Positions 1 through 64,000 of a stretch of DNA of 64,000 nucleotides are shown in pieces (the stretch's first letter is position 1; each line of letters opens with the position of its first letter). Origin of the DNA: Chiloscyllium plagiosum (lineage: Eukaryota). The stretch spans positions 39,165,143 through 39,229,142 of the forward strand of contig NC_057718.1 in assembly GCF_004010195.1 (NCBI RefSeq). The letters run 5' to 3'. Below the pieces are notes generated by a model. That model had not been told where the DNA came from. It searched no databases and worked only from the letters and a program-made list of their open reading frames with translations. The translations under genes were made by a program, and so were the position numbers.

Positions 1-960
1 ATGGGATTAACCGGGATGTGATGCCCCTCCAAGGTGAACAGCATTTTGCCATTCCATAACCTGTCTAATAATGAATTATCAAAGTACTGGAGGATGACTG
101 GCACTTAGCGAACAATGGAGTTGATTGTGCAGTCTTTTAAATCTTACCTATTTATATCAGTAAGGAGTCAATTACTTTAGAAGCGAGGGGAAGAGCAGAT
201 AATCAGCAAAAATCAGAAAGCATTGTAGTGATGTTTTGTGTAAATTTAAGTACAGAACTACAGTACTGTCCTATTTTCATAGAACCATAGAATCCCTACA
301 GTGTTGAAGCAGACTATTCGACCCTTCGAGTCCATACTAACCATCTGCTTTCCCTACGTTGTTTGTATTATTGAAGAAACTTGATTTTAATTATTAAAAG
401 TACATTTAATGCAATGATACTCCTAACAACACAATAGTTGTGCCATTTTCTCTCACTCAGGTTGGGCTTAAGTTTTTTAAATAATTAAAACATTGTTGCT
501 AATTAATCACTTATTTACCTTATAGTTTAAGTAAAAAAAGATCATGCATTTTCTCTATAATTAACATACTCCTCTGAACATTGTAAATTTTAAAATCAAT
601 GACACTTTTCCTTCTGTTTCTATACATAGCTTCACTGTAAAGGCAATGTAAATTAGATAATAATTATATGATGCAAGGAATTCTCCTGGATCAATTGTTG
701 TTGAGACATCATAGTGACTGTCCTCATATTGTTCATTATCAAGTCAGTTCAAGTATCTCCAAGGATTCAGCTAATTTTATGAAATCGATTGCTTCACTGT
801 TTTTCTGATGTGGTTAATCCTGTCTATCAAAAGGAAACAGGAAAATCCTCACCATTAGAGAAACAATATGCAATTGAAACTGTGACTATAGATGCCAAGA
901 GTCAAGAAAGCTAATGTTATTTTGTCCAATAAAGTGCTGTTTACCACATTTGTAATCTAA

Positions 961-1583
961 TAGAGTCACAGAGCATGGAAACAAACCCTTCGGTCCAACT
1001 AGTTCATGCGGGCCATGTTCCCAAACTAAACTAGTCCCACCAGCCTGCACTTGGCCCATGTCCCTCCAAATCTTTCCTGTTCATGTACTTATCCAAATAT
1101 CTTTTAAATGTTGTAACTGTACCTGCATCCACTATCCTCTCACAGTTCATTCCACACAGGAACCACCCCGTGTAAAAAAAGTTGCTCCTCGTCCTTTTCA
1201 AAACTTTCTCCTCTCATCTTAAAGATATGCCAATTCGTTTTCAACTCCTGCGACCCTAAGGAAAAGACCCTTGCTATTCACTGTACCTATGCCCCTAATG
1301 ATTTTATAAACCTCTATAAGGCCACTCCTCAACCTGCTATGCTCTGATGACAGAAGTCCCAGTCTATTCATCCTACTTGCTTTTATCACAAACCCTCTAT
1401 TCCCGGCAACAACCGATAAATCTTTTCTGAACCCTCTCCACTTTATCCTTCCTATAGTAGGGTGACCAGAACTGCACACAGCACTGCAGAAGAGGACTCA
1501 CCAATGTTCTGTACAACCTCAACATGGGCATCACAACTCCTATACTCAAAGCAATGAAGGCAAGCACGCTAATCGCCTCCTTA
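961..1583 (-). mobile_element. CR1-clade LINE 3' fragment, interrupted by the L1 insertion and resuming at ~7819-7860
   Basis: Minus ORFs give CR1 C-terminal motifs (LRLYRTLVSPLLQCCVQFWSPYY, LIEVYKIIRG). The typical CR1 3' tail lies at ~961-1060, and CR1 sequence continues on the far side of the L1. Confidence 0.9.
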
Positions 1584-1851
1584 CATATATTTATTAGCAA
1601 AAAAACCTTTTTTTTGACATTACAAAAATATAAAGTTATAGAAAATATAACAAATACCAGTATAATTTTAAAAAATGCAAATTACAACTACCGTCTACCA
1701 ACTACTAACCTATCCTATAAAACAAAACAAAACCAAACACTGTGCAAAACAACGCCAAAATAAGTGACTAAAAAGAACACACAAGAACACAAAATAAACA
1801 AATAACAATGCTTGGCACAGAGCTCCCAAACAAAAAACGGGAGTGTTGTAT

Positions 1852-2166
1852 ATTAGATTAGATTAGATTATTTACAGTGTTGAAACAGGCCCTTCGGCCC
1901 AACAAGTCCACACCGCCCCGCCGAAGCGCAACCCACCCATACCCCCTACATTTACCTTTTATCTAACACTACGGGCAATTTAGCATGGCCAATTCACCTG
2001 ACACATCTTTGGACTGTGGGAGGAAACCGGAGCACCCGGAGGAAACCCACGCAGACATGGGGAGAATGTGCAAACTCCACACAATCAGTCGCCTGAGGCG
2101 GGAATTGAACCCAGGTCTCTGGAGTTGTGAGGCAGCAGTGCTAACCACTGTGCCACCATGCCGCCC
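1852..2166 (-). mobile_element. HE1-type tRNA-derived V-SINE inserted in the L1 3' UTR
   Basis: A box TGGCACAGTGGTTAGC, B box GGTTCAATTCCC, V-domain GGGTTTCCTCCGGGTGCTCCGGTTTCCTCCCAC, CR1-like tail ending in (TCTAA)n. Confidence 0.92.
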
Positions 2167-2237
2167 ATATATATACCCATATTAACCCAGGAGTCCCCCT
2201 TCCATGTCCCAGGGCTCAGCAAACCTAACCATCCTAG

Positions 2238-5200
2238 TTAAATGAATGTCCTGGTTAAGATAGCAGACAAAGCTGTATCTAAATAACTCAAAAAGGGCTG
2301 CCATATATTATTTAAAAAAATGGTCTGTTGGGTGGTGTATCATATTTGTGAAAAAATCCAAGGGAATGTGCTCTATAATTAACTTTCACCAACCCAGCAA
2401 GCCTGGCGGGTTCTCAGACACCCAATTCACCAGAATATTCTTCCGTGCACAGTAAGAATATTGAACAGCTTCTTCTCAAAAGATGGTAAATTATTATCTA
2501 AAGATGATAAATTCGGTAGACCTAGAAAGAGAGGTGTCAGGTCTACTTTAATTCGGTCCTCAATACCCTCCCTATCTCTGCCACCACATCACCCCAATAA
2601 ACAGGGATCCTGTGGCATGTCCAGAAGCATGTCGGTGAGAGTACCGACATTTATTTTACATTTGGGGCACATTGGAGATGCCCCTTTTTAAACTTCACCA
2701 GATGGTTCGGTGCCAAATGAACCCTGTGCAGAACTTTTAACTGCATAGCCTATGTCCTAATACAGATTGAGATTTTTCTCCCATATGTCCTCCCATGTTT
2801 CCGAAGAGATCTCCACTCCTAGCTCTTGCTCCCAGACTTCACAGAGCCGGTTAATATCCTGCCAGGCCCTACCACCCAGTAGGTGATAGAGGGCACTAAC
2901 TGAAAGTGTGCTTGTGGCACTTGGCAACAACTTCTCTGTATCAGGCTTATAGGGTTTAGCGAGAAGCGTAGTCTTCTTCTGGATGAAATCCCTAATCTGA
3001 AAGAAAAAGAAAAGATCTCTCCTGGGCAGCCCATATTTGCGGCTCAATTGCTCGGAAGACGTCATAACCTCCCCCTCAAACAAGTCTCCCAAACTAGAAA
3101 CTCCTCTCGCTGCCCATAGTTTGAACCCTGACTCCATCATCCTTGGTTGAACCCTGGCATACCAACTATGGGGGTGAGGGGCGAAGTCTTGGATAAACAA
3201 CCCTCACTCTGATGCTTCGCCCTCCAAGCCTTGACTGTACTAATCACAATGGGGTTCCAGCAATGGTCCATAACTATTCTCATCTTATCCATGAATAACA
3301 GGTTAATAAGAGGGCACTTTGCCTTTGGAGGCCTTTATATCTAGCCATATTGAGCCTGGATCATTACCTACCCAATCACAGGCAAAGGACAGCAGGGAAC
3401 TCAATTGATACCTCCTCATGTCTGGGAAATCAACTCCTCCCCCTCCGTGAGGCAACTGCAATTTAGTAAGTTTGATGAGGAACCGCCCACAATGCCAAAT
3501 GAAAGAATTAAACCAACCCACAAGCTTCTGCAATGTTGACCTGGGAAACATTATAGGGAGCATACACAAGGGATAAAGCAAACGAGGAAGGACATTCATC
3601 TTAATAAGGGCCATTCGTCCCAAGCACGAAATTGGAAGAGTGTCCCATCTCTGGAGATCCCACCTAATATAGTCGAGCAGGTGAACGAAGTTAGTCCGAA
3701 ATAACCAATCAAACATGGGTAATAAAAATATCTAGGTATCGGAAACGCGTCCTTGACCACTTAAAGGGGAAACTAGGGTCACTTTCAACCTCTAGCACTT
3801 CCTTAAGGTCCCCCCAAAGGCATAGCCTCCAACTTTGCAAAATTTATCTTATATCCTGAAAAAGCCCCAAATTATATCAGATGGGGTACAGAAGTCATTG
3901 TGTCCAATAAAAACAGAAGGACATCATCGGCATACAGTGTAATCTTGTGTACCCTCAATCCCACTTCCGGAGCAGTTATGTGGACGTTCTGACAAATGGC
4001 CTCTGCCAGCGGCTCTATCACCAACATAAACCAACAGCAGTGAGAGGGGGCAGCCTTGACAACTACCCTTGTCAATCCTAAAGTTCCCAGACTTCACCCC
4101 GTTGGTGATGACCACAGCCTGAGGTTGGTGATAAAGCCTCCACCCACCTAGCAAAGACCCCACCCAACCCAAACCGATCAAAGACATAAAAGAGATCGGG
4201 CCATTCCACCTGGTCAAATCTAAGGAAATCACTAACCCCTGAATCAATCATTGCTGACAAGCTTGGACCATATTCAGCAACCTTCTAATATTATTAGAGG
4301 ACCTATGGCCCCTTATAAAACTTGTTTGGTCCTCTTTGACAATATTGGGCAACACCTTCTCCAAGCTCAGCGCCAAAATCTTAGACAGAATCTTAAAATC
4401 TGAACTTAATAGAGAGATGGGCCTGTATGAGGTACAATCCTCAGGAACCTTCCACTTCTTAAGAATTAAGAAAATACTAGCTTCTCTCAAAGACAGTGGT
4501 GGGCATTCATGCATATAGGAGTGATTGTACATTTCTAGCATTGACCCTGACAGAATCTCTATAAATTCCTTATAAAACTCACCCAGGAGACTATCAGGGT
4601 TAGGCACTATCCCACTTTGAAGTTGCCTAACTGCCCCCTGTATTTGCTGAACTATCAGGGGAGCATTGAGGAGAGAGGCCTGTTCCAAGGTTACCCCCAG
4701 GAGGTCCCAGCCCTTAAAAATGATTTCCATCTTGACCCACCCATCCTAGCAACCTTCAGACCAATACCATTCAGAGTAAAAACTCTGAAAAGCCTCATTA
4801 ATCCTTTTGGCATTGTATGTAAGGACCCTGGCGCTATCTCTAACTGCAGTAATGGATTGGGGAGAACGCTTTTTCCTCGTCAGATACACTAACTTCTTCC
4901 CTGGCCTATCCTCATACTCAAACAATGTTTGTCTTGCAAAAGCAAGTTCTTTCTTTGCAGTTTGTGTAAGTACTGAATTCAGAGCAGCCCGGAGGGCTGT
5001 GATCCTCTGTAGCTTGGTCACCGAAGGCCTCGCAAAATGTGCCGCCTCAGTGGCTCTCGAGTAGATGCTGCTGTTCCTCCTTCTGTCGTTTCCGGCTAGC
5101 CGAATAGGAAATAGCAAGGGCCTTCGCGGTCTCCCATAGCATAGACAGACTTCTAGCCATGCCTGAGTTGATAGTCAACGGAAACTCCCTCAAAAAGTAT

Positions 5201-6227
5201 TCCACGTATTTGGAATCCTTGAGGAGAAAAGGATCCTAACCCTCACTCTTGGCCTTAACCTCTAAATAGACCACCGTGTGATCAGAGATAGCTATATTCC
5301 CAATTTTACAACCCAGTATCGAATTCAGAAGGGCCAAGGGAGCCAGAAAAAGATCAATCCTCGTGTGATATTTATGCAGCTTTGAAAAAAAGGTGAAGTC
5401 CCTGCTGGTAGGGTGAAGACATCTCCTAATTAGTGGGTGGCACGGTGGCACAGTGGTTAGCACTGCTGCCTCACAGCGCCAGAGACCCGGGTTCAATTCC
5501 CAACTCAGGCGACTGANNNNNNNNNNNNNNNNNNNNNNNTGCAGGTCAGGTGAATTGGCCATGCTAAATTGCCCGTAGTGTTAGGTAAAGGGGTGAATGT
5601 AGGGTAATGGGTGGGTTGCGCTTCGGCGGGTCGGTGTGGATCTGTTGGGCTGAAGGGCCGGTTTCCACACTGTAAGTAAACTAATCTAATCTAATGTCCA
5701 CCAGCCCCAACTCCTCGCATAAGTCAGTCACCTGCTTGGCCTGCGAAGAAATAGTTGGGGGCCCACTAGGCATCCTGCCCACTGTCAGATCCAAAAGGCA
5801 ATTGAAATTCCCCCATCACAATGTGCCATATTTCTAAAGGCACTCAGCTTAGAGAAGGCACTAATCAAAACTTTGAGGGGATGTGCCGGGGGACAGTAGA
5901 CATTTAAGATGCCTTCCCATGTATCAGGGCCTTAAGTATCACAAACTGCGTTTGCTCATCTTTTACCTGCTCTAATAATGTAAATGGAAGATTTTTCTGG
6001 ATCAGTATAGCCATTCTCCTACTTATAGGAGTAAAGGATGAAAAGAATACCTGGTCATAAGCCCCCCGTTGTAACTTCAGGTGTTCCCCATCGTCAAAAT
6101 AGGTTTCTTGCAACAGGGCGATATCAACCCTTTCCTTCTTAAGGCTACAAAGCACTTTTTGCCTTTTAACAGGCGAATGACTTCCCTCCATGTTCCAGGT
6201 GCACCATTTAACAAGACACTTAGCCAT
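2238..6227 (-). pseudogene. L1 ORF2 (APE endonuclease, RT, C-terminal Cys motif), frameshifted
   Basis: Motifs: MAKCLVKWCTWNMEGSHSPVKR..DIALLQET (APE), HTRIDLFL/ISDH, SYRPISLLSSDFKILSKILA, QGCPLS, ITLYADDVLLFL, LIKMNVLPRLLY, CPKC..CFWTC and IWQPFLSYL. Many stops and frameshifts. Confidence 0.9.
5431..5695 (+). mobile_element. HE1-type SINE inserted in the L1 ORF2 endonuclease region (contains an N gap)
   Basis: Same A/B boxes and (CTAAT)n tail as the 1852 copy. A short CTAAT flanks both sides. Confidence 0.9.
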
Positions 6228-6829
6228 ATCCCCTTTCAGAGACTCTTGAATCCCCAGGAGGGAAAACCCTGCTTGCAATGCAAAGAGCACAAGGAAATGG
6301 AGACTCAGAGTTGTACAATTGTGTATACAAAAACTACTCTAACATAACTACAAACAATTATTGCTACCAAAAAACTACAAAGAAAACCAAATGTAAAACC
6401 TTGAATGGAGCACTTTTCCCTCTGTTGATAGGGTGCACTCACCCTACCCATCTCCCCCTTCACAGCTCCCTCAAGCCCAGACTGTGCCCCAGACTTAGAC
6501 AAAAATAAATAAATTAACAAGGAGATCATTCTTAAATCAACAAGAGAAGACAAAGTCAGGATAATCATTCCGCCCATCCCTGGCTAAATGTCAACCCCAA
6601 GTATGACTAAAAGAGAAAAAGAACAAAACAAAAGAGGAGAACAGAAAAGGGCATCCCATAAAATTTCCCATGATAAAATACACTTATAAAAATATAATAG
6701 GAACAACATATTCCAAGATTTTTTTTATGAAAAAGAAAATTATTAGGGAGAGAGGAAAAAGGGAAAAGGGAAAACACAGGAAAAGAAGGAAAAAAGGACA
6801 AGCATTAACCATATTCTTCAGACCAGTCA

Positions 6830-7653
6830 GACTATTTTCAAGTGTCCACAAAGTTCTTGGCTTTATCTGCCAAGTGAAACGTATAAGCTGGATCCTCATG
6901 GCTGAAACGGAGCACTGTCAGGTACCTCATGGAGAACTGGCCACTGCTGAACTTCAGCAAAGGACTTCCTCTTTGGAATTACAGATGCCAAAAAAATCCA
7001 AAAAAACATAACTTTTGACCTCTTGTACAGCAGTGCCTTTCCCCAGTGATCTGGAGGCTTCTATCACTCTTTGCTTGTCCCTGTATGTGTGGAAGTGCAC
7101 TAGGACCAGATGGGGGCACTGTACCGGCCCAGACCTGCATCACGCCACCCGACAGGCCCTTCCAATCTGCAGCCAGCCAAACTCGATTTGAAGGCCCAGG
7201 AATTTTGGCAGCCAGCATTCCAAGAAGCTGACTGGCTACCCATCTTCTTCACCTTCCAGGAGCCCGACAATCCATAGATTCGTCCTCTGACCTCGATTTT
7301 CGAGGTCATCAACTTGATCTTGAAAGGCCTGTGCTTGCTGTTCCAGGGCCTGGATCTGTCTGGATGAGGACTCCATCTCCGCTTCCAAGATCGTGGTTTG
7401 ACCTCCACCTCCTCTATCCGTGCCTCGAGGCTCTGGAGATCCCGTTCATGCTTTTGCAGCATGGGTTGGATCTGGGCACGGATCTCCTCGATCGCAGCCT
7501 CAACCTTCACAGTAAGTCTCACCATCGGCGCCGCCAATTCCTGCGGATCAGTTACGTCCCTCGGGGGTTCAGGAGAGGCTGCTACTGCGTGCCCGATGCT
7601 GCAGGGCAGTGTCCTCCCTGCTGCTGTTTGCTCACTCCCTTTCCCTTTGGCAT
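6830..7653 (-). pseudogene. L1 ORF1 (coiled coil plus RRM/CTD), frameshifted
   Basis: Coiled-coil segment (KVEAAIEEIRAQIQPMLQKHERDLQSLEARIEEVE) followed in another frame by DDLENRGQRTNLWIVGLLEGEE. It sits upstream of ORF2. Confidence 0.8.
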
Positions 7654-9681
7654 CCTTGCCACTCCTAAATATTAACAAATATGTGTTCCCAAGGCTTCAA
7701 ATGAATAACTCTCTCATAGAATGGCAAGGGAATGGCAAAAGAACACCAATATGCCTTGGCTGTTAGGCAGAGCCATCCACAGCAGTTCTACAGAATCACT
7801 GCCATCTTGCTGAGTCCACTAATCGCTTTCTTAATCACTCTGTCTACCTGTGACAAAATTAAGCCCCAGGTCTCTCTCTATTTGACAACACTACCCAGTA
7901 TAATGGTATAAGTCTGTAGAAATGACTGCATTTTGTGAAGTGCAAATGTACTTTATAAATAAAAAATGAAGTCCCTGAATAAATGCAGCATTTTTCGATG
8001 TTCTTTTTCCAATAAGGATAAACAAATTAATTTGCTATGTACCGAACATATGTAAAACCTCAACCTTTGTTGTGCAATTATCTTTTAACATCCATATCAT
8101 TGTTTAGATAAAAATACTTGAAATCTCAGCTATGGACAAACATTGCTAGAACTATAGATAAACTGATATTCAAAAAAGAAAATTAGGTTACTATATTGGT
8201 TTACATCTGGCATTTAAGTCCAGCTAAAACACTAACCTATTTATCTAATGTGAGGTGTTCATTTTTAGCTTTTTCAGTTATAAGCAGCACTCAGCGATTA
8301 GAGTCTTTCTGAAAGAATACTGTGGTCATGGAAAGCAACAAACATTAACTCTACTGAAACAGGCTACTATTTACAGCTAATACGCAGAAATTGTTGGAAA
8401 TATTCAACTGGTAAGGCTCTGACACTTAAGAGAAAAGCAAAGTAGTGTGAATGGGCCTGAATGATGTGGGCAATGGCAGGTCAGTTGGTAAAATATAGCG
8501 AGATGAGATCCTCAACTGTCTAATTTTCCACTCAAGCTTTTAACAGCAAGACAGGAATCTCACTCGAAAGCGAAGTGAGGACTATTTGCATGCACTTACA
8601 CTTCACTGTTATCTAATCTCACCTCATTTATGTGCAATTTACTATTCTCCCACGTGTTGGAAAGAAACTAGACTGCAACAATTCCCAACACTTTTCTGGG
8701 CCTTCATTTCCTAACATCTCAGAACTTGGGTAGCCACCAACTGTAATGTTAAAGAGATTGCCATTGGAAAAACTGCCTTACTACATCCTCATGGCACATC
8801 TCCAACTCACTTTGAAAGGTGTTGTTGCCACTCCAAGGTACAGTATGAAAATGGCAAACTATTATTAAGTGCGTTGGACATATCTATGAAGATGTGGTGA
8901 ATCCATGACAAAGTCAATGTCAACCTCCATTCCCTTAGTGCTTATTCAGTTTGTGCTTACTTGGATGCTCCCAGCATCTTTGTCTTGACTTTTTACTCTT
9001 TGCCAACTCATTCAAAACTTACAACCTCACAGAACTTCCGTCTGTGCCTTTCAGCAAAGACACAAAGCCAGGTAGCTTACCTTCCACTGTTAACTTACCA
9101 CTGCCAATGTGCTTACATCAATATTTGGATAGACTTCAAAAATGCAGGAATTTGATTAAAATATTCAAACAGGAGTCAACTGCTACCAGGTTACACTATT
9201 GCATCCCCTGGTCATCCCTTGTCAATCAGTGTTGACACTGCCACTTCCTCAACAGATGCAAATTACAAGCAATATAGTAGCCGTATTTAAAAAGATCAAT
9301 AGTTACATCAAGTGAAAGTTGTAATTGGGACTGTACTCAACTTTTTTCATGTTTTTTTCTTTAAGATTCTTTTAATTCATTTTTTTTGCTCTGCAGAGCA
9401 ATGTCAATAAACTTAAATGGCATTAGAATTTGTTAAATGGGAATGATGCAGGCAATTTTGAAAAGGAGGTGAACAGTGCCTGATGAGAGGCAATCTAAAT
9501 CCCAGAGACATGGGCCAGATTTACATGAAGTTAGGAAGAATCTGTGGACCCTTAAAAATGGCAAGATGGATAGAGATGTGGAAGTTCTGTCCTCAGTTCT
9601 GAGAGATCCCATTTTTTGGGGGCAGGAGGGAGAGAATTGCATCATACTGACTGGAACCTGAAATCAGGAAGGCCATTTGAA

Positions 9682-9897
9682 TCAAGCAAGAATAGAAATT
9701 CCTGAAGGAACTCAGCAGGTCTGCCAACATCTGTGGAGAGAAAACAGACTTACTGTTTCAAAAAAGGGTCACTGGATTTGAAACGTTAATTTTGTTTTCT
9801 CTCCACAGATGTTGCCAGACCTGCTGAGTTTCTCCAGTAATTCCTATATTTATTTGTTTTAGATCATCAGCACCTACAGATCTTTATTTTGTTTTCG
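9682..9897 (+). mobile_element. Penelope-derived fold-back element (family B) with a degenerate hammerhead motif
   Basis: Inverted arms AACTCAGCAGGTCTGCCAACATCTGTGGAGAGAAAACA / TGTTTTCTCTCCACAGATGTTGCCAGACCTGCTGAGTT. Centre GGGTCACTGGATTTGAAACGTT. TSD GGCCATTTGAA at 9671-9681 and 9898-9908. Confidence 0.8.
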
Positions 9898-10479
9898 GGC
9901 CATTTGAAATATGTGCTGAGCTCAAATCTCATTTCGGTCTTAACATGCTCTGTGAAAGTCATAAATTTGATAGGGTAAACTTAAACACAGTTGAAGGCTG
10001 TTAAACTCTTTATAAGGATCATCATCTTAAGTTTTAAACATCCCCAACCCTTTAAATATGGAAAAATGGCAGAAACTGCGAGGTAAACCTAAACAATACA
10101 CTGTGCTGGATGGCTTTGATTAACAGGCCATCTGCCTTAGGCTAGGAAAGAAATATTACCATCCCTTCCTGCGGTTACAATAGAGTTTTTTGATCACATT
10201 TTCCATTAGCTGGTATTACAGCTGGGGTCATTAGGACTTGAAAAGGTTTCATAAGCTAAAAAACAGTTATCTTAGCATTGGTGGTGGTGGGGGTTGGGGG
10301 TGACTGCTGAGTTCACAGTTGAAATAAGCTATTAAAGGATTATCCATATTTTAAGTGGTTACTGAATAGGGCTTGTTTATATAACAGATTGAATAGCCCA
10401 AGGGATTCAGAATCTTTGACAGGATGTGATAATGGGAATTTTTCAGTATAAATTGTGAATGACTGAGTCCTGCATTCCA

Positions 10480-10690
10480 TCAATAGAATTTTCCTTCTCA
10501 TCTCCACATTGCTCCTGGGGTCTTTTCATGGTGTTTACGAGATTAAGTATCATCACTGTGGGTGTACCTGCACCAATGACTGCAGCTGTTCATAAAGGCA
10601 GCTCAACATCCCCTTCTCAATGGTGACAAGACACAGGTAATAAAAATCTAATTTAACCAGTGACACTGACATCCCATGAATGAATATAAA
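10480..10690 (+). mobile_element. 3' end of a second shark LINE family (CR1/L2 group)
   Basis: AAGGCAGCTCA..CTTCTCAA..ATCCCATGAATGAAT tail. The same tail recurs at ~26280-26480, 39160-39490, 43010-43160 and 47925-47990. Confidence 0.6.
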
Positions 10691-12589
10691 CAATGTAGCT
10701 ATGTAGGCTGGATGGGGTTAAGAGGCTGTACAGTGTGGATCAGTGTGGGTGGGAGAGCAACGAGTTAGCACAGAAGGGCCATGGGATGTGGATACGGTAC
10801 AAGGGAGTTGAGAGACTGATAGCCCAATAGCTCTTTTAAGAACTGAAGGATGACGCTCAAGAATTGAAGTGAGCCCTCTAACCAGCCGAGCTTCGCACTC
10901 TCCCATCTTCATGGCTGCTTACGATTTGCTTATGGAGCTAACAGACTCGATTTATACTGTCCTCACTTCTCTAAAGAAAGAATTGTGGGCTCTTTAAATT
11001 AAGAAGGAACAGCTAAATTGGGAAGTTTCCTGACTCAAGCTATCTGCTGCATAGTGAGAATCCTTCCTGTAGGTCATGTAAAAAAGAGATAGTGCCTGCA
11101 TCTATAGAGATGCTTACCTAAAGTCCCAGTGTGATTGGACAATAGCAGTGTCCCTCTGAGAGCAACAGTAGCAGGGTGGCTTGAACAAAGATTAAGGGTT
11201 CTGATGGCCTTCATTGCACGATATGTTCTTAACAGGTGAAAGGCCCGAAACCTATCAGAGGTGCATTTAGTTAGTTACATATGATACTCTGGGAAAGTGA
11301 ACATGGCACTGCCCAGAACTGCTTTCAGGATCTAAAAGAGGCAGTAGTACTGTCTACTGGTAGGAATTTAATAGACTATAGATTTGGTAGATCCATAATC
11401 TGGGCAGATTGAAATTCCATTCTCAGGAATTTTTTAAACATTATATTTTAAATATTTGTACTCCAGTTTCTGTCCTTTTATTTCACCCATTCTCTCCTGT
11501 TACCTATTGCTTTCAATTCTAGAAGTCCTGAACTGGAAGAGTGAGCAGAATGACATTCCTAATGCTGCTTTGCTAATTGTAAAACATTTATGACACGGAA
11601 GAGTGGATACAGATGAGCATTTTCCATGGTTGAGAATTTTCTCTTCCTTCCTTGTAAGCGCTGTACCAAAGCTCAACAAAGTTTATTACATGCTGACAAG
11701 TAGAACAACTGACTTGGCCCATAAGTACCAGCACCAGTGCTATATAAAACCTTTCCAGTTTATCCAAATCTGGATATTTTTAAATATCATGGATATTTCT
11801 GAATTATCTCCGGATCTCCTCCATATTTTGTTTTCATCATGTTTTTACAGGTGGAGAAGGGTACATTTTCACCGCAGATGTAAAGAACAAGTACATTATG
11901 TCAACTGTGTAACATGGAGATGCAAGTTTACTTGCACAGATTTGAAAATAATTGAAATGTACTTATATTACTTGGTGAGATTATTAACTATTACTATTAA
12001 CTAAAGTTATCACTAAAATGTTTCCAGAATTAAGTAAAATAAAGCATATTCTAATGAACAATTTGATCAATTCCATTATTTTCAAATGGTGTTCTAAGCA
12101 TTTACTGAGACCCATTAGCGGAGAATAAATGTTAGAAAACTACACCTATTTATACAATATATGACACAATAAGACATTTGATGCAAATTTTGGATGCAAT
12201 GATTATGGACAATGTGATACTTGCAGGACTGGAAGTCTGCATAGAAATAAAACAAAAGATACATTCCATACTAACTCAAAAGCAAGATGTATTTCAAAAG
12301 GGGTTTTCCATTTTAGGTTATAGAAATTGTTCTGCAAATGATATATTAAATCCAAATCAAGATTAAGATTTACAATGCTTTTTAGTTTAAATTGCAGTTT
12401 CTGAACTAATTTCCAGGAGAAGGTATTATTGGTAAGGCTTCACTGAAAAACCCATGGATCTCATCTTTAAAAATACAAGGCACTAATTTCATTTCAAGAC
12501 CAATACCCTCAGGTCAGGTTCCAGCTACATATAGTCTGATGCCTGACACAATTTTTAACAAGCTGACAAATTAGAAATAAGGGCACTTC

Positions 12590-13570
12590 AATGAGGGGTG
12601 GCAGACGTGGGGAGTAGGCAGTGTACAGCAGTAAGACAATCGTGATTTAAAGGTGAACCAGCAGCCATTATTGTGGTTGCACATTAGTGGGGAACAGGAG
12701 GAGAAGGAGAATAGTTGGTCAAAGGGATAAAGACACTTTAAAGGGCAGCCTGGTGAATCATTGATGCTTTTCTTGAGGCTCTTTTGGAGGCAGTGACATG
12801 CCATTCTATTCCCGGAGAGCATTTAGAGAAAACAAACTGGCCATACCTAGCGGATCTAGCTGGAGGCAATGAGTGGCGGCAATATAATGAGAAGGACCTG
12901 GAAAATGCATTATTACTGTTTCGCTAACCTTCTGTGGACTGACAAGATGAGTGCAGGCTCTCAGGTCTGCAGTCATATGCTTACACATGAGACAAGCAGC
13001 CTGAGGGTGTATAATGCCATAGACCAGTCATGCATTAAGAGCATTAGAGAGCCATCAGTGAATCTCTCTCACATCAGGAGGAGAAGTGTAGGGGGCACAA
13101 TATCACGTGTCAGTATAGCTGTGAATGGTGAAGGTGGGCATTATGATCCTAAATTTCTCCATCCTGAACTTTGAAATGAAAAGAGTACAGGATGCACAAG
13201 AAAGAGGTCAGTCAAATGCAGGAGTACCAAACCTCACCAAGCTGACAGCCATGGAGAGGCCTCTCCTTAATGTGGTCAGGATGAAAGCTGAGAGAAAATG
13301 AGTGATGGGAAAATGAGAATTTGTGCAAAAAAGTTTGAAAAAAACTAAAAATATCAGGAGTTGGGAATGGAGCTCCCTCTTCTCTCGTTTCTTTCAAATA
13401 AAGTATTGATTCCAATGACTTGCTTCAGCTCTGCAGGACCAGATGCTGACAGATTTGATCGTTTTATTCATTTCCACCTCCTTATGACTCCACAGGGATA
13501 GATGTGGAGTGGGAGTGAAGGCATGCCAGGGAACATCTTTACTGACATCTAAAGAGAAGGAATAAGCAAT
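12590..13570 (+). mobile_element. Ancient Harbinger-like DNA transposon relic with a Myb/SANT ORF remnant
   Basis: The 12770-12946 translation (EALLEAV..ILFP..MSGGNIMRRTWKMHYYCFANLLWTDK) resembles the Harbinger/MSANTD Myb motif RRTWQQCRKRFNDL. Boundaries are uncertain. Confidence 0.5.
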
Positions 13571-13580
13571 TAATGGCAGT

Positions 13581-14610
13581 ATAAGACATAAGAGCATAAG
13601 TAGGCCACTTTGCTCGTCAAGTCTGCTCTGCCATTCAATGAGATCATGCTGATCTGATCATCCTCAACCCCACCTTCCCATCTTGCTCCACATTTGAAAC
13701 TCCTACTGATTATAAATCTGTCTATTGCAGCCTTGAATATCCTTAACAACCCAGCCTCAACAGCTCTCTGAAGTAAAATATTCCACAGATTCACTACCCT
13801 CTGAGGGGAAGATTTCCTCCTCAATTCTGTCTTAAATGGGTGACCCTTGACTTTGAGATTATGCCCTCTCTTCCTCGATTCTCCTACAAGGGGAAACAAC
13901 TATAGACAAGCCCGTAAAAATCCTATATGTTTGAATAAGATCTTCTCTCATTCTTCTAAATGCCAATTAAAACAAGCCCCACTCAACCTCTCCTCATTAG
14001 GAAATCTGTCTGTACCCAAAATCAACTTAGGTGAATCTTCTCTAGACTTCCTCCAATGCCGGTACATTGTTCCTTAGATAACAGGGCCAAAACTGCATAG
14101 CATTCCAGCTGTGGTCTGAATAGTGCCTTGTATAGGTATGGTAAGACATTTTCATGTTTATACTCCATTTCTTTTAAAGTAAAGGCCAACATTACATTTG
14201 CCTTCCCTATTATTTGCTGAACTTGGATGCTAGCTTTTTTATAATTCATATATTAGGATCCCTAGATCACTCTGTGCTGTAGCTTTCTACAGTCTTTTCC
14301 TATTAAATAATATTCAGCTCCTCTATTATTTCCACCAAAACATGTAACCTCTCATTTTCCCACATTATATTCCATCTGCCAATATTTTTTGCCCACTCAC
14401 TCAACGTATGACTATTCCTCTTCAGACTAATTGCATCATCATTACCACTTGCCTCTCATCCTATTTTTTGTGTCATCTGCAAACTTGCCAAAAGTACATT
14501 CATCTTCCCCATCCAAATGTTTAATATGTATTGTAATTAGCTAGCACTGAGTCCTGCAGTACTCCACTACTTAAAGGGTGCCATCCTGGAAGTTAGCCCT
14601 TTATTCCAGT
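13581..14610 (-). mobile_element. CR1 LINE 3' fragment
   Basis: Minus ORFs MFPLVGESRKRGHNLKVKG and KANVMLAF..LYKALFRPQLEC. (ATAAGAC)-type tail at 13581. Confidence 0.9.
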
Positions 14611-14876
14611 GCAGACACACAGACATCAGTGGCACTTCATGTGAAATTCGAATGGACAGCAGGGTGAACAATGAGGGAGGAAGAGACAGAAAGAGCAGCG
14701 GGAAGACTCATGGTCAGGCAGGCCCAGGTGCACATCCTCAGGAGTCTCTCTCACACACACACAAAAACATACAGATCTTGACTAGTGGCAGGAAACTTAT
14801 GCCAACACATGGCAGAGTTCTCTGAGGCAGTGTGGGGTCGTGGACAGAGAATGCTAGGGGGTATCCATTGTAAATA

Positions 14877-15050
14877 TGATGTGAAGCTGGAAAAGCACAG
14901 CAGGTCGGACAGAATCCGGGGAGCAGGAACGTCAACGTTTCGGGCTGAAACCCTTCCTGCTCCTCGGATACTGTTTGACCTGCTATGCTTTTCTAGCTTC
15001 ACATCTATTGACTCTGGCTTCCAGCATCTGCAGTCCTTACTGTCTCTAAA
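14877..15050 (+). mobile_element. Penelope-derived fold-back element (family A variant)
   Basis: Inverted arms GATGTGAAGCTGGAAAAGCACAGCAGGTC / GACCTGCTATGCTTTTCTAGCTTCACATC, then the tail CCAGCATCTGCAGTCCTTACT. The minus-strand centre GAAGGGTTTCAGCCCGAAACGTTG corresponds to hammerhead stem II, GAAA and stem III. Confidence 0.8.
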
Positions 15051-15282
15051 GTCTACCCATAGTGTGTGCACCGTTCCACCTCAGGATGTTGAGCTCGTGA
15101 TGTCCTTCATGCAAGATAGACTGGGATTACACTGACCCAAGCTGTTCCCTCCAGGTCCAGAACTTCAGTTCTGAGGAAGAATCTCTTCAGACTTGCAAAT
15201 ACAGCTAGGCCTGCTGAGTTTCTCTAGCATTTGTTTCAGATTTACAGCATCCACAGTATACACAGTAATGCACTAACTAAGG

Positions 15283-15885
15283 GATAGGTCAGGGTACTTT
15301 CAAGATGGTATTAAATTAAGTATAGTTGATGTCAAAGAGACTTGAGGATTCAGATGCCTAATTCAAATGCCATGCAGAAAATAATCAAGAAGGCTAATGG
15401 AATGCTGTCCTTTGCAGCTAGAGGACTGCAGCATAAGGAAGCTGAAGTTATGGTACAGCAATACAAAGGCCCCACTCAGAGTACTGACAGTAGATCTGGG
15501 CACCACCTCAAGAAGGATATACTGGCCTTGGAAGGAGTACAACGTAGGTTTAAATGAATAATACCTAGACTTCAGGGTTAAGTTATGAGGAGAGATTATA
15601 CATAGTCAGCCTGTTTTCTCTAGAATTTAGAAAATTAAGAGGTGATCTGATCACAGCTTCAAGATATTAACAGGAAAAAACAGGGTAGATAAAAATAAAC
15701 CATTTCCACCGGTTGGTGATTCTAGACCTAGGGCGGTAGTCTGAAAAAATAGAGCCAGACTGTTCAGGAGAGATGTTAGGAAGCACTTCTACATACAAAG
15801 TGTGGTAGAGGTTTGGAACTCTCTTTCACAAATGGCAGTTGATGCGAATCAGTTGTTAACTTTAAATCTGAGATAGGTAATGTTT
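15283..15885 (+). mobile_element. CR1 LINE 3' fragment
   Basis: KKANGMLSF and KDILALEGVQRRF motifs. Confidence 0.85.
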
Positions 15886-16160
15886 TACTACATGAATTAC
15901 AAACACATTGTAATTAGACGTCTTTCATTGAACAGTGTGTTTTGCAGAAAATGTATTTTTTCAGATTTTAGGCGTGAATTCACAACAATGCCAAGTATTG
16001 AAGCAGGTGATAGTGGCATTAAACTAGTATCTTGCAATTCATGGTCAATATAATAGTTTGTCTTTCAATTTCAAACTGCTTACAATAGGTTTCTCTGAAG
16101 CCTGCGAACACCTTGCCCCATGACCACTAAATAACAACATGATGCAAACTATTCAATTCT

Positions 16161-17687
16161 CCTTCGAATCCTCCCACTTCCTCCAGACCAAAGGGGTAGC
16201 CATGGGCACCCATATGGACCCCAGCTATGCCTGTCGCTTTGTTGACTACGTAGAACAGTCCATCTTCCGTAGTTACACCGGCACCACTCCCCACCTCTTC
16301 CTCCGCTACATTGATGACTGCATCAGCGCCACCTCGTGCTCCCGCAAGGAGGTTGAGCAATTCATCAACTTCACCAACACATTCCACCCTGACCTTAAAT
16401 TCACCTGGACCATCTCTGACACCTCCCTCCCCTTCCTGAACCTCTCCATCTCCATTAATGACGACCGACTTGAACTGACATTTTTTACAAACCCACCGAC
16501 TCCCACAGCTACCTGGATTACACCTCTTCCCACCCTACCTCCTACAAAAATGCCATTCGTATTCCCAATTCCTCCACCTCTGCTGTATCTGCTCCCAGGA
16601 GGACCAGTTCCACCATAGAACACACCAGATGGCCTCCTTCTTTAGAGATCGCAATTTCCCTTTCCATGTGGTTGAAGATGCCCTCCAACGCATCTCATCC
16701 ACATCCCGCACCTCCGCCCTCAAACCCCACCACTCCAACCATAACAAGGACAGAACCCCCCTGGTGCTCACCTTCCACCCTACCAACCTTCGCATTAACC
16801 GCATCATCCGCCGACATTTCCGCCACCTCCAAACGGACCCCACCACCAGAGATATACTTCCTTCCCCACCCCTTTCCACTTTCCGCAAAGACCGTTCCCT
16901 CTGTGACTCCCTGGTCAGGTCCACACCCCCCAACAAACCACCCTCCCGTCCTGGCATTCTCCCCTGCCACCACAGGAATTGCAAAACCGGTGCCCACACC
17001 ACTTCCCTCACCACCATCCAAGACTCCAAAGGAGCCTTCCACATCCATCAAAGTTTCATCTGCACATTCTGAAACAAATGTCATTTATTGAATCTGTTGC
17101 TCCCGATACGGTCTCCTCTACATTGGGGAGACTGGATACCTCCTTGCAGAGCGCTTTAGGGAACATCTCCGGGATACCCGCACCAATTAACGCCACCATC
17201 CCATGGCCCAATATTTCAACTCCCCCTCCCACTCTGCTGAGGACATGCAGGTCCTGGGCCTCCTCCACTGCCACTCCCTCACCACCCGACGCCTGGAGGA
17301 AGAATGTCTCATCTTCCGTCTCGGAACACTTCAACCCCAGGGCATCAATGTGGATTTCACCAGTTTCCTCATTTCCCCTTCCCCCACCTTACCTCAGTTT
17401 CATCCTTCCAGCTCAGCATTGTCCTCATGACTTGTCCTACCTGCCAACCTCCCTTCCCACCTATCTGCTCCACCCTCCTCTCTGACCTATCACCTCCATC
17501 CCCACCCCCATTCACCTATTGTACTCTTTGCTACCTTCTCCCCAGCCCCACCCATTTATCTCTCCACCCTGGAGGCGTCCTGCCTCTATTTCTGATGAAG
17601 GGCTTTTGCCCAAAACGTTGATTTTCCTGGTCCTTGGATGCTGCCTGACCTGCTGTGCTTTTCCAGCACCACTCTGATCTAAACTTT
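16161..17687 (+). mobile_element. 5'-truncated Penelope-like element (RT C-terminus, GIY-YIG endonuclease, terminal repeat with hammerhead motif)
   Basis: RT motifs QTKGVAMGTHMDPSYA and LFLRYIDD. GIY-YIG region NVIY..CCSRYGLLYIGETG..AERFREHL and RRLEEECLIFRLGTLQPQGINVDF. TSD TATTCAATTCT at 16150-16160 and 17696-17706. Confidence 0.92.
17592..17619 (+). ncRNA. Penelope hammerhead ribozyme motif with a mutated core (GAAA->AAAA)
   Basis: CTGATGA-A-GGGC-TTTT-GCCC-AAAAC-GTT. The G12->A change lies at a CpG. Confidence 0.7.
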
Positions 17688-19134
17688 TGCATAATTATTC
17701 AATTCTGTCATTTCTACAATGATACTATGAAATCTTCTCACTCGCTCATCTCACTTGCAGTCTACCTGCAGTGCAATGTTCATTTTTCAGAAGAATATAC
17801 AAATGAGATACGTAAATAAACCCTTACACTTATCGATGCACCTCCAAACAGTGTTACATGGACACAAATCATCCTTTAAGTCTTTCTTTTGGAAATTTCT
17901 AACTTCTGAACACATTCCAATTATTTTGCTAATCATGGTGAAAAATTGTTTTTAATCATCTTCTCGGCCATGAATTTTATCAATCAGAAAGCAAAAGCTG
18001 TGATGATTAGTTGGGGAAAATATTAATACGAGGTACACATTCAAATCAAACTTCATTTGGCTACATTTAGAACAAAGAACAAATGACGAACAAAGGAACA
18101 GCAACCGGATGCGTTTCTAAACTGAAAACCTTTTCAGCACAATCCAGGCATTTTCTACCCTCAGTGTAAAAAAAGTTGCCTTTTAACCATGTTAATCTAT
18201 TCGAGATTCATGACAGAAAACTCTCCTGTGAAGTTATATTTAAAATATTTATTTATGTTTCCTCCTTCCTAAATTTTTATTGTTTACAAAGATTGGGTAA
18301 TTGGTTGAAGTACTACAATATAATTTTCAGGCTGCAATTTGATAAGGTTAGATATGTCAACCTCTTCCTGTGTCATAATTAACATTGAGCTCTATTGTGC
18401 AATATGATTGTAAAACATTTAATTCCTTAAAATAAGATAGATATGAAATATGCAACATGCTACATGTGTTTTTTCGTGACAATTTTAAATCATTACATAA
18501 TGTTATGACCTAAGGCACTAACATGAGAGTGTGGTGCCCACAGCCGATAACAATAACAAGGAAACTTCACACTGTTGTGCCATCAGCATTTCCTCATTCA
18601 AAATCCTCATGTGCTGTGTACAAGTAGCATAAATCATCACTTTCTGAAGAGTACTTTCTGTAAGTGGATTGCATTAAATGTGCATTTTTCCCCTTGATGA
18701 AGAACAGTACGATGCACACAATGTTTTTTAATTATAGGACATTGAACATTAAAAATATCATACACTTCGCTTAAAAAGGATAGTGCACGTCTTGAGTTGA
18801 TTAATTATTTACGTCCGTACTGTCACAGAAATCTGTGGCTTATATCAAAGGCATTCAGCAAATAGGAGAATGCCAAAAATAAATTCTATTAACTTTCGCA
18901 TTCCAGATCTCCCAGTGGTGTTGCTCACAGTGAATGGAAGGGGATGTTATTTTATGCTGTATAACATATAATGTATCAGGCCATTGATCCTGATATTGAG
19001 CTGAGAAGCTGGAGGATAAAATTGATCAATGGAAAAAAAAAATCAGAGAGGGAGTACCAGTTTATTGTTGCTTGTTTTGTGCTACTGCTGAAGACAAATT
19101 TTACTCCTCCCTATTTCTGGTAGTATCTTTGCCA

Positions 19135-19540
19135 TTGTGCCAGAAGACTGTGTGTTCAAGCTCCACTATGAACCCAAGCATTTAATCCAAATTGACACTC
19201 CAGTGCAGAACTGATTGAGTGCTGCACTCTCAGACATGACATCTATCAGAAAAGACATTAAACTGTGCGTGAGCTCAGGTGGATGCAAAAGATCTCATGA
19301 TGCTGTTTTTAAAAAAGCAGGAAACTCTCCCAATGCCTTTGCCAATGCTCTTCTTCCAATGAAGTCCAGCTAAACCACATTTTCCATTCAGTCATTAATT
19401 TGCTGTTTGTGGATCTTGCGATACATAGATTGAATGTCTCATTTTCCTACAAAACATCTGTGACTGCAGATCATTTGTTAACCCATTCATTGGAAAGGAT
19501 TTTAGGATGTCATAAAGTGTGATTCAAATACAAGTTCTTC
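19135..19540 (+). mobile_element. Ancient SacSINE1/DeuSINE-type SINE
   Basis: TGACACTCCAGTGCAG..GAGTGCTGCACT, CTCAGGTGGATGCAAAAGATCTCATG and TTGCTGTTTGTGGATCTTGC match the Deu-domain SINE consensus as I recall it. Confidence 0.7.
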
Positions 19541-19629
19541 AGCTGTGTTACTAAATTAGACTGTAAACGCATCGTGCGCAATTCTACTTCAGTTCCGATC
19601 AGGCTTCTGTTCCTGTAATGGACCTACTG

Positions 19630-22076
19630 AGCTGAATCTTACCATTTTTGGCTAAGTGTCAGTTTTGTCGAGTTTCACGGAGAGTTTCTTGACAGAAAGC
19701 CTAGCAGGATTTCTCACCACATCTCACCAAGCTCTTCTCACAGATTACCTACCTTGCCCTTTTGGTGCCCCCTTGCCCAGTTCCAGCCCCATTATACCAC
19801 CCGCCATTCCCAGAAAAATTTGACACTGACTGCTATCCACTGAAGGATTGGCATTCAGAGCTTCTTTATAAGGTCTCTGTGCATCCTGAAAAACACTGGC
19901 ACTCTGAAGCTGCCCAAACCATCAATTAACAATCATTCCGAAAATGTCACAGGTGAGGGCATTGACATCACAATTCTGTGATATTGATGTGGAGGTCCTG
20001 GTGGATGGGGTAGTGGAGTACCTAGTCTGATGTCATCACGGCAACTTGTACAGTAACCTCACTAGTGTCATTCATTACACACCAAACCTGACACTCACTT
20101 CTGATGCCCCTTCCTCACTGACTGACAGGGCAGAGGAAAAATTATAGACAAGCCCCTCAGACATCTCCTCTCAGGGCACTTCAGAGGTGTCTGGATCTTC
20201 CTCCTCCTCCGCCCTACCTACCCTCCTCTGACATGTGGAGATTCCTGAGAAGACTTCTGGCCAGGACACCCTCAGAATGCCTGCTTCACCCAGAAACCAA
20301 CTCGCAAAAGTCACCCAAACAACTCTCTGAGGTCAAGGGAGTTCACTACCAAATAGCTTCACTCCATCCCAGCTGCTGAATGAGAGGCAACACAGAGATG
20401 CAGTGCAGGGAAATGAGATGTACCATGGATTAGAGTTATAGAGTCATAGAGATGTACAGCACAGAAACATTCCCTTGGGTCCAACTCATCCATGTTGATG
20501 TCAATGTTAAGAGCCTGTTGTAATATATGGAGGCAAGAGAAACAAGTTAAACAAAGGGTGATGGATTCTGCTGGCAGCATTGCCTGTCATGGTCACTGAC
20601 ATTATATTGTTTCCCTGGTCTCTGCATTGGTGTTGAGTGGAGTGGTCGGCATTGTCTGGGACAGGGAGGTGTACAGCACACAGACGGCCAATCTATTTGA
20701 GTCACGAGGGTGTAGACAGCCTACAGGTTTGGGTTCCACCCAGTGCATGGGTGGAATCTTAATAGGGGTTTGAGCAACATGGACTATGGAGGCATTTGTA
20801 GCAAAATTTGGCATGAAATCTGGTGATGCCAACCTTGAGATCAGGAGTGTCTCACTCCATCTTTTCTGTTTTTGAAAAGTGGTGCTGCAAGTTTCTTGCT
20901 AGGCAGCAATGAGTTGTCTACTGAGTGGGATTACAGCTGGTTAAATGCCTTGTTGACAACCCAACTCACCTCATTAATATTCCTATCTTACCAATGCAGC
21001 AAACAGGTTAGGCATTGAGAAAGCAAGACATGGAAACCAGAGTGAATACCTGGCGAATTTAGCTCACCGCTTGTTCCAAAGAAGCTCCATGTTGGACACT
21101 GGGCACCAATATCTCTAATACTGGGCCTACTCCAAGGATACTGGCTACACACACATTGCCAAGTCTACAGATAGTGGCATCTGATATGTGCCAACTTCTA
21201 ACACCCTCATGGAACATTACCAACCAACCAACTTACAGAACTCTTTCACACTTCAACTGCCCCTGCAAGTATTGCAATGCTGCAGCAAGGCCATCATATG
21301 CTCAGCAACATGTACCCAGCTCATGGGCTGGACCAGCCTGCATCTCTGGCCTTTCTGTAGTAGCATTCACTCATTCTGGACATATATGGATGCTCCCAGC
21401 AACACTGCCTTGCATGAATTATCACTGGACGGGACAGAGCAGGAGAAGGCAAAACATGCAAGCTGAGGAGATGTCAGTAAACACCAGCTGAAGGCATACT
21501 GAGAGAGCCATGGACCATATCTGGTAGACAGTCTGATCCACACCGTGGACTGGATATCTATTCCTGTGTGGCAACTGTACCCGATTAAACCATGTACTAT
21601 TGTGCTGGTATCCCCTGTTCGACAGGTCAAGGCTTGCACACTGTCATGCACTGCAAAGATGCCACTGGAGGGTGCTGCTGATGGATGCCAGTGGCTGTGG
21701 GAGAAGGTACACGTGTATGCCAACCATGCCATGCTCTGCAGTTTTGCTGTGGGCAACATGGAGGTGGTTCGAAGGAGGTAGTGAGATGAACCTGCCAAAC
21801 ACTCGCTCTGGATTTCATGTCAGGTTGGACTAACTGCTGGATTGCTTGGTGACTTTGATAAGATTGAAACTGAAATAATAATGAGGCAAGTTAGGCTGTC
21901 AACAAGGAGCGTAAGAAACATTAATCCCATCAACTGGCTCATCGCTGCCTGGCCAGAATCTCACCACATGTGAAAACCATAGGGCGAGGTGATCTGGGCC
22001 TCACTTAATGTCTCATCTAATTCTGACACATATCGCACCATAGCCCATGTCACTCTGACCCTTATAAGGTTTTGCC
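19630..22076 (+). mobile_element. Harbinger-like DNA transposon relic (possibly composite; a short CR1 tail is inserted at ~20428-20505)
   Basis: Imperfect TIRs AGCTGAATCTTAC / ATAAGGTTTTGCC flanked by CTG/CTG. Myb N-terminal remnant QFCDIDVEVLVDGVVE at ~19970-20020. The 5' end is homologous to 55548-55630. Confidence 0.6.
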
Positions 22077-23369
22077 CTGATTATTTATTGATTGAGAAAT
22101 GGAGCGTTTGTTTATTTGAAATGATATCACTGGGTTAAGCAACTGACAACACTGTTAAGCACTAACAAACTGCTTTCTAAATAATGTCATCCTCATTCTG
22201 TTTTAAAGCTAACAAGAGACATAGTTGTGACGTGAAGTTTTGTACCATTTCCTAATAACCTATAAGGCAATAAAACAAACCCACTGTAGTTCCAGTCATG
22301 ATTCTAATCTTATGAAATGAAGACTATTTTCAAAGGTCCCAGCAGGGTTGAATTTATAAGATAAATGTCTCTGAATTGTGAGGGTGGCTAAGAAAGGAAG
22401 CATATGAAGCCTAAGTAGAGGCCGGGGACGAGTACAGTGCAATCATCCTTTATTATTAGGTTCTGACAGAAGGAGCAAAGTAGAAATTGTTGAGTTCTAA
22501 ACGAAGGTTATTTTTCACATTTTACAATTACAAAACAATGTTAAACAACAACATTTCAAAGCATTTCAGTCTTGTGAGGTGATAGCTATGGGGCTTGTCC
22601 ATCTGTCTATATAATCCTCAATTTCAAAACATGAATATAATGTTGTGAGAACTGCTGAAGTGGGTGTTATGATGGTAGATGCCATAGCATTGTGCAGGAG
22701 TGGGTGAGTCGGAATCCTGACAGTGAAAGTAAAGGCTTAGTGTGAGGATGGTGGCAAGGTGGGAAAAACTGCACACAAATGTTGCGGGAAGCCAATTAAA
22801 ATTCTTCAGAAAGAATTAAAAGAGATTTTGCCAAATGTTATTCAATTCATATGGGAGTAAGTGAGTGGTGAATGGGGATCACAGGCTCACAGGTCCCAGG
22901 CCAGTGAAAGCTGAGGTGCATGGTCAGCCGGTTTATGCTGTCTTCCACAGAAGGACTTCAGGATTTCGAGGGTTGCAAGCTGACCACCATAGGTCAGAAG
23001 GGGAAGGCTTCACTGTACAGACTTGAGATGCAAAGATTGCAGGAGGAGGGCTTGATGGTACAGGCTGAAGGGTATAAAGTGATACTTTAAATCCAAGACA
23101 ACAGCCAATGCAACAGCTAAAATCAGATCCATGGTGAACACAAGCCCAATACTGTTGGTTTGATGAGTGGTGAAGGAGCAGTGTAGAGGGAGGCATCAGA
23201 AGGTACAGAGACACCATATTAAACATGCAAGAATGGCAAAGGGCCCATCACAACACATGATGGGTTCGCAGATCACTTCCCCTAACTGACTAGCTGCTGC
23301 ATGATCATGGGACAAGCAAGAATTAAATTCTGCCTCTCTGAGTGTACTGTCTGCCTAAGAAATGTTGTG

Positions 23370-23855
23370 GACCTGGATCGGGAGGCCTGCGCTCAAGTCC
23401 CACCTACTCCTGAGTTGTGTAATAATAACTCTAAACAGGTTGATTAGAAAGTATCTATACTTTCTTTCTGCACTTTTGATTTCCTCCATTAATTTTATTT
23501 TCCACTCTAAATCCCTGAGCTCCCCAAGCTGACTGCTCAATTTGCTCATAGCCTGAGCAAGTGTCTCACAGCTCTCTCAAAATGCACACATTTACCCCTA
23601 AGTAATACAATGCTAATATCCAAAATAAACTGCTACATAAAACAAAAGTGCATTTCTCATGATAACAAAAGGAAATCACAGCAAGGTCCCACAACATCAC
23701 TGCAAAAATTATCACTAATGTTTGCAGTAATGTTAGTTAGAAAAAATGTTGGGGTTCTTGAGGTAGTGACCCTACTTCTAAGCCAGGAGACCTGGCTTGA
23801 GACCCATCTGCTCCAGAGGTATGTCACAATATGTCTGAACAGTTTGATTTAAAAG
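23370..23855 (+). mobile_element. Two short, related tRNA-like SINE relics (~23370-23452 and ~23750-23855)
   Basis: Shared GGCCTG..CAAGTCCCACCT.CTCC..AACAGGTTGATT motif with a B-box-like segment. A third relic lies near 61555-61620. Confidence 0.45.
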
Positions 23856-24514
23856 AAATAAAGATTACATGTTAAACAGGACACTGCTGACCTTGGCTTT
23901 GTGGAATCCTATACATTCATCTAATTGAGGAAAAAAAACAGATGTTGGCCACACTTCCAGCAATGCAGAATTTCCTCAAACCCCAAGCTCAGTCCAGGCA
24001 AGGACAACTGATCCACCAATGTTCCCTGGGCAGAAACTTTCCATCAAAACTTCTGGGCTACATACTGGACACAGGTCTCTCTTGCTGATCATTTAATCAG
24101 AACAAGGCCACTAACTGAAACTCAGTTGCCCACTTAAGATATCTCATTGCCTCAACTGGGCCACAGGTGGGTGGCCCACTCAACTCCTCGCCCATTGACT
24201 GTAAAGTCCAGGCAGCGGCAAGAGATGGAGCACCTTAATCCACCTGGTGTGTAAGTCAGGCCTGTGAATCAGTCACATTGCATCAGCCCCTCATTGTAAG
24301 GGGTCTCCTTACTTCAGCAGACAGCTAGAAATCACCAGTCTTTCCGCTATCTTCACTTCCCAAATCAAAGAGAAACAAAAATTAAGTCCTCAATTCACAG
24401 AAAGGAACATTGAACTATGAGAAAATATAAGGTCAAGGTCAAACAGTGTATGTGTCAGACTGGATGTAAGCATAATATAGAGTGGGTCATTTGGAATAGA
24501 ACTTACAAACCCGA

Positions 24515-25550
24515 TTGTGAGGAATTTTTTTTTTGGATTTTTGTCTGTGTGTTTTAGGTGTGAAACTATTGTGGGTTAGCACCTGTGCAAGTCACCTTTG
24601 TTTGACTGGAGACTGTAACATTTAAGAATGTACCAAGGGTGAATATATGGACCCTAACTAAGAACAGAATTGAGTCTCTTTAGGAGATTTGCAAAAGTCA
24701 GAAATAAGTTCAAGGGTAGAGTGAACAGTAGTCCACGGGGAATGAACAGAAAGGAGGGTCGGCAGTCTACAATTAGCTCTGTGTTGCTGAGGAAGCTGTG
24801 GCTCAGAGAACCCAGTCTGAGTCAGAGGCACATCAGAAAGCTGCCAACTCCAGGTAGTTGAAATGTTGTGTTTAGCTGCTTTTCATCAGAAGGCCTGGGA
24901 ACAGAAATTTCTCAGTACAACTGGGCACACTGGGGCTCAGAGAGGTCAAAGAGCTGTAATTACTCAGCGCAACTAGGAAGACTGAGATTCAGAGAGGCAG
25001 GAGCAGTAATTGCTTGGCGCAGCTGAGGTGACTACGGGTCAGAGGAGCCAGGAAGTCACCTGAGTATAGGTGGCATTTGGGGCAAAGGAAAACCTCTGAC
25101 CAATGGAATTCTGCTCAGAGCAGCTAGAGATCATTCTGATAACTAGAGACACTTGCAGGATTATGAATACAGTGTGAATCAGTCTCAGGAGAACAATCAC
25201 TGGAAGTCAAACAATCACTGAGGCAGTCTGACTTGGAAAAGCAGTTGAGGTTAATCAGAAGCTCTAGTCTGAACTGAGAGCAGGTAAAATCCTTCATGAG
25301 GAAATGAGTTTTTCAACATCTTGTGATTCACAGTGATCACTAACATCTCGGTAGATCACTGAAAAATCTGAGGACCTGTCTTGTGGCTGTCATTTAACAC
25401 ATAGTTTGTGTTATGTTTAACCACAGTTTCCCTGTTAATTCATGCCAATCACATTAATTCTGTATGTTAGAGCATAACTTAGATAGTATTGACTGTTTGC
25501 TTTGTTCACTCTTGTATAGAAAAATGTCTTATGAAATCCAACCAAGTTAG
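24515..25550. repeat. Possible solo-LTR-like relic with short internal direct repeats
   Basis: Imperfect ~50-bp repeats (CTCAGAGAGG..GAGC.GTAATT.CT..GCGCA.CT) at ~24930-25060 and an LTR-like composition. No TSD was confirmed. Confidence 0.3.
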
Positions 25551-25569
25551 GTTTGTCAGTTGAGCTTGC

Positions 25570-26000
25570 AGTGTAATGCACTGCATATACTGGGAACGTT
25601 GCACATTAATTCACAGGCCCAGTTCTTTGCAGATGGAAAGAACATATATATGTATTGCACCTGTTCCAACACAACAAAATTAGTGACAGCCATTCAGTGC
25701 TTTGTTTTTCAGGCAAATGCTCTGACTAATCAGAACCAAACCTGCCTGGTTTAAAATTTAAACAAGCCTGGCTGTTAACTGTCAATCATCATTGATTGGT
25801 GAATTCTCCATGAGAATAGTTCTATAATTCAGAGTCCATTTGCCAGTCAGCACTCTCCTCTCATGCAGTGTAAATACTGGTTTTCTTCCTGAATTGGTAT
25901 TCATGCAAATTCCCCTGATGAGTGCAAGATGAAAGGCTTCAACAAAATGTGTCTTGTTTCTTTCCAGAAATATTCAAGTTCTGTACTACAAAACAATTAT
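25570..26000 (+). mobile_element. Old Penelope-like 3' end (family C) with a hammerhead motif at 25915-25940
   Basis: Resembles a GIY-YIG C-terminal remnant (LHILGTLHIN..) followed by CTGATGA-GTGCAAGAT-GAAA-GGCTTC. Confidence 0.6.
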
Positions 26001-27080
26001 TTTCATTGTAACTTTCCACCTTGCTGCTCCAATGGTCTGAAATAAACTCTGACCTAAGTTGAGCTTTGTACAAATGTTACAAGTAAATTTTGACTGGCCA
26101 ACATCAAGAACAATGAGCTGGTGGAAATCAAAGACTATTAGATTACACTAACAATTTTCCAACCTGAATTGTTTAATCTCAGCAGTGAAGTGATGCTAAG
26201 TGAAGGCACAAATTTCTCTACTGGAAATAAATAATATTAGCAACTCACCAAGAGTCTTTAGATACTACTTTCCAAATCCATAATTTCACCATCTAAAAGA
26301 ACACAAGTATCAGACGCAAGGGAACACCATCCACAAGTCTGACTTGGTACTAAGTCACAATTCCTTCACCGTCACTGAATCAAAATCTGGAACTCCTTTC
26401 CTTACAGCACTGTCCAATCCAAAGGACGACAGTGATTCAAGAAGGCAGCTCACCACCACAGTCTCCAGGCAAGTGATGGACATGAAATAATTACCTTAAA
26501 TAACTAGCTGAGGTTTTCCTTGCTAACCTTCTCTCAGTGCCAGTAGCAAAGAGTTTGGCAAAGTTATAGGTGGAGTAGAAGTCAGGATACAGGAAACTAT
26601 AATGCAGTGACTAAAATAAACCATAAATTTAAAAACACTTAAATAAATAAAAACTGAACTATGTAACAAAAATGTAAGCAAATATTTACAAATAGGTAAC
26701 CATTTGATAGCTGTGAACGGCCTTGAAATGACTAGGATTGAAAACCAACTTAAAATTATTGTAATTAGCTATCTTAAATATACAGCTGTTATCCTAAGTT
26801 TGCCTTCAATAGAATTAAACTCTATTTAAACAAGTTACAAAAATGAAATGCACACCTGAAACATGTGGAATAGTTTACATCATGCTTGCAAGATTGCATT
26901 TATAGAAGCAATTAATTCATAGATTGATAGAGTAAAACACTTTCATTCATTTGATAAAGTATTGACTACAGATCATGGAAATATTTAATAACAAATAGGT
27001 TAGCATCTTCTCATCCATCACTCATGATGATATAAATAGCAATAGAGACAGTTCATTGATATGCAACCCTCTTCTCCAGT

Positions 27081-28893
27081 ACGTCGGATGGATCAGTTTT
27101 TGTCCAATGTGTACAGGAGGGTTTCCTGACACAGTATGTCGAAGGGCTGACAAGACGGAAGGCCACACTAGATCTGGTGCTTGGTAATAAACCAGGCCAG
27201 GTGTTTGATTTAGTTGTAGATGAGAGTTGGAGAGAGTGACCATAATTCAGTTACGTTTAGTTTAGCGATGGAAAGGGATAGGTACATGCCACAGGTCAAG
27301 AGTTATCAATGGGGCAAGGGCAATTATAATGCGATTATGCAAGAATTAAGATGCATAGAATGGGGTAGCAAAATGAAGAGGATGCAGACAATGGAAATGT
27401 GGAGCTGGTTTAAGGAACAGATATTGCGTGTCCTTGATAGGTATGTCCCTGTCAGGCAGGGAGGAAGTGATAAGGTAAGGGAACCGTGGTTTACTACAGA
27501 AATTGCACCTCTTGTTACGAAGAAGAGGAGGCTTATGTGTCGATGAGGCAAGATGGCTCAGATGAGGCAATGGAGAGTTATAGATCAGGTAGGAAGGATT
27601 GAAATAGAGAGTTAATAAGAGCAAAGAGAGGACACGAGCGGTCTTTAACAAATATTATAAAGGGGAATCCTAAAGCGTTCTATAGGTATGTGAGGATGAT
27701 TAGAGTAGGAATAGGGCCAATCAAAGACAGAAGTGGGAAGTTGAGTGTGGACCCTGTGGAGATCGGAGAGGTACTAAACGAACATTTCTCATTGGTTTTC
27801 ACTCAGGAAAAGGAGAATATTGTTGAGGAGAAGAATGAGGTACGAGATATTAGACCTGAAAGGATCGAGGTTAGTTACAAACAGGTGTTATCAATTCTAG
27901 AAGGAGTGAAAGTAAACAAGTCCCCTGGGCCAGATGGCATTCATCCGAAGATTCTCTGGGAAGCTAGGGAGGAGATAGCAGAGCCTTTGGCTTTGATATT
28001 TGAGTTGTCATTGTCTACAGGTTTGGTACGAGAGGACTGGAGGATTGCAAATGTTGTGCCCTTGTTCAAGGGCAATAGAGATGACCCAGGTAATTATAGA
28101 CCAGTGAGCCTTATTTCTGCTGTAGGAAAGGTATTGGAAAGGATTATAAGAGAAAAGATTTATAATCATCTGGCAAGCAACAATTTGATTTCAGATAGTC
28201 AACATGGTTTCGTCAAGGGCAGGTCGTGTCTCACAAACCACATTGAGTTTTTGGAGAAGGTAACCAAGCATGTAGATGAGGGTAGGGCAGATGACTTGGA
28301 CGCAGGCATAGGTGGATGGATTAGTAAATTTGCAGATGACACTAAAGTCGGTGGAGTAGTGGACAATGTGGAAGAATGTTACATGTTGCAGGGGGACTTG
28401 GATAAACTACAGAATTGGGCTGAGAGGTGGCAAATGGAGTTCAATGCAGCTAAATGTGAGGTGATGCACTTTGGGAAGAATAACAAGAAGGTAGAGTACT
28501 GGGTCAATGGAAAGATTCTTGGTAGTGTGGATGTGCAGAGGGATCTTGGAATCCATGTACATAGATCCCTGAAAGTTGCCACCCAGGTGGATAGTGCAGT
28601 TAAGAAGGCATATGGTGTATTAGGTTTCATTCATAAAAGGATTGAGTTCCGGAGCTGCAATATCATGCTGCAACTATACAAAATGCTGGTGCGGCCACAC
28701 TTGGAATATTGTGTACAGTTCTGGTCCCCATATTTCAGGAAGGATGTGGAAGCATTGGAAAAGGTGCAGAGGAGATTTACCAGGATGTTGCCTGGTCTGG
28801 AGGGAAGGTCTTATGAGGAAAGGCTGAGAGACTTGAACCTGTTCTCATTGGCAAGAAGGCTAACAGGGAATTTGATACAGACATACAAGATGA
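27081..28893 (+). mobile_element. CR1 LINE ORF2 fragment with an internal in-frame RT deletion
   Basis: ORF 27690-28970 contains KSPGPDGIHP, DPGNYRPVSL, QHGFVKGRSCLTN, ISKFADDTK and LVRPHLEYCVQFWSP. It jumps from DEGRAD to DLDAGIGG at ~28290. Confidence 0.93.
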
Positions 28894-28992
28894 TGCAAAC
28901 TCCACACAGACAGTCTCCCGAGGCTGGAATTGAACCTGGCCCCATTGGCACTATGAGGCAGCAGTGCTAACCACTGAGCCGCCATGCTGCCC
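28894..28992 (-). mobile_element. HE1-type SINE 5' (tRNA-like) portion abutting the CR1
   Basis: Minus strand GGGCAGCATGGCGGCTCAGTGGTTAGCACTGCTGCC..GGTTCAATTCCAG..TGTGTGGAGTTTGC. Confidence 0.85.
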
Positions 28993-29759
28993 AACATATT
29001 TGAATTGATATATATTTCAGGGTAAACCCCATTAGGTGTATAGTTCTCTAAGTGGCAGCAGTTAAATGACTTTTTCATGTATGAGTTCAAATATTGAGAT
29101 CCAATATGTTATATTACAGCTGAGCTCTGGCCAATGTCCCTTACTATTATCTAGCGAGGGCCACGAAGTAGTAATATAGAACAGAAATCATTTGCCTCAA
29201 AAGCAGACAGGACAGAAGACAAACTGTAGTACCAATGCTGCTGTCATGGTTCAGATCAGCTCACTCAATGGACACCAAAGATTGCACTGGAAATCTTTTG
29301 GACTATATAGCACAGTTAATTTGACACCCAGAGAGTTATGCTTCTAGAGAAATGAATGCTTATCACTGAGGGTTCCAGTTCAAAGAAATTGAGGAACCAA
29401 GGTTTTGAGCCAGTATGATAATAACCATTCTTACTATTAAATGTCGCAGAGTCAATAATGACAGGGGTCCATATACTTATTCATTACTCATATTGGGTGC
29501 TTCCAGAAAATGCAACCCTCGGGGAGAGGCTAACTACAGTTCCCCTTTAACAACATAACCATTTTCTATCCAGTGAAGTTAACTCCCTTGGGCTGTTTCT
29601 CCTCATAAACGTATTAACACTTAAAACTCAAAGACTGGTGGAATGAGTTTAGGATGAAGGAACTGGTTTATTAGGTTAATGGTCTTTCTGGTACCAGCAA
29701 ATGATTTTGTAGTGGGACATGAGTCTATGTTCAAATTGAGTCCACTGCAATATCCCAAT

Positions 29760-31091
29760 GGATAAAGTGAGGACTGCAGATGCTGGAGATCAGAGTCAAA
29801 AAGTGTGGCATTGGAAAAGCACAGCAGGTCAGGCAGCATCTGAGGAGCAGGAGAGTCAACATTTTAGGCATAAGCCCTTCATCAGGAAGGTGGAGGTGGG
29901 AAGGGGGCTGAGAGATAAATAGGAGGGCGGGATTGGGGTGGGGATGAGGTAGCTGGGAAGGGCGATGGATAGATGCAGGTGGGAGGTGAAGGTGATAGGT
30001 TGGAGAGGAGGGTAGAGCTGATAGGTGGGAAAGAAGGTGACAGGTAGGACAGTTCAAGTGGGCAGTTCCGAGTTGGATAGTTGGACCTTGAATGAGGTGG
30101 GGCAAGGGGAGATGAGGAAACCGGTGAAGTTGACATTGATGCCGTGTGGTTGGAGGGTCCCAAGCGGAAAATGAGGCGTTCTTCCTCCAGGCATCAGGTA
30201 CCTTGGATTTGGCGGTGGAGGAGGCCAAGGAATTGCATGTCCTTGGCGGAGTGGGAGCGGGAGTTGAAGTGGTTGGCCACAGGGCAGTGGAGTTGTTAGG
30301 TGCGTGTCCCAGAGATGTCCCCTGAAACATTCCATGAGAGACTATATTGACAGCAATGGACACAGTAAATGAGGTGTTTGGATGCGCAGGAAAATCTCTG
30401 CCGGATATGGAAGGATCCTTTGGGGTCTTGGACGGAGGTGACAGGGTGGTGTTGGCACAGGTTTTACACCTCTTGCAGTGGTAAGCAAAAATGCCGGGAG
30501 TGGAGGGCTGTTTGCTGGGTGACATGGACCTAACAAGGGAATCATGGAGGGAATGGTCTCTGCAGAATGCTGATAGATGTGGGGAGGGATAACAAGTCTC
30601 TGGTGGTGGAGTCTGATTATAGGTGGCAGAAATGGCAGAGGATAATGCACTCCCCCTCCCAGTCTGCCAAGGACATGCAAGTCCTGGACATCCTCCACCG
30701 CCAAATCCAAGCCACCCGACGCCTGGAGGAAGAATGCCTCATTTTCTGTCTTGGGACCCATCAATGTCGACTTCACCAGTTTCCTCATCTCTCCTCCACC
30801 CACCTCATCCCAGATGAACCCTCCAACTCAACACCACCCTCTTGAACTGTCCTACCTGCCCATCTTTCTTCCCACCTACCAGTTCCACCCTCCCCTCAGA
30901 CCTATCCCCATCAACCCCCACCTGTTCTAGCTATTGCCTTCCCGGCTACCTCACCCTCACCCTCCTATTTATCTCTCAGCCCCCTTCCCTCCCATCACAT
31001 TCCTGATGAAGGGCTTATGCCCGAAACGTCGATTCTCCTGCTCCTCGGATGCTGCCTGACCTGCTGTGCTTTTCTAGTGTCATACGTTTTG
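29760..31091. mobile_element. Penelope-like insertion with inverted structure: minus 3' part (29760-~30645) joined to an inverted plus copy (~30646-31091)
   Basis: Both arms carry RRLEEE.LIF and the terminal repeat. Perfect 16-bp TSD ACTGCAATATCCCAAT at 29744-29759 and 31092-31107. Confidence 0.9.
30998..31036 (+). ncRNA. Minimal type-I hammerhead ribozyme motif with an intact core
   Basis: CTGATGA (31003-31009), extra A, GGGC-TTAT-GCCC (stem II), GAAA, then C-GTC with the predicted cleavage after 31030. Stem III is the palindromic ACGT and stem I is weak. Confidence 0.8.
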
Positions 31092-32130
31092 ACTGCAATA
31101 TCCCAATATTGACCTCAGTATCAGGGGAGGAACTTGAAGGAGGACTCTGTGAGGCATCAGTCAGCATCTCAGCAGAAATCAATTCAAGATGACAAATTAG
31201 TCTGCAAATCCACCGAGCGCAGCGGCTGCTAGAGTTTACTGGTGCAATAACATGTCAGAAACATAAAAGGCTAACCTTTTACACATTATAGGCCAACAGC
31301 TGTTAAAAGCAGCTTATAAACAGACTCATGACAATGCTGGCATCAGAACACATTAACTGGCACAGCTCACTGACCCATGGGTCTGTAATATGCCTATTCG
31401 TTAGCCCTCATATTGCCTGGCAACTGTTACACGTGTGTTATTCACCTTTCAAGACTCAGGAGCCCCAAAGGGGGCAGGTAACTGCCTGATTGTCATTCAA
31501 TCTTGTTGAAGCAAATGGAAATATCTGCAGTGGGGTTGTCAACAACTTTATGACCCATTCTGGGGCAACTATAGTGGCATTAAATTCAGCTCCATTACCC
31601 TGGAACAGTGGACCACTGAAGCTCTGCTGGGAATTGGAATGATATGGTTAGTGTGCTCCCACACAATATATTGTCCATTAAAATTAATATGCATTCCAGG
31701 CACACAAGCTTTGCTTCATGTTCATTAATTCTGAAATCCGACCGTGATCTGTACTTGTTTCTTTCCTCATGCTCTGCGATGTTCTTAAACTGCTTGCTAC
31801 CATCCATCTCACGGGAATTCTTTTTGTGAACTCTTCTTGGATACTTGTGTGAGATAAGGAAAGCTCAAATCCCAGAGGATTATATTAAGTTCCACTGGGT
31901 TATATCAAAAGCATATAAAAATGATTATTACTACATGGAGGTAGAAAGGATTTGCATTCCACTGAGTATTCTCTTTTAGCTTTGGTAGTAAGAAACATAT
32001 CGAGATCCATTAAGATCAAGCAACATCAAACAGAAATTTGTTTTCCTTTGGAAAATAACAAATAATCTCTCCCGCACTCCTGCATTCTGTCTATGCCAAT
32101 CAACTAAGCAATTTGCTCATTCAAATCAAT

Positions 32131-32151
32131 ACACACACACACACACACACA
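32131..32151. repeat. (AC)10 microsatellite
   Basis: Seen directly. Confidence 0.95.
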
Positions 32152-35100
32152 GATGGAAGAAAGTACTTAAAATAAAATCTGAACAGCTGTAAGACATTTT
32201 ACATCAGCGAATGGAAAAACCGATGTATAACAATATTTCTTAAGACTCAGGTCAATACAAAAGCTGAGTAATGTAATCGTTTCACATACTTCAATAAAGA
32301 ATTTGAACCAAATATTTAAATATCCAAAATATGTTTTATAAAAGTATTTCAAAGAGATCAAGCTAAGCTTCTCATTGGGAAACCTGGTGGGCAGTGATTT
32401 TCATTGTCGTTATCTAATGTTAATGGGTCCATAACATTGTTACGACTACTCCATCATAATGTGATATGGTCAAAGCACCTGCCTAATTCTGGTGGTAGAC
32501 TTCATTTGATATGGAAACTCTGGTACTACAACATTAATAGGCTGTCATTTGTCGTCAAAACAGGTTGAAACCTGTGCGGTTAATGTTCTAATCAGTTACA
32601 CAGGCAATGCAAACAAAAAGGCCTTTGAAAGCATGTCTGGGAATTAATTTTGCGGGCATCAGAGGATCTTGGCTACTGGAACTCCAAGATCACCCCCACC
32701 TCACCACCTACAACCACTAACAATCCTCCACAAATCTTGAAGCCATTAAATTGATAAACTTAAATGAAAACATGAGGTCAGTACTGAAGAATCCTTTGCA
32801 CCACAGGTCATGACCAACACTCTCAAAGGAAGGAATCTTAAAGTGGTCTGAGTGATGCAATGGAGAGATTTGTAGCAGAATCATGTGAAAAGTCCAGCAA
32901 TGCCAAACTTGATGTCAGGAGCATCTCACTCCATCTCAAATACATTTTCTCTCCATTTTTCTTGCCAATTAAACAGACTATAGTTTGCTATGCACTTTAC
33001 TAACACTGTAACTCCCCTCATTATTATTAAGCTTCCTAGCTAACAATCAAGAATGCTCGCCACGGAGGTCAGAGGGTGTACCTGGCAATTTCAGCCTGCT
33101 TTTGGCTGTAAAAGCTTCCATGTTGCTCAGACAAAACAGCATCTCACTCCACAATCCATGGGCACCAGCCAAATGCAACCGGATAAGCACTCAGCTAACA
33201 TATTGGACCGGGCTGCATCTCCGTGCTGCTCGCTTACTCTTCTAGCATTCATTTATTTAGCACCTACCTGCAGGCTCGCAGCATCCTTGCCTTGCCTCAC
33301 CTCACCAAGTCTGTTAGCCTTTGGCACTAGCTGAAGTGCCAACACACTATCAGTACTGCCAAATTGACATGTTCTTTTCCACAGATAGGCTCCATGACAT
33401 TCTTGTCAGTAGGAATCTGTTCAGGAGGATCACCTCATTGTATGCCACACTGAGATGCCAATTCTACAACTAGATGATATAACAGCAGTGATCTTTCTCA
33501 ACACCTCTCTGCCTGCCTAGAGTGTGTAAGGAAGCCACATACAAACTTCTAGAATTTAATTACTATTAGAGTGACAGACAGAGAATCATCAGTCACCAAA
33601 AAATAATGTGGATGAGGTTCTCCACCAAGTGTTTGGAAAATCAATTTCATCAGCGACACCTTGGTCACAAGAAACTGAAATGTGAAATTTCCTTTGTAAA
33701 CATATAAAACAAAGTGGGTGCAAAGGCAATGCATATCCTGGTAGGCATTGCTTATGAGAAACTCAGGCACAACAACGTAATGTGAAAGCAGATTTTTATA
33801 AATGGTTCAAATAAAGTCCTTTCTGAGCTCTATTGCACAGGAAATGCATTTTTGTTTATTTAACACTAGGCCAGAATGCATTCACATAAAGAAACGGTTC
33901 CAGGTTAAGAACAGTAATATTACTCGGCATTTATTTGCATGTGAATTTACATGCAAATGTTAGCATCAATGAAATGAACAAAGTGGTATCGTTACCCTGG
34001 ATAAAAAGGTTGCTATGATGTTTTTTAAAACAACCAATGAACACAATTAATAGTTGCATTAATTATTTTTGTGTAATCATTTGAGATTTCTCTCATTGAG
34101 AAGCATATATACCTGTACTTACTTTTCCTATAGCAGTTATTTTCCTCCCTAATCCTCTTTCTTTTACTTTTATAAAGACTGCTTAAATTTGCAAGCATTT
34201 CTCCTGCATTTAGCATTCCTATTCACCTGGGTTAACCTATTCAGGAGACACTCATTTTCAGTTTGGGATTACTACACATGCTCTATGGCACAGTGCTGTA
34301 GACCAACAAATGGAAGACTGAATGCTCACTTAAAACTATGATGGCATATATTAAACATATATTCAACGACTGGGCTTAAAAAATGAAGCTAGCTTTTGTA
34401 AAACTGGACTGTCTCGTTAAAATACTGGATAGTTCACTTTTGTAAATTGAAACTGATACTGGAAAGAGTTGGAAATGATGAAGATAGCAAAAGAAGATCT
34501 GAAAAACCAAAGTTGGTGAAGGACCAATACAATGAGTTCCCTTATCATAAACAAACCTTAATTAATCTAATTGGAGTAGGATCAGATGATCGCACCCAGT
34601 TCCCAAAGAAACAAAAATCTTGGAAGTGGCTGCTTGCCAAGGACTAATGGATTAAACATGCAGCTTTTCTAAGAGTTGAGAGTCAATGTCATGGCAGATC
34701 AGCTAATACAGATTTTGGTCTGCTGTCTTTACTCGTCATTAAATATGCCAATCTTTATTTACAATCCTGTTCTGCTGCTTTAGGTAATGGAATTGCTGCA
34801 GTGCAAATCAGATGCAGGTGAGAGAAAAGGAGACACCTACAATAATGAGTACATCACTACAGTCTGACTTCACTAGAACAATGCACTTAGAAAGTACTGA
34901 AGTGTATTATCTTAATCTTAAGAAAGTGACCTCTATTTCACAAGAACATTCGTGCCTTGCACACAGTCAATAACACAAAACTAAAATAATGAACTTACTA
35001 ATACTAACTTGGAAGTCCAATTTATTCTGGAGATACTCGCTTTTGATTGCTTCCTAGTTTTGATTGTCTCTGTAAACTGAAAAGTCTCACAGTATATTCT

Positions 35101-35267
35101 CAAAAGCTTCAGAACCTTGATGTCAGGATGCATTTGCCTACAGAAGGCCAGCAGTTCTGAAATCTCAGCAGCACCACTGGGCAAGGTCAGTGCAGCTGAG
35201 AGAGGTCAGGGATTGAGAGGGCATCTCCAAGTAACATTTAAAATACAAGTTCAGAGGGAACAACTGG

Positions 35268-37300
35268 TTTTTTTTCTAAAAATAAAATTTATTTGTAAAA
35301 TCCATAAAAATGTATTGCATCAGATTTCAAAGTTGACTTCTAACAAGATTGATGTTTTCCAATACAGTATGCGATCCCTTTAGTTGTCTCAATGCACTTA
35401 CAATATTCACTCCATGTCAATTATACAGCTTAAATGGTTTTACAGCTTCCAACCCCAAAGTGTTCAAAGATGAGCAGTTTAAACAGCTGCCATTCCCTAT
35501 TGCGCTTTTGTGACAGCTTCCCTGAGTTTTATTGCAGCCTTCAGCATAGAGTCCTATATCTTGAACTGTGCTAGTTACAACTCTCTGTACTGGGAAGCCA
35601 GCACGTTTTGGACAGACCAAAGGTAGTCTTTCACTGAGTTGATGGTTCTCCACCATCAGTTGATGTTTATGTCAATTTGCATCTCTGGGATCAGAGCTGG
35701 GACCTCATGTTGCAGCTGTACAAGACATTGACAAGGCCACTTATGGAATACTGCATACAATTCTGGTCACCCTGTTATGGGAAGGATGTTCTTACTCTTG
35801 AAAGGGTGCAGGAAATATTTCTAAAGATGTTGCCGAGTTTGGAGGGTTTGAGTTACAAGGAGAGGCTGAATAGGCTGGGACTTTTTTCCCTTGAGCATCA
35901 GAGACTGAGGGGTGACTTTATGGAGATTTATATAATCATGAGGGGCAAAGATAAGATGGATAGCCATGGTCTTTTTTTAATGGTTGGGAAGTCCAATACT
36001 AGAGGGCAGTGGTTTAAGATGAGAGGAGAAAGATTTAAAAGGAATCTAGGGATTAACTTTTTCACACCGTGGGTGGTGCACATATGAAATGAGCTGACAG
36101 AGGAAGTGGTAGAGGTGGGTACAATTACAAGATTCAAAAGATATTTGGACAGTTGCATGAATAGAAAAGGTTTAGAGGGACATGGACCAAATGCAGACAA
36201 ATGAGACTAGTTCAGTCTGTGATACCTAGTCAGCATGGACAAGTTGGGCCAAACGGTCTGTTTCCATGCTGCATGACTCAATGACCAGCCTTTAGAGTCA
36301 GTCCTGCATTTCAAAGCAACTTGCTGTGAAACAGGACAAAATAAATTGCATCTTTTCCCAGAACTGCTTTGTAAAGGCACATTCTAGATGGAGTTGGATG
36401 ACAGTTTCTTCTCCACTGCAGCCATCTCAAGTGCAGAAGGTGTGAGACTTCACATGTGCAGAAAGGATCTGATGGAACAGCAGCATAACACCAGGTAAGC
36501 TAAATTTTGTACTTGTTTGAATGTTCTGGTAATGAGGCATTCTTCCAAACGTCTTTGACAATCTGCTCAGGAAATCATCTGACAGGATCCAACATCTCCT
36601 TTTCCCACACGTTTTGAGAATGTTACATGCAGATCACTGATTGATGAACTTCTGGTAGAAACTGTTTTTCTACATAAACCTTTCAATAAGGACAGTTGAT
36701 ACAGTTCAACTGAATGGAGTGTTCCATAACAATGTGATCAGATCTATCCTTCACAGTCCCAGAGACAGATGGAACCACAGCATGAGGTGACACATGGTGT
36801 TTGCTTCTGACAGTCCACACGCTGCATGATGCAGCTGCACACAAAAGTGACTGAATATCAGGAAGAGGACAACACTGGGTACTTTCTATCCCCTTTATCA
36901 AGAGATTTATATAGAGTGCTCCAGCAGACACAATTGATTTTCAATCTGCAGACAAAATGGCAGATGGCTCAGGAGACTGCCACAGTGCAGGAGCTGTATA
37001 GGTGAGTACCTCATAATAACTGACCAGGTTTACACCTGCAGTGGGGGTGCAGCTTGTTCCTCTATTCTTGTTTTATCAGGGCTACATGCTCCTTCCAATT
37101 TTCAGCACATATTCTCGTCCCTTAAAAGCATATCATTGGCACCCTCAGGCAGCCGGACCTGATGGTGAAAAGGGCAAAGGATCAGCTGGTTATTTGGCAA
37201 AGAATATTGCTTTGCTCTTGCCATGATTTACCTTGGTTCTTGAAGCCAGTTCATACAGGTTGCAGATAATTATCAGCCTGCGACCCAACAGCAAATCTCA
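35268..37300 (-). mobile_element. Decayed Tx1-like non-LTR element 3' half, interrupted by a CR1
   Basis: Minus translations: KVNHGKSKAIFF, EQIVKDVWKNASLPEHSNK, DGCSGEETVIQLHLECAFTKQFW (Cys/His knuckle) and WRTINSVKDYLWS. AATAAA plus an A-tail at ~35268-35293. Confidence 0.75.
35686..36284 (+). mobile_element. CR1 LINE 3' fragment inserted in the Tx1-like element
   Basis: ORF 35677-36087 LQLYKTLTRPLMEYCIQFWSP..RLRGD and a CR1 tail. Confidence 0.92.
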
Positions 37301-37649
37301 GCAGAAGGCAGATAGGTCCCTTCAGCTAGAGGGAAATCTCCTCCAAATGATACAACAGGGCTCTGGCTGTGGCTTTCCTGATGAGATGCCCCTGTTTGCG
37401 GGATAAAGCTTCTATCTCTGGGTATCCTGTAGCACTGTCTGTCCCTGGGAATTCACTGTAATTCTGCAAGTAACTCTACAAATGCAAACCTTTCTCCTGG
37501 GGAATGAAAATTTGAGTAGTGTGATGGAGATAAGATCCCTGGAATTATTTACGAGTCAGTTGGATGCTACAGTATGGGGCACATTTGATAATTCTGGATG
37601 GATAAAGTAAGCTGGACCCAGTGGCATTCCACATTCTCACAAAAGTAGA

Positions 37650-37960
37650 AAACAGCAGTACAGTAAGCCATTCAGTCCATCAAGCCCATTCCATCATTCA
37701 ACATGATTCTGGCTGATCTTCTTTTTCAATACTGAACTCCTGCTCTTTCCACATATGCTTTGATAGCTTTAGCCTCTTGAAATATATCTATTTCTTTCTT
37801 AAATATATTCAGTGATATGGCCTCCACAGTATTCTGTGGCATGGAACTTCACCCTCTGTGTGAAGGAAACTCTCATTTCAGTCCAAAATGGCTTACCACA
37901 TGTCTTCAAACTATGATCGCTGTTCCCCATCATCATCTCTGTATCCAGCCTGTCTAGCTC
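37650..37960 (-). mobile_element. Old CR1 3' fragment
   Basis: CR1-like tail (CCATTCAGTCCATCAAGCCC..CATTCAAC) and FTQRV motif. Confidence 0.65.
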
Positions 37961-39159
37961 TTCATTTATCTTATCTACACAGTTGACAATGAACATGTGT
38001 TACTTAGTGGTATTAATGACAGTGAATAATATTATAGTTATTGAATAGATTCCCAAGGAATGTGATTTTCTGCAACATTGTTGGTAAATCAACAACCAGA
38101 TAATTTGATGAAAATATTCTGTTGGAAGTTTATTTGCAGCAATTGAAACGTTTCCCACTAAAATGGGTTTCCACATGGTTTTAAGAGATTCAAATCGACA
38201 TAATGATGACATTGTATGGCACTGGACTTGTGGAAAAGCTTAATGCTTTCATCTGAAATTCCATTTTGTTCTTCCTTAGCAGAAGTCCTAATCCATTAAA
38301 GTTGAGGGGTTGGTTCACTCACTTAAGAAGACAAAAGAAGAGTTTGCCTTACTCACCAAATGTGACAGCATCACGTAATGAACAACAACATACAATTAAG
38401 GATGTTATCAGGTTTACCAAGTGCACCTCAGGCCTCACTATTTAGCTGCAGTTTCTTGTGGTTGCTACTTATTCTCCAAGCCCCACACCCTACCTCCCGA
38501 ATCCAAACATAGTGCATTGAATTTTCTAGGCTACCAACCTTTGCAATTGAATACAATACATGACAGAAATTAACTGGCATTATTCTATTGAAGGACTGCA
38601 ATGACTCCACAGGACTGCAAGCCTTCCTAAAACTTCAGGTAAAATACCCACAGAGACAGAAGGGGTCATTCAGTTGGCCACTTAGGTAACCATTCTACAA
38701 CCTTTCCCCCTGCTGGCATATTAGCTTGGCCATTGCAAGATGTCTTACTCACACACAAACCCTAACACCTTCCTGCACCATTTTGTCAGCTTCACACCTC
38801 CCAGTCTGTCATAAAAACCGCATGACAAAAGATTCTGATTTGTTTGCTGAAAAAGGTAATGGATAGGAGAGTTAATCTGAGACAAACTGAAGCTCTGCCA
38901 CTCTGCTATTTACTGCAGCCACCGAATGGAACCACCAATTCCTCTGGGAATTGTCTAGGGCAGGTCTAAGCAGTTGTAGTTAGAGATAGTCATGTCTTCT
39001 GTTACATCAGTATAATACAGCCTATGAATAGTTACTAATGTGTAATAAACTTTATCTTGTTACCTAAGTGCCTCAATTGTTATGACTTATTCATGGTATA
39101 TCCTTCACCACAAACATTTAGAAAGTCCCTAGATTAGTATAGGAAAAAAGGAATTTTAT

Positions 39160-40140
39160 TTATTCATTCATTTGTGGGATGTTGGCATCACTGGTTGGCC
39201 AGCATTTATTGCCCATCGCTAACTGCCCTTGAGAAGGTGGTGGTGAGCTGCAGTCCACATGCTGTGGATTGAATCACAATGCCCTTAGAGAGGGAATCCT
39301 AGGATTTTGACCCAGCGACAGTGAAGGAATGACAATATATTTCCAGGTCAGGATGGTGAGTGGCTTGGAGGGGACTTTGAAGGTGGTGGTATTCCCATGT
39401 GTCTGATGCCCTTGTTCTTCTAGATGGAAGTGGTTGTGGGTTTGAAGGTGCTGTCTGAGGATCTTTGATGAATTCCTGCACTGCATCTTACAAATACAGG
39501 TAGTTCTGGGATAAAGTGCATTTCAGCAGTGTGATTTGACTATACTGTCACTGAAGAATTAGGGAACAGTATTTTGGAGAACGCTCACCTCCACTGGCAA
39601 TAGCGTGATTCTGACTGGGATTGGTTCGTGTGCTTTGTTCTGCGCATGCACCAATGTCTGTGCCAAATTCTCTGCACCACTCTGCGCATATGCCAGTGTC
39701 CACACTATTCTGCACATGGCCAACAGTGGTGCCAATCTTTGAGCCGATGTCAACTGCTGACAGAGCAGCTTTCTGTGAAAGGTACTGTACAGAGAGCAGC
39801 TTTTTTACATTTTTTAAATGTATTGTGTAAAATTTACTTTTGTTTCGTTAATAAATATGATTTCAACCTTCATTCAGGCTGTATTATATTTTGTGTTAGG
39901 CTTTTGGGCGATTTTTGAGTGATCCTGAGTGAAAGTTTTTGCTGGCCTGGCCCACAGGCCACTTTTCCCACAGGCCCCATTATTTATATTAAGTGGTTTT
40001 CTATTAAGTGAGGTTTTGCTGGAAGGGAACTACAGCATTATAGGAGAACTCCCTGTAGTACACACTGCTGCTCCTGAGCATTGGTGGTGGAAGGCGTGGA
40101 TACTTGTGACATAGTGCCAATCAAGCGGGCTGCTTCAGGC
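39160..40140 (-). mobile_element. LINE (CR1/L2 group, second family) 3' fragment split by a MITE
   Basis: LINE sequence at 39160-39496 resumes at 40056 (GTACACACTGCTGC..CCAATCAAGCGGGCTGC). Confidence 0.7.
39497..40055. mobile_element. Tigger/pogo-type (Tc1-mariner) non-autonomous element, 559 bp
   Basis: TA-CAGGTAGTTCT ... AGAACTCCCTG-TA gives an 11-bp TIR with 1 mismatch and a TA TSD. It cleanly interrupts a LINE. Confidence 0.8.
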
Positions 40141-42010
40141 AGCATTTTACCTAAGGTACCCAGATCTTATCCTCACTATTATAGCATATGGTTCAGAGAA
40201 TGACATTGCACAGCAAGAAGCTCTCCGGTCCATGTTTCTTATAGCTTTGGAAGACCTAATCAATCAATCTCTTCCTTCTTTGTACAGTTGTCCTGCAATG
40301 TTGTCTGTATTCAAATATTTACTCAATTCCCTTTTGAAAGTTTTTTTTGAACCTGCTTCCAGTCCATTCCAGATAACAAGTCAGGGTGTGGAACAGAGTC
40401 GCAACATTCACTTCTCTTTTGACTCTTTTGCCAATTATCTTCAAATCTCTGTCATCTGAATAACAAACCACTTGTACTGTCTTTAAACAGTTAATTCTTA
40501 CTCATCAAAAATTATTATCCATTTAACCTACCTTTAAACTTCTCTGCTCAAAATGGACCAACCAATTATAATTTTTAACACATAAATGAAGCTATTTATA
40601 CTGGTTTAGTTTTAGTAAGCCTTCTCTACATCCTCTCCAAAAGCTTGTTCTCCTTCCCAAAATGTGGTGCCTTGACAGGGTTTAAACCCAATCGATGATT
40701 TCTAATGGTGTGGCCTACCATTCTTACTTTTGTACTCTGTGTCTCTATTTACAAATCCATGTTTTTTTGACAGGATTATCAATCTGTCCAGCCAACAAAG
40801 ATTAATGCATATGAATCTCATTCTTCCTGAAATTATTTTTAGTGGTTATCCTATTAATACATTATTGCATCCATATAAGGCCAGAATTCCAGAACCTTGG
40901 AAAATCACTATTTTAACTGAAACAATTATTTAACACATCTTACTGTATAATTTTAACTTATTTCCAATATCCTGTTGTGTCTTTTTGAGATTTTGCAAAA
41001 AATAAGATTGAAACAGACTGGAATAACTCCTTCCTTTCCTAATGGATTTGTGGTAGAGATAAATCCAGGGCAATTTTCACCTCAGTCATTAACAGTTTAC
41101 CTTTCCTGAATAAATATCATCTATACCTTTTGGTCTTGAGTTTTTTATTCCCACTCAAAGCCTTTAACTGAAATGCACATGGGTCCTAGAAATACAATGC
41201 AAGTGTTAATGCAGATTGTTTTGGAAAATATTTTGAGGTACAAAAGATATCCTCCCTATAGATTTTTCATTTTTTTTCTAATGAAATAATTTCAGAAATT
41301 ACTGAGGCTTTACTGGATGAGGGATTAAGCACGAGTACTCTGTGGATGCACAGTAGGACAGCCATCAAAACTGCAGTTTCCCCAGTGGAACCATTTTTCT
41401 GAATGCATACACTGACCCGTGGAACAATACGTCGGTAAACTGGCCGCTCTTCTGTGATTGATCCAGGAATGGAAACAGAATTTCTGGATCAAATTACCAG
41501 GATTGTACGCCACTGCGGATGTGTACTTCTTTACAGATGAACTTTTTAAAATTTATATTATAAAATGATATAACAAAGAAGAGACTATTCAGGTCAACAA
41601 ACTTTAAAGAGTGTTTATCTTTCATCTTCGAAAGAGCTATCTGATTAGTTCCCCTTCCCTACTTCAAAGTCTTGTAAAGTACTTTTTTCCCCATCAAGTA
41701 TTTGTACTGTTCCCTTCAAACAGTTACTATTTCTTGTATCCTCACCACTCTTCCAGCCAGTGCAATCTTAATCATAAAATCTTGCTCTCTACAAAATAAA
41801 TTCCTCTCTCATCTCTGGTTCTTTTGCCAATTGCCTTAAATCTGTGTCCTCTGGTTACAGGCCTTTCTGCCACCAAAACAGTTTATTTTTATTTTCACTC
41901 TTACAAGCACCTGTACGTTTGAAAATCTCAATCAAATTTTCCTTATCATCCTTTACTCAAAGGAAAACGATGTTAACTTCTCCAGTCTCTGCATCTAATT
42001 GAAATCCCTC

Positions 42011-42115
42011 AAACAAACAAAAAAACAAATTGCTAGAAAAACTCAGCAGGTCTGGCAGCATCTGAGCAGAGAAAATAGAGTGAACGTTTGAGTCCAGTGA
42101 CCCTTGTTCAGAAGC
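42011..42115 (-). mobile_element. Penelope family-B terminal fragment with a degenerate hammerhead
   Basis: Minus strand CTGAACAAGGGTCACTGGACTCAAACGTTCACTC..GATGCTGCCAGACCTGCTGAGTTTTTC. Confidence 0.7.
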
Positions 42116-43633
42116 AGCTGAATTCTTCACACGTGAACTGAGGGCTAATGTCACTCATCACAATTTCAGGCAAGTCATAATGCCTGATATGGTCTTTCAG
42201 ATTTCCACCAGTCTCCCACCAGTATCTGTTGTAAGTCAGATGGTACACTTCCCAGTAGTAAGAATAGTAGTCTATGGTGACAAGGTAATCAGTTGCTGTG
42301 AGAGTGAAGAGGTCACGTCCAGCTTCGTCTATGGCCTCTCTGGGATGTCATGTGTCATCAACGACTTTTTAAGCTTGCTCAGCTTGGGAGTTAGAGTTCT
42401 TAGATTTCATTGCTTATGGTTGACGATTGCCAGCAAACGTTTATCTCGCCTTCCTCAAACGTGATTCAATTTGTAGGTGGCTTGCACAGATGCAAGAATT
42501 TCTTCTCTCATTTCCCCAGAAAGAACTACACTACTCGCTTTGACCAACAGACTTTGAGTTAACAATCTGCCATAGTCTTAATTAATGGCAGAACAGGCTC
42601 GAAGGGCCAAATGGCCTACTCCCACACCTATTTTAATTTTTTAATATTTCTAACATTATATATCAATTGAGGAAGAGTACCAGGTCATTTCCCTCATTTA
42701 TGAATATTTTCATCAACATCTACTTCAAAGAAACAAGTGACAGCCCAGTCAAGTGGCAGGGTGTTTGAGTGGTACTCCAGTTTCCTCTTACAATCCAAAG
42801 ATGTACAGATTAGGTGGATTAGCCATGGGAAATGCAGGGTGATAGGAATATGTTGGGGGGGGGGGGGGAGATCTGGGTGGGATGCACTTCAGAAGATTAG
42901 TGTGGACTCAATGGGCCAAATGGCCTGCTTCCACACTGTAGAGATTCTATGATTCTATGAAACTGCCATCTTGCGTTGTCAATCCATCTCAGTATACACA
43001 ATACCCCTTTTTGTATTTATCCACTCAGGCATGGGTGTCGCTAGCTGGGTCAGCAATTATTGCCTATCCCTAGTTGCCCTCAAGAAGGTGGTGGTGAGCT
43101 GCCTTCTTGAACCACTGCTGTCCATGTGTTGTAGGTAGACCCACAATGCCATTAGGGCAGGAGGCCACTAAAACAGGGTGCTTTTGGGCCATCTTTTCAT
43201 CACTGCTTGCAACAGGTGGAGAATTGTATCTTATTGCTGGATAGTTTGGTTGATTCAAGCAAGGTGCGAGATTCATCTGCTAGATACAATGTTTCTGCTG
43301 AGTTGATGACTTCCAGATCATGTTGAGCAGCTGCTTCAATTGGATCTGAAAGATGTCACATTCTGTTTTTATCACTTTTATCTTCTTTATTGGGAGTGCT
43401 GCTCTTATGTCACAGAAAAATATCTGCTTTCTTTACTTGCACATCACATCCAGATGATGTGTCTGTAACTGGAGTAACATCCTCTGCTAACTCTTTTGAG
43501 CAAAGAGTAGCAGCTTGAGAAAAAAAATGCTTTGACCAGACTTATGTTTGGTTCGGCTGTCACTTGTTTCTTTGAAGTAGATGTTGATGAAAATGTTCAG
43601 AAATAAGGGAAATGACCTAGTGCTCTTTTTCAA
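42116..43633 (-). mobile_element. Gypsy/Ty3 LTR-retrotransposon pol remnant (RNase H to integrase), with younger insertions at ~42570-43170
   Basis: RNase H end QSIF.KLLLFAQKS*QRMLLQLQTHHLDV. Integrase region LMTHDIPERP, DLFTLTATDYLVTIDYYSYYWEV and LPEIVMSDISPQFTCEEF. Confidence 0.8.
42760..42960 (+). mobile_element. HE1-related SINE 3' part
   Basis: TTTCCTC..TCCAAAGATGTACAGATTAGGTGGATTAGCCATG and a (TTCTATGA)n tail. Confidence 0.8.
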
Positions 43634-43644
43634 TCTTAAGACTG

Positions 43645-46215
43645 TTTGGTCTTTGCTTATATCCTTTGATCCCTTTAGCCCCACATGGTTAATTAAACAT
43701 CTTCTTGAAATCATACAATGTTTTGGCTTTGACTGTTTTCTGTGATAGCAAATTCCACAGGCTTACCACTCTCTGGGTGAAGAAATCTCTCCTCATCTCA
43801 GCCCTAATTGATTTATCCAATGTCCTTAGACATGACCTTTGTTATTGGGAACATCCTTCCTGCACCTACCTTGCCAATTGGAACTCCAGTGAATACAATG
43901 CTAATCGATTCAACCTCTCCTCATTATTGACTCCCAACATACCAGGAATCAGTCTGGTAAACCATCACTGCACTCCCTCGAGAACAAGAACATCCCTCCT
44001 CAGATAAGGAGACAAAAACTGCACACTACATTCCAGGTCTGGTCTGTATAACTACAGTAAGTCATCCCTGTTCCTGTACTCGAATCCTCTCTTGCTACAA
44101 AGCCAACATACCATTTGGTTTCTTTACTACCTGTTGCACCTGCATGCTTTACTTCAGTGATTGATGGATGAGGACACCCAGGTCTCCTTGCACATTCCCC
44201 TCTCTCAATGTATAACTATTCAAATAATAATCTGATTGCCTGCTTTTGTTACCAAGGTGTATAACCTCATATTTGTTCACATTACATTCCGTCCGCCATG
44301 CATTTGCCCACTCATTCAGCCTGTGCAACGCACTGAAGCATCTCTGCATCTTCTCACAGCTCTTCTTCCCACTCAGCTTTGAATCATCTGCAAATTTGGA
44401 GACATTACATTTAGTTCCCACATCTAAATCACAAATATATTGTGAATAAATGAAGTTCTAGCACTGAGTTCTAGTGCGGTACCCCACTTATCATTGTCTT
44501 TCACAAAAAAACTCAGTTATTCCTACTCTTTGTTTTCTGTCTGCCAACCAGTTTGCTATCCATCTCAATGCAGTATCCTTATTCCCATGTGCTTTAACTT
44601 TACATATTAAACTCTTATGTGGGATTTTGTTGAAGGCCTTCTGACAGTCCAAACAAACCACATCCACTGGCTCCCCCTCATCAGCTCTACTAGTTATACC
44701 CTCATAGATTTGTCAAGCATGACTTCCCTTTTGTAAGCCCAATTCTTCCACTGTTTCCAAGTGGTCTACTATTAACCTTTTATCATGGATTCTTGCATTT
44801 TCCACACAACCAACATCAAGATGACTGGTCTATAATTCCCAGTTTTCTCTACCTCCTTTATAAAATAGAGGGATTATGTTATCTAACCTCTGATCTGTAG
44901 GAAACATTCTAGATTCCAGAAAATCTTGGAAGATGACCACCAATGAATCCACTATTTCTAGTGGCACTTCCTTAAGTACTCTGAGATGTAGATCACTGGC
45001 TTTCTGTCCCATAAATTTCCCCAGCATCATTTTCCTACTAATACTGATTTCCTTCAGTCCCTCCCTCTCACTAAATCCAGTGTTCCCTGACATTTCTGGT
45101 ATGTTATCTGTATCCTCCTTTGTGAAGACAGAAATGAAATATGAATTTAGCTCATCAGCCATTTCTTTGTTCCACATTATAAATTCCTCTGTTTCTGACT
45201 GGAAGGGGCATACATTAGTTTTCAAGAATCTTTTTCTCATTACATCCCTTGAGAAACTTTTACAGTCAGTTCTTAAGTTTCATGCAAGATTACACTTGCA
45301 ATGTATTTTCCTTTTCTTAATTAATCCCTTTGTCCTCCTTTGCTGAATTCTAAGCTGCTCCCACTCCACAGGTCTGTTTTCTTTCTGGACAATTTATATG
45401 CAGCTTCTTTGGATGTAATGTTATCTCTAATTTACCTTGTGACACATGGTTTGGCCACCTTTCCCATTTTACTTATGCACCTGATAGGAATACAAATTGT
45501 TGCAGTTAACCCATGCACTTTTTGAATGTTTGCCATTGCCTTTTCATTATCATCCCTTTATTTTATGCTCCCCAACCGATGATAGCCAACTTGTGCCTCA
45601 TACCATAATAGCTTCCTCTGTTTAGATTCTGAACTTTAAATCACAGATTCAGCTAGATCACTCTCCATCTTGATAAAGAATTCTATCACAGTACAGTCAC
45701 TCTTCTCCAAGAGGCTTCACTAAATTGCAAGTATTCTTTTCACATTACACTATAGTCTGGGATGGCCTATTCTCTAATTGATTCTTCAATGTATTGGCCC
45801 AGAAAACCATCCCGTGTACACTCCAGGAATTCCTTCTCCACAGTATTGTTGCTGATTTGATTCGCCCAATCTATAGACAGATTAAAGTCACCCATAATTT
45901 CTGATGTTCCTTCACTGCATGCATCACTAATTTTCTGTTCAATGCCATTCCCAACATCGTCCATCATCAGTCTGGGGAGTATGTACAACCCTCAATAATA
46001 TTTTTTGCTCCTTGGTGTTTCATAGCTCTATACAGATTCTATATTGTTGGAGCTAAAATCCTTCCTCACTATTGCATTAATTTCCTCTTTGAATACAATG
46101 CAACTCCATCACCTTTTCCATTTTCCTTGTCCTTCCTAAATGCTGAACACCACCAGATATTCAGTCCCCATCCTTGATCACTCAGCAGTCAAGTCTTTGT
46201 AATCCCAGCTGTATC
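43645..46215 (-). mobile_element. Older CR1 LINE ORF2 fragment (~2.6 kb)
   Basis: IMGDFNLSIDW, KEMADELNSYFISVFT, VLKEVPLEIVDSL and VSKFADDSKL motifs. Confidence 0.9.
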
Positions 46216-46378
46216 ACATTTGTTTTGATTTATTTATGCATTCATTATATGCCAGGTTTTCCAAAAATTGATTAGGTAAGGGAGTTTGTGGTTGAGAAAA
46301 GAAAACCATTTCTTTGTTTTCTTTCAAATGTATTTGATAAGAATGACAAGTTGTCATGCCATTTTTTTTCACAACAAA

Positions 46379-46545
46379 GTCAAGAGTCTGGTGCTGGAAA
46401 AGCACAGCAGGTCAGGCAGCATCCGAGGAGCGGGAGAATCGACGTTGCTTCTCCTGCTCCTCAAATGCTGCCTGACTTGCTGTGCTTTTCCAGCACCACA
46501 CTCTCGATTCTGATCTCCAGCATTTGCAGCCCTCACTTTCTCCTC
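46379..46545 (+). mobile_element. Penelope-derived fold-back element (family A), 167 bp
   Basis: ~60-bp inverted arms plus the CTCCAGCATTTGCAGCCCTCACTTTCTCC tail. 12-bp TSD TTTCACAACAAA at 46367-46378 and 46546-46557. Confidence 0.88.
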
Positions 46546-46581
46546 TTTCACAACAAATTCATGATAATACCAAGAATAGTG

Positions 46582-47655
46582 TAAGACCATAAGACCATAA
46601 GACATAGGAGTGGAAGTAAGGCCATTCGGCCCATCGAGTCCACTCCGCCATTCAATCATGGCTGATGCGCATTTCAGCTCCACTTACCAGCGTTCTCCCC
46701 GTAGCCCTTAATTCCTCTAGACAACAAGAATCTATCAATCTCGGCCTTCAACTGGACTTCATTGAGTTGTAGAAATGAGTTGAGTTGCTATAAATGTGTT
46801 TTGCTTATTGCTGATGTCTTTTCGAAGTGGATTGAAGCCTNNNNNNNNNNNNNNNNNNNNNNNNNNNNNNNNNNNNNNNNNNNNNNNNNNNNNNNNNNNN
46901 NNNNNNNNNNGGACCAAAACTGGACATAGTACTCCAAATGGGGCCTAACCAGAGCTTTATAAAGTCTTAGTATTACATCTCTGCTTTTATATTCCAACCC
47001 TCTTGAGATAAGAGACAACATTGCATTCGCTTTCTTAATCACGGACTCAACCTGCATGTTTACCTTTAGAGAATCCTCGACTAGCATTCCCAGATCCCTT
47101 TGTGCTTTGGCTTTATTAATTTTCTCACCATTTAGTAAGTAGTCTATGCTTTTATTCTTTTTGCCAAAGTGCAAGACCTCGCACTTGCTCACGTTAAATT
47201 CCATTAGCCATTTCCTGGACCACTCTCCCAACCTGTCTAGATCCTTCTGTAGCCTCCCCACTTCCTCAGTACTACCTGCCTGTCCACCTAACTTTGTATC
47301 ATCGGCAAACTTCGCTAGAATGCCCCCGGTTCCCTCATCCAAATCATTAATATATATTGCGAACAGCTGTGGCCCCCGCACTGAACCCTGCGGGACACCG
47401 CTCGTCACCGGCTGCCATTCTGAAAAAGAACCTTTTATCCCAACTCTCTGCCTTCTGTTAGACAGCCAATCCTCAATCCATCCCAGCAGCTCACCTCGAA
47501 CACCATGGGCCCTCACCTTGCTCAGCAGCCTCCAGTGTGGCACCTTATCAAAGGCCTTTTGAAAGTCTAGATAGACCACATCCATTGGGTTTCCCTGGTC
47601 TAACCTACTTGTTACCTCTTCAAAAAATTCCAACAGGTTTGTCAGGCATGACCCC
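46582..47655 (-). mobile_element. Young CR1 LINE fragment (RT core at 46911-47655, tail at 46582-46748), with an N gap and a foreign fragment between them
   Basis: Stop-free RT: VVYLDFQKAFDKVPH, SGVPQGSV and LAKFADDTKLGG. (CATAAGAC)n tail. Confidence 0.9.
46746..46840 (+). mobile_element. Retroviral-type integrase core fragment
   Basis: LQLDFIEL, then after a frameshift CYKCVLLIADVFSKWIEA. This is the first catalytic Asp region of an rve integrase. Confidence 0.65.
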
Positions 47656-48539
47656 CTGTACAAGACAACTAAACTATTGTATTGTGCTAATTCTAAATTG
47701 CAATTGTGCACAATGTGCCAAGCAGTTTGGAAGATTTTCCTGATTTGACATTTATAACTGTCAAAAGATACGCTGCAATTGTTCAAAAAGATCTCAGTAT
47801 CTGGCTTTAAAAATTTGTTGCTTTCCCTATTCTACAATCAAATGTGAGCTAACCCTTTTGTCAAATGTTTGAAACAAAGATTTCAAAATATTGCACTATG
47901 ATTGAACTGGCCCTTTTTATAAAAAAATTCATTCACAGGATGTGTCACTGGCTAGATCAGCATTTACTTTCAATCCTAATTGCCCTTGAGCTGACTGCTT
48001 TCTTGGCCATTTCAGGGGGTGGTTATGAGTCAACCACCTTGCTGTGCATCTGGAGTCACATATAGACCAGGTCAGGTAAGGATGGTAGGTTTCTTTCCCA
48101 ATGATACCCAACTGGGTTTTTACGACAAGTGACGTGGTTTTTACGACAAGTAATGTAATTCCAGATGTTTAATGGAGTTACATGTCACCATCTGCCATTA
48201 TTTAATAATGATTAGATTAGTTCACAATAAACTAAGATGCTGACACACACAGGATCCTGATTTAACTTTATGCCTACTGATTAGTGTGTGCAGGAAGAGA
48301 TCCAAAGAAGGCACGGCTAAGAAAATTTGTGTAGGGGCCAGGATAGCAGTGGTGTGGTCAACAGTTTAGTTATAATCCACAGTAGTAAATTATCTGCTAA
48401 AGTCGTGATTATATATCTTTATGCTTTGATTTTGAAGGCAGCTGTTTATGTAAGGTCCTGCAAATCAATGTGTCTTTTCAGAGTTTCAAACCTACTTTTA
48501 AAGAAGTCTGCACCAGAACCCTTACATCGTTCTGTACCT

Positions 48540-49050
48540 GCACTCGATAAGAGTTTGCCCATTTAGGTTGTTTCTTCCATTCTTTTTCCTACATGTTCAA
48601 CACCACTTATAGTTTGAACTCCATTTGCTGCATATCTGCACCATTCCACAATCTATGCCGTGATTCAGTCGCCTGCAATCATACATGCAACTTGCCATGC
48701 CCTCTAATTTTGCATTATCAGTGAAATTTGATACCTGGCTTTCTGTGCCTGTATCCAAGTTGCTTTAATGAATTGAAAATAAGAACTTGACACAAATTCC
48801 TGGGTGTATTACTAGCTACATGTTGCCATTTGGAGAAAAATCCATTTACTTCTGTTCTCTACATTCCACAAGTCTGCCATCCTTATTTATTCCTGCTTGT
48901 AGTACGGTGTCAGTCCCATAGGACTTATCATAACGGGTGCACTGTATAGAAATAATTTTCAATTTTAAATACATTATATTAATTGCATTTCTTTTGTCAA
49001 TGTGTTCAATAATTTCCTCAGAAAAGGGCACAATTTGATCTTTATAAATC
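48540..49050 (-). mobile_element. Very old CR1 RT relic
   Basis: Degenerate FSEEIIEHIDKRNAINIMYL and KFHDNAKL-like (TTTGCATTATCAGTGAAATTTGA) motifs. Confidence 0.55.
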
Positions 49051-49587
49051 TATACTGACTCTGACTTCAACTGAGAAAGGTGTAAAATCTTGCTGAGCTG
49101 TTCCACCATTTAAGTTCGTGGGGCATTCATGAAACAAGATACTTCAAGAGCAGAAGAGTGTAACAAAATCACTTGGCTCCACGCAGAAAACAATGCCAAC
49201 ATTTACTACACAGCTTGTTGCTATTTTACAGCATATGCTTTCAGCTTTGCAGATTGTCATTCAGTGAGCAACATCAATGGCATGTTCTTAGGGGAATCCT
49301 CAAGTACAGTGTTGCAATGTACGTTTCTAATATCTCTCATTACTGTTCTTACTGCTGCTGTTGTTAAATAAACAATCCAAATGCCAAGTTTCATCAACAC
49401 CTGGTTTCAATGTTTATGGAAATACACAGAGCCAACAGAGACTGAATGCAAATGCAATGCTCTCTACACAAAACAAAGTTGATTTGAGAATTTGTCAGCG
49501 GTGCAGGCATATGACATGAAGAAAAGGAACATATGGATCACCCTTAAGTCACACCAGTATCCTTCTCGTAACTGTTCATGAACAAAT

Positions 49588-49815
49588 GGGAGGGAGCACA
49601 ATGGCTCAGTAGCTAGCACTGCTGTCTCACAGCATCAGGGATGCAGGTTCTCTCCATTTCTGCCTAGTGTTTGGGTTTCCTCCCACGGTCCAAAGCTGTA
49701 CAGGTTAGCTGGATTGGCCATGCTAAATTGTCCATGGATCCATCATGGTAAATGTGCAGTTATGGGGATAGCATAGGGGCTGGGTCCGCACTATAGGGAT
49801 GATATGATTCCATGA
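49588..49815 (+). mobile_element. HE1-related SINE, internally deleted
   Basis: TGGCTCAGTAGCTAGCACTGCTG, GGTTTCCTCCCAC and GGATTGGCCATGCTAAATTG. Confidence 0.8.
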
Positions 49816-50409
49816 AAAGTTCCAAAAAGACATACAATTCCTCCAAATGCAAACATCTGAATCGACCATTTGTTGGAATAAGGTGCCAACTGAATCAAAA
49901 ATACTTATCAGAAAGACACTATACCATTCTTCCTGTAATATATTATATTATTAAATGCAATAATACACCTAATAGTGGTTAGGCATTGCCACAGGATGTC
50001 AGATACAATTACATTATCATTTAGAGACAGAACATAGCACCTTAAACATTGCAATCAAAACTATTTTCAAAATGCATGGTTTCCATGGAACCATGTATTT
50101 TTGATGAATGGGTTTCCATAAAGAAACACTGAGGGGTAACTGTAACTGAATCAGAATAGCAGGAATAGGATGGGTGTTACCACAGAATAATTATCACATC
50201 ACTATGACACAGCGTTCCTACTCTGATGTCCTTCAGACACCAGGATGGATCCACGAACTTACAAAAATCAAGACTTTATGATTAAATTTAGATTTAGATT
50301 GAGACTTGATTATTACTCTAGGTTTGATGTTATTTTAGCATGAAATCACTGTGATTCCATCCAGTACACCTCTTCTGACTCTTTTTGGGGGCCTAATCCT
50401 ATCAGGCTT

Positions 50410-53400
50410 CTGGGTAATCCAAGATGGAAGACTGGAAAAATTTCTGTCTGTAACAGGTTGCTCCTGTTTGAGGTATTTTAGGTGTTGGAGATGATTTCCT
50501 TGAATTCCAGAAGCAGCAATTATTGTTTTACATCCTGTTGCAATTGTTTTGGAACTTTGAATAAAAGTCAAAACAACGGCACTTTTAAAAGGGAGTAACA
50601 CAGACAAAGGCAGCAAGCACATGGTCTGTAAGGGAGAGGCAGAAAGAAACCCACAATGCTAACTGACACAGCAGTGAATTTGTGCAGTTACTGCCTTTGC
50701 TGTTTGAATTCATGTATCGCTGGACATCGGAGTGCGTCTTGGAAAACTTAAACAGCAAAATTCACAACTGATCTTGGAGGAACCTGTTTGGGAGAGGTCA
50801 CAACTCAGAAACAGATAAGTAAATAGTTTTAAGTATAGCCTTGCTGTAAATCTACAGTTCTTTCTTGATTATATGTTTTCATTGGGATTTGTCTTTTGAA
50901 TAAATTTAAAAATATAAGCCGTAAGTATTAAGTTAGCCTGGAGCAGCATTTTGTCAAGCAATAAGACAGTGCTATTTTCTGGGTCTGTAGACTGGAAGGA
51001 GCAAAATGGCCTTTAGTAGAGTGATATGCTCTTCTTGTTGGATATAGGAGTTTTGGGAGAGCATAAGGGTTACTGAGATTTTATCTGCAATAAATGTCGT
51101 TGGTCGCAAATCCTGTCATATCGAATGGATCAATTGAAGCAACAGTTAGAGGAAATAAGGAATTTACAAGAGCTAGGGGGTGTGTTGGATGGCAGTTATA
51201 GGAAGGGAGAAAAGCCACAGGAGCAGTCAGGTAGTTGGGTTAACTCCAAGAAAGGTAGGAGAGGTAGGCAGGTAGTACAGGAGTCTTCTGTGGCTATCCC
51301 CATTTCAAACATTTGGAAAATGTAGGGGGTGATGGACTTTCGGGGGAATGTAGCACAAACATCTGAGTTTCTGGTATCAAGACAGGCACTAATTTAATGA
51401 GGGGTACATTGGGTTCCAAGCGATCAATTATGTTAGGGGACTCTCTAGTCAGCGGCACAGACAAACATTTCTGTGGCCAGCAGCGAAAAATAAGAATGGT
51501 TTGTTGTCTCCCTGGTGCCAGGATCAAGGATGTCTCAGGGAGGGTGTGGAATACTCTCAAAGGGGAGAGGGGCCAGCTGGAGGTTGTTGTACACATTGGT
51601 AAAGTAAGACATAGGAAGGGGAAAGGATGAGATTCTGAAGGGAGAATATAGAAAGTCAGGCAGGAATTTAAAAAGGAGGTAGATTAGATCTAGTCTATCC
51701 TTTTCCATCACCATTTAAAAAGTATTAGAATTATGGTCACTGGCCCCAAAGTGCTCCCCCACAGACACCTTAGTCATCTACTCTGCCTTATTTCCCAAGA
51801 GTAGGTCAAGGTTTGCACCTTCTCTAGTAGGTACATCCATATACAGACTCAGAAAATCTTCTTGTACACACTTAACAAATTCCTCTCCATCTAAACCCTT
51901 AACACTATGGCAGTCCCAGTCTATGTTTGGAAAGCTAAAATCCCCTACCATAATCACCTTATTATTCTTACAGATAACTGAAATCTCCTTACACATTTAT
52001 TTCTCAATTTTCCTCTGACTATTAGGGGGTCTATAATACCATAATTATGTTAGGGGACTCTCTAGTCAGTGGCACAGACAAACATTTCTGTGGCCAGCAG
52101 CGAAAAATAAGAATGGTTTGTTGTCTCCCTGGTGCCAGGATCAAGGATGTCTCAGGGAGGGTGTGGAATATTCTCAAAGGGGAGAGGGGCCAGCAGGAGG
52201 TTGTTGTACACATTGGTAAAGTAAGACATAGGAAGGGGAAAGGATGAGATTCTGAAGGGAGAATATAGAATATAGTGAGTGTGCCTGTTCCCTCTATCTA
52301 AGTATGCGTGTCTATACAGGTTACCCAGCTGTAAGCGTGCCTGTTCCCTCTCTCTATGTGTGAGTGTCTATAAGGGTACCCAGCTGTGAGATACTAAAGA
52401 AAGAGATCAATCTGAGACTGGGACAGTTGAGAAAAGAAGCAAGCCAATCAGTCAGGGCAGGCAGGAACAAAGCTAAGAACAAGGTAGGACTGATAAATTA
52501 AACTGTATTTGTTTCAATGCAAGAGGCCTAACAGGGAAGGCAGATGAACTCAGGGCATGGTTAGAAACATGGGACTGGGATATCATAGCAAATACAGAAA
52601 CATGGCTCAAGGATGGACAGGACTGTCAGCTTAATGTTCCAGGATACAAATGTTACAGAAAGGGTAGAAAGGGAGGCAAGAGAGGAGGGGGAATAGCATT
52701 TTTAATAAGGGATAGCATTATAGCTGAAGTAACAAAGAGGATTGATAAAGGCAGAGCAGTAGATGCGATCTATATGGACTTCAGTAAAGCTTTCAACAAG
52801 GTTCCCCATGGGAGACTGATTAGCAAGGTTACATCACATGGAATACAGGGAGAACTAGCCATTTGGATACAGAACTGGCTTGAAGGTAGAAGACAGAGGG
52901 TGGTGGTGGAGGGTTGTTTTTCAGATTGGAGGCCTGTGACCAGTGGAGTGCCATAAAGATCGATGCTGGGTCCACTACATTTCATCATTTATATAAATGA
53001 TTTGGAAATGAACATAGGAGGTATAGTTAATAAGTTTGCAGATGACAACAAAATTGGAGGTGTAGTGGACAGTGAAGAAGGTTACCTCAGAATACAATGG
53101 GATTTTGATCAGATGGGCCAATGGGCTGAGAAGTGACAAATGGAGGTTAATTTAGATAAATGCAGGGTGCTGCATTTTGGGAAAGCAAATCTTAGCAGGA
53201 CTTATACACATAATGGTAAGGTTCTAGGAAGTGTTGCTGAACAAAGAGACCTTTGAGTGCAGGTTCATTCCTCCTTGAAAGTGGAGTCGCAAGTAGGTAG
53301 GATAGTGAACAAGGTGTATGATATGCTTTCCTTTGTTGGTCAGAGTATTGAGTACAGGAGTTGGGAGGTCATGTTGCGGCTGTACAGGACATTGGTAGGC

Positions 53401-53950
53401 CACTGTTGGAATATTGCATCCAGTTCTGGTCTCCTTCCTATTGGAAAGGTGTTGTGAAATTTGAAAGGGTTTAGAAAAGATTTACAAGGATGTTGCCAGG
53501 GTTGGAGGATTTGAGCTATAGGGAGAAGCTGAACAGGCTGGGGCTGTTTTCCCTGAAGCTTTGGAGGCTGAGGGGTGACCTTATAGAGGTTTATAAAATC
53601 ATGAGAGGCATGGATAGGATCAATAGACAAAGTATTTTCCCTGGGGTGGGGGAGTCCAGAAGTAGAGGGCATAGATTTAGGGTAAAGGGGCAAGATATAA
53701 AAGGGACCTAAGGGGCAACTTTTTCACACAGAGGGTGGAGCTTACGTGGAATGAGCTACCAGAGGAAGTGGTGGAGGCTGTAAAATTGCAACATTTAAAA
53801 GGCATCTGGATGGGTTTATGAATAGGAAGGGTTTGGAGGGATATGGACCAAGTGCTGGCAAATGGGACTAGATTAGGTTGGGAAACCTGATCGGCATGGA
53901 TAAATTGGACCAAAGGGTCTGTTTCCGTGCTGTACATCTCTACAACTCCA
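50410..53950 (+). mobile_element. Rearranged CR1 with 5' UTR, ORF1 (zinc finger/SGNH esterase remnant), deleted ORF2 and intact 3' end
   Basis: ORF1 motifs IMLGDSLVSGTD and MVCCLPGARIKDV. APE start (FNARGL..ETWL), RT (MDFSKAFNKVPH, KFADD) and 3' tail at ~53860-53950. Confidence 0.88.
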
Positions 53951-55547
53951 TGGTGCATGGGACAGCTTCAACACAGAAAACTCGCACTCTGATAGAACAT
54001 GGTCCAAGCCATTTCCCAGCACTGATAGGGACAAATTAGGTTGTGTGCCTGCACATACCTGTGACTAATTCCAAAAGCCCATGTTTGATACTGCAGGAAG
54101 TTTTCTCAAGATGAATGTTTGTCAGCATTTTGAGCATACAAACATTCTTTACCAGCCTGAACCAAAACTTTAACTATCACCATAAATAAAATTACATGAA
54201 ATAAATGAAATAATTTACATAAACTAGTCTGTAAATGTGTTCAGAAGCTTAGATGATAATTACAGAAGGATAAAGTTTTCTTAATTCATCCATCCAGACT
54301 AAACCTAAAACAGCCCCAATTCAACATCCAGTTGATTGCAACATGAATGCAGTATTTTCAATTGTTTTCTTTTTGAGAGTCTGTTCAGAACTAAAATGCT
54401 GCACCAATGTACTTCCTGATTTGCTATAATCACGTGACCTCATGATGCGGCACTGGCTGAGTTGCCATATTACAGCCAATTTCAATAAAGTCACAGCACA
54501 GACATGACTGTTCTCTGAGAGCTCGTCTAATTCATATTTTGAAAACTCTTTGTGTGCAGCTCAGTTCTTAATATTGGTCTTATGTTCATCTTTAAAATGC
54601 TATATTATCTATAAGCATGGTCTAGAGGACCTTTAATTTTAAAAAAGGACTGCAAAAGAGGGAAATGGAGAAATGGATTGGTCTAGGCAAGGAATCAATA
54701 GGCAGATGGAGAGGCAGATGGGTTGATGGAGCTTGAGACCATGCAGCCAAAATATGTCAAACTATAATGGGATGAGAGGGCAATTTATAAATTTAGCAAT
54801 GATAATGGTTATAGTCCTTGTTGCAGTGAGTACTTGTCAGAATTGAACAGTTATTTTGTGGAATTGCGGGAAACTTGATGCCACATTTCTGGTTCAAACA
54901 GAATACACAATGATGACAGGTGACTTGTATCTAGAGAGTTAAATGCTGGATATCTTGAAGAATCAAGGGTTAACAGTTGAACTTTTTATCATGGAACAAT
55001 TTGACTTTCCAAGATAAACAGGATGGATCTGAAGTGAGATGAGAGGAAAACCTGGTTTGTCTCATGACTTTAATGTCCAAATATTGTGTATGAGGAATAC
55101 ATGTGTAAGACAAAAAGCACCAGCAATTATGTCAGCCATGATTAAGGTGTAGATTGAGTGGATACAGTAAGCATAAACAGAGGGATACTTCACAGAAAGG
55201 TAACATTCAATCATGCTGTTCTTCAAAGTGGTTAAAACCAGTTTGACCAGGAAGTCTTGTTTGAGCATAGTAGTTTTGGAGTAAGCAAATTCAACTTTTA
55301 CTTGAATGGACTTGCCTTCAAAAGGATTTGGAATATATATACATCATGATGTTTTATGTATGACCTGTAGCTTTGATGTTGGCAAAGTCTAATGAAGCTT
55401 GGTTTTTATCAGGTTTCTGTAAGATTGCATGATACCAAAACCAAAAAGCTCTCCAAATCCAGTTCAGCCAGATACTCCAACTGGAAATCAATACATTTTC
55501 TAATCCATTTAATCATTGAGTGTCACACGATTAATTTAAACATACAG

Positions 55548-57155
55548 GGCTGAATCGTACAGTACTTTGGCTAAATGTCATTTCATGGAGGGTTGCTCCC
55601 CAGAAGGCCTAGTGGGTTTTCTCACGTTATTGACCCAAATTTGTTTCAGTAAGTATCTACTCTGAAACTATGGCACTCCTCTTGTCCAATGCTAGTCCAA
55701 TTCTTCCTTTTACAGTGGCTGGAGGAACACACCGCTGGCTTGGTATCCTGGAATGGACTGATATCTCTTTGAAAGGCTGTTGTGCACTTGAACAGGCACT
55801 GTCAGTCTTGAGCTACACTGCACAGTTTGTGACATTTGAGGCAACTTTGGTGTGCAAGGACATGGTGGTTCTTGTGGATGGAGGGTGGAAAGGAGAGATG
55901 TTCTCTTCCCCCAGGTTTGGCACAGGAAGCTACGACGCAGACACTGCCAGCCTGCCACCCAGGTCAGTACAGTCTCAGCCATCTGGAGAATACCAAACAG
56001 TGTAGGAAGAAGATCAATAAAGTTCTCTGACCTGACAAAATAAGTGCCACCACCTGCTCTCCACTACTTCACACTCACTCCATTCTGCAATACACCCACT
56101 TCCCACAAAGGGTCATGCTCTTCCATTCTCATTACTGCTTGCAATATCTTCCCTCACTTGCTCCTTTTCACCCAGTTTGCCCAGATACCTCACCACCTTT
56201 CCCCAACTGGCACCAACACCATCTTCTGTGCCATCCACTTTCATCTCCCTTGATACCTACATTTCTCTCAATCCATGAACAAACAGCCCACCATAGGCCA
56301 GAAAAAGCCAACATGGATGGTGGACTAACTGATATCCTCTCCCTTATGAGAGCATCCTGACCCAGATCCTGAGGGGCTGTCTGTGTTGAAACCCCTAGGT
56401 TGGTAATGGACAATGCTCTTGATTTACTGTGCCTCGACTCCTTGACCAAACGCTGTCTCCTCTGATTTGACTGAAGTCTGCTCACCATCATGTGAACTTT
56501 CCTGGCTTTGTGTGCAATAAACAGCAAGGCAATATGGCAATATTGTGAGCTTCGTAGTTCTGGATGAGGGAGCAAAGTGCAAAAATGCAGGGATACTGTG
56601 AGCATTCAGGTAGGAGTGAGCTAAAAGAGCACATAAGTCGCCCTTAGATCCAGCCAGGTCTAGGCCATTGAATTAGGTGTGTGCTAACAAACTATCCTTG
56701 CAGTATCATTCATACCTCCTGGTACAGCATTAAAGTCAGAAGTGTACTATAAGTGGATGAGGCATGTATCATGATGGCATGGTGAGGCTGCCAATGGGAT
56801 GCCAGTGTCCATGGATGTGGTTATGCAACTGCTTTTCATGAGGAGTGCCCTGAGATATTGGCACTGCATGTCAAAGTTAGAGATCCAGAGGAGCAAACAA
56901 TGAAGTAGATTTGCCCTGGCTTTCAAGTCGGGAATTCTCAGCATCTAGTTTCCTCACAGCACTTGGTTGGATAGGAAGCTGCATATTAATGAGGTGCAGT
57001 TAATGAGGGTGATAACAAATAATAATCCTTATTGATAAGCAGCTTGCCATCTCCAAGCAAGAATCCTACCTCAACATCTAGAACCCTACTGGAAAATGCA
57101 ACTCATTGTTCCCGACATCGAGAAAGGCCTTGTTCGACTATCCACATGATTTTCC
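55548..57155 (+). mobile_element. Harbinger-like DNA transposon relic with a Myb/SANT domain remnant
   Basis: KDMVVLVDG, VERRDVLFP, QVSTVSAIWR and KQCRKKINKVL occur in shifting frames at 55850-56030. Termini GGCTGAATCG / CATGATTTTCC are flanked by CAG/CAG. Confidence 0.65.
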
Positions 57156-57247
57156 CAGATTTCTCAACATAGCTGACATTATCTAACACTTTAGTAAAAA
57201 GCAAGTGTGACACAGGAGTGGAACTGGACATTAAAATTTTGAATGAA

Positions 57248-60200
57248 CAGTGCGGACTTGTGCTGGTCAGCAAGTGGGCACAGTGCGGACTCACGGTGGT
57301 CAGCAAGTAGGTACAGTGCGGACACATGGTGGTCAGCAAGTAGGCACAGTGCGGACTTGTGCTGGTCAGCAAGTGGGCACAGTGCGGACTCACGGTAGTC
57401 TGCAAGTAGGCACAGTGCAGACTCATGGTGGTCAGTTAGTAGGCACAGTGCGGACACATGGTGGTCAGTAAGTAGGCACAGTGCAGACTCATGGTGGTCA
57501 GTTAGTAGGCACAGTGCGGACACATGGTGGTCAGTAAGTAGGCACAGTGCAGACTCGTGGTGGTCAGCAAGTAGGCACAGTGCAGGCGCATGGTGGTCAG
57601 CAAGTAGGCACAGTGCGGACGTGGGCTGGTCAACAAATAGGCACAGTGTGGACACATGGTGGTCAGCAAGAAGGCACAGTGCAGATTCATGGTGGTCAGT
57701 AAGTAGGCACAGTGCGGGCTCATGGTGGTCAGTAAGAAGGCACAGTGCAGACTCATGGTGGTCAGCAAGTAGGCACAGTGAGGACTCATGGTAGACAGCA
57801 AATAGGCACAGTGCGGACACATGGACATTAGCAAGTAGGCACAGTGCAGACTCATGGTGTTCAGCAAGTAGGCACAGTGCAGACTCATGGTGGCCAGCAA
57901 GTAGGCACAGTGCAGACACATGGTCAGCAAGTAGGCACAGCGCAGACTCATGGTGGTCAGTAAGTAGGCACAGAGCGGACACATGGTGGTCAGCAAGTAG
58001 ACACAGTGCGGGCTCATGGCAGTCGGCAAGTAGGCACAGTGCAGACTCATTGTGGTCAGCAGGTAGGCACAGTGCGGACATATGGTGGTCAGAAAGTAGG
58101 CACAGTGCGGACTCATGGTGGTCAGCAAGTAGGCACAGTACGGGCTCATGGTGGTCAGTAAGTAGGCACAGTACGGGCTCGTTGTGGTCAGTAAGTAGGC
58201 ACAGTGCAGACCTATGGTGGTCAGCAAGTAGGCACAGTGCAGACTCATGGCAGTCAGCTAGTAGGCACAGTGCGGACATATGGTGGTCAACAAGTAGGCA
58301 CAGTGCGGACTCATGGTGGTCAGCAAGTAGGCACAGTACAGACTCATAGCAGTCAGCAAGTAGGCACAGTGCAGACTCATGGTGGTCGGCAGGTAGGCAC
58401 AGTGCAGACTCATGGTGGTCAGCAAGTAGGCACAGTGTGGAAAAATGATGGTCAGCAAGTAGGCACAGTGCGGACTTTAGCTGGCCAACAAATGGGCACA
58501 GTGTGGACAAATGGTGGTCAGCAAGTAGGCACAGTGTGGACAAATGGTGGTTAGCAAGTAGGCACAGTGCAGACTCATGGTGGTCAGCAAGTAGGCACAG
58601 TGCAGACTCATAGTGGTCAACAAGTAGGCACAGTACGGGCTCGTTGTGGTCAGCAAGTAGGCATAGTGCAGACTCATGGTGGTCAGCAAGTAGGCACAGT
58701 GCGGACACATGGTGGTCAGCAAGTAGGCACAGTGCAGTCTCATGGTAGTCAGCAAGTAGGCACAGGGCAGACCCATGCTGGCCAGCAAGTAGGAACAGTG
58801 CAGACTTGCGCTGGTCAACAAATAGGCACAGTGCAGACTCATGGCAGTCGGCAAGTTGGCACAGTGCAAGCTCATGGTGATTAGCAAGTAGGCACAGTGC
58901 GGACTCGTGGTGGTCAGCAAGTAGGCATAGTGCGGACTCCTGGTGGTCAGCAAGTAGGCACAGTGCAGACTCATGGTGAGCAGCAAGTAAGCACAGTGCA
59001 GTCTCATGGTAGTCAGCAAGTGGGTACAGTGCAGACTCATGCTGGTCAGCAAGTAGGCACATGCGGACTTGCGCTGGTCAACAAATAGGCACAGCACAGA
59101 CTCATGGCAGTCGGCAAGTTGGCACAGTGCAGACTCATGGTGATTAGGAAATTGGCACAGTGTGGACTCGTGGTGGTCAGCAAGTAGGCACAGTGCAGAC
59201 TCATGGTGGTCAGCAAGTAGGCACAGTTGGATTCATGGGGATCAGCAAGCAGGCACAGTGTGGGCTCATGGTGATCAGCAAGTAGGCACAGTGCAGACTC
59301 GTGGTGGTCAACAAATAGGCACAGTGCGGGCACATGGTGGTCAGCAAGTAGGCACAGTGCGGACTTGTGCTGGTCAACAAATAGGCACAGTGCAGACTCA
59401 TAGCAGTCGGCAAGTAGGCACAGTGCGGACTCATGGTGGTCAGCAAGTAGGCACAGTGCAGACTCATAGTGGTCAGTAAGTAGGCACAGTACAGGCTCAT
59501 GGTGGTCAGCAAGTAGGCACAGTACGGGCTCATCGTGGTCAGCAAGTAGGCACAGTGCGGACACTTGGTGGTCAGTAAGTAGGCACAGTACAGGCTCATG
59601 GTGGTCAGCAAGTAGGCACAGTGCAGACTCATGGTGGTCAGCAAGCAGGCACAGTATGGGCACAATCTGGTCAGTAAGTAGGCACAGTGTGGGCTCATGG
59701 TGGTCAGCAAGTAGGCACAGTGCGGACTCATGGTGGTCAGCAAGTGGGCATAGTGCAGACTCATGGTGGTCAGCAAGTGGGCATAGTGCAGACTCATGGT
59801 GGTCAGCAAGTAGGTACAGTGCGGTCTCATGGTGGTCACCATGTAGAAACAGTGTGGACTCATGGTGGTAAGCAAGTAGGCACAGTGTGGGCTCATGGTG
59901 GTCAGCAAGTAGGCACAGTGCGGACTCATGGTGGCCAGCAAGTAGGCACGTTGCAGGCTCATGGTGGTCAGCAAGTAGGCACACTGCGGGCTCATGGTAG
60001 ACAGCAAGTCGGCACAGTGCAGACTTGCGTTGGTCAATAATAGGCACAGTGCAGACTCATGGCAGACGACAGGTAGGCACAGTGCAAACTCATGGTGAAA
60101 ATGTGTTGCTGGAAAAGCGCTGCAGGTCCGGGAGCATCCAAGGAGCAGGAGAATCGACGTTTCGGGCACGAGCCCTTCTTCGGGCTCATGCCTGAAACGT

Positions 60201-60712
60201 CGATTCTCCTGCTCCTTGGATGCTGCCTGACCTGCTGCACTTTTCCAGCAACACATTTTCAGCTCTGATCTCCGGGATCTGCAGTCCTCACTTTCTCCTA
60301 GCAAACCCATGGTGGTCAGCAAGTAGGCACAATGCGGACTCATGGTGGTCAGCAAGTAGGCACAATGCGGTCTCATGGCGGTCAGCAAGTAGGCACAGTG
60401 CAGGCTCATGGCGGTCAGCAAGTAGACACAGTGCGGGCTCATGGTGGTCAGCAAGTAGGCACAATGCGGTCTCATGGTGGTCAGCAAGTAGGCACAGTGT
60501 GGGTTCATGGCGGTCAGCAAGTAAACACAATGCAGACTCATGGTGGTCAGCAAGTCAGCACAGTGCGGATTCATGGTGGTCAGCAAGTAGAGACAATGCG
60601 GACTCATGGTGGTCAGCAAGTAGATACAGTGCGAATTCATGGTGGTCAGCAAGTAGGCACAGTGCGGGCACATGGCAGTCAGCAGGTAGGCACAGTGTGG
60701 TGTCATGGCAGT
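57248..60712. repeat. 33-bp minisatellite of roughly 98 units, consensus CAGTGCRGACTCATGGTGGTCAGCAAGTAGGCA
   Basis: Direct tandem periodicity, 11-aa repeats in the ORF track, and no unique spacers. Confidence 0.97.
60098..60300 (+). mobile_element. Penelope-derived fold-back element (family A) inserted into the minisatellite
   Basis: ~75-bp inverted arms, each containing GGGC-loop-GCCY-GAAACGTC, plus a tail. TSD GCAAACTCATGGTG (60084-60097) / GCAAACCCATGGTG (60301-60314). Confidence 0.9.
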
Positions 60713-61296
60713 GCTGTCAAAGAGATTTTGGATGCATCGACGAGGCGGTTATATGACCAACTCGGCTGCTGTGGTGAAGGTGAGTTTGGCATTCCAGTGG
60801 CATTTCCGTGCAGCACAGGCGAGTTTGGGCCCAGTATGAGACCCTACAACATCTGCATCGAATGCACCGGTGCAGTGGGCCCGAAGCAGTCTCATGGAGG
60901 CTGTGGCATCGATTTTGAGCCAGCGCGGTACCTCGCATTGGTGGTGCCTGCGTTGGCGAAGTCTAGCAAGCACTCACAGTGGCGAGGACATTGGTGCAGA
61001 CAAAGTGGCACTGAAGAATATATTGACTTTCATTCCAGCAGTGGATGCATGGCGAAGGGAGCTTGTGCCTAGCCACTAGGCCCATGGCCCGTGATGGAGC
61101 AATTAACAAGAAGGATTGTAAAGTTGAGCACTTTTTATTTATGTCTATATTCTTCTGCCTTTATATTCTATGTTTTGGCTTATTTCTCTGTTTTTTTAAG
61201 ATGGCGCTGGAGAGTAGTGAGACTATACAATACTTTTTACTGTACTTTGGAACAAAATACACATGACAACAAATAAATCAAATCAAATCAAATCAA
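60713..61296 (+). mobile_element. CpG-rich non-autonomous retroposon with a LINE-type tail
   Basis: Ends ACTGTACT..TACACATGACAAC-AAATAAA-(TCAAA)n, resembling L2/Rex1-group 3' ends. No recognisable coding motif. Confidence 0.55.
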
Positions 61297-62119
61297 GGCT
61301 GGAATTGGGAAGGAATGAAGTATTCGACAGCAGATGGGATGAGGTATGACAGATGCAGACAATGATACAAAGGTGGAAGTAGGCAGTCTTCATATAATGA
61401 ATATATGGATACACAAAAGTTTGCTTGAGGTTGAATGGGAGATGAAATTAATGCAGGAGAGAGTAAAATATTCCACAAGAAGCCAAATGACCATATTCCA
61501 TGAATTCCATGAATTATGACAGAATCTCTAGGAATTAGGTAGAAAAGAAGATCTTGACTGCAATGTGTAACATCCCTGCCTCTGAACCAAATATTCTGTG
61601 TCCAAGTCCCACTCCAGTTCAGAACTAACTTATTATTCAGGAATGGATTGTTTTAACTTAATTATGAAAGAGTGGATTAAATTATATTCTGTCTAATTGT
61701 GGTTAGTTGTTAAACACTTTCTGTAGGGAAGGAGCCATATACCAGGACAACAATAACGCTATTGGTTTATAGCTTTATGACTGCTGTTATATGGTTCAGG
61801 CTAATGTATCTTAGGCTGAGAAATGCGAAAATGCTTTTGAAATGTGCAACCCACAATCCTACCCCAAAACTTGATGACTACTGAACATGTGTCACAGCCA
61901 AACAGATTAATTACGGGTCCGCAAATCTTTCCAATAGGCCTATTGCAGACAGAAAGGGCTGGGCAGTAAACTGAGCAAGTATCCCAGAGGCAGAGTAAAT
62001 ATAGCTTTTGACTTAAGGCTAGCAATATATTCCTGAAGAATCATGCTACAGAAACAGATGTAAGTGTAACTGGAACTAAAAAGCTGATGAGAACCAAAAC
62101 TCTTAAGAAATCATGGGCT

Positions 62120-62720
62120 TCGGTAAATTCAGTGCTCAATATGTCTAATGTAAACCTGCCATCAACAAAGACAATGCAACCTTGAACTACACAACTAAAG
62201 CAGTAGCATGTAAATGTTGGGAAATTTTGATCACTCTATGAATATTGTTGACAAACCACACATTAAACACTGTCCATTCCTAGTTGCTGAGGGGGAATAA
62301 AGGGAATCATTAAAATATTAAAAGCAGAGCAGAGAACAACCGTAAGACTGATTTCTATTGTCAGGGGTCTAAATAATGAGAAATTCTGGAGAGTACTGGA
62401 AAGGAGATATCTAGGATGTAACCTTGGACAAGTGTATGTGATTGTATATGATATGGTCAGAAATGGTTAATCCAAATACTATTTTACATTAACCAGTGAG
62501 AGTATGACAAGGGGATGTAGTTTTGAAACAGAACAAGATCTTTTTAGAGCTGAAATCAGGAATTGCCTCTTCACAACAATTGAGATAGAGTCTCGTATAA
62601 GATGAAGACAAAAATTCCTGAATCTATTAACAAACAATTGTTTAAGATAGCAATGGGGGCAGAGGTTCCCTCAGGGTGAATAAAATAAGGGCTGAACAGT
62701 TTTCCTTATCTGCAGGAACG
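62120..62720 (+). mobile_element. Very old CR1 3' relic
   Basis: Degenerate GACAAGGGGATG..GAAATCAGGA..TCTTCACA and GGGCTGAACAG..TCCT tail segments. Confidence 0.45.
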
Positions 62721-63929
62721 TTTTAATCTTGTGTTGCAATAACTTCTTTGGTGAATTGATAGATTCTTCGTCAACATGCCTGAGTAAAGTCCCTGATTAT
62801 ATGTTTTAACTTGGCTAACCTTTTAAGTGAAAATAATAATGGTTCTGTCAAATAGTCAGATGGAGTGCCCTGCTATAGTACAAAGAGGCATATTAAATGG
62901 TAGGAAGATTGATAGGAATGGCTATTCTCTCCTACAAAGCCAATAGCACTGTTTAACTGGTGACACAGAGATCTCTATGGAAGCACTAACTAATGGCAAA
63001 AGGTTAGAAAGCAATAAACTGACATATTGCTTTTAAAATTTGATTTAGAACAAAACACCCCAGCTTTATTGAAAAGGGTCCTTGGCAGGTGGAGGAAAAC
63101 AAAAAGGGGCACTTGAGCGTAGAATTTTAGGCAGCAACTAGCTTAGTAATTATTAAATCTGATCAGAACTATGGACAGATAGCAAAAGAGCATTAAATAT
63201 TAGTGTTAATTTCACACAAACAAGCAGCAAAGTCTGTGTCATGCTTTTCAACGCTCTACAGAAATAACCATAATGTAATGAATTCCAGCTTTAACAGTCG
63301 TCATGAAAATTACACAAACTATTACAGATAGAAAAAGTAACAAAGTTAATTCGTCTACCATAAAAATTATTTTGAAATCACCCAACATGACTTGAAAGTT
63401 ACAAAATAGTGAAGAATAAACCACTAATAGTCGCATTCAAGCAGCGAGTCATTGTCAGTGAGTCAAGGACAAGATCCTGTATTTGCAAGTGTTCAGGGAT
63501 TGCTGAGGCTCTGGGGGGCAGGTGAATCTCTATATTAGCATCAGTCACTAGTTTTTTGACTCCACTTAACAGTAATCTGACTGCATTTTAAGTCTTTGTC
63601 TTTTGTGTTTACAATTAACCATGAGAACAGTCTCCTCGCCTTTATGTTCCAGAAACAAAATCACAATAGAAAATCTAAAGTGTTTACAGTTCCCATGATG
63701 GTTTGTGCTTACACCTGACCATTTTGCACATCCACATTAATTCAAGTAATGGATGATCTTGGCACTAGTGTCTTTTGAACTACTCACAAGTTCAGGTTCC
63801 TGAGCACATTCAAGTTTGCTGAAAGCATTTCTTGTGTACCAGACAGTGAAGCAACATTTATGTAAACGCTATGTACCTCATGCCTCATTTCTGATTTTTA
63901 TCTGAACAGTTAGCAGATCTGGAATACAG

Positions 63930-64000
63930 TAGATTAGATTCCCTTCGGCCCTTCGGCCCAACAAGTCCACACCGACCCTCCGAAGAGCAACCCACCTAGA
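63930..64000 (-). mobile_element. HE1 SINE 3' tail (runs off the window)
   Basis: TAGATTAGATT..CCCTTCGGCCCAACAAGTCCACACCGACCCTCCGAAG, matching 1852-1935. Confidence 0.85.

What the first reader, a model, noticed from the sequence alone, without database searches (positions are those of the whole stretch)
30998..31036. Intact minimal hammerhead ribozyme, one of about nine copies from three Penelope families
Seen: CTGATGA-A-GGGC-TTAT-GCCC-GAAA-C-GTC at 31003-31030. Related motifs occur at 17592 (+), 29856-29885 (-), ~14925-14957 (-), ~46440 and 60150-60205 (family A), at 9770-9790 and 42080-42112 (family B, stem II GGGTC-ACTG-GACTC), and at 25915-25940 (family C). Established: Penelope-like elements carry minimal type-I hammerheads whose stem III is a short palindrome thought to need dimerisation, and an extra A between A9 and stem II is tolerated in the CChMVd viroid hammerhead. 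Inference: the core (CUGANGA, GAAA, UH) is retained across families while stems I and II differ, so the motif was under selection in the active elements. Any transcript crossing 31030 on + could self-cleave, or cleave as a dimer with another copy.
Basis: partly seen in the sequence, partly recalled or inferred. Interest (0 to 1): 0.75.

Follow-up and report, generated by a model that had tools for sequence, protein, structure and literature searches.

The report
Fossil Penelope hammerhead in dead retroelement
This is a miniature hammerhead-ribozyme motif of a known type at the end of an old, broken copy of a very abundant Penelope-like jumping gene; it is the only complete one of the nine cited sites, and this copy is likely inactive on its own.

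Summary
The motif is exact at 31003-31030 and beyond chance (0.007 per shuffled window). It ends one arm of an old head-to-head Penelope-like insertion (29760-31091, 16-bp target duplication, 34-nt one-sided tail), likely Neptune clade and shared by a related species. It fits the published minimal PLE hammerhead (extra A, G10.1-C11.1, palindromic stem III), but stem I is only 2 bp, and any + transcript that includes the upstream arm is predicted to trap it in a long duplex. Of nine cited sites only this one is complete: two carry G12A, one U4C, and five are partial or weak; family C is not shown to be Penelope. Across ~10^5 laid contigs, the common non-CpG variants shown fall only at positions the fold leaves free, supporting selection in active parents; CpG decay hits G12 in 11-16%. 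One shallow RNA run gave no reads on this locus's flank and no end pile-up at the cut. Verdict: an ordinary member of a known kind, probably inert here. The bolder lead, that copy ends pile at the ribozyme's edges (capped RNA start, perhaps the cut site), was noted by this scan before on other DNA, including this genome.

The parts
31003..31009 (+). 5' core C3-A9 (CUGAUGA, N7=U)
   Evidence: N7 T>A in 47%/29% of laid DNA depth
31010..31010 (+). extra unpaired A between A9 and G10.1
   Evidence: feature listed in PMC4209133
31011..31022 (+). stem II, 4 bp G-C plus 4-nt loop
   Evidence: pair probability 0.78-1.0 in four contexts
31023..31030 (+). G12-A13-A14, palindromic A15.1-C-G-U16.1 with no loop III, C17; predicted cut between 31030 and 31031
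   Evidence: cut site inferred from hammerhead numbering
30999..31034 (+). stem I outer limits: 2 contiguous bp (31001-31002 with 31031-31032), U.U mismatch, 1 further bp
   Evidence: (P 0.001-0.03)
31031..31091 (+). conserved sequence 3' of the cut, shared by families A and B; short end of this arm
30649..31091 (+). arm A1: 5'-truncated PLE copy, end of the GIY-YIG region plus C-rich 3' UTR plus hammerhead
   Evidence: tblastn with P0001/P0003, E 2e-10 and 3e-11; blastn
29760..30648 (-). arm A3: inverted partner of the same insertion, hammerhead with G12A, 34-nt longer tail
   Evidence: 79% identity over 474 bp
29744..29759 (+). left target-site duplication (13-16 bp; the first three letters may be element-derived on the right side)
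31092..31107 (+). right target-site duplication
16124..17670 (+). longer family-A copy: frameshifted RT, Cys linker remnant and GIY-YIG, hammerhead at 17592 with G12A
   Evidence: RVT_1 E 0.0018, GIY-YIG E 2e-5; 59-85% to shark PLE proteins
14886..15046 (.). short head-to-head family-A stub; both arms begin inside or just after the hammerhead
46375..46545 (.). short head-to-head family-A stub joined at the stem III palindrome; 12-bp duplication at its ends
60095..60299 (.). short head-to-head family-A stub inside a 33-bp minisatellite; the - arm is near complete but has U4C at the junction
9680..9862 (.). family-B head-to-head stub, 5' core lost; 10-bp duplication nearby
42008..42112 (-). family-B stub with G8C and no G12
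25915..25942 (+). weak hammerhead-like site ('family C'): stem II 2 bp, stem I 0 bp; PLE origin unproven

Best explanation
The motif is a minimal type-I hammerhead carried at the 3' end of an old, 5'-truncated, head-to-head Penelope-like insertion (likely Neptune clade); it was likely kept by selection in the active parent elements and is likely inert or very slow in this copy. Shown: the sequence, the element context, a single insertion event (target duplication), decay of the partner arm, and family-wide variation avoiding the core. Inferred from homologous systems: in the parent RNA two copies pair through the ACGU palindrome, probably helped by the element's own protein, and cut after GUC at 31030/31031. 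Copies are primed downstream of the cut on uncut RNA, which is why each insertion carries the whole motif plus a tail. After insertion the motif decays like its neighbours, CpGs first. This copy has simply escaped so far.
For: Motif and chance level. PLE context: RVT_1 and GIY-YIG in the sister copy, 4 shark PLE proteins at 59-85% identity, tblastn to both arms. One event: 16-bp duplication and 34-nt one-sided tail, as described in PMC8557442 and PMC3846280. Old: the arms are 79% identical, A1 has 23 private changes in 345 upstream columns, and the junction and flank are present in organism B at about 2.6% divergence (records 9 and 15). High copy: 113,444 and 100,118 contigs laid. Selection in parents. 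Neutral decay: G12A in 11% and 16% of DNA depth and in 2 of 3 full-length window copies. An intact 28-nt motif is expected in about 14% of copies at this copy's rate, CpG excess not modelled. Low activity here: active fold 5.6-7.2 kcal/mol above the MFE and duplex with the inverted arm. Mechanism by analogy: PMC4209133 (no monomer cleavage, weak dimer cleavage); PMC11167929 (protein-assisted, not needed for insertion, no RNA-seq ends at the cut).
Against: No cleavage assay exists for this family. The copy matches the family majority at all 76 positions 30999-31074 (inferred from the shown rows). The family-level test rests on 40 of 132 rows and on reads >=82% like this copy. ViennaRNA ignores core and tertiary contacts. 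19 of 101 foreign minimal hammerheads have an equal or larger fold penalty, so the penalty is not disqualifying. The RNA evidence is one sample, read at 2%.
Confidence: 0.75

Rival explanations
1. This copy is an active or exapted ribozyme that cuts host transcripts crossing 31030 on +.
For: Core complete. No difference from the family majority over 30999-31074 while upstream DNA has 6.7% private changes. The insertion is kept in a second species.
Against: Stem I 2 bp with P<=0.03; a private upstream hairpin (30993-30997 with 31004-31008) sequesters the 5' core; duplex with the inverted arm. No intact same-strand partner in 64 kb. No reads on the unique flank 31176-34770 in X21, 24 of 30 bins empty, shallow. 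No host exon found: 0 of 128 ORFs hit Pfam. One intact copy in three is within chance.
Confidence: 0.07
2. In family A the motif is kept mainly for another job (promoter or start-site element, or binding site for the PLE protein), and cleavage is vestigial because stem I is too short.
For: Stem I is shorter than in 74 of 98 foreign look-alikes, which have >=3 bp. Copies share sequence only from 30998-31001 onward (table 7). Hammerhead mutants of the Anolis element still insert in vitro. Naiad PLEs lack hammerheads.
Against: Variation falls on exactly the positions a hammerhead leaves free. Stem II stays paired in other subfamilies. The D. virilis PLE hammerhead also has a 2-bp helix I.
Confidence: 0.16
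3. Chance resemblance to a hammerhead.
For: No Rfam hammerhead match at E<=10.
Against: 0.007 per shuffled window; it sits at the known position in a PLE; the Rfam miss is expected, by inference, for a motif with no loop III.
Confidence: 0.02

Closest known systems
Minimal hammerheads (min-HHR) of metazoan Penelope-like elements, Cervera and de la Pena 2014 (PMC4209133)
   Same: Type I, full core, extra nucleotide between 9 and 10.1, G10.1-C11.1, palindromic 15.2-16.2 with no loop 3, in the terminal repeat; mostly single dispersed motifs, some opposite-strand pairs 100-700 bp apart.
   Different: Helix II is 4 bp (7-8 in S. mansoni) and helix I is 2 bp plus a mismatch (4-5 typical; 2 in D. virilis). 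No cartilaginous fish is named in the parts read or in the one searchable supplement (file 1 not searchable).
PAc (Poseidon, Anolis carolinensis) hammerhead, Frangieh et al. 2024 (PMC11167929)
   Same: Vertebrate EN+ PLE; hammerhead upstream of two reverse-transcription start sites that give the optional tail; no RNA-seq ends at the cut.
   Different: Poseidon rather than a Cys-linker (likely Neptune) element; tested biochemically (protein-assisted), whereas this one is untested and sits in a dead copy.
EN+ PLE insertions with inverted 5'-truncated partner, tail and TSD (PMC8557442, PMC3846280)
   Same: Head-to-head arms, a 30-40-nt tail at one end, a target duplication.
   Different: Nothing structural. 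In this window 4 of 5 head-to-head pairs have both joins inside the hammerhead.
Non-LTR retrozymes (bioRxiv 10.64898/2026.07.22.740005)
   Same: PLE-derived hammerhead-bearing sequence; reported in one chondrichthyan.
   Different: Defined as tandem arrays with two or more hammerhead units; none here.

Membership tests
PLE minimal type-I hammerhead | Core CUGANGA, GAAA, UH | tested here: met
PLE minimal type-I hammerhead | Unpaired nucleotide between A9 and 10.1; G10.1-C11.1 pair | tested here: met
   A31010; G31011-C31022 (features)
PLE minimal type-I hammerhead | Palindromic 15.2-16.2, no stable helix III | tested here: met
   ACGU at 31026-31029; self-duplex only -1.7 kcal/mol
PLE minimal type-I hammerhead | Helix II hairpin | tested here: met
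   4 bp, P 0.78-1.0
PLE minimal type-I hammerhead | Helix I closing the junction (4-5 bp typical, 2 bp in D. virilis) | tested here: inconclusive
   2 bp + U.U + 1 bp; P<=0.03; the two pairs show no common non-CpG variant among shown rows, and no covariation is seen
PLE minimal type-I hammerhead | Located in the terminal repeat of a PLE, sense strand | tested here: met
   downstream of GIY-YIG remnants on the same strand
PLE minimal type-I hammerhead | Self-cleavage as a dimer or with protein help | not testable with these tools
   needs an assay; the polyA single-cell reads are unsuited
EN+ Penelope-like element | RT followed by C-terminal GIY-YIG endonuclease | tested here: met
   sister copy; P0001 has both; this insertion keeps only the EN end
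EN+ Penelope-like element | Inverted 5'-truncated partner, one-sided 30-40-nt tail, TSD | tested here: met
Neptune clade | Cys-rich CX2-5CxxC linker between RT and EN | tested here: met
   C-x4-C-x2-C in P0001, remnants in two window copies; definition
Neptune clade | RT phylogeny groups with Neptune rather than Nematis or Poseidon | not tested
   no reference sequences fetched
Non-LTR retrozyme | Tandem array of two or more hammerhead units | tested here: not met
   TRF, 7 rows, none with a hammerhead unit
Rfam hammerhead families | Covariance-model match | tested here: not met
   none among 19 matches at E<=10

The most novel reading that the evidence does not exclude
The genome's many copies record the element's RNA ends. 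Copies pile up starting at 30998-31001, often with an extra G, so the capped RNA starts at the first base of stem I and the hammerhead is the first ~36 nt of the message. A second class of inverted arms starts at 31031-31036, just after the cut. The ribozyme would then be a self-decapping switch that did cut in vivo, and the genome holds the fossil proof that in vitro and RNA-seq work has lacked.
Probability: 0.25. Interest if true: 0.55.

Novelty: new member of a known kind. Interest (0 to 1): 0.2.

Why it matters
As a single motif it matters little: such hammerheads are reported in the terminal repeats of PLEs across animals, by the thousand per genome. What they do in vivo is still open (PMC8557442, PMC11167929). 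A family with ~10^5 laid contigs offers a large natural mutational record and a map of copy ends, so the questions 'was the core selected' and 'was the RNA ever cut in vivo' can be tested by computation. This locus is a poor ribozyme candidate, but it supplies a natural matched pair: an intact arm and a G12A arm from one insertion.

Tried and rejected
Rfam scan: no hammerhead; the miRNA-like hits are the fold-back stubs. No whole genome is held, so family data came from laid public runs, with truncated tables. Viral contigs: 0 matches to the motif. Metagenome contigs: 123 loci, 99 distinct contexts, none printed as sharing this family's tail, so they served only as a comparison for stem I; the core was fixed by the pattern, so they say nothing on core conservation. 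Run search: no RNA holder listed. X22 laid 0 reads, no test. Depletion of intact cores in RNA reads: G12A 21% in RNA against 11-16% in DNA, but the tail CpG control is also higher (15-19% against 9-13%), so inconclusive. Host gene: 0 of 128 ORFs >=55 aa in 18-44 kb (27.5-31.1 kb excluded) hit Pfam; an intron is not excluded. ORF remnants upstream of the B copy at 42112 and of site C: no RT or GIY-YIG in 6 frames. An ORF start inside the motif as in PAc: the two ATGs (31006, 31017) each include a polymorphic position (31007, 31017), so rejected as a conserved start. The state of 31019-31057 in the organism-B ortholog could not be read, because contigs break there. The dimer could not be scored as one structure because it is pseudoknotted; cofolding gave a non-hammerhead dimer. 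Lunse et al. 2017 on PLE hammerhead dimers is not held; I know it only through the review PMC6765202. Literature searches for a shark report and for a cap or untemplated G at PLE ends (listing only, 12 of 18 shown) showed none; subscription papers and repeat databases were not searchable. Earlier-findings look-ups by place and by sequence gave nothing.

Full report
Observation. The sequence CTGATGA-A-GGGC-TTAT-GCCC-GAAA-C-GTC is at 31003-31030 on +. In hammerhead numbering: C3-A9 31003-31009, an extra A at 31010, stem II 31011-31022, G12-A14 31023-31025, A15.1-C-G-U16.1 31026-31029, C17 31030. A descriptor scan of both strands found 2 hits, this one and a weak one at 25915. 300 dinucleotide shuffles gave 0.007 hits per window of this quality. 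Rfam gave no hammerhead among 19 matches at E<=10. Of the nine cited sites only this one is complete. 17592 and 29885 carry G12A, 60184 has U4C at an inversion join, 14956, 46440 and 9770 lack the 5' core, 42112 has G8C and no G12, and 25915 has a 2-bp stem II and no stem I. An 18-nt tail motif occurs 11 times with up to 3 mismatches.

Context. The motif ends arm A1 (30649-31091, +), which abuts an inverted arm A3 (30648-29760, -). The arms are 79% identical over 474 bp. A 16-bp duplication flanks the pair (29744-29759 and 31092-31107), and A3 runs 34 nt further than A1. This is one insertion with the inverted partner, one-sided tail and target duplication described for endonuclease-bearing PLEs (PMC8557442 passages; PMC3846280 passages). 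A longer sister copy at 16124-17670 has RVT_1 (E 0.0018) and GIY-YIG (E 2e-5) remnants. It matched 4 proteins among 128 candidates, all named from Chiloscyllium punctatum, at 59-85%, so the host is by inference a related shark. These proteins hit both arms. One has a C-x4-C-x2-C linker between RT and endonuclease, the mark of Neptune and Nematis; I ran no tree. The insertion is old: A1 has 23 private changes in 345 upstream columns. In organism B a contig spans the inversion join (4 differences in 89) and another spans 31058-33284 (58 in 2227). Family B shares only the tail with A. Site C has no second copy, tail or ORF remnant, so 'three Penelope families' is shown for one, plausible for a second and open for the third.

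Selection. Laying public runs on 30920-31140 at 82% likeness placed 113,444 and 100,118 contigs from two DNA runs. The tool showed 40 of 132 variant rows; the weakest shown is about 11% in its best run. Within 30999-31034 the non-CpG rows are at N7 (47% and 29%), two loop II positions and 31033, the stem I mismatch. That is 4 of 4 in the 8 positions, of 30 non-CpG positions, that the fold leaves free (p=0.003; I chose the free set from the model). 0 of 22 constrained positions vary against 7 of 38 in the tail (p=0.03). CpG decay hits the core freely: G12A 11% and 16%, C15.2 12% and 16%, C17 10% and 13%. This fits selection in active parents and neutral decay afterwards. At this copy's rate a 28-nt motif survives in about 14% of copies, CpG excess not modelled, so one intact copy in three is unremarkable. 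Against this, the copy also matches the majority through the 44-nt tail (P about 0.05), though a three-copy Fisher test gave p=0.28. In 98 foreign contexts of the same core from metagenomes (127 matches in 123 loci, 99 distinct, 1 dropped for short flanks), stem I is >=3 bp in 74. The mean is 3.5 against 1.7 for shuffled partners (0 of 2000 shuffles reached it), and C17 is not G in 96. The motif class is therefore real, and this family has an unusually short stem I.

Can this copy cut? In four contexts stem II forms (P 0.78-1.0) but stem I does not (P<=0.03), and the active fold lies 5.6-7.2 kcal/mol above the minimum. In three contexts a hairpin between 30993-30997 and 31004-31008 takes the 5' core. 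In a like-for-like test the penalty is 4.7 against a median of 2.4 in 101 foreign motifs (of 109; 8 lack the first pair), and 19 of them are as high or higher; the model ignores core contacts. A + transcript from 29750 pairs nearly every base of the motif with arm A3, which is transcribed first. The only other full-length same-strand copy is G12A. In the RNA run X21 (single-cell polyA, 2% read) 3241 family reads lie in both orientations with no pile-up of ends, and none lie on the unique flank 31176-34770. This is weak evidence from one unsuited library. No host exon was found (0 of 128 ORFs). In the literature, a single S. mansoni min-HHR did not cleave and dimers cleaved weakly (PMC4209133; abstract, results, discussion and part of methods read). 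The Anolis PLE hammerhead cleaved only with the element's protein, was not needed for insertion in vitro, and left no RNA-seq ends (PMC11167929; passages and second half of main text). The extra A of CChMVd moderately slows cleavage (PMC3705267 passages).

Mechanism. Shown: anatomy, context, age and family variation. Inferred: in the parent RNA, tandem copies pair through ACGU, probably with help from the PLE protein, and cut after GUC. Reverse transcription starts downstream of the cut on uncut RNA, so insertions carry the whole motif. This copy is a fossil of that device and is probably silent or very slow (0.75). Rivals: an active host ribozyme (0.07), a non-catalytic role in family A (0.16), chance (0.02).

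The bolder lead. In 4 of 5 head-to-head pairs in the window both arms begin at positions equivalent to 31005-31036. Genome-wide, alignments stop at 30998-31001 with unrelated sequence before them (1355, 1018, 696 and 522 contigs in X2; agreement 0.30-0.33). The consensus before 30999 ends in G in both DNA runs, and 30998 reads G in 21% and 14%. The deepest inserted letter at a fold-back join among the 12 rows shown is a single G before 30999 (table 5c). 14 of 15 shown joints are opposite-strand, linking 30998-31004 to 31031-31047, and 11 of them fall at 31031-31039, right after the predicted cut; 58 rows were hidden. I noticed the clustering before looking, but the capped-start reading comes from earlier notes of this scan (e1-9960851, e1-7857997, e1-9895832), and e1-9958889 found no role for the cut site. 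Caveats: other subfamilies with different 3' UTRs also stop aligning at 30998; a G there would pair with C31035 and could be templated; joints need about 20 letters a side and inverted arms collapse in contigs. I put the full reading (capped start plus in vivo cut) at 0.25.

Comparison and novelty. It works like, and meets all sequence-level features of, the PLE minimal hammerhead, except that helix I is inconclusive; activity is untested. It is not a tandem retrozyme (bioRxiv 10.64898/2026.07.22.740005 passages, supplements not seen). Searches for a shark report and of one of two supplements of PMC4209133 found none, but the class is described as general in PLEs (PMC6155905 and PMC6765202 passages). 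Lunse et al. 2017 could not be read and may list such motifs. Verdict: new member of a known kind; interest 0.2.

Noticed in passing
window 14886-15046, 46375-46545, 60095-60299, 9680-9862: Four short head-to-head PLE stubs whose joins all fall inside the hammerhead; they produce the miRNA-like Rfam hits.
   Followed up: partly
window 57247-60708: 33-bp minisatellite (about 87 + 12 copies, 82-85% matches) interrupted by a PLE fold-back stub at 60095-60299.
   Followed up: no
window 27603-28970 (+) and 46788-47831 (-): LINE reverse-transcriptase remnants, CR1/L2-like by recalled motifs; the second runs over an N gap.
   Followed up: no
window about 42120-42500 (-): Translation resembles an LTR-retrotransposon integrase remnant (recalled motif; no Pfam support) directly upstream of the family-B stub.
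   Followed up: no
window 960-1549, 35694-36282, 53348-53932: A dispersed repeat of about 580 bp in three copies, 72-76% identical; not identified.
   Followed up: no
window 51426-51653 and 52043-52270: 228-bp direct duplication at 98.7% identity; recent duplication or assembly artefact.
   Followed up: no
window 31049-31066 and 10 other sites: The 18-nt tail motif is shared by families A and B while their stems differ; it may be the protein-binding or priming signal.
   Followed up: partly
window 15171-15236 (+): Uncited B-like copy with the 5' core but an internal deletion, next to the stub at 14886-15046.
   Followed up: partly
L001-L123: The same core with a GGG/CCC stem II is common in metagenome contigs (about 860 stretches estimated), likely host animal DNA, with covarying 3-6-bp stem I.
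   Followed up: partly
window 5517-5539, 46841-46910: Assembly gaps (N runs).
   Followed up: no

What the first reader, a model, noticed from the sequence alone, without database searches (positions are those of the whole stretch)
46367..46557. Short hairpin retro-elements whose fold-back point lies inside the ribozyme
Seen: four ~170-220-bp elements (9682-9897, 14877-15050, 46379-46545, 60098-60300) share one architecture, an antisense arm, a sense arm and an extra 3' tail. Three have clear 11-14-bp TSDs. In all four, the inversion junction lies within the ~35-nt hammerhead motif. Here it is centred on the stem-III palindrome (AATCGACGTTGCTT, two changes from the perfect AATCGACGTCGATT) next to the predicted cleavage site. 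Junctions differ between copies, so they are not copies of one master MITE. Inference: they arise independently during Penelope reverse transcription when the RT reaches a ribozyme-cleaved or structured RNA end and folds back or switches template. That would be a ribozyme-defined route to hairpin insertions able to give dsRNA or small RNAs.
Basis: partly seen in the sequence, partly recalled or inferred. Interest (0 to 1): 0.72.

Follow-up and report, generated by a model that had tools for sequence, protein, structure and literature searches.

The report
Penelope hairpin stubs span uncut ribozyme
These short hairpins are real, independent insertions made of two head-to-head end pieces of a Penelope-type jumping gene, a known layout, and their seams cluster in the element's small ribozyme, likely because the copied RNA begins just in front of it rather than because the ribozyme cuts there.

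Summary
Four hairpin elements exist, each with an inverted arm, a direct arm and a 37-41 nt one-sided tail; 3 of 4 have target-site duplications (TSDs). They are end pieces of RT + GIY-YIG Penelope-like elements (PLEs). The layout is described for PLEs, including Naiads, which lack hammerheads (PMC8557442, PMC3846280). Clustering is still real: 8 of 10 arm ends fall in the ~40-nt hammerhead zone (P≤4e-4, post hoc). The cleavage model is not supported as the general cause. Every short element carries sequence 5' of the predicted cut. In public runs, copy ends pile up 2-5 nt in front of CUGAUGA, not at the cut. Best model (inferred): two cDNAs primed from both target strands run through the uncut ribozyme to the RNA's start and are joined with loss of up to ~40 nt. 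A minority from cut RNA is not excluded. dsRNA and small-RNA output is untested. The scan found this earlier on other DNA.

The parts
46367..46378 (.). E3 left target-site duplication (12 bp)
46379..46446 (-). E3 inverted, tail-less arm: Penelope pLTR end, reaching up to +23 of the hammerhead
46443..46507 (+). E3 direct arm; starts at the shared ACGT (+24) or exactly at the first base after the predicted cut (+29, 46447); both parses fit
46508..46545 (+). E3 one-sided Penelope tail (about 38 nt)
46546..46557 (.). E3 right target-site duplication
9671..9908 (+). E1, family B: TSD 9671-9681 and 9898-9908; inverted arm 9682-9757; direct arm plus tail 9758-9897
14870..15050 (+). E2, family A (divergent subfamily): inverted arm 14870-14955; direct arm plus tail 14956-15050; 3-nt microhomology at the seam; no significant TSD
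60084..60314 (+). E4, family A: TSD 60084-60097 and 60301-60314; inverted arm 60098-60179; direct arm plus tail 60180-60300; inserted in a 33-bp minisatellite
29744..31107 (-). Fifth element, same layout: 16-bp TSD; tailed arm 29760-30648 (-); tail-less arm 30649-31091 (+); seam far upstream of the hammerhead
30999..31034 (+). Minimal hammerhead motif with intact core (CUGAUGA 31003-31009, helix II, GAAAC-GUC, predicted cut after 31030; helix I weak); used as the coordinate reference
   Evidence: motif definition from PMC4209133
16124..17686 (+). Decayed longer Penelope copy: RT remnant, GIY-YIG remnant (17041-17328), hammerhead remnant (17592-17619)
42006..42117 (-). Solo family-B stub, tail-less, beginning just in front of the hammerhead; no TSD found
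15165..15262 (+). Solo family-B stub with tail and an internally deleted hammerhead, beginning just in front of CUGA; no TSD found

Best explanation
Each element is one insertion of two head-to-head end pieces of an endonuclease-bearing Penelope-like retroelement, likely made as two short cDNAs that ran through the uncut hammerhead towards the start of the RNA, just in front of the motif, and were then joined. Shown: layout, TSDs, Penelope parentage, arm-end positions, and the genome-wide pile-up of ends at the motif's front edge. Inferred steps: (1) The GIY-YIG nuclease makes a staggered cut of 11-16 bp. (2) Both target ends prime reverse transcription at two internal sites 35-40 nt apart, about 60 and 95 nt 3' of the ribozyme cut, which gives the one-sided tail (both-strand priming and two start sites are shown in vitro for the anole element PAc, PMC11167929). 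(3) These sites also lie near the RNA's 5' end, so the cDNAs are only 70-140 nt long. (4) The two cDNA 3' ends are joined bluntly or through 1-4 nt of self-complementarity, losing 0-40 nt at insertion or by later tip deletion. The seam falls in the hammerhead because the motif fills the first ~40 nt of the template; its palindromes may pick the exact seam.
For: Sequence 5' of the cut is present in every short element., family A reference: contigs whose match stops at 30998-31001 number 1480, 1123, 787 and 557 in run X1 and 1310, 1182 and 760 in X11. At 30999-31001 their loose sequence agrees at only 0.31 and is A/T-rich, as unrelated flank would be. No position near the cut is among the six best-supported rows per run (lowest shown: 346, 376 and 105). 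Raw-read depth in X21 relative to its peak: 0.86 across the cut bin, 0.60 in the first hammerhead bin, 0.07 just upstream, 0.01-0.02 in two coding-region bins. Both solo family-B stubs begin just before CUGA. In one search, 539-720 contigs per DNA run continue through the whole 5' half of the motif. PAc nicks and extends both strands from two internal start sites, and hammerhead-dead mutants do not alter its product (PMC11167929). Naiads have the same layout without hammerheads (PMC8557442). E2 and E4 need two separate cDNAs if their seams are original.
Against: No RNA 5' end was observed: table 6 lists no start pile-up, and that library type cannot show one. The depth step is inflated because subfamilies diverge in the upstream pyrimidine tract and coding region; part of the 30998-30999 pile-up is other subfamilies' upstream sequence (visible in X21). 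None of the 8 short arms in the window clearly reaches -4; most stop 5-40 nt inside, so substantial loss must be assumed. All 9 opposite-strand joints shown pair a front-edge end with an end 2-17 nt 3' of the cut, which a cut-RNA contribution also predicts. E3's direct arm can be parsed as starting exactly at the cut. Counting was capped in X1 and X11, and only 15 of 430 joints and 18 of 1252 loose-end rows were shown.
Confidence: 0.55

Rival explanations
1. Ribozyme cleavage defines the seam: the RT runs off the 5'-OH end of cut RNA and folds back or switches template.
For: E3's direct arm fits a start at +29 with one mismatch, and E2's starts 5-8 nt after the cut. The second end of all 9 opposite-strand joints shown lies at cut+2..+17. 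Earlier scan notes report U6 joined at this bond (e1-8159350, e1-8160647; not tested here).
Against: All 4 elements hold sequence upstream of the cut. 0 of 9 and 0 of 5 opposite-strand joints shown have both ends at the cut. There is no loose-end peak or depth step at the cut. Minimal hammerheads cleave poorly in vitro (PMC4209133), and cleavage is dispensable for PAc (PMC11167929).
Confidence: 0.1
2. The RT starts at the 3' pLTR of a long RNA and stalls or switches template at the folded, possibly protein-bound hammerhead, so structure rather than the RNA start sets the ends.
For: Ends are spread across the motif. The zone offers about twice as many ≥3-nt self-complementary pairings as neighbouring sequence (5.9% vs 2.8%). 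PAc's hammerhead folds with protein help (PMC11167929). Long arms such as the fifth element show that the RT can start at a 3' pLTR.
Against: A roadblock should stop the RT at the 3' base of the structure, but the main pile-up is after the whole motif has been copied. The isolated pLTR ends fold no better than shuffles (z -0.83 to +1.0). A twofold excess of microhomology is small.
Confidence: 0.2
3. All copies were inserted as near-symmetric hairpins with two whole hammerheads (by self-priming or twin priming), and today's seams are later deletions of the unstable palindrome tip between short repeats. This overlaps the best model and differs only in timing.
For: The least diverged element (E4) reaches furthest 5' when both arms are considered (n=4, weak). 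E3's seam is what a deletion between the two ACGT copies would leave. The best-supported joint (30999/31036) spells a 12-bp palindrome on the reference, and a 5-nt direct repeat flanks the core. Central deletion of long palindromes is recalled knowledge; one search found no directly relevant paper.
Against: No ancestral allele was seen. Arms of 70-140 bp are short for strong instability (inference). It does not explain solo stubs.
Confidence: 0.12
4. They are copies of a pre-formed master hairpin (a MITE or non-autonomous passenger).
For: Some joints recur in several contigs (17 in X1 and 9 in X11 for the commonest).
Against: Four different seams from different subfamilies; TSDs of 11, 12, 14 and 16 bp; at least 430 distinct joints listed, with the commonest in 17 of 142,474 contigs laid (counting capped).
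Confidence: 0.03

Closest known systems
Complex insertions of endonuclease-positive Penelope-like elements: inverted 5'-truncated copy + pLTR + one-sided 30-40 bp tail + TSD, with palindromes at the inverted junction (PMC8557442 Fig. 2 legend and Structural Characteristics passages; PMC3846280 passages; PMC2377424 passages)
   Same: Head-to-head arms, one-sided tail of about 35-40 nt, variable TSD, palindromic or microhomologous seam, RT + GIY-YIG parent.
   Different: Here both arms are cut down to 70-140 nt with no ORF, such stubs are the majority (10 of 13 arms in the window), and ends cluster at or in the hammerhead. The passages read do not report seam position relative to the hammerhead. 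PMC3846280 favours self-priming on an antisense template.
PAc (Poseidon of Anolis carolinensis) in vitro mechanism (PMC11167929, parts 1-2 of 4 read)
   Same: Hammerhead near the pLTR/ORF junction, two internal RT start sites that define the tail, both target strands cut and extended, cleavage not needed.
   Different: That work does not describe hairpin stubs or how the two cDNAs are joined. Start sites lie 111-118 nt into the ORF with the cut at +26; here the two 3' ends lie about 60 and 95 nt after the cut.
Minimal type I hammerheads of metazoan PLEs (PMC4209133, parts 1-2 of 4 read)
   Same: CUGANGA core, extra nucleotide before helix II, palindromic ACGU in place of helix III; the paper notes pairs of motifs 100-700 bp apart on opposite strands.
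   Different: The four short elements carry only broken motifs; the intact core is in the longer copy at 31003-31030. Activity was not tested.
Non-LTR retrozymes as non-autonomous PLE derivatives (10.64898/2026.07.22.740005, passages read)
   Same: Short, non-coding, hammerhead-related, derived from the pLTR.
   Different: Retrozymes are tandem head-to-tail units; these are single head-to-head insertions with broken ribozymes.
LINE-1 5' inversions by twin priming (recalled; one search listed three papers holding the term, none read)
   Same: Both target strands prime on the element's RNA, and the cDNAs are joined by microhomology.
   Different: L1 inversions give non-overlapping segments and no hairpin; here both cDNAs copy the same stretch.

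Membership tests
EN+ Penelope-like element insertions | Parent encodes PLE-type RT followed by C-terminal GIY-YIG endonuclease | tested here: met
   For family A: the copy at 16124-17686 has RVT_1 (E 0.0023, below the cut-off) then GIY-YIG (25.4 bits, cut-off 22.6, stops read as X); its homologues P0001 and P0002 carry RT, and P0001 also GIY-YIG. It continues into the same end sequence as the stubs. No coding parent of family B is in the window.
EN+ Penelope-like element insertions | Inverted 5'-truncated copy adjacent at the 5' end | tested here: met
   5 of 8 insertions counted in the window
EN+ Penelope-like element insertions | 30-40 bp tail on one end only | tested here: met
   37-41 nt in 5 of 5 inverted elements
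EN+ Penelope-like element insertions | Short, variable TSD | tested here: met
   11, 12, 14 and 16 bp in 4 of 5 inverted elements; none found for E2 or the 3 solo copies
EN+ Penelope-like element insertions | Clade assignment (Poseidon vs Neptune) by RT phylogeny | not tested
   No tree was built
Minimal PLE hammerhead ribozyme | CUGANGA - helix II - GAAA core with palindromic 15.1-16.1 and NUH | tested here: met
   Intact at 31003-31030; broken in all four short elements. Rfam gave no hammerhead hit among 10 matches at E≤1.
Minimal PLE hammerhead ribozyme | Helix I closing the motif | tested here: inconclusive
   Only 3 of 4 pairs in the reference copy, by eye; not formed in the predicted fold
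Minimal PLE hammerhead ribozyme | Self-cleavage | not testable with these tools
   No start pile-up in one poly(A) single-cell run, which cannot show 5' ends
MITE | Fixed TSD length and one master sequence with terminal inverted repeats | tested here: not met
   TSDs 11-16 bp; seams and subfamilies differ; the tail lies outside the inverted repeat
Non-LTR retrozyme | Tandem head-to-tail units with intact hammerheads | tested here: not met
   Single head-to-head insertions with broken motifs
microRNA precursor families | Rfam gathering score | tested here: not met
   All miRNA-type hits are far below threshold

The most novel reading that the evidence does not exclude
A sizeable class of these hairpins is a two-template record: one cDNA copied from intact RNA to its start at the hammerhead's front edge, the other from ribozyme-cut RNA, joined through the helix-I or seam palindrome. 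The genome would then hold a countable fossil record of in-vivo cleavage by minimal hammerheads and of twin-primed, dimeric Penelope integration. The commonest detectable joints in both families (family A -3 with cut+6; family B -1 with cut+8) have this form.
Probability: 0.2. Interest if true: 0.62.

Novelty: new member of a known kind. Interest (0 to 1): 0.33.

Why it matters
How PLEs build their inverted repeats and tails, and what their hammerheads do, are stated as open questions in the papers read (PMC8557442, PMC11167929). About four such hairpins per 64 kb give a very large natural data set of aborted integrations. Their end positions predict where the RNA starts, show that most templates were uncut, and constrain self-priming versus twin priming. 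The layout itself is ordinary for PLEs. I found no paper mapping seams against the hammerhead or treating shark copies (open-licence library only). Dense intronic or UTR hairpins could feed dsRNA pathways, but nothing here shows that.

Tried and rejected
No whole genome is held, so no assembly-wide census was possible. Metagenome pattern scan: 17 of 17 loci were short chance matches, longest 32 nt. Rfam gave only sub-threshold hairpin families. Run search: no RNA holder listed; this says nothing on expression. X22 laid 0 reads, so it was no test. Editing check: places with A>G / T>C were 23 / 44 in RNA run X21 against 19 / 39 and 18 / 40 in DNA runs. That is no clear excess, but it was measured on a non-hairpin reference and is weak. 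X21 reads lie on both strands about equally (1299 vs 1676 at peak), as read-through background would. PDB sequence search found 0 hits; the protein atlas gave only scores below 0.8. My own idea of a helix-I register for the seam was noted before the second lay and is not established. In one search the best-supported opposite-strand joint (42075/42113; 3, 3 and 2 contigs in three runs) fell in the predicted range, but the other 4 of 5 shown did not, 6 joints were not shown, and both coordinates coincide with places where the reference departs from its family. All 14 opposite-strand joints shown have arm offsets of 33-53 nt, while the four window seams have offsets of about -18, +28, +3 and +8, so the tables likely show a biased subset (inference). 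On the family A reference, 8 of 9 joints had ≤1 nt microhomology. Family B depth is uninformative because the reference is diverged. A place look-up near the finding returned nothing, and a sequence look-up returned two unrelated bacterial notes. Supplements of the papers were not opened; those of PMC11167929 (Fig. S2) and PMC4209133 may bear on copy ends and shark motifs.

Full report
Setting. The window is repeat-rich (42% GC). Proteins 80-85% identical to a decayed ORF at 16479-17069 are annotated from Chiloscyllium punctatum (3 of 4 hits; the fourth 59%), so the host is inferred to be a shark. No assembly is held.

Observation. The four elements exist. Each is an inverted arm, a direct arm and a 38-41 nt tail on the direct arm only. 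E3 folds into one long hairpin (z -14.6). TSDs are E1 11 bp, E3 12 bp and E4 14 bp with one mismatch; E2 has none above chance; 1 of 60 random pairs scored as high. E4's duplication is confirmed by minisatellite phase. E2-E4 belong to family A and E1 to family B. A profile search built from the copies found 9 family-A and 4 family-B arms in the window, forming 8 insertions. Five are inverted pairs and three are solo. The fifth inverted pair (29760-31091) has a perfect 16-bp TSD, a 37-nt tail and arm ends at -353 and about -763, so the layout does not require a seam in the hammerhead.

Identity. The family-A end sequence continues upstream, in the copy at 16124-17686, into a GIY-YIG remnant (Pfam 25.4 bits, above cut-off, stops as X) and an RT remnant (weak). 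A minimal hammerhead core is intact at 31003-31030 and fits the description in PMC4209133 (parts 1-2 of 4 read). Rfam does not detect it. The inverted copy, one-sided 30-40 bp tail, TSD and junction palindromes are described for EN+ PLEs (PMC8557442 passages; PMC3846280 passages; PMC2377424 passages). Naiads share the layout without canonical hammerheads.

Independence. All four seams differ. Over 55 shared columns, each short family-A arm's closest relative is its partner (0.84, 0.91, 0.93), and each pair shares 2-3 private letters. So each insertion drew both arms from one source, or the arms were later homogenised. A master MITE is rejected.

Clustering. Eight of ten arm ends of the inverted elements lie between -4 and +36. 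Under geometric truncation with means of 30-1000 nt, P is at most 4e-4 (zone chosen after seeing the data). The clustering is real.

Cause. A cleaved RNA lacks everything 5' of +29. Yet E1's arms keep about 8 and 27 such nucleotides, E2's tail-less arm 23, and E4's arms 26-29 and 17-20. E3 keeps 1-6 in at least one arm. Only E2's direct arm (cut+5..8) and one parse of E3's (exactly +29) fit a cut template.

Public runs, family A. These were laid on 30649-31110 (142,474 and 112,628 contigs from two DNA runs, 3,403 raw RNA reads, and one run with none). The best-supported 5' loose ends are at 30998-31001 (-4..-1). At 30999-31001 they continue into unrelated A/T-rich sequence (agreement 0.31). 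No cut-site position appears among the rows shown (18 of 1252). Raw-read depth is 0.86 of peak across the cut, 0.60 in the first hammerhead bin and 0.07 just upstream. Caveats: subfamily divergence upstream inflates the step, and counting was capped. The 9 opposite-strand joints shown (of 430 joints of all kinds) pair -5..+2 with +30..+45. The commonest (-3 with +34; 17 and 9 contigs, 2 raw reads) spells a 12-bp palindrome on the reference. Three of four listed junction inserts before -3 end in G. That fits a cap-derived G (lead from e1-9960851) or a family letter; I cannot tell which.

Public runs, family B. Many copies run through the entire motif. The best-supported joint matched a prediction written beforehand, but 4 of 5 shown did not, and reference divergence confounds it. 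Because all 14 displayed joints have offsets of 33 nt or more while no window seam does, I treat these tables as a biased subset.

Mechanism. PAc cuts and extends both target strands, starts internally at two sites that define the tail, is predicted to be a dimer, and does not need ribozyme cleavage (PMC11167929, parts 1-2 of 4). In E2 and E4 the tail-less arm reaches further 5' than the tailed arm, which single-cDNA snap-back cannot give unless the tip was trimmed later. The best model (0.55) is therefore two target-primed cDNAs, started close to the RNA's 5' end, copying through the uncut motif and joined head to head with some loss. The RNA start at the front edge is inferred, not observed. 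I took the leads for twin priming and an RNA start from earlier scan notes and tested them in part. Rivals: structural stall or switch 0.2, later tip deletion 0.12, cleavage as general cause 0.1, master hairpin 0.03. A minority class from cut RNA stays possible.

dsRNA. The hairpins are strong in silico. No small-RNA data were available, and the one RNA run shows no clear editing excess (weak test). The claim is untested.

Verdict. A real and tidy example of a known PLE insertion layout, in miniature. The positional rule is a useful mechanistic clue that I did not find in print in the searches named, and that the scan has noted many times in this and related genomes. Interest 0.33.

Noticed in passing
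window 57100-60750: 33-bp minisatellite of about 3.6 kb (more than 85 overlapping matches), open in several frames; E4 is inserted in it in phase.
   Followed up: partly
window 29744-31107: The tail-less arm end shares 3 nt with its TSD; by eye E1, E3 and E4 also share 1-3 nt there, hinting at microhomology at the tail-less junction.
   Followed up: partly
window 2757-7696, minus strand: Fragments that look like a decayed L1/Tx1-type LINE (ORF1-like, AP endonuclease-like and RT-like pieces in the ORF list); label from recall, not tested.
   Followed up: no
window 27603-28970, 35638-36087, 44830-45279, 46580-47831, 52477-53780: Several CR1/L2-type RT fragments; one 3' end with a short tandem tail lies about 25 bp right of E3. 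Labels from recall.
   Followed up: no
window 18110-18137, minus strand: Weak hammerhead-like pattern not matched by either family profile; probably chance or an old third family.
   Followed up: partly
reference 31074 to 30998: Head-to-tail joints (5 and 7 contigs) in which a unit restarts at -4, suggesting that tandem pLTR units also begin at the hammerhead's front edge.
   Followed up: no
RNA run X21, positions 31018 and 31056: 112 and 115 reads with consistent non-element flanks: probably expressed host transcripts carrying a Penelope stub.
   Followed up: no
window 15165-15262: Solo family-B stub whose hammerhead has an internal deletion of about 20 nt.
   Followed up: partly
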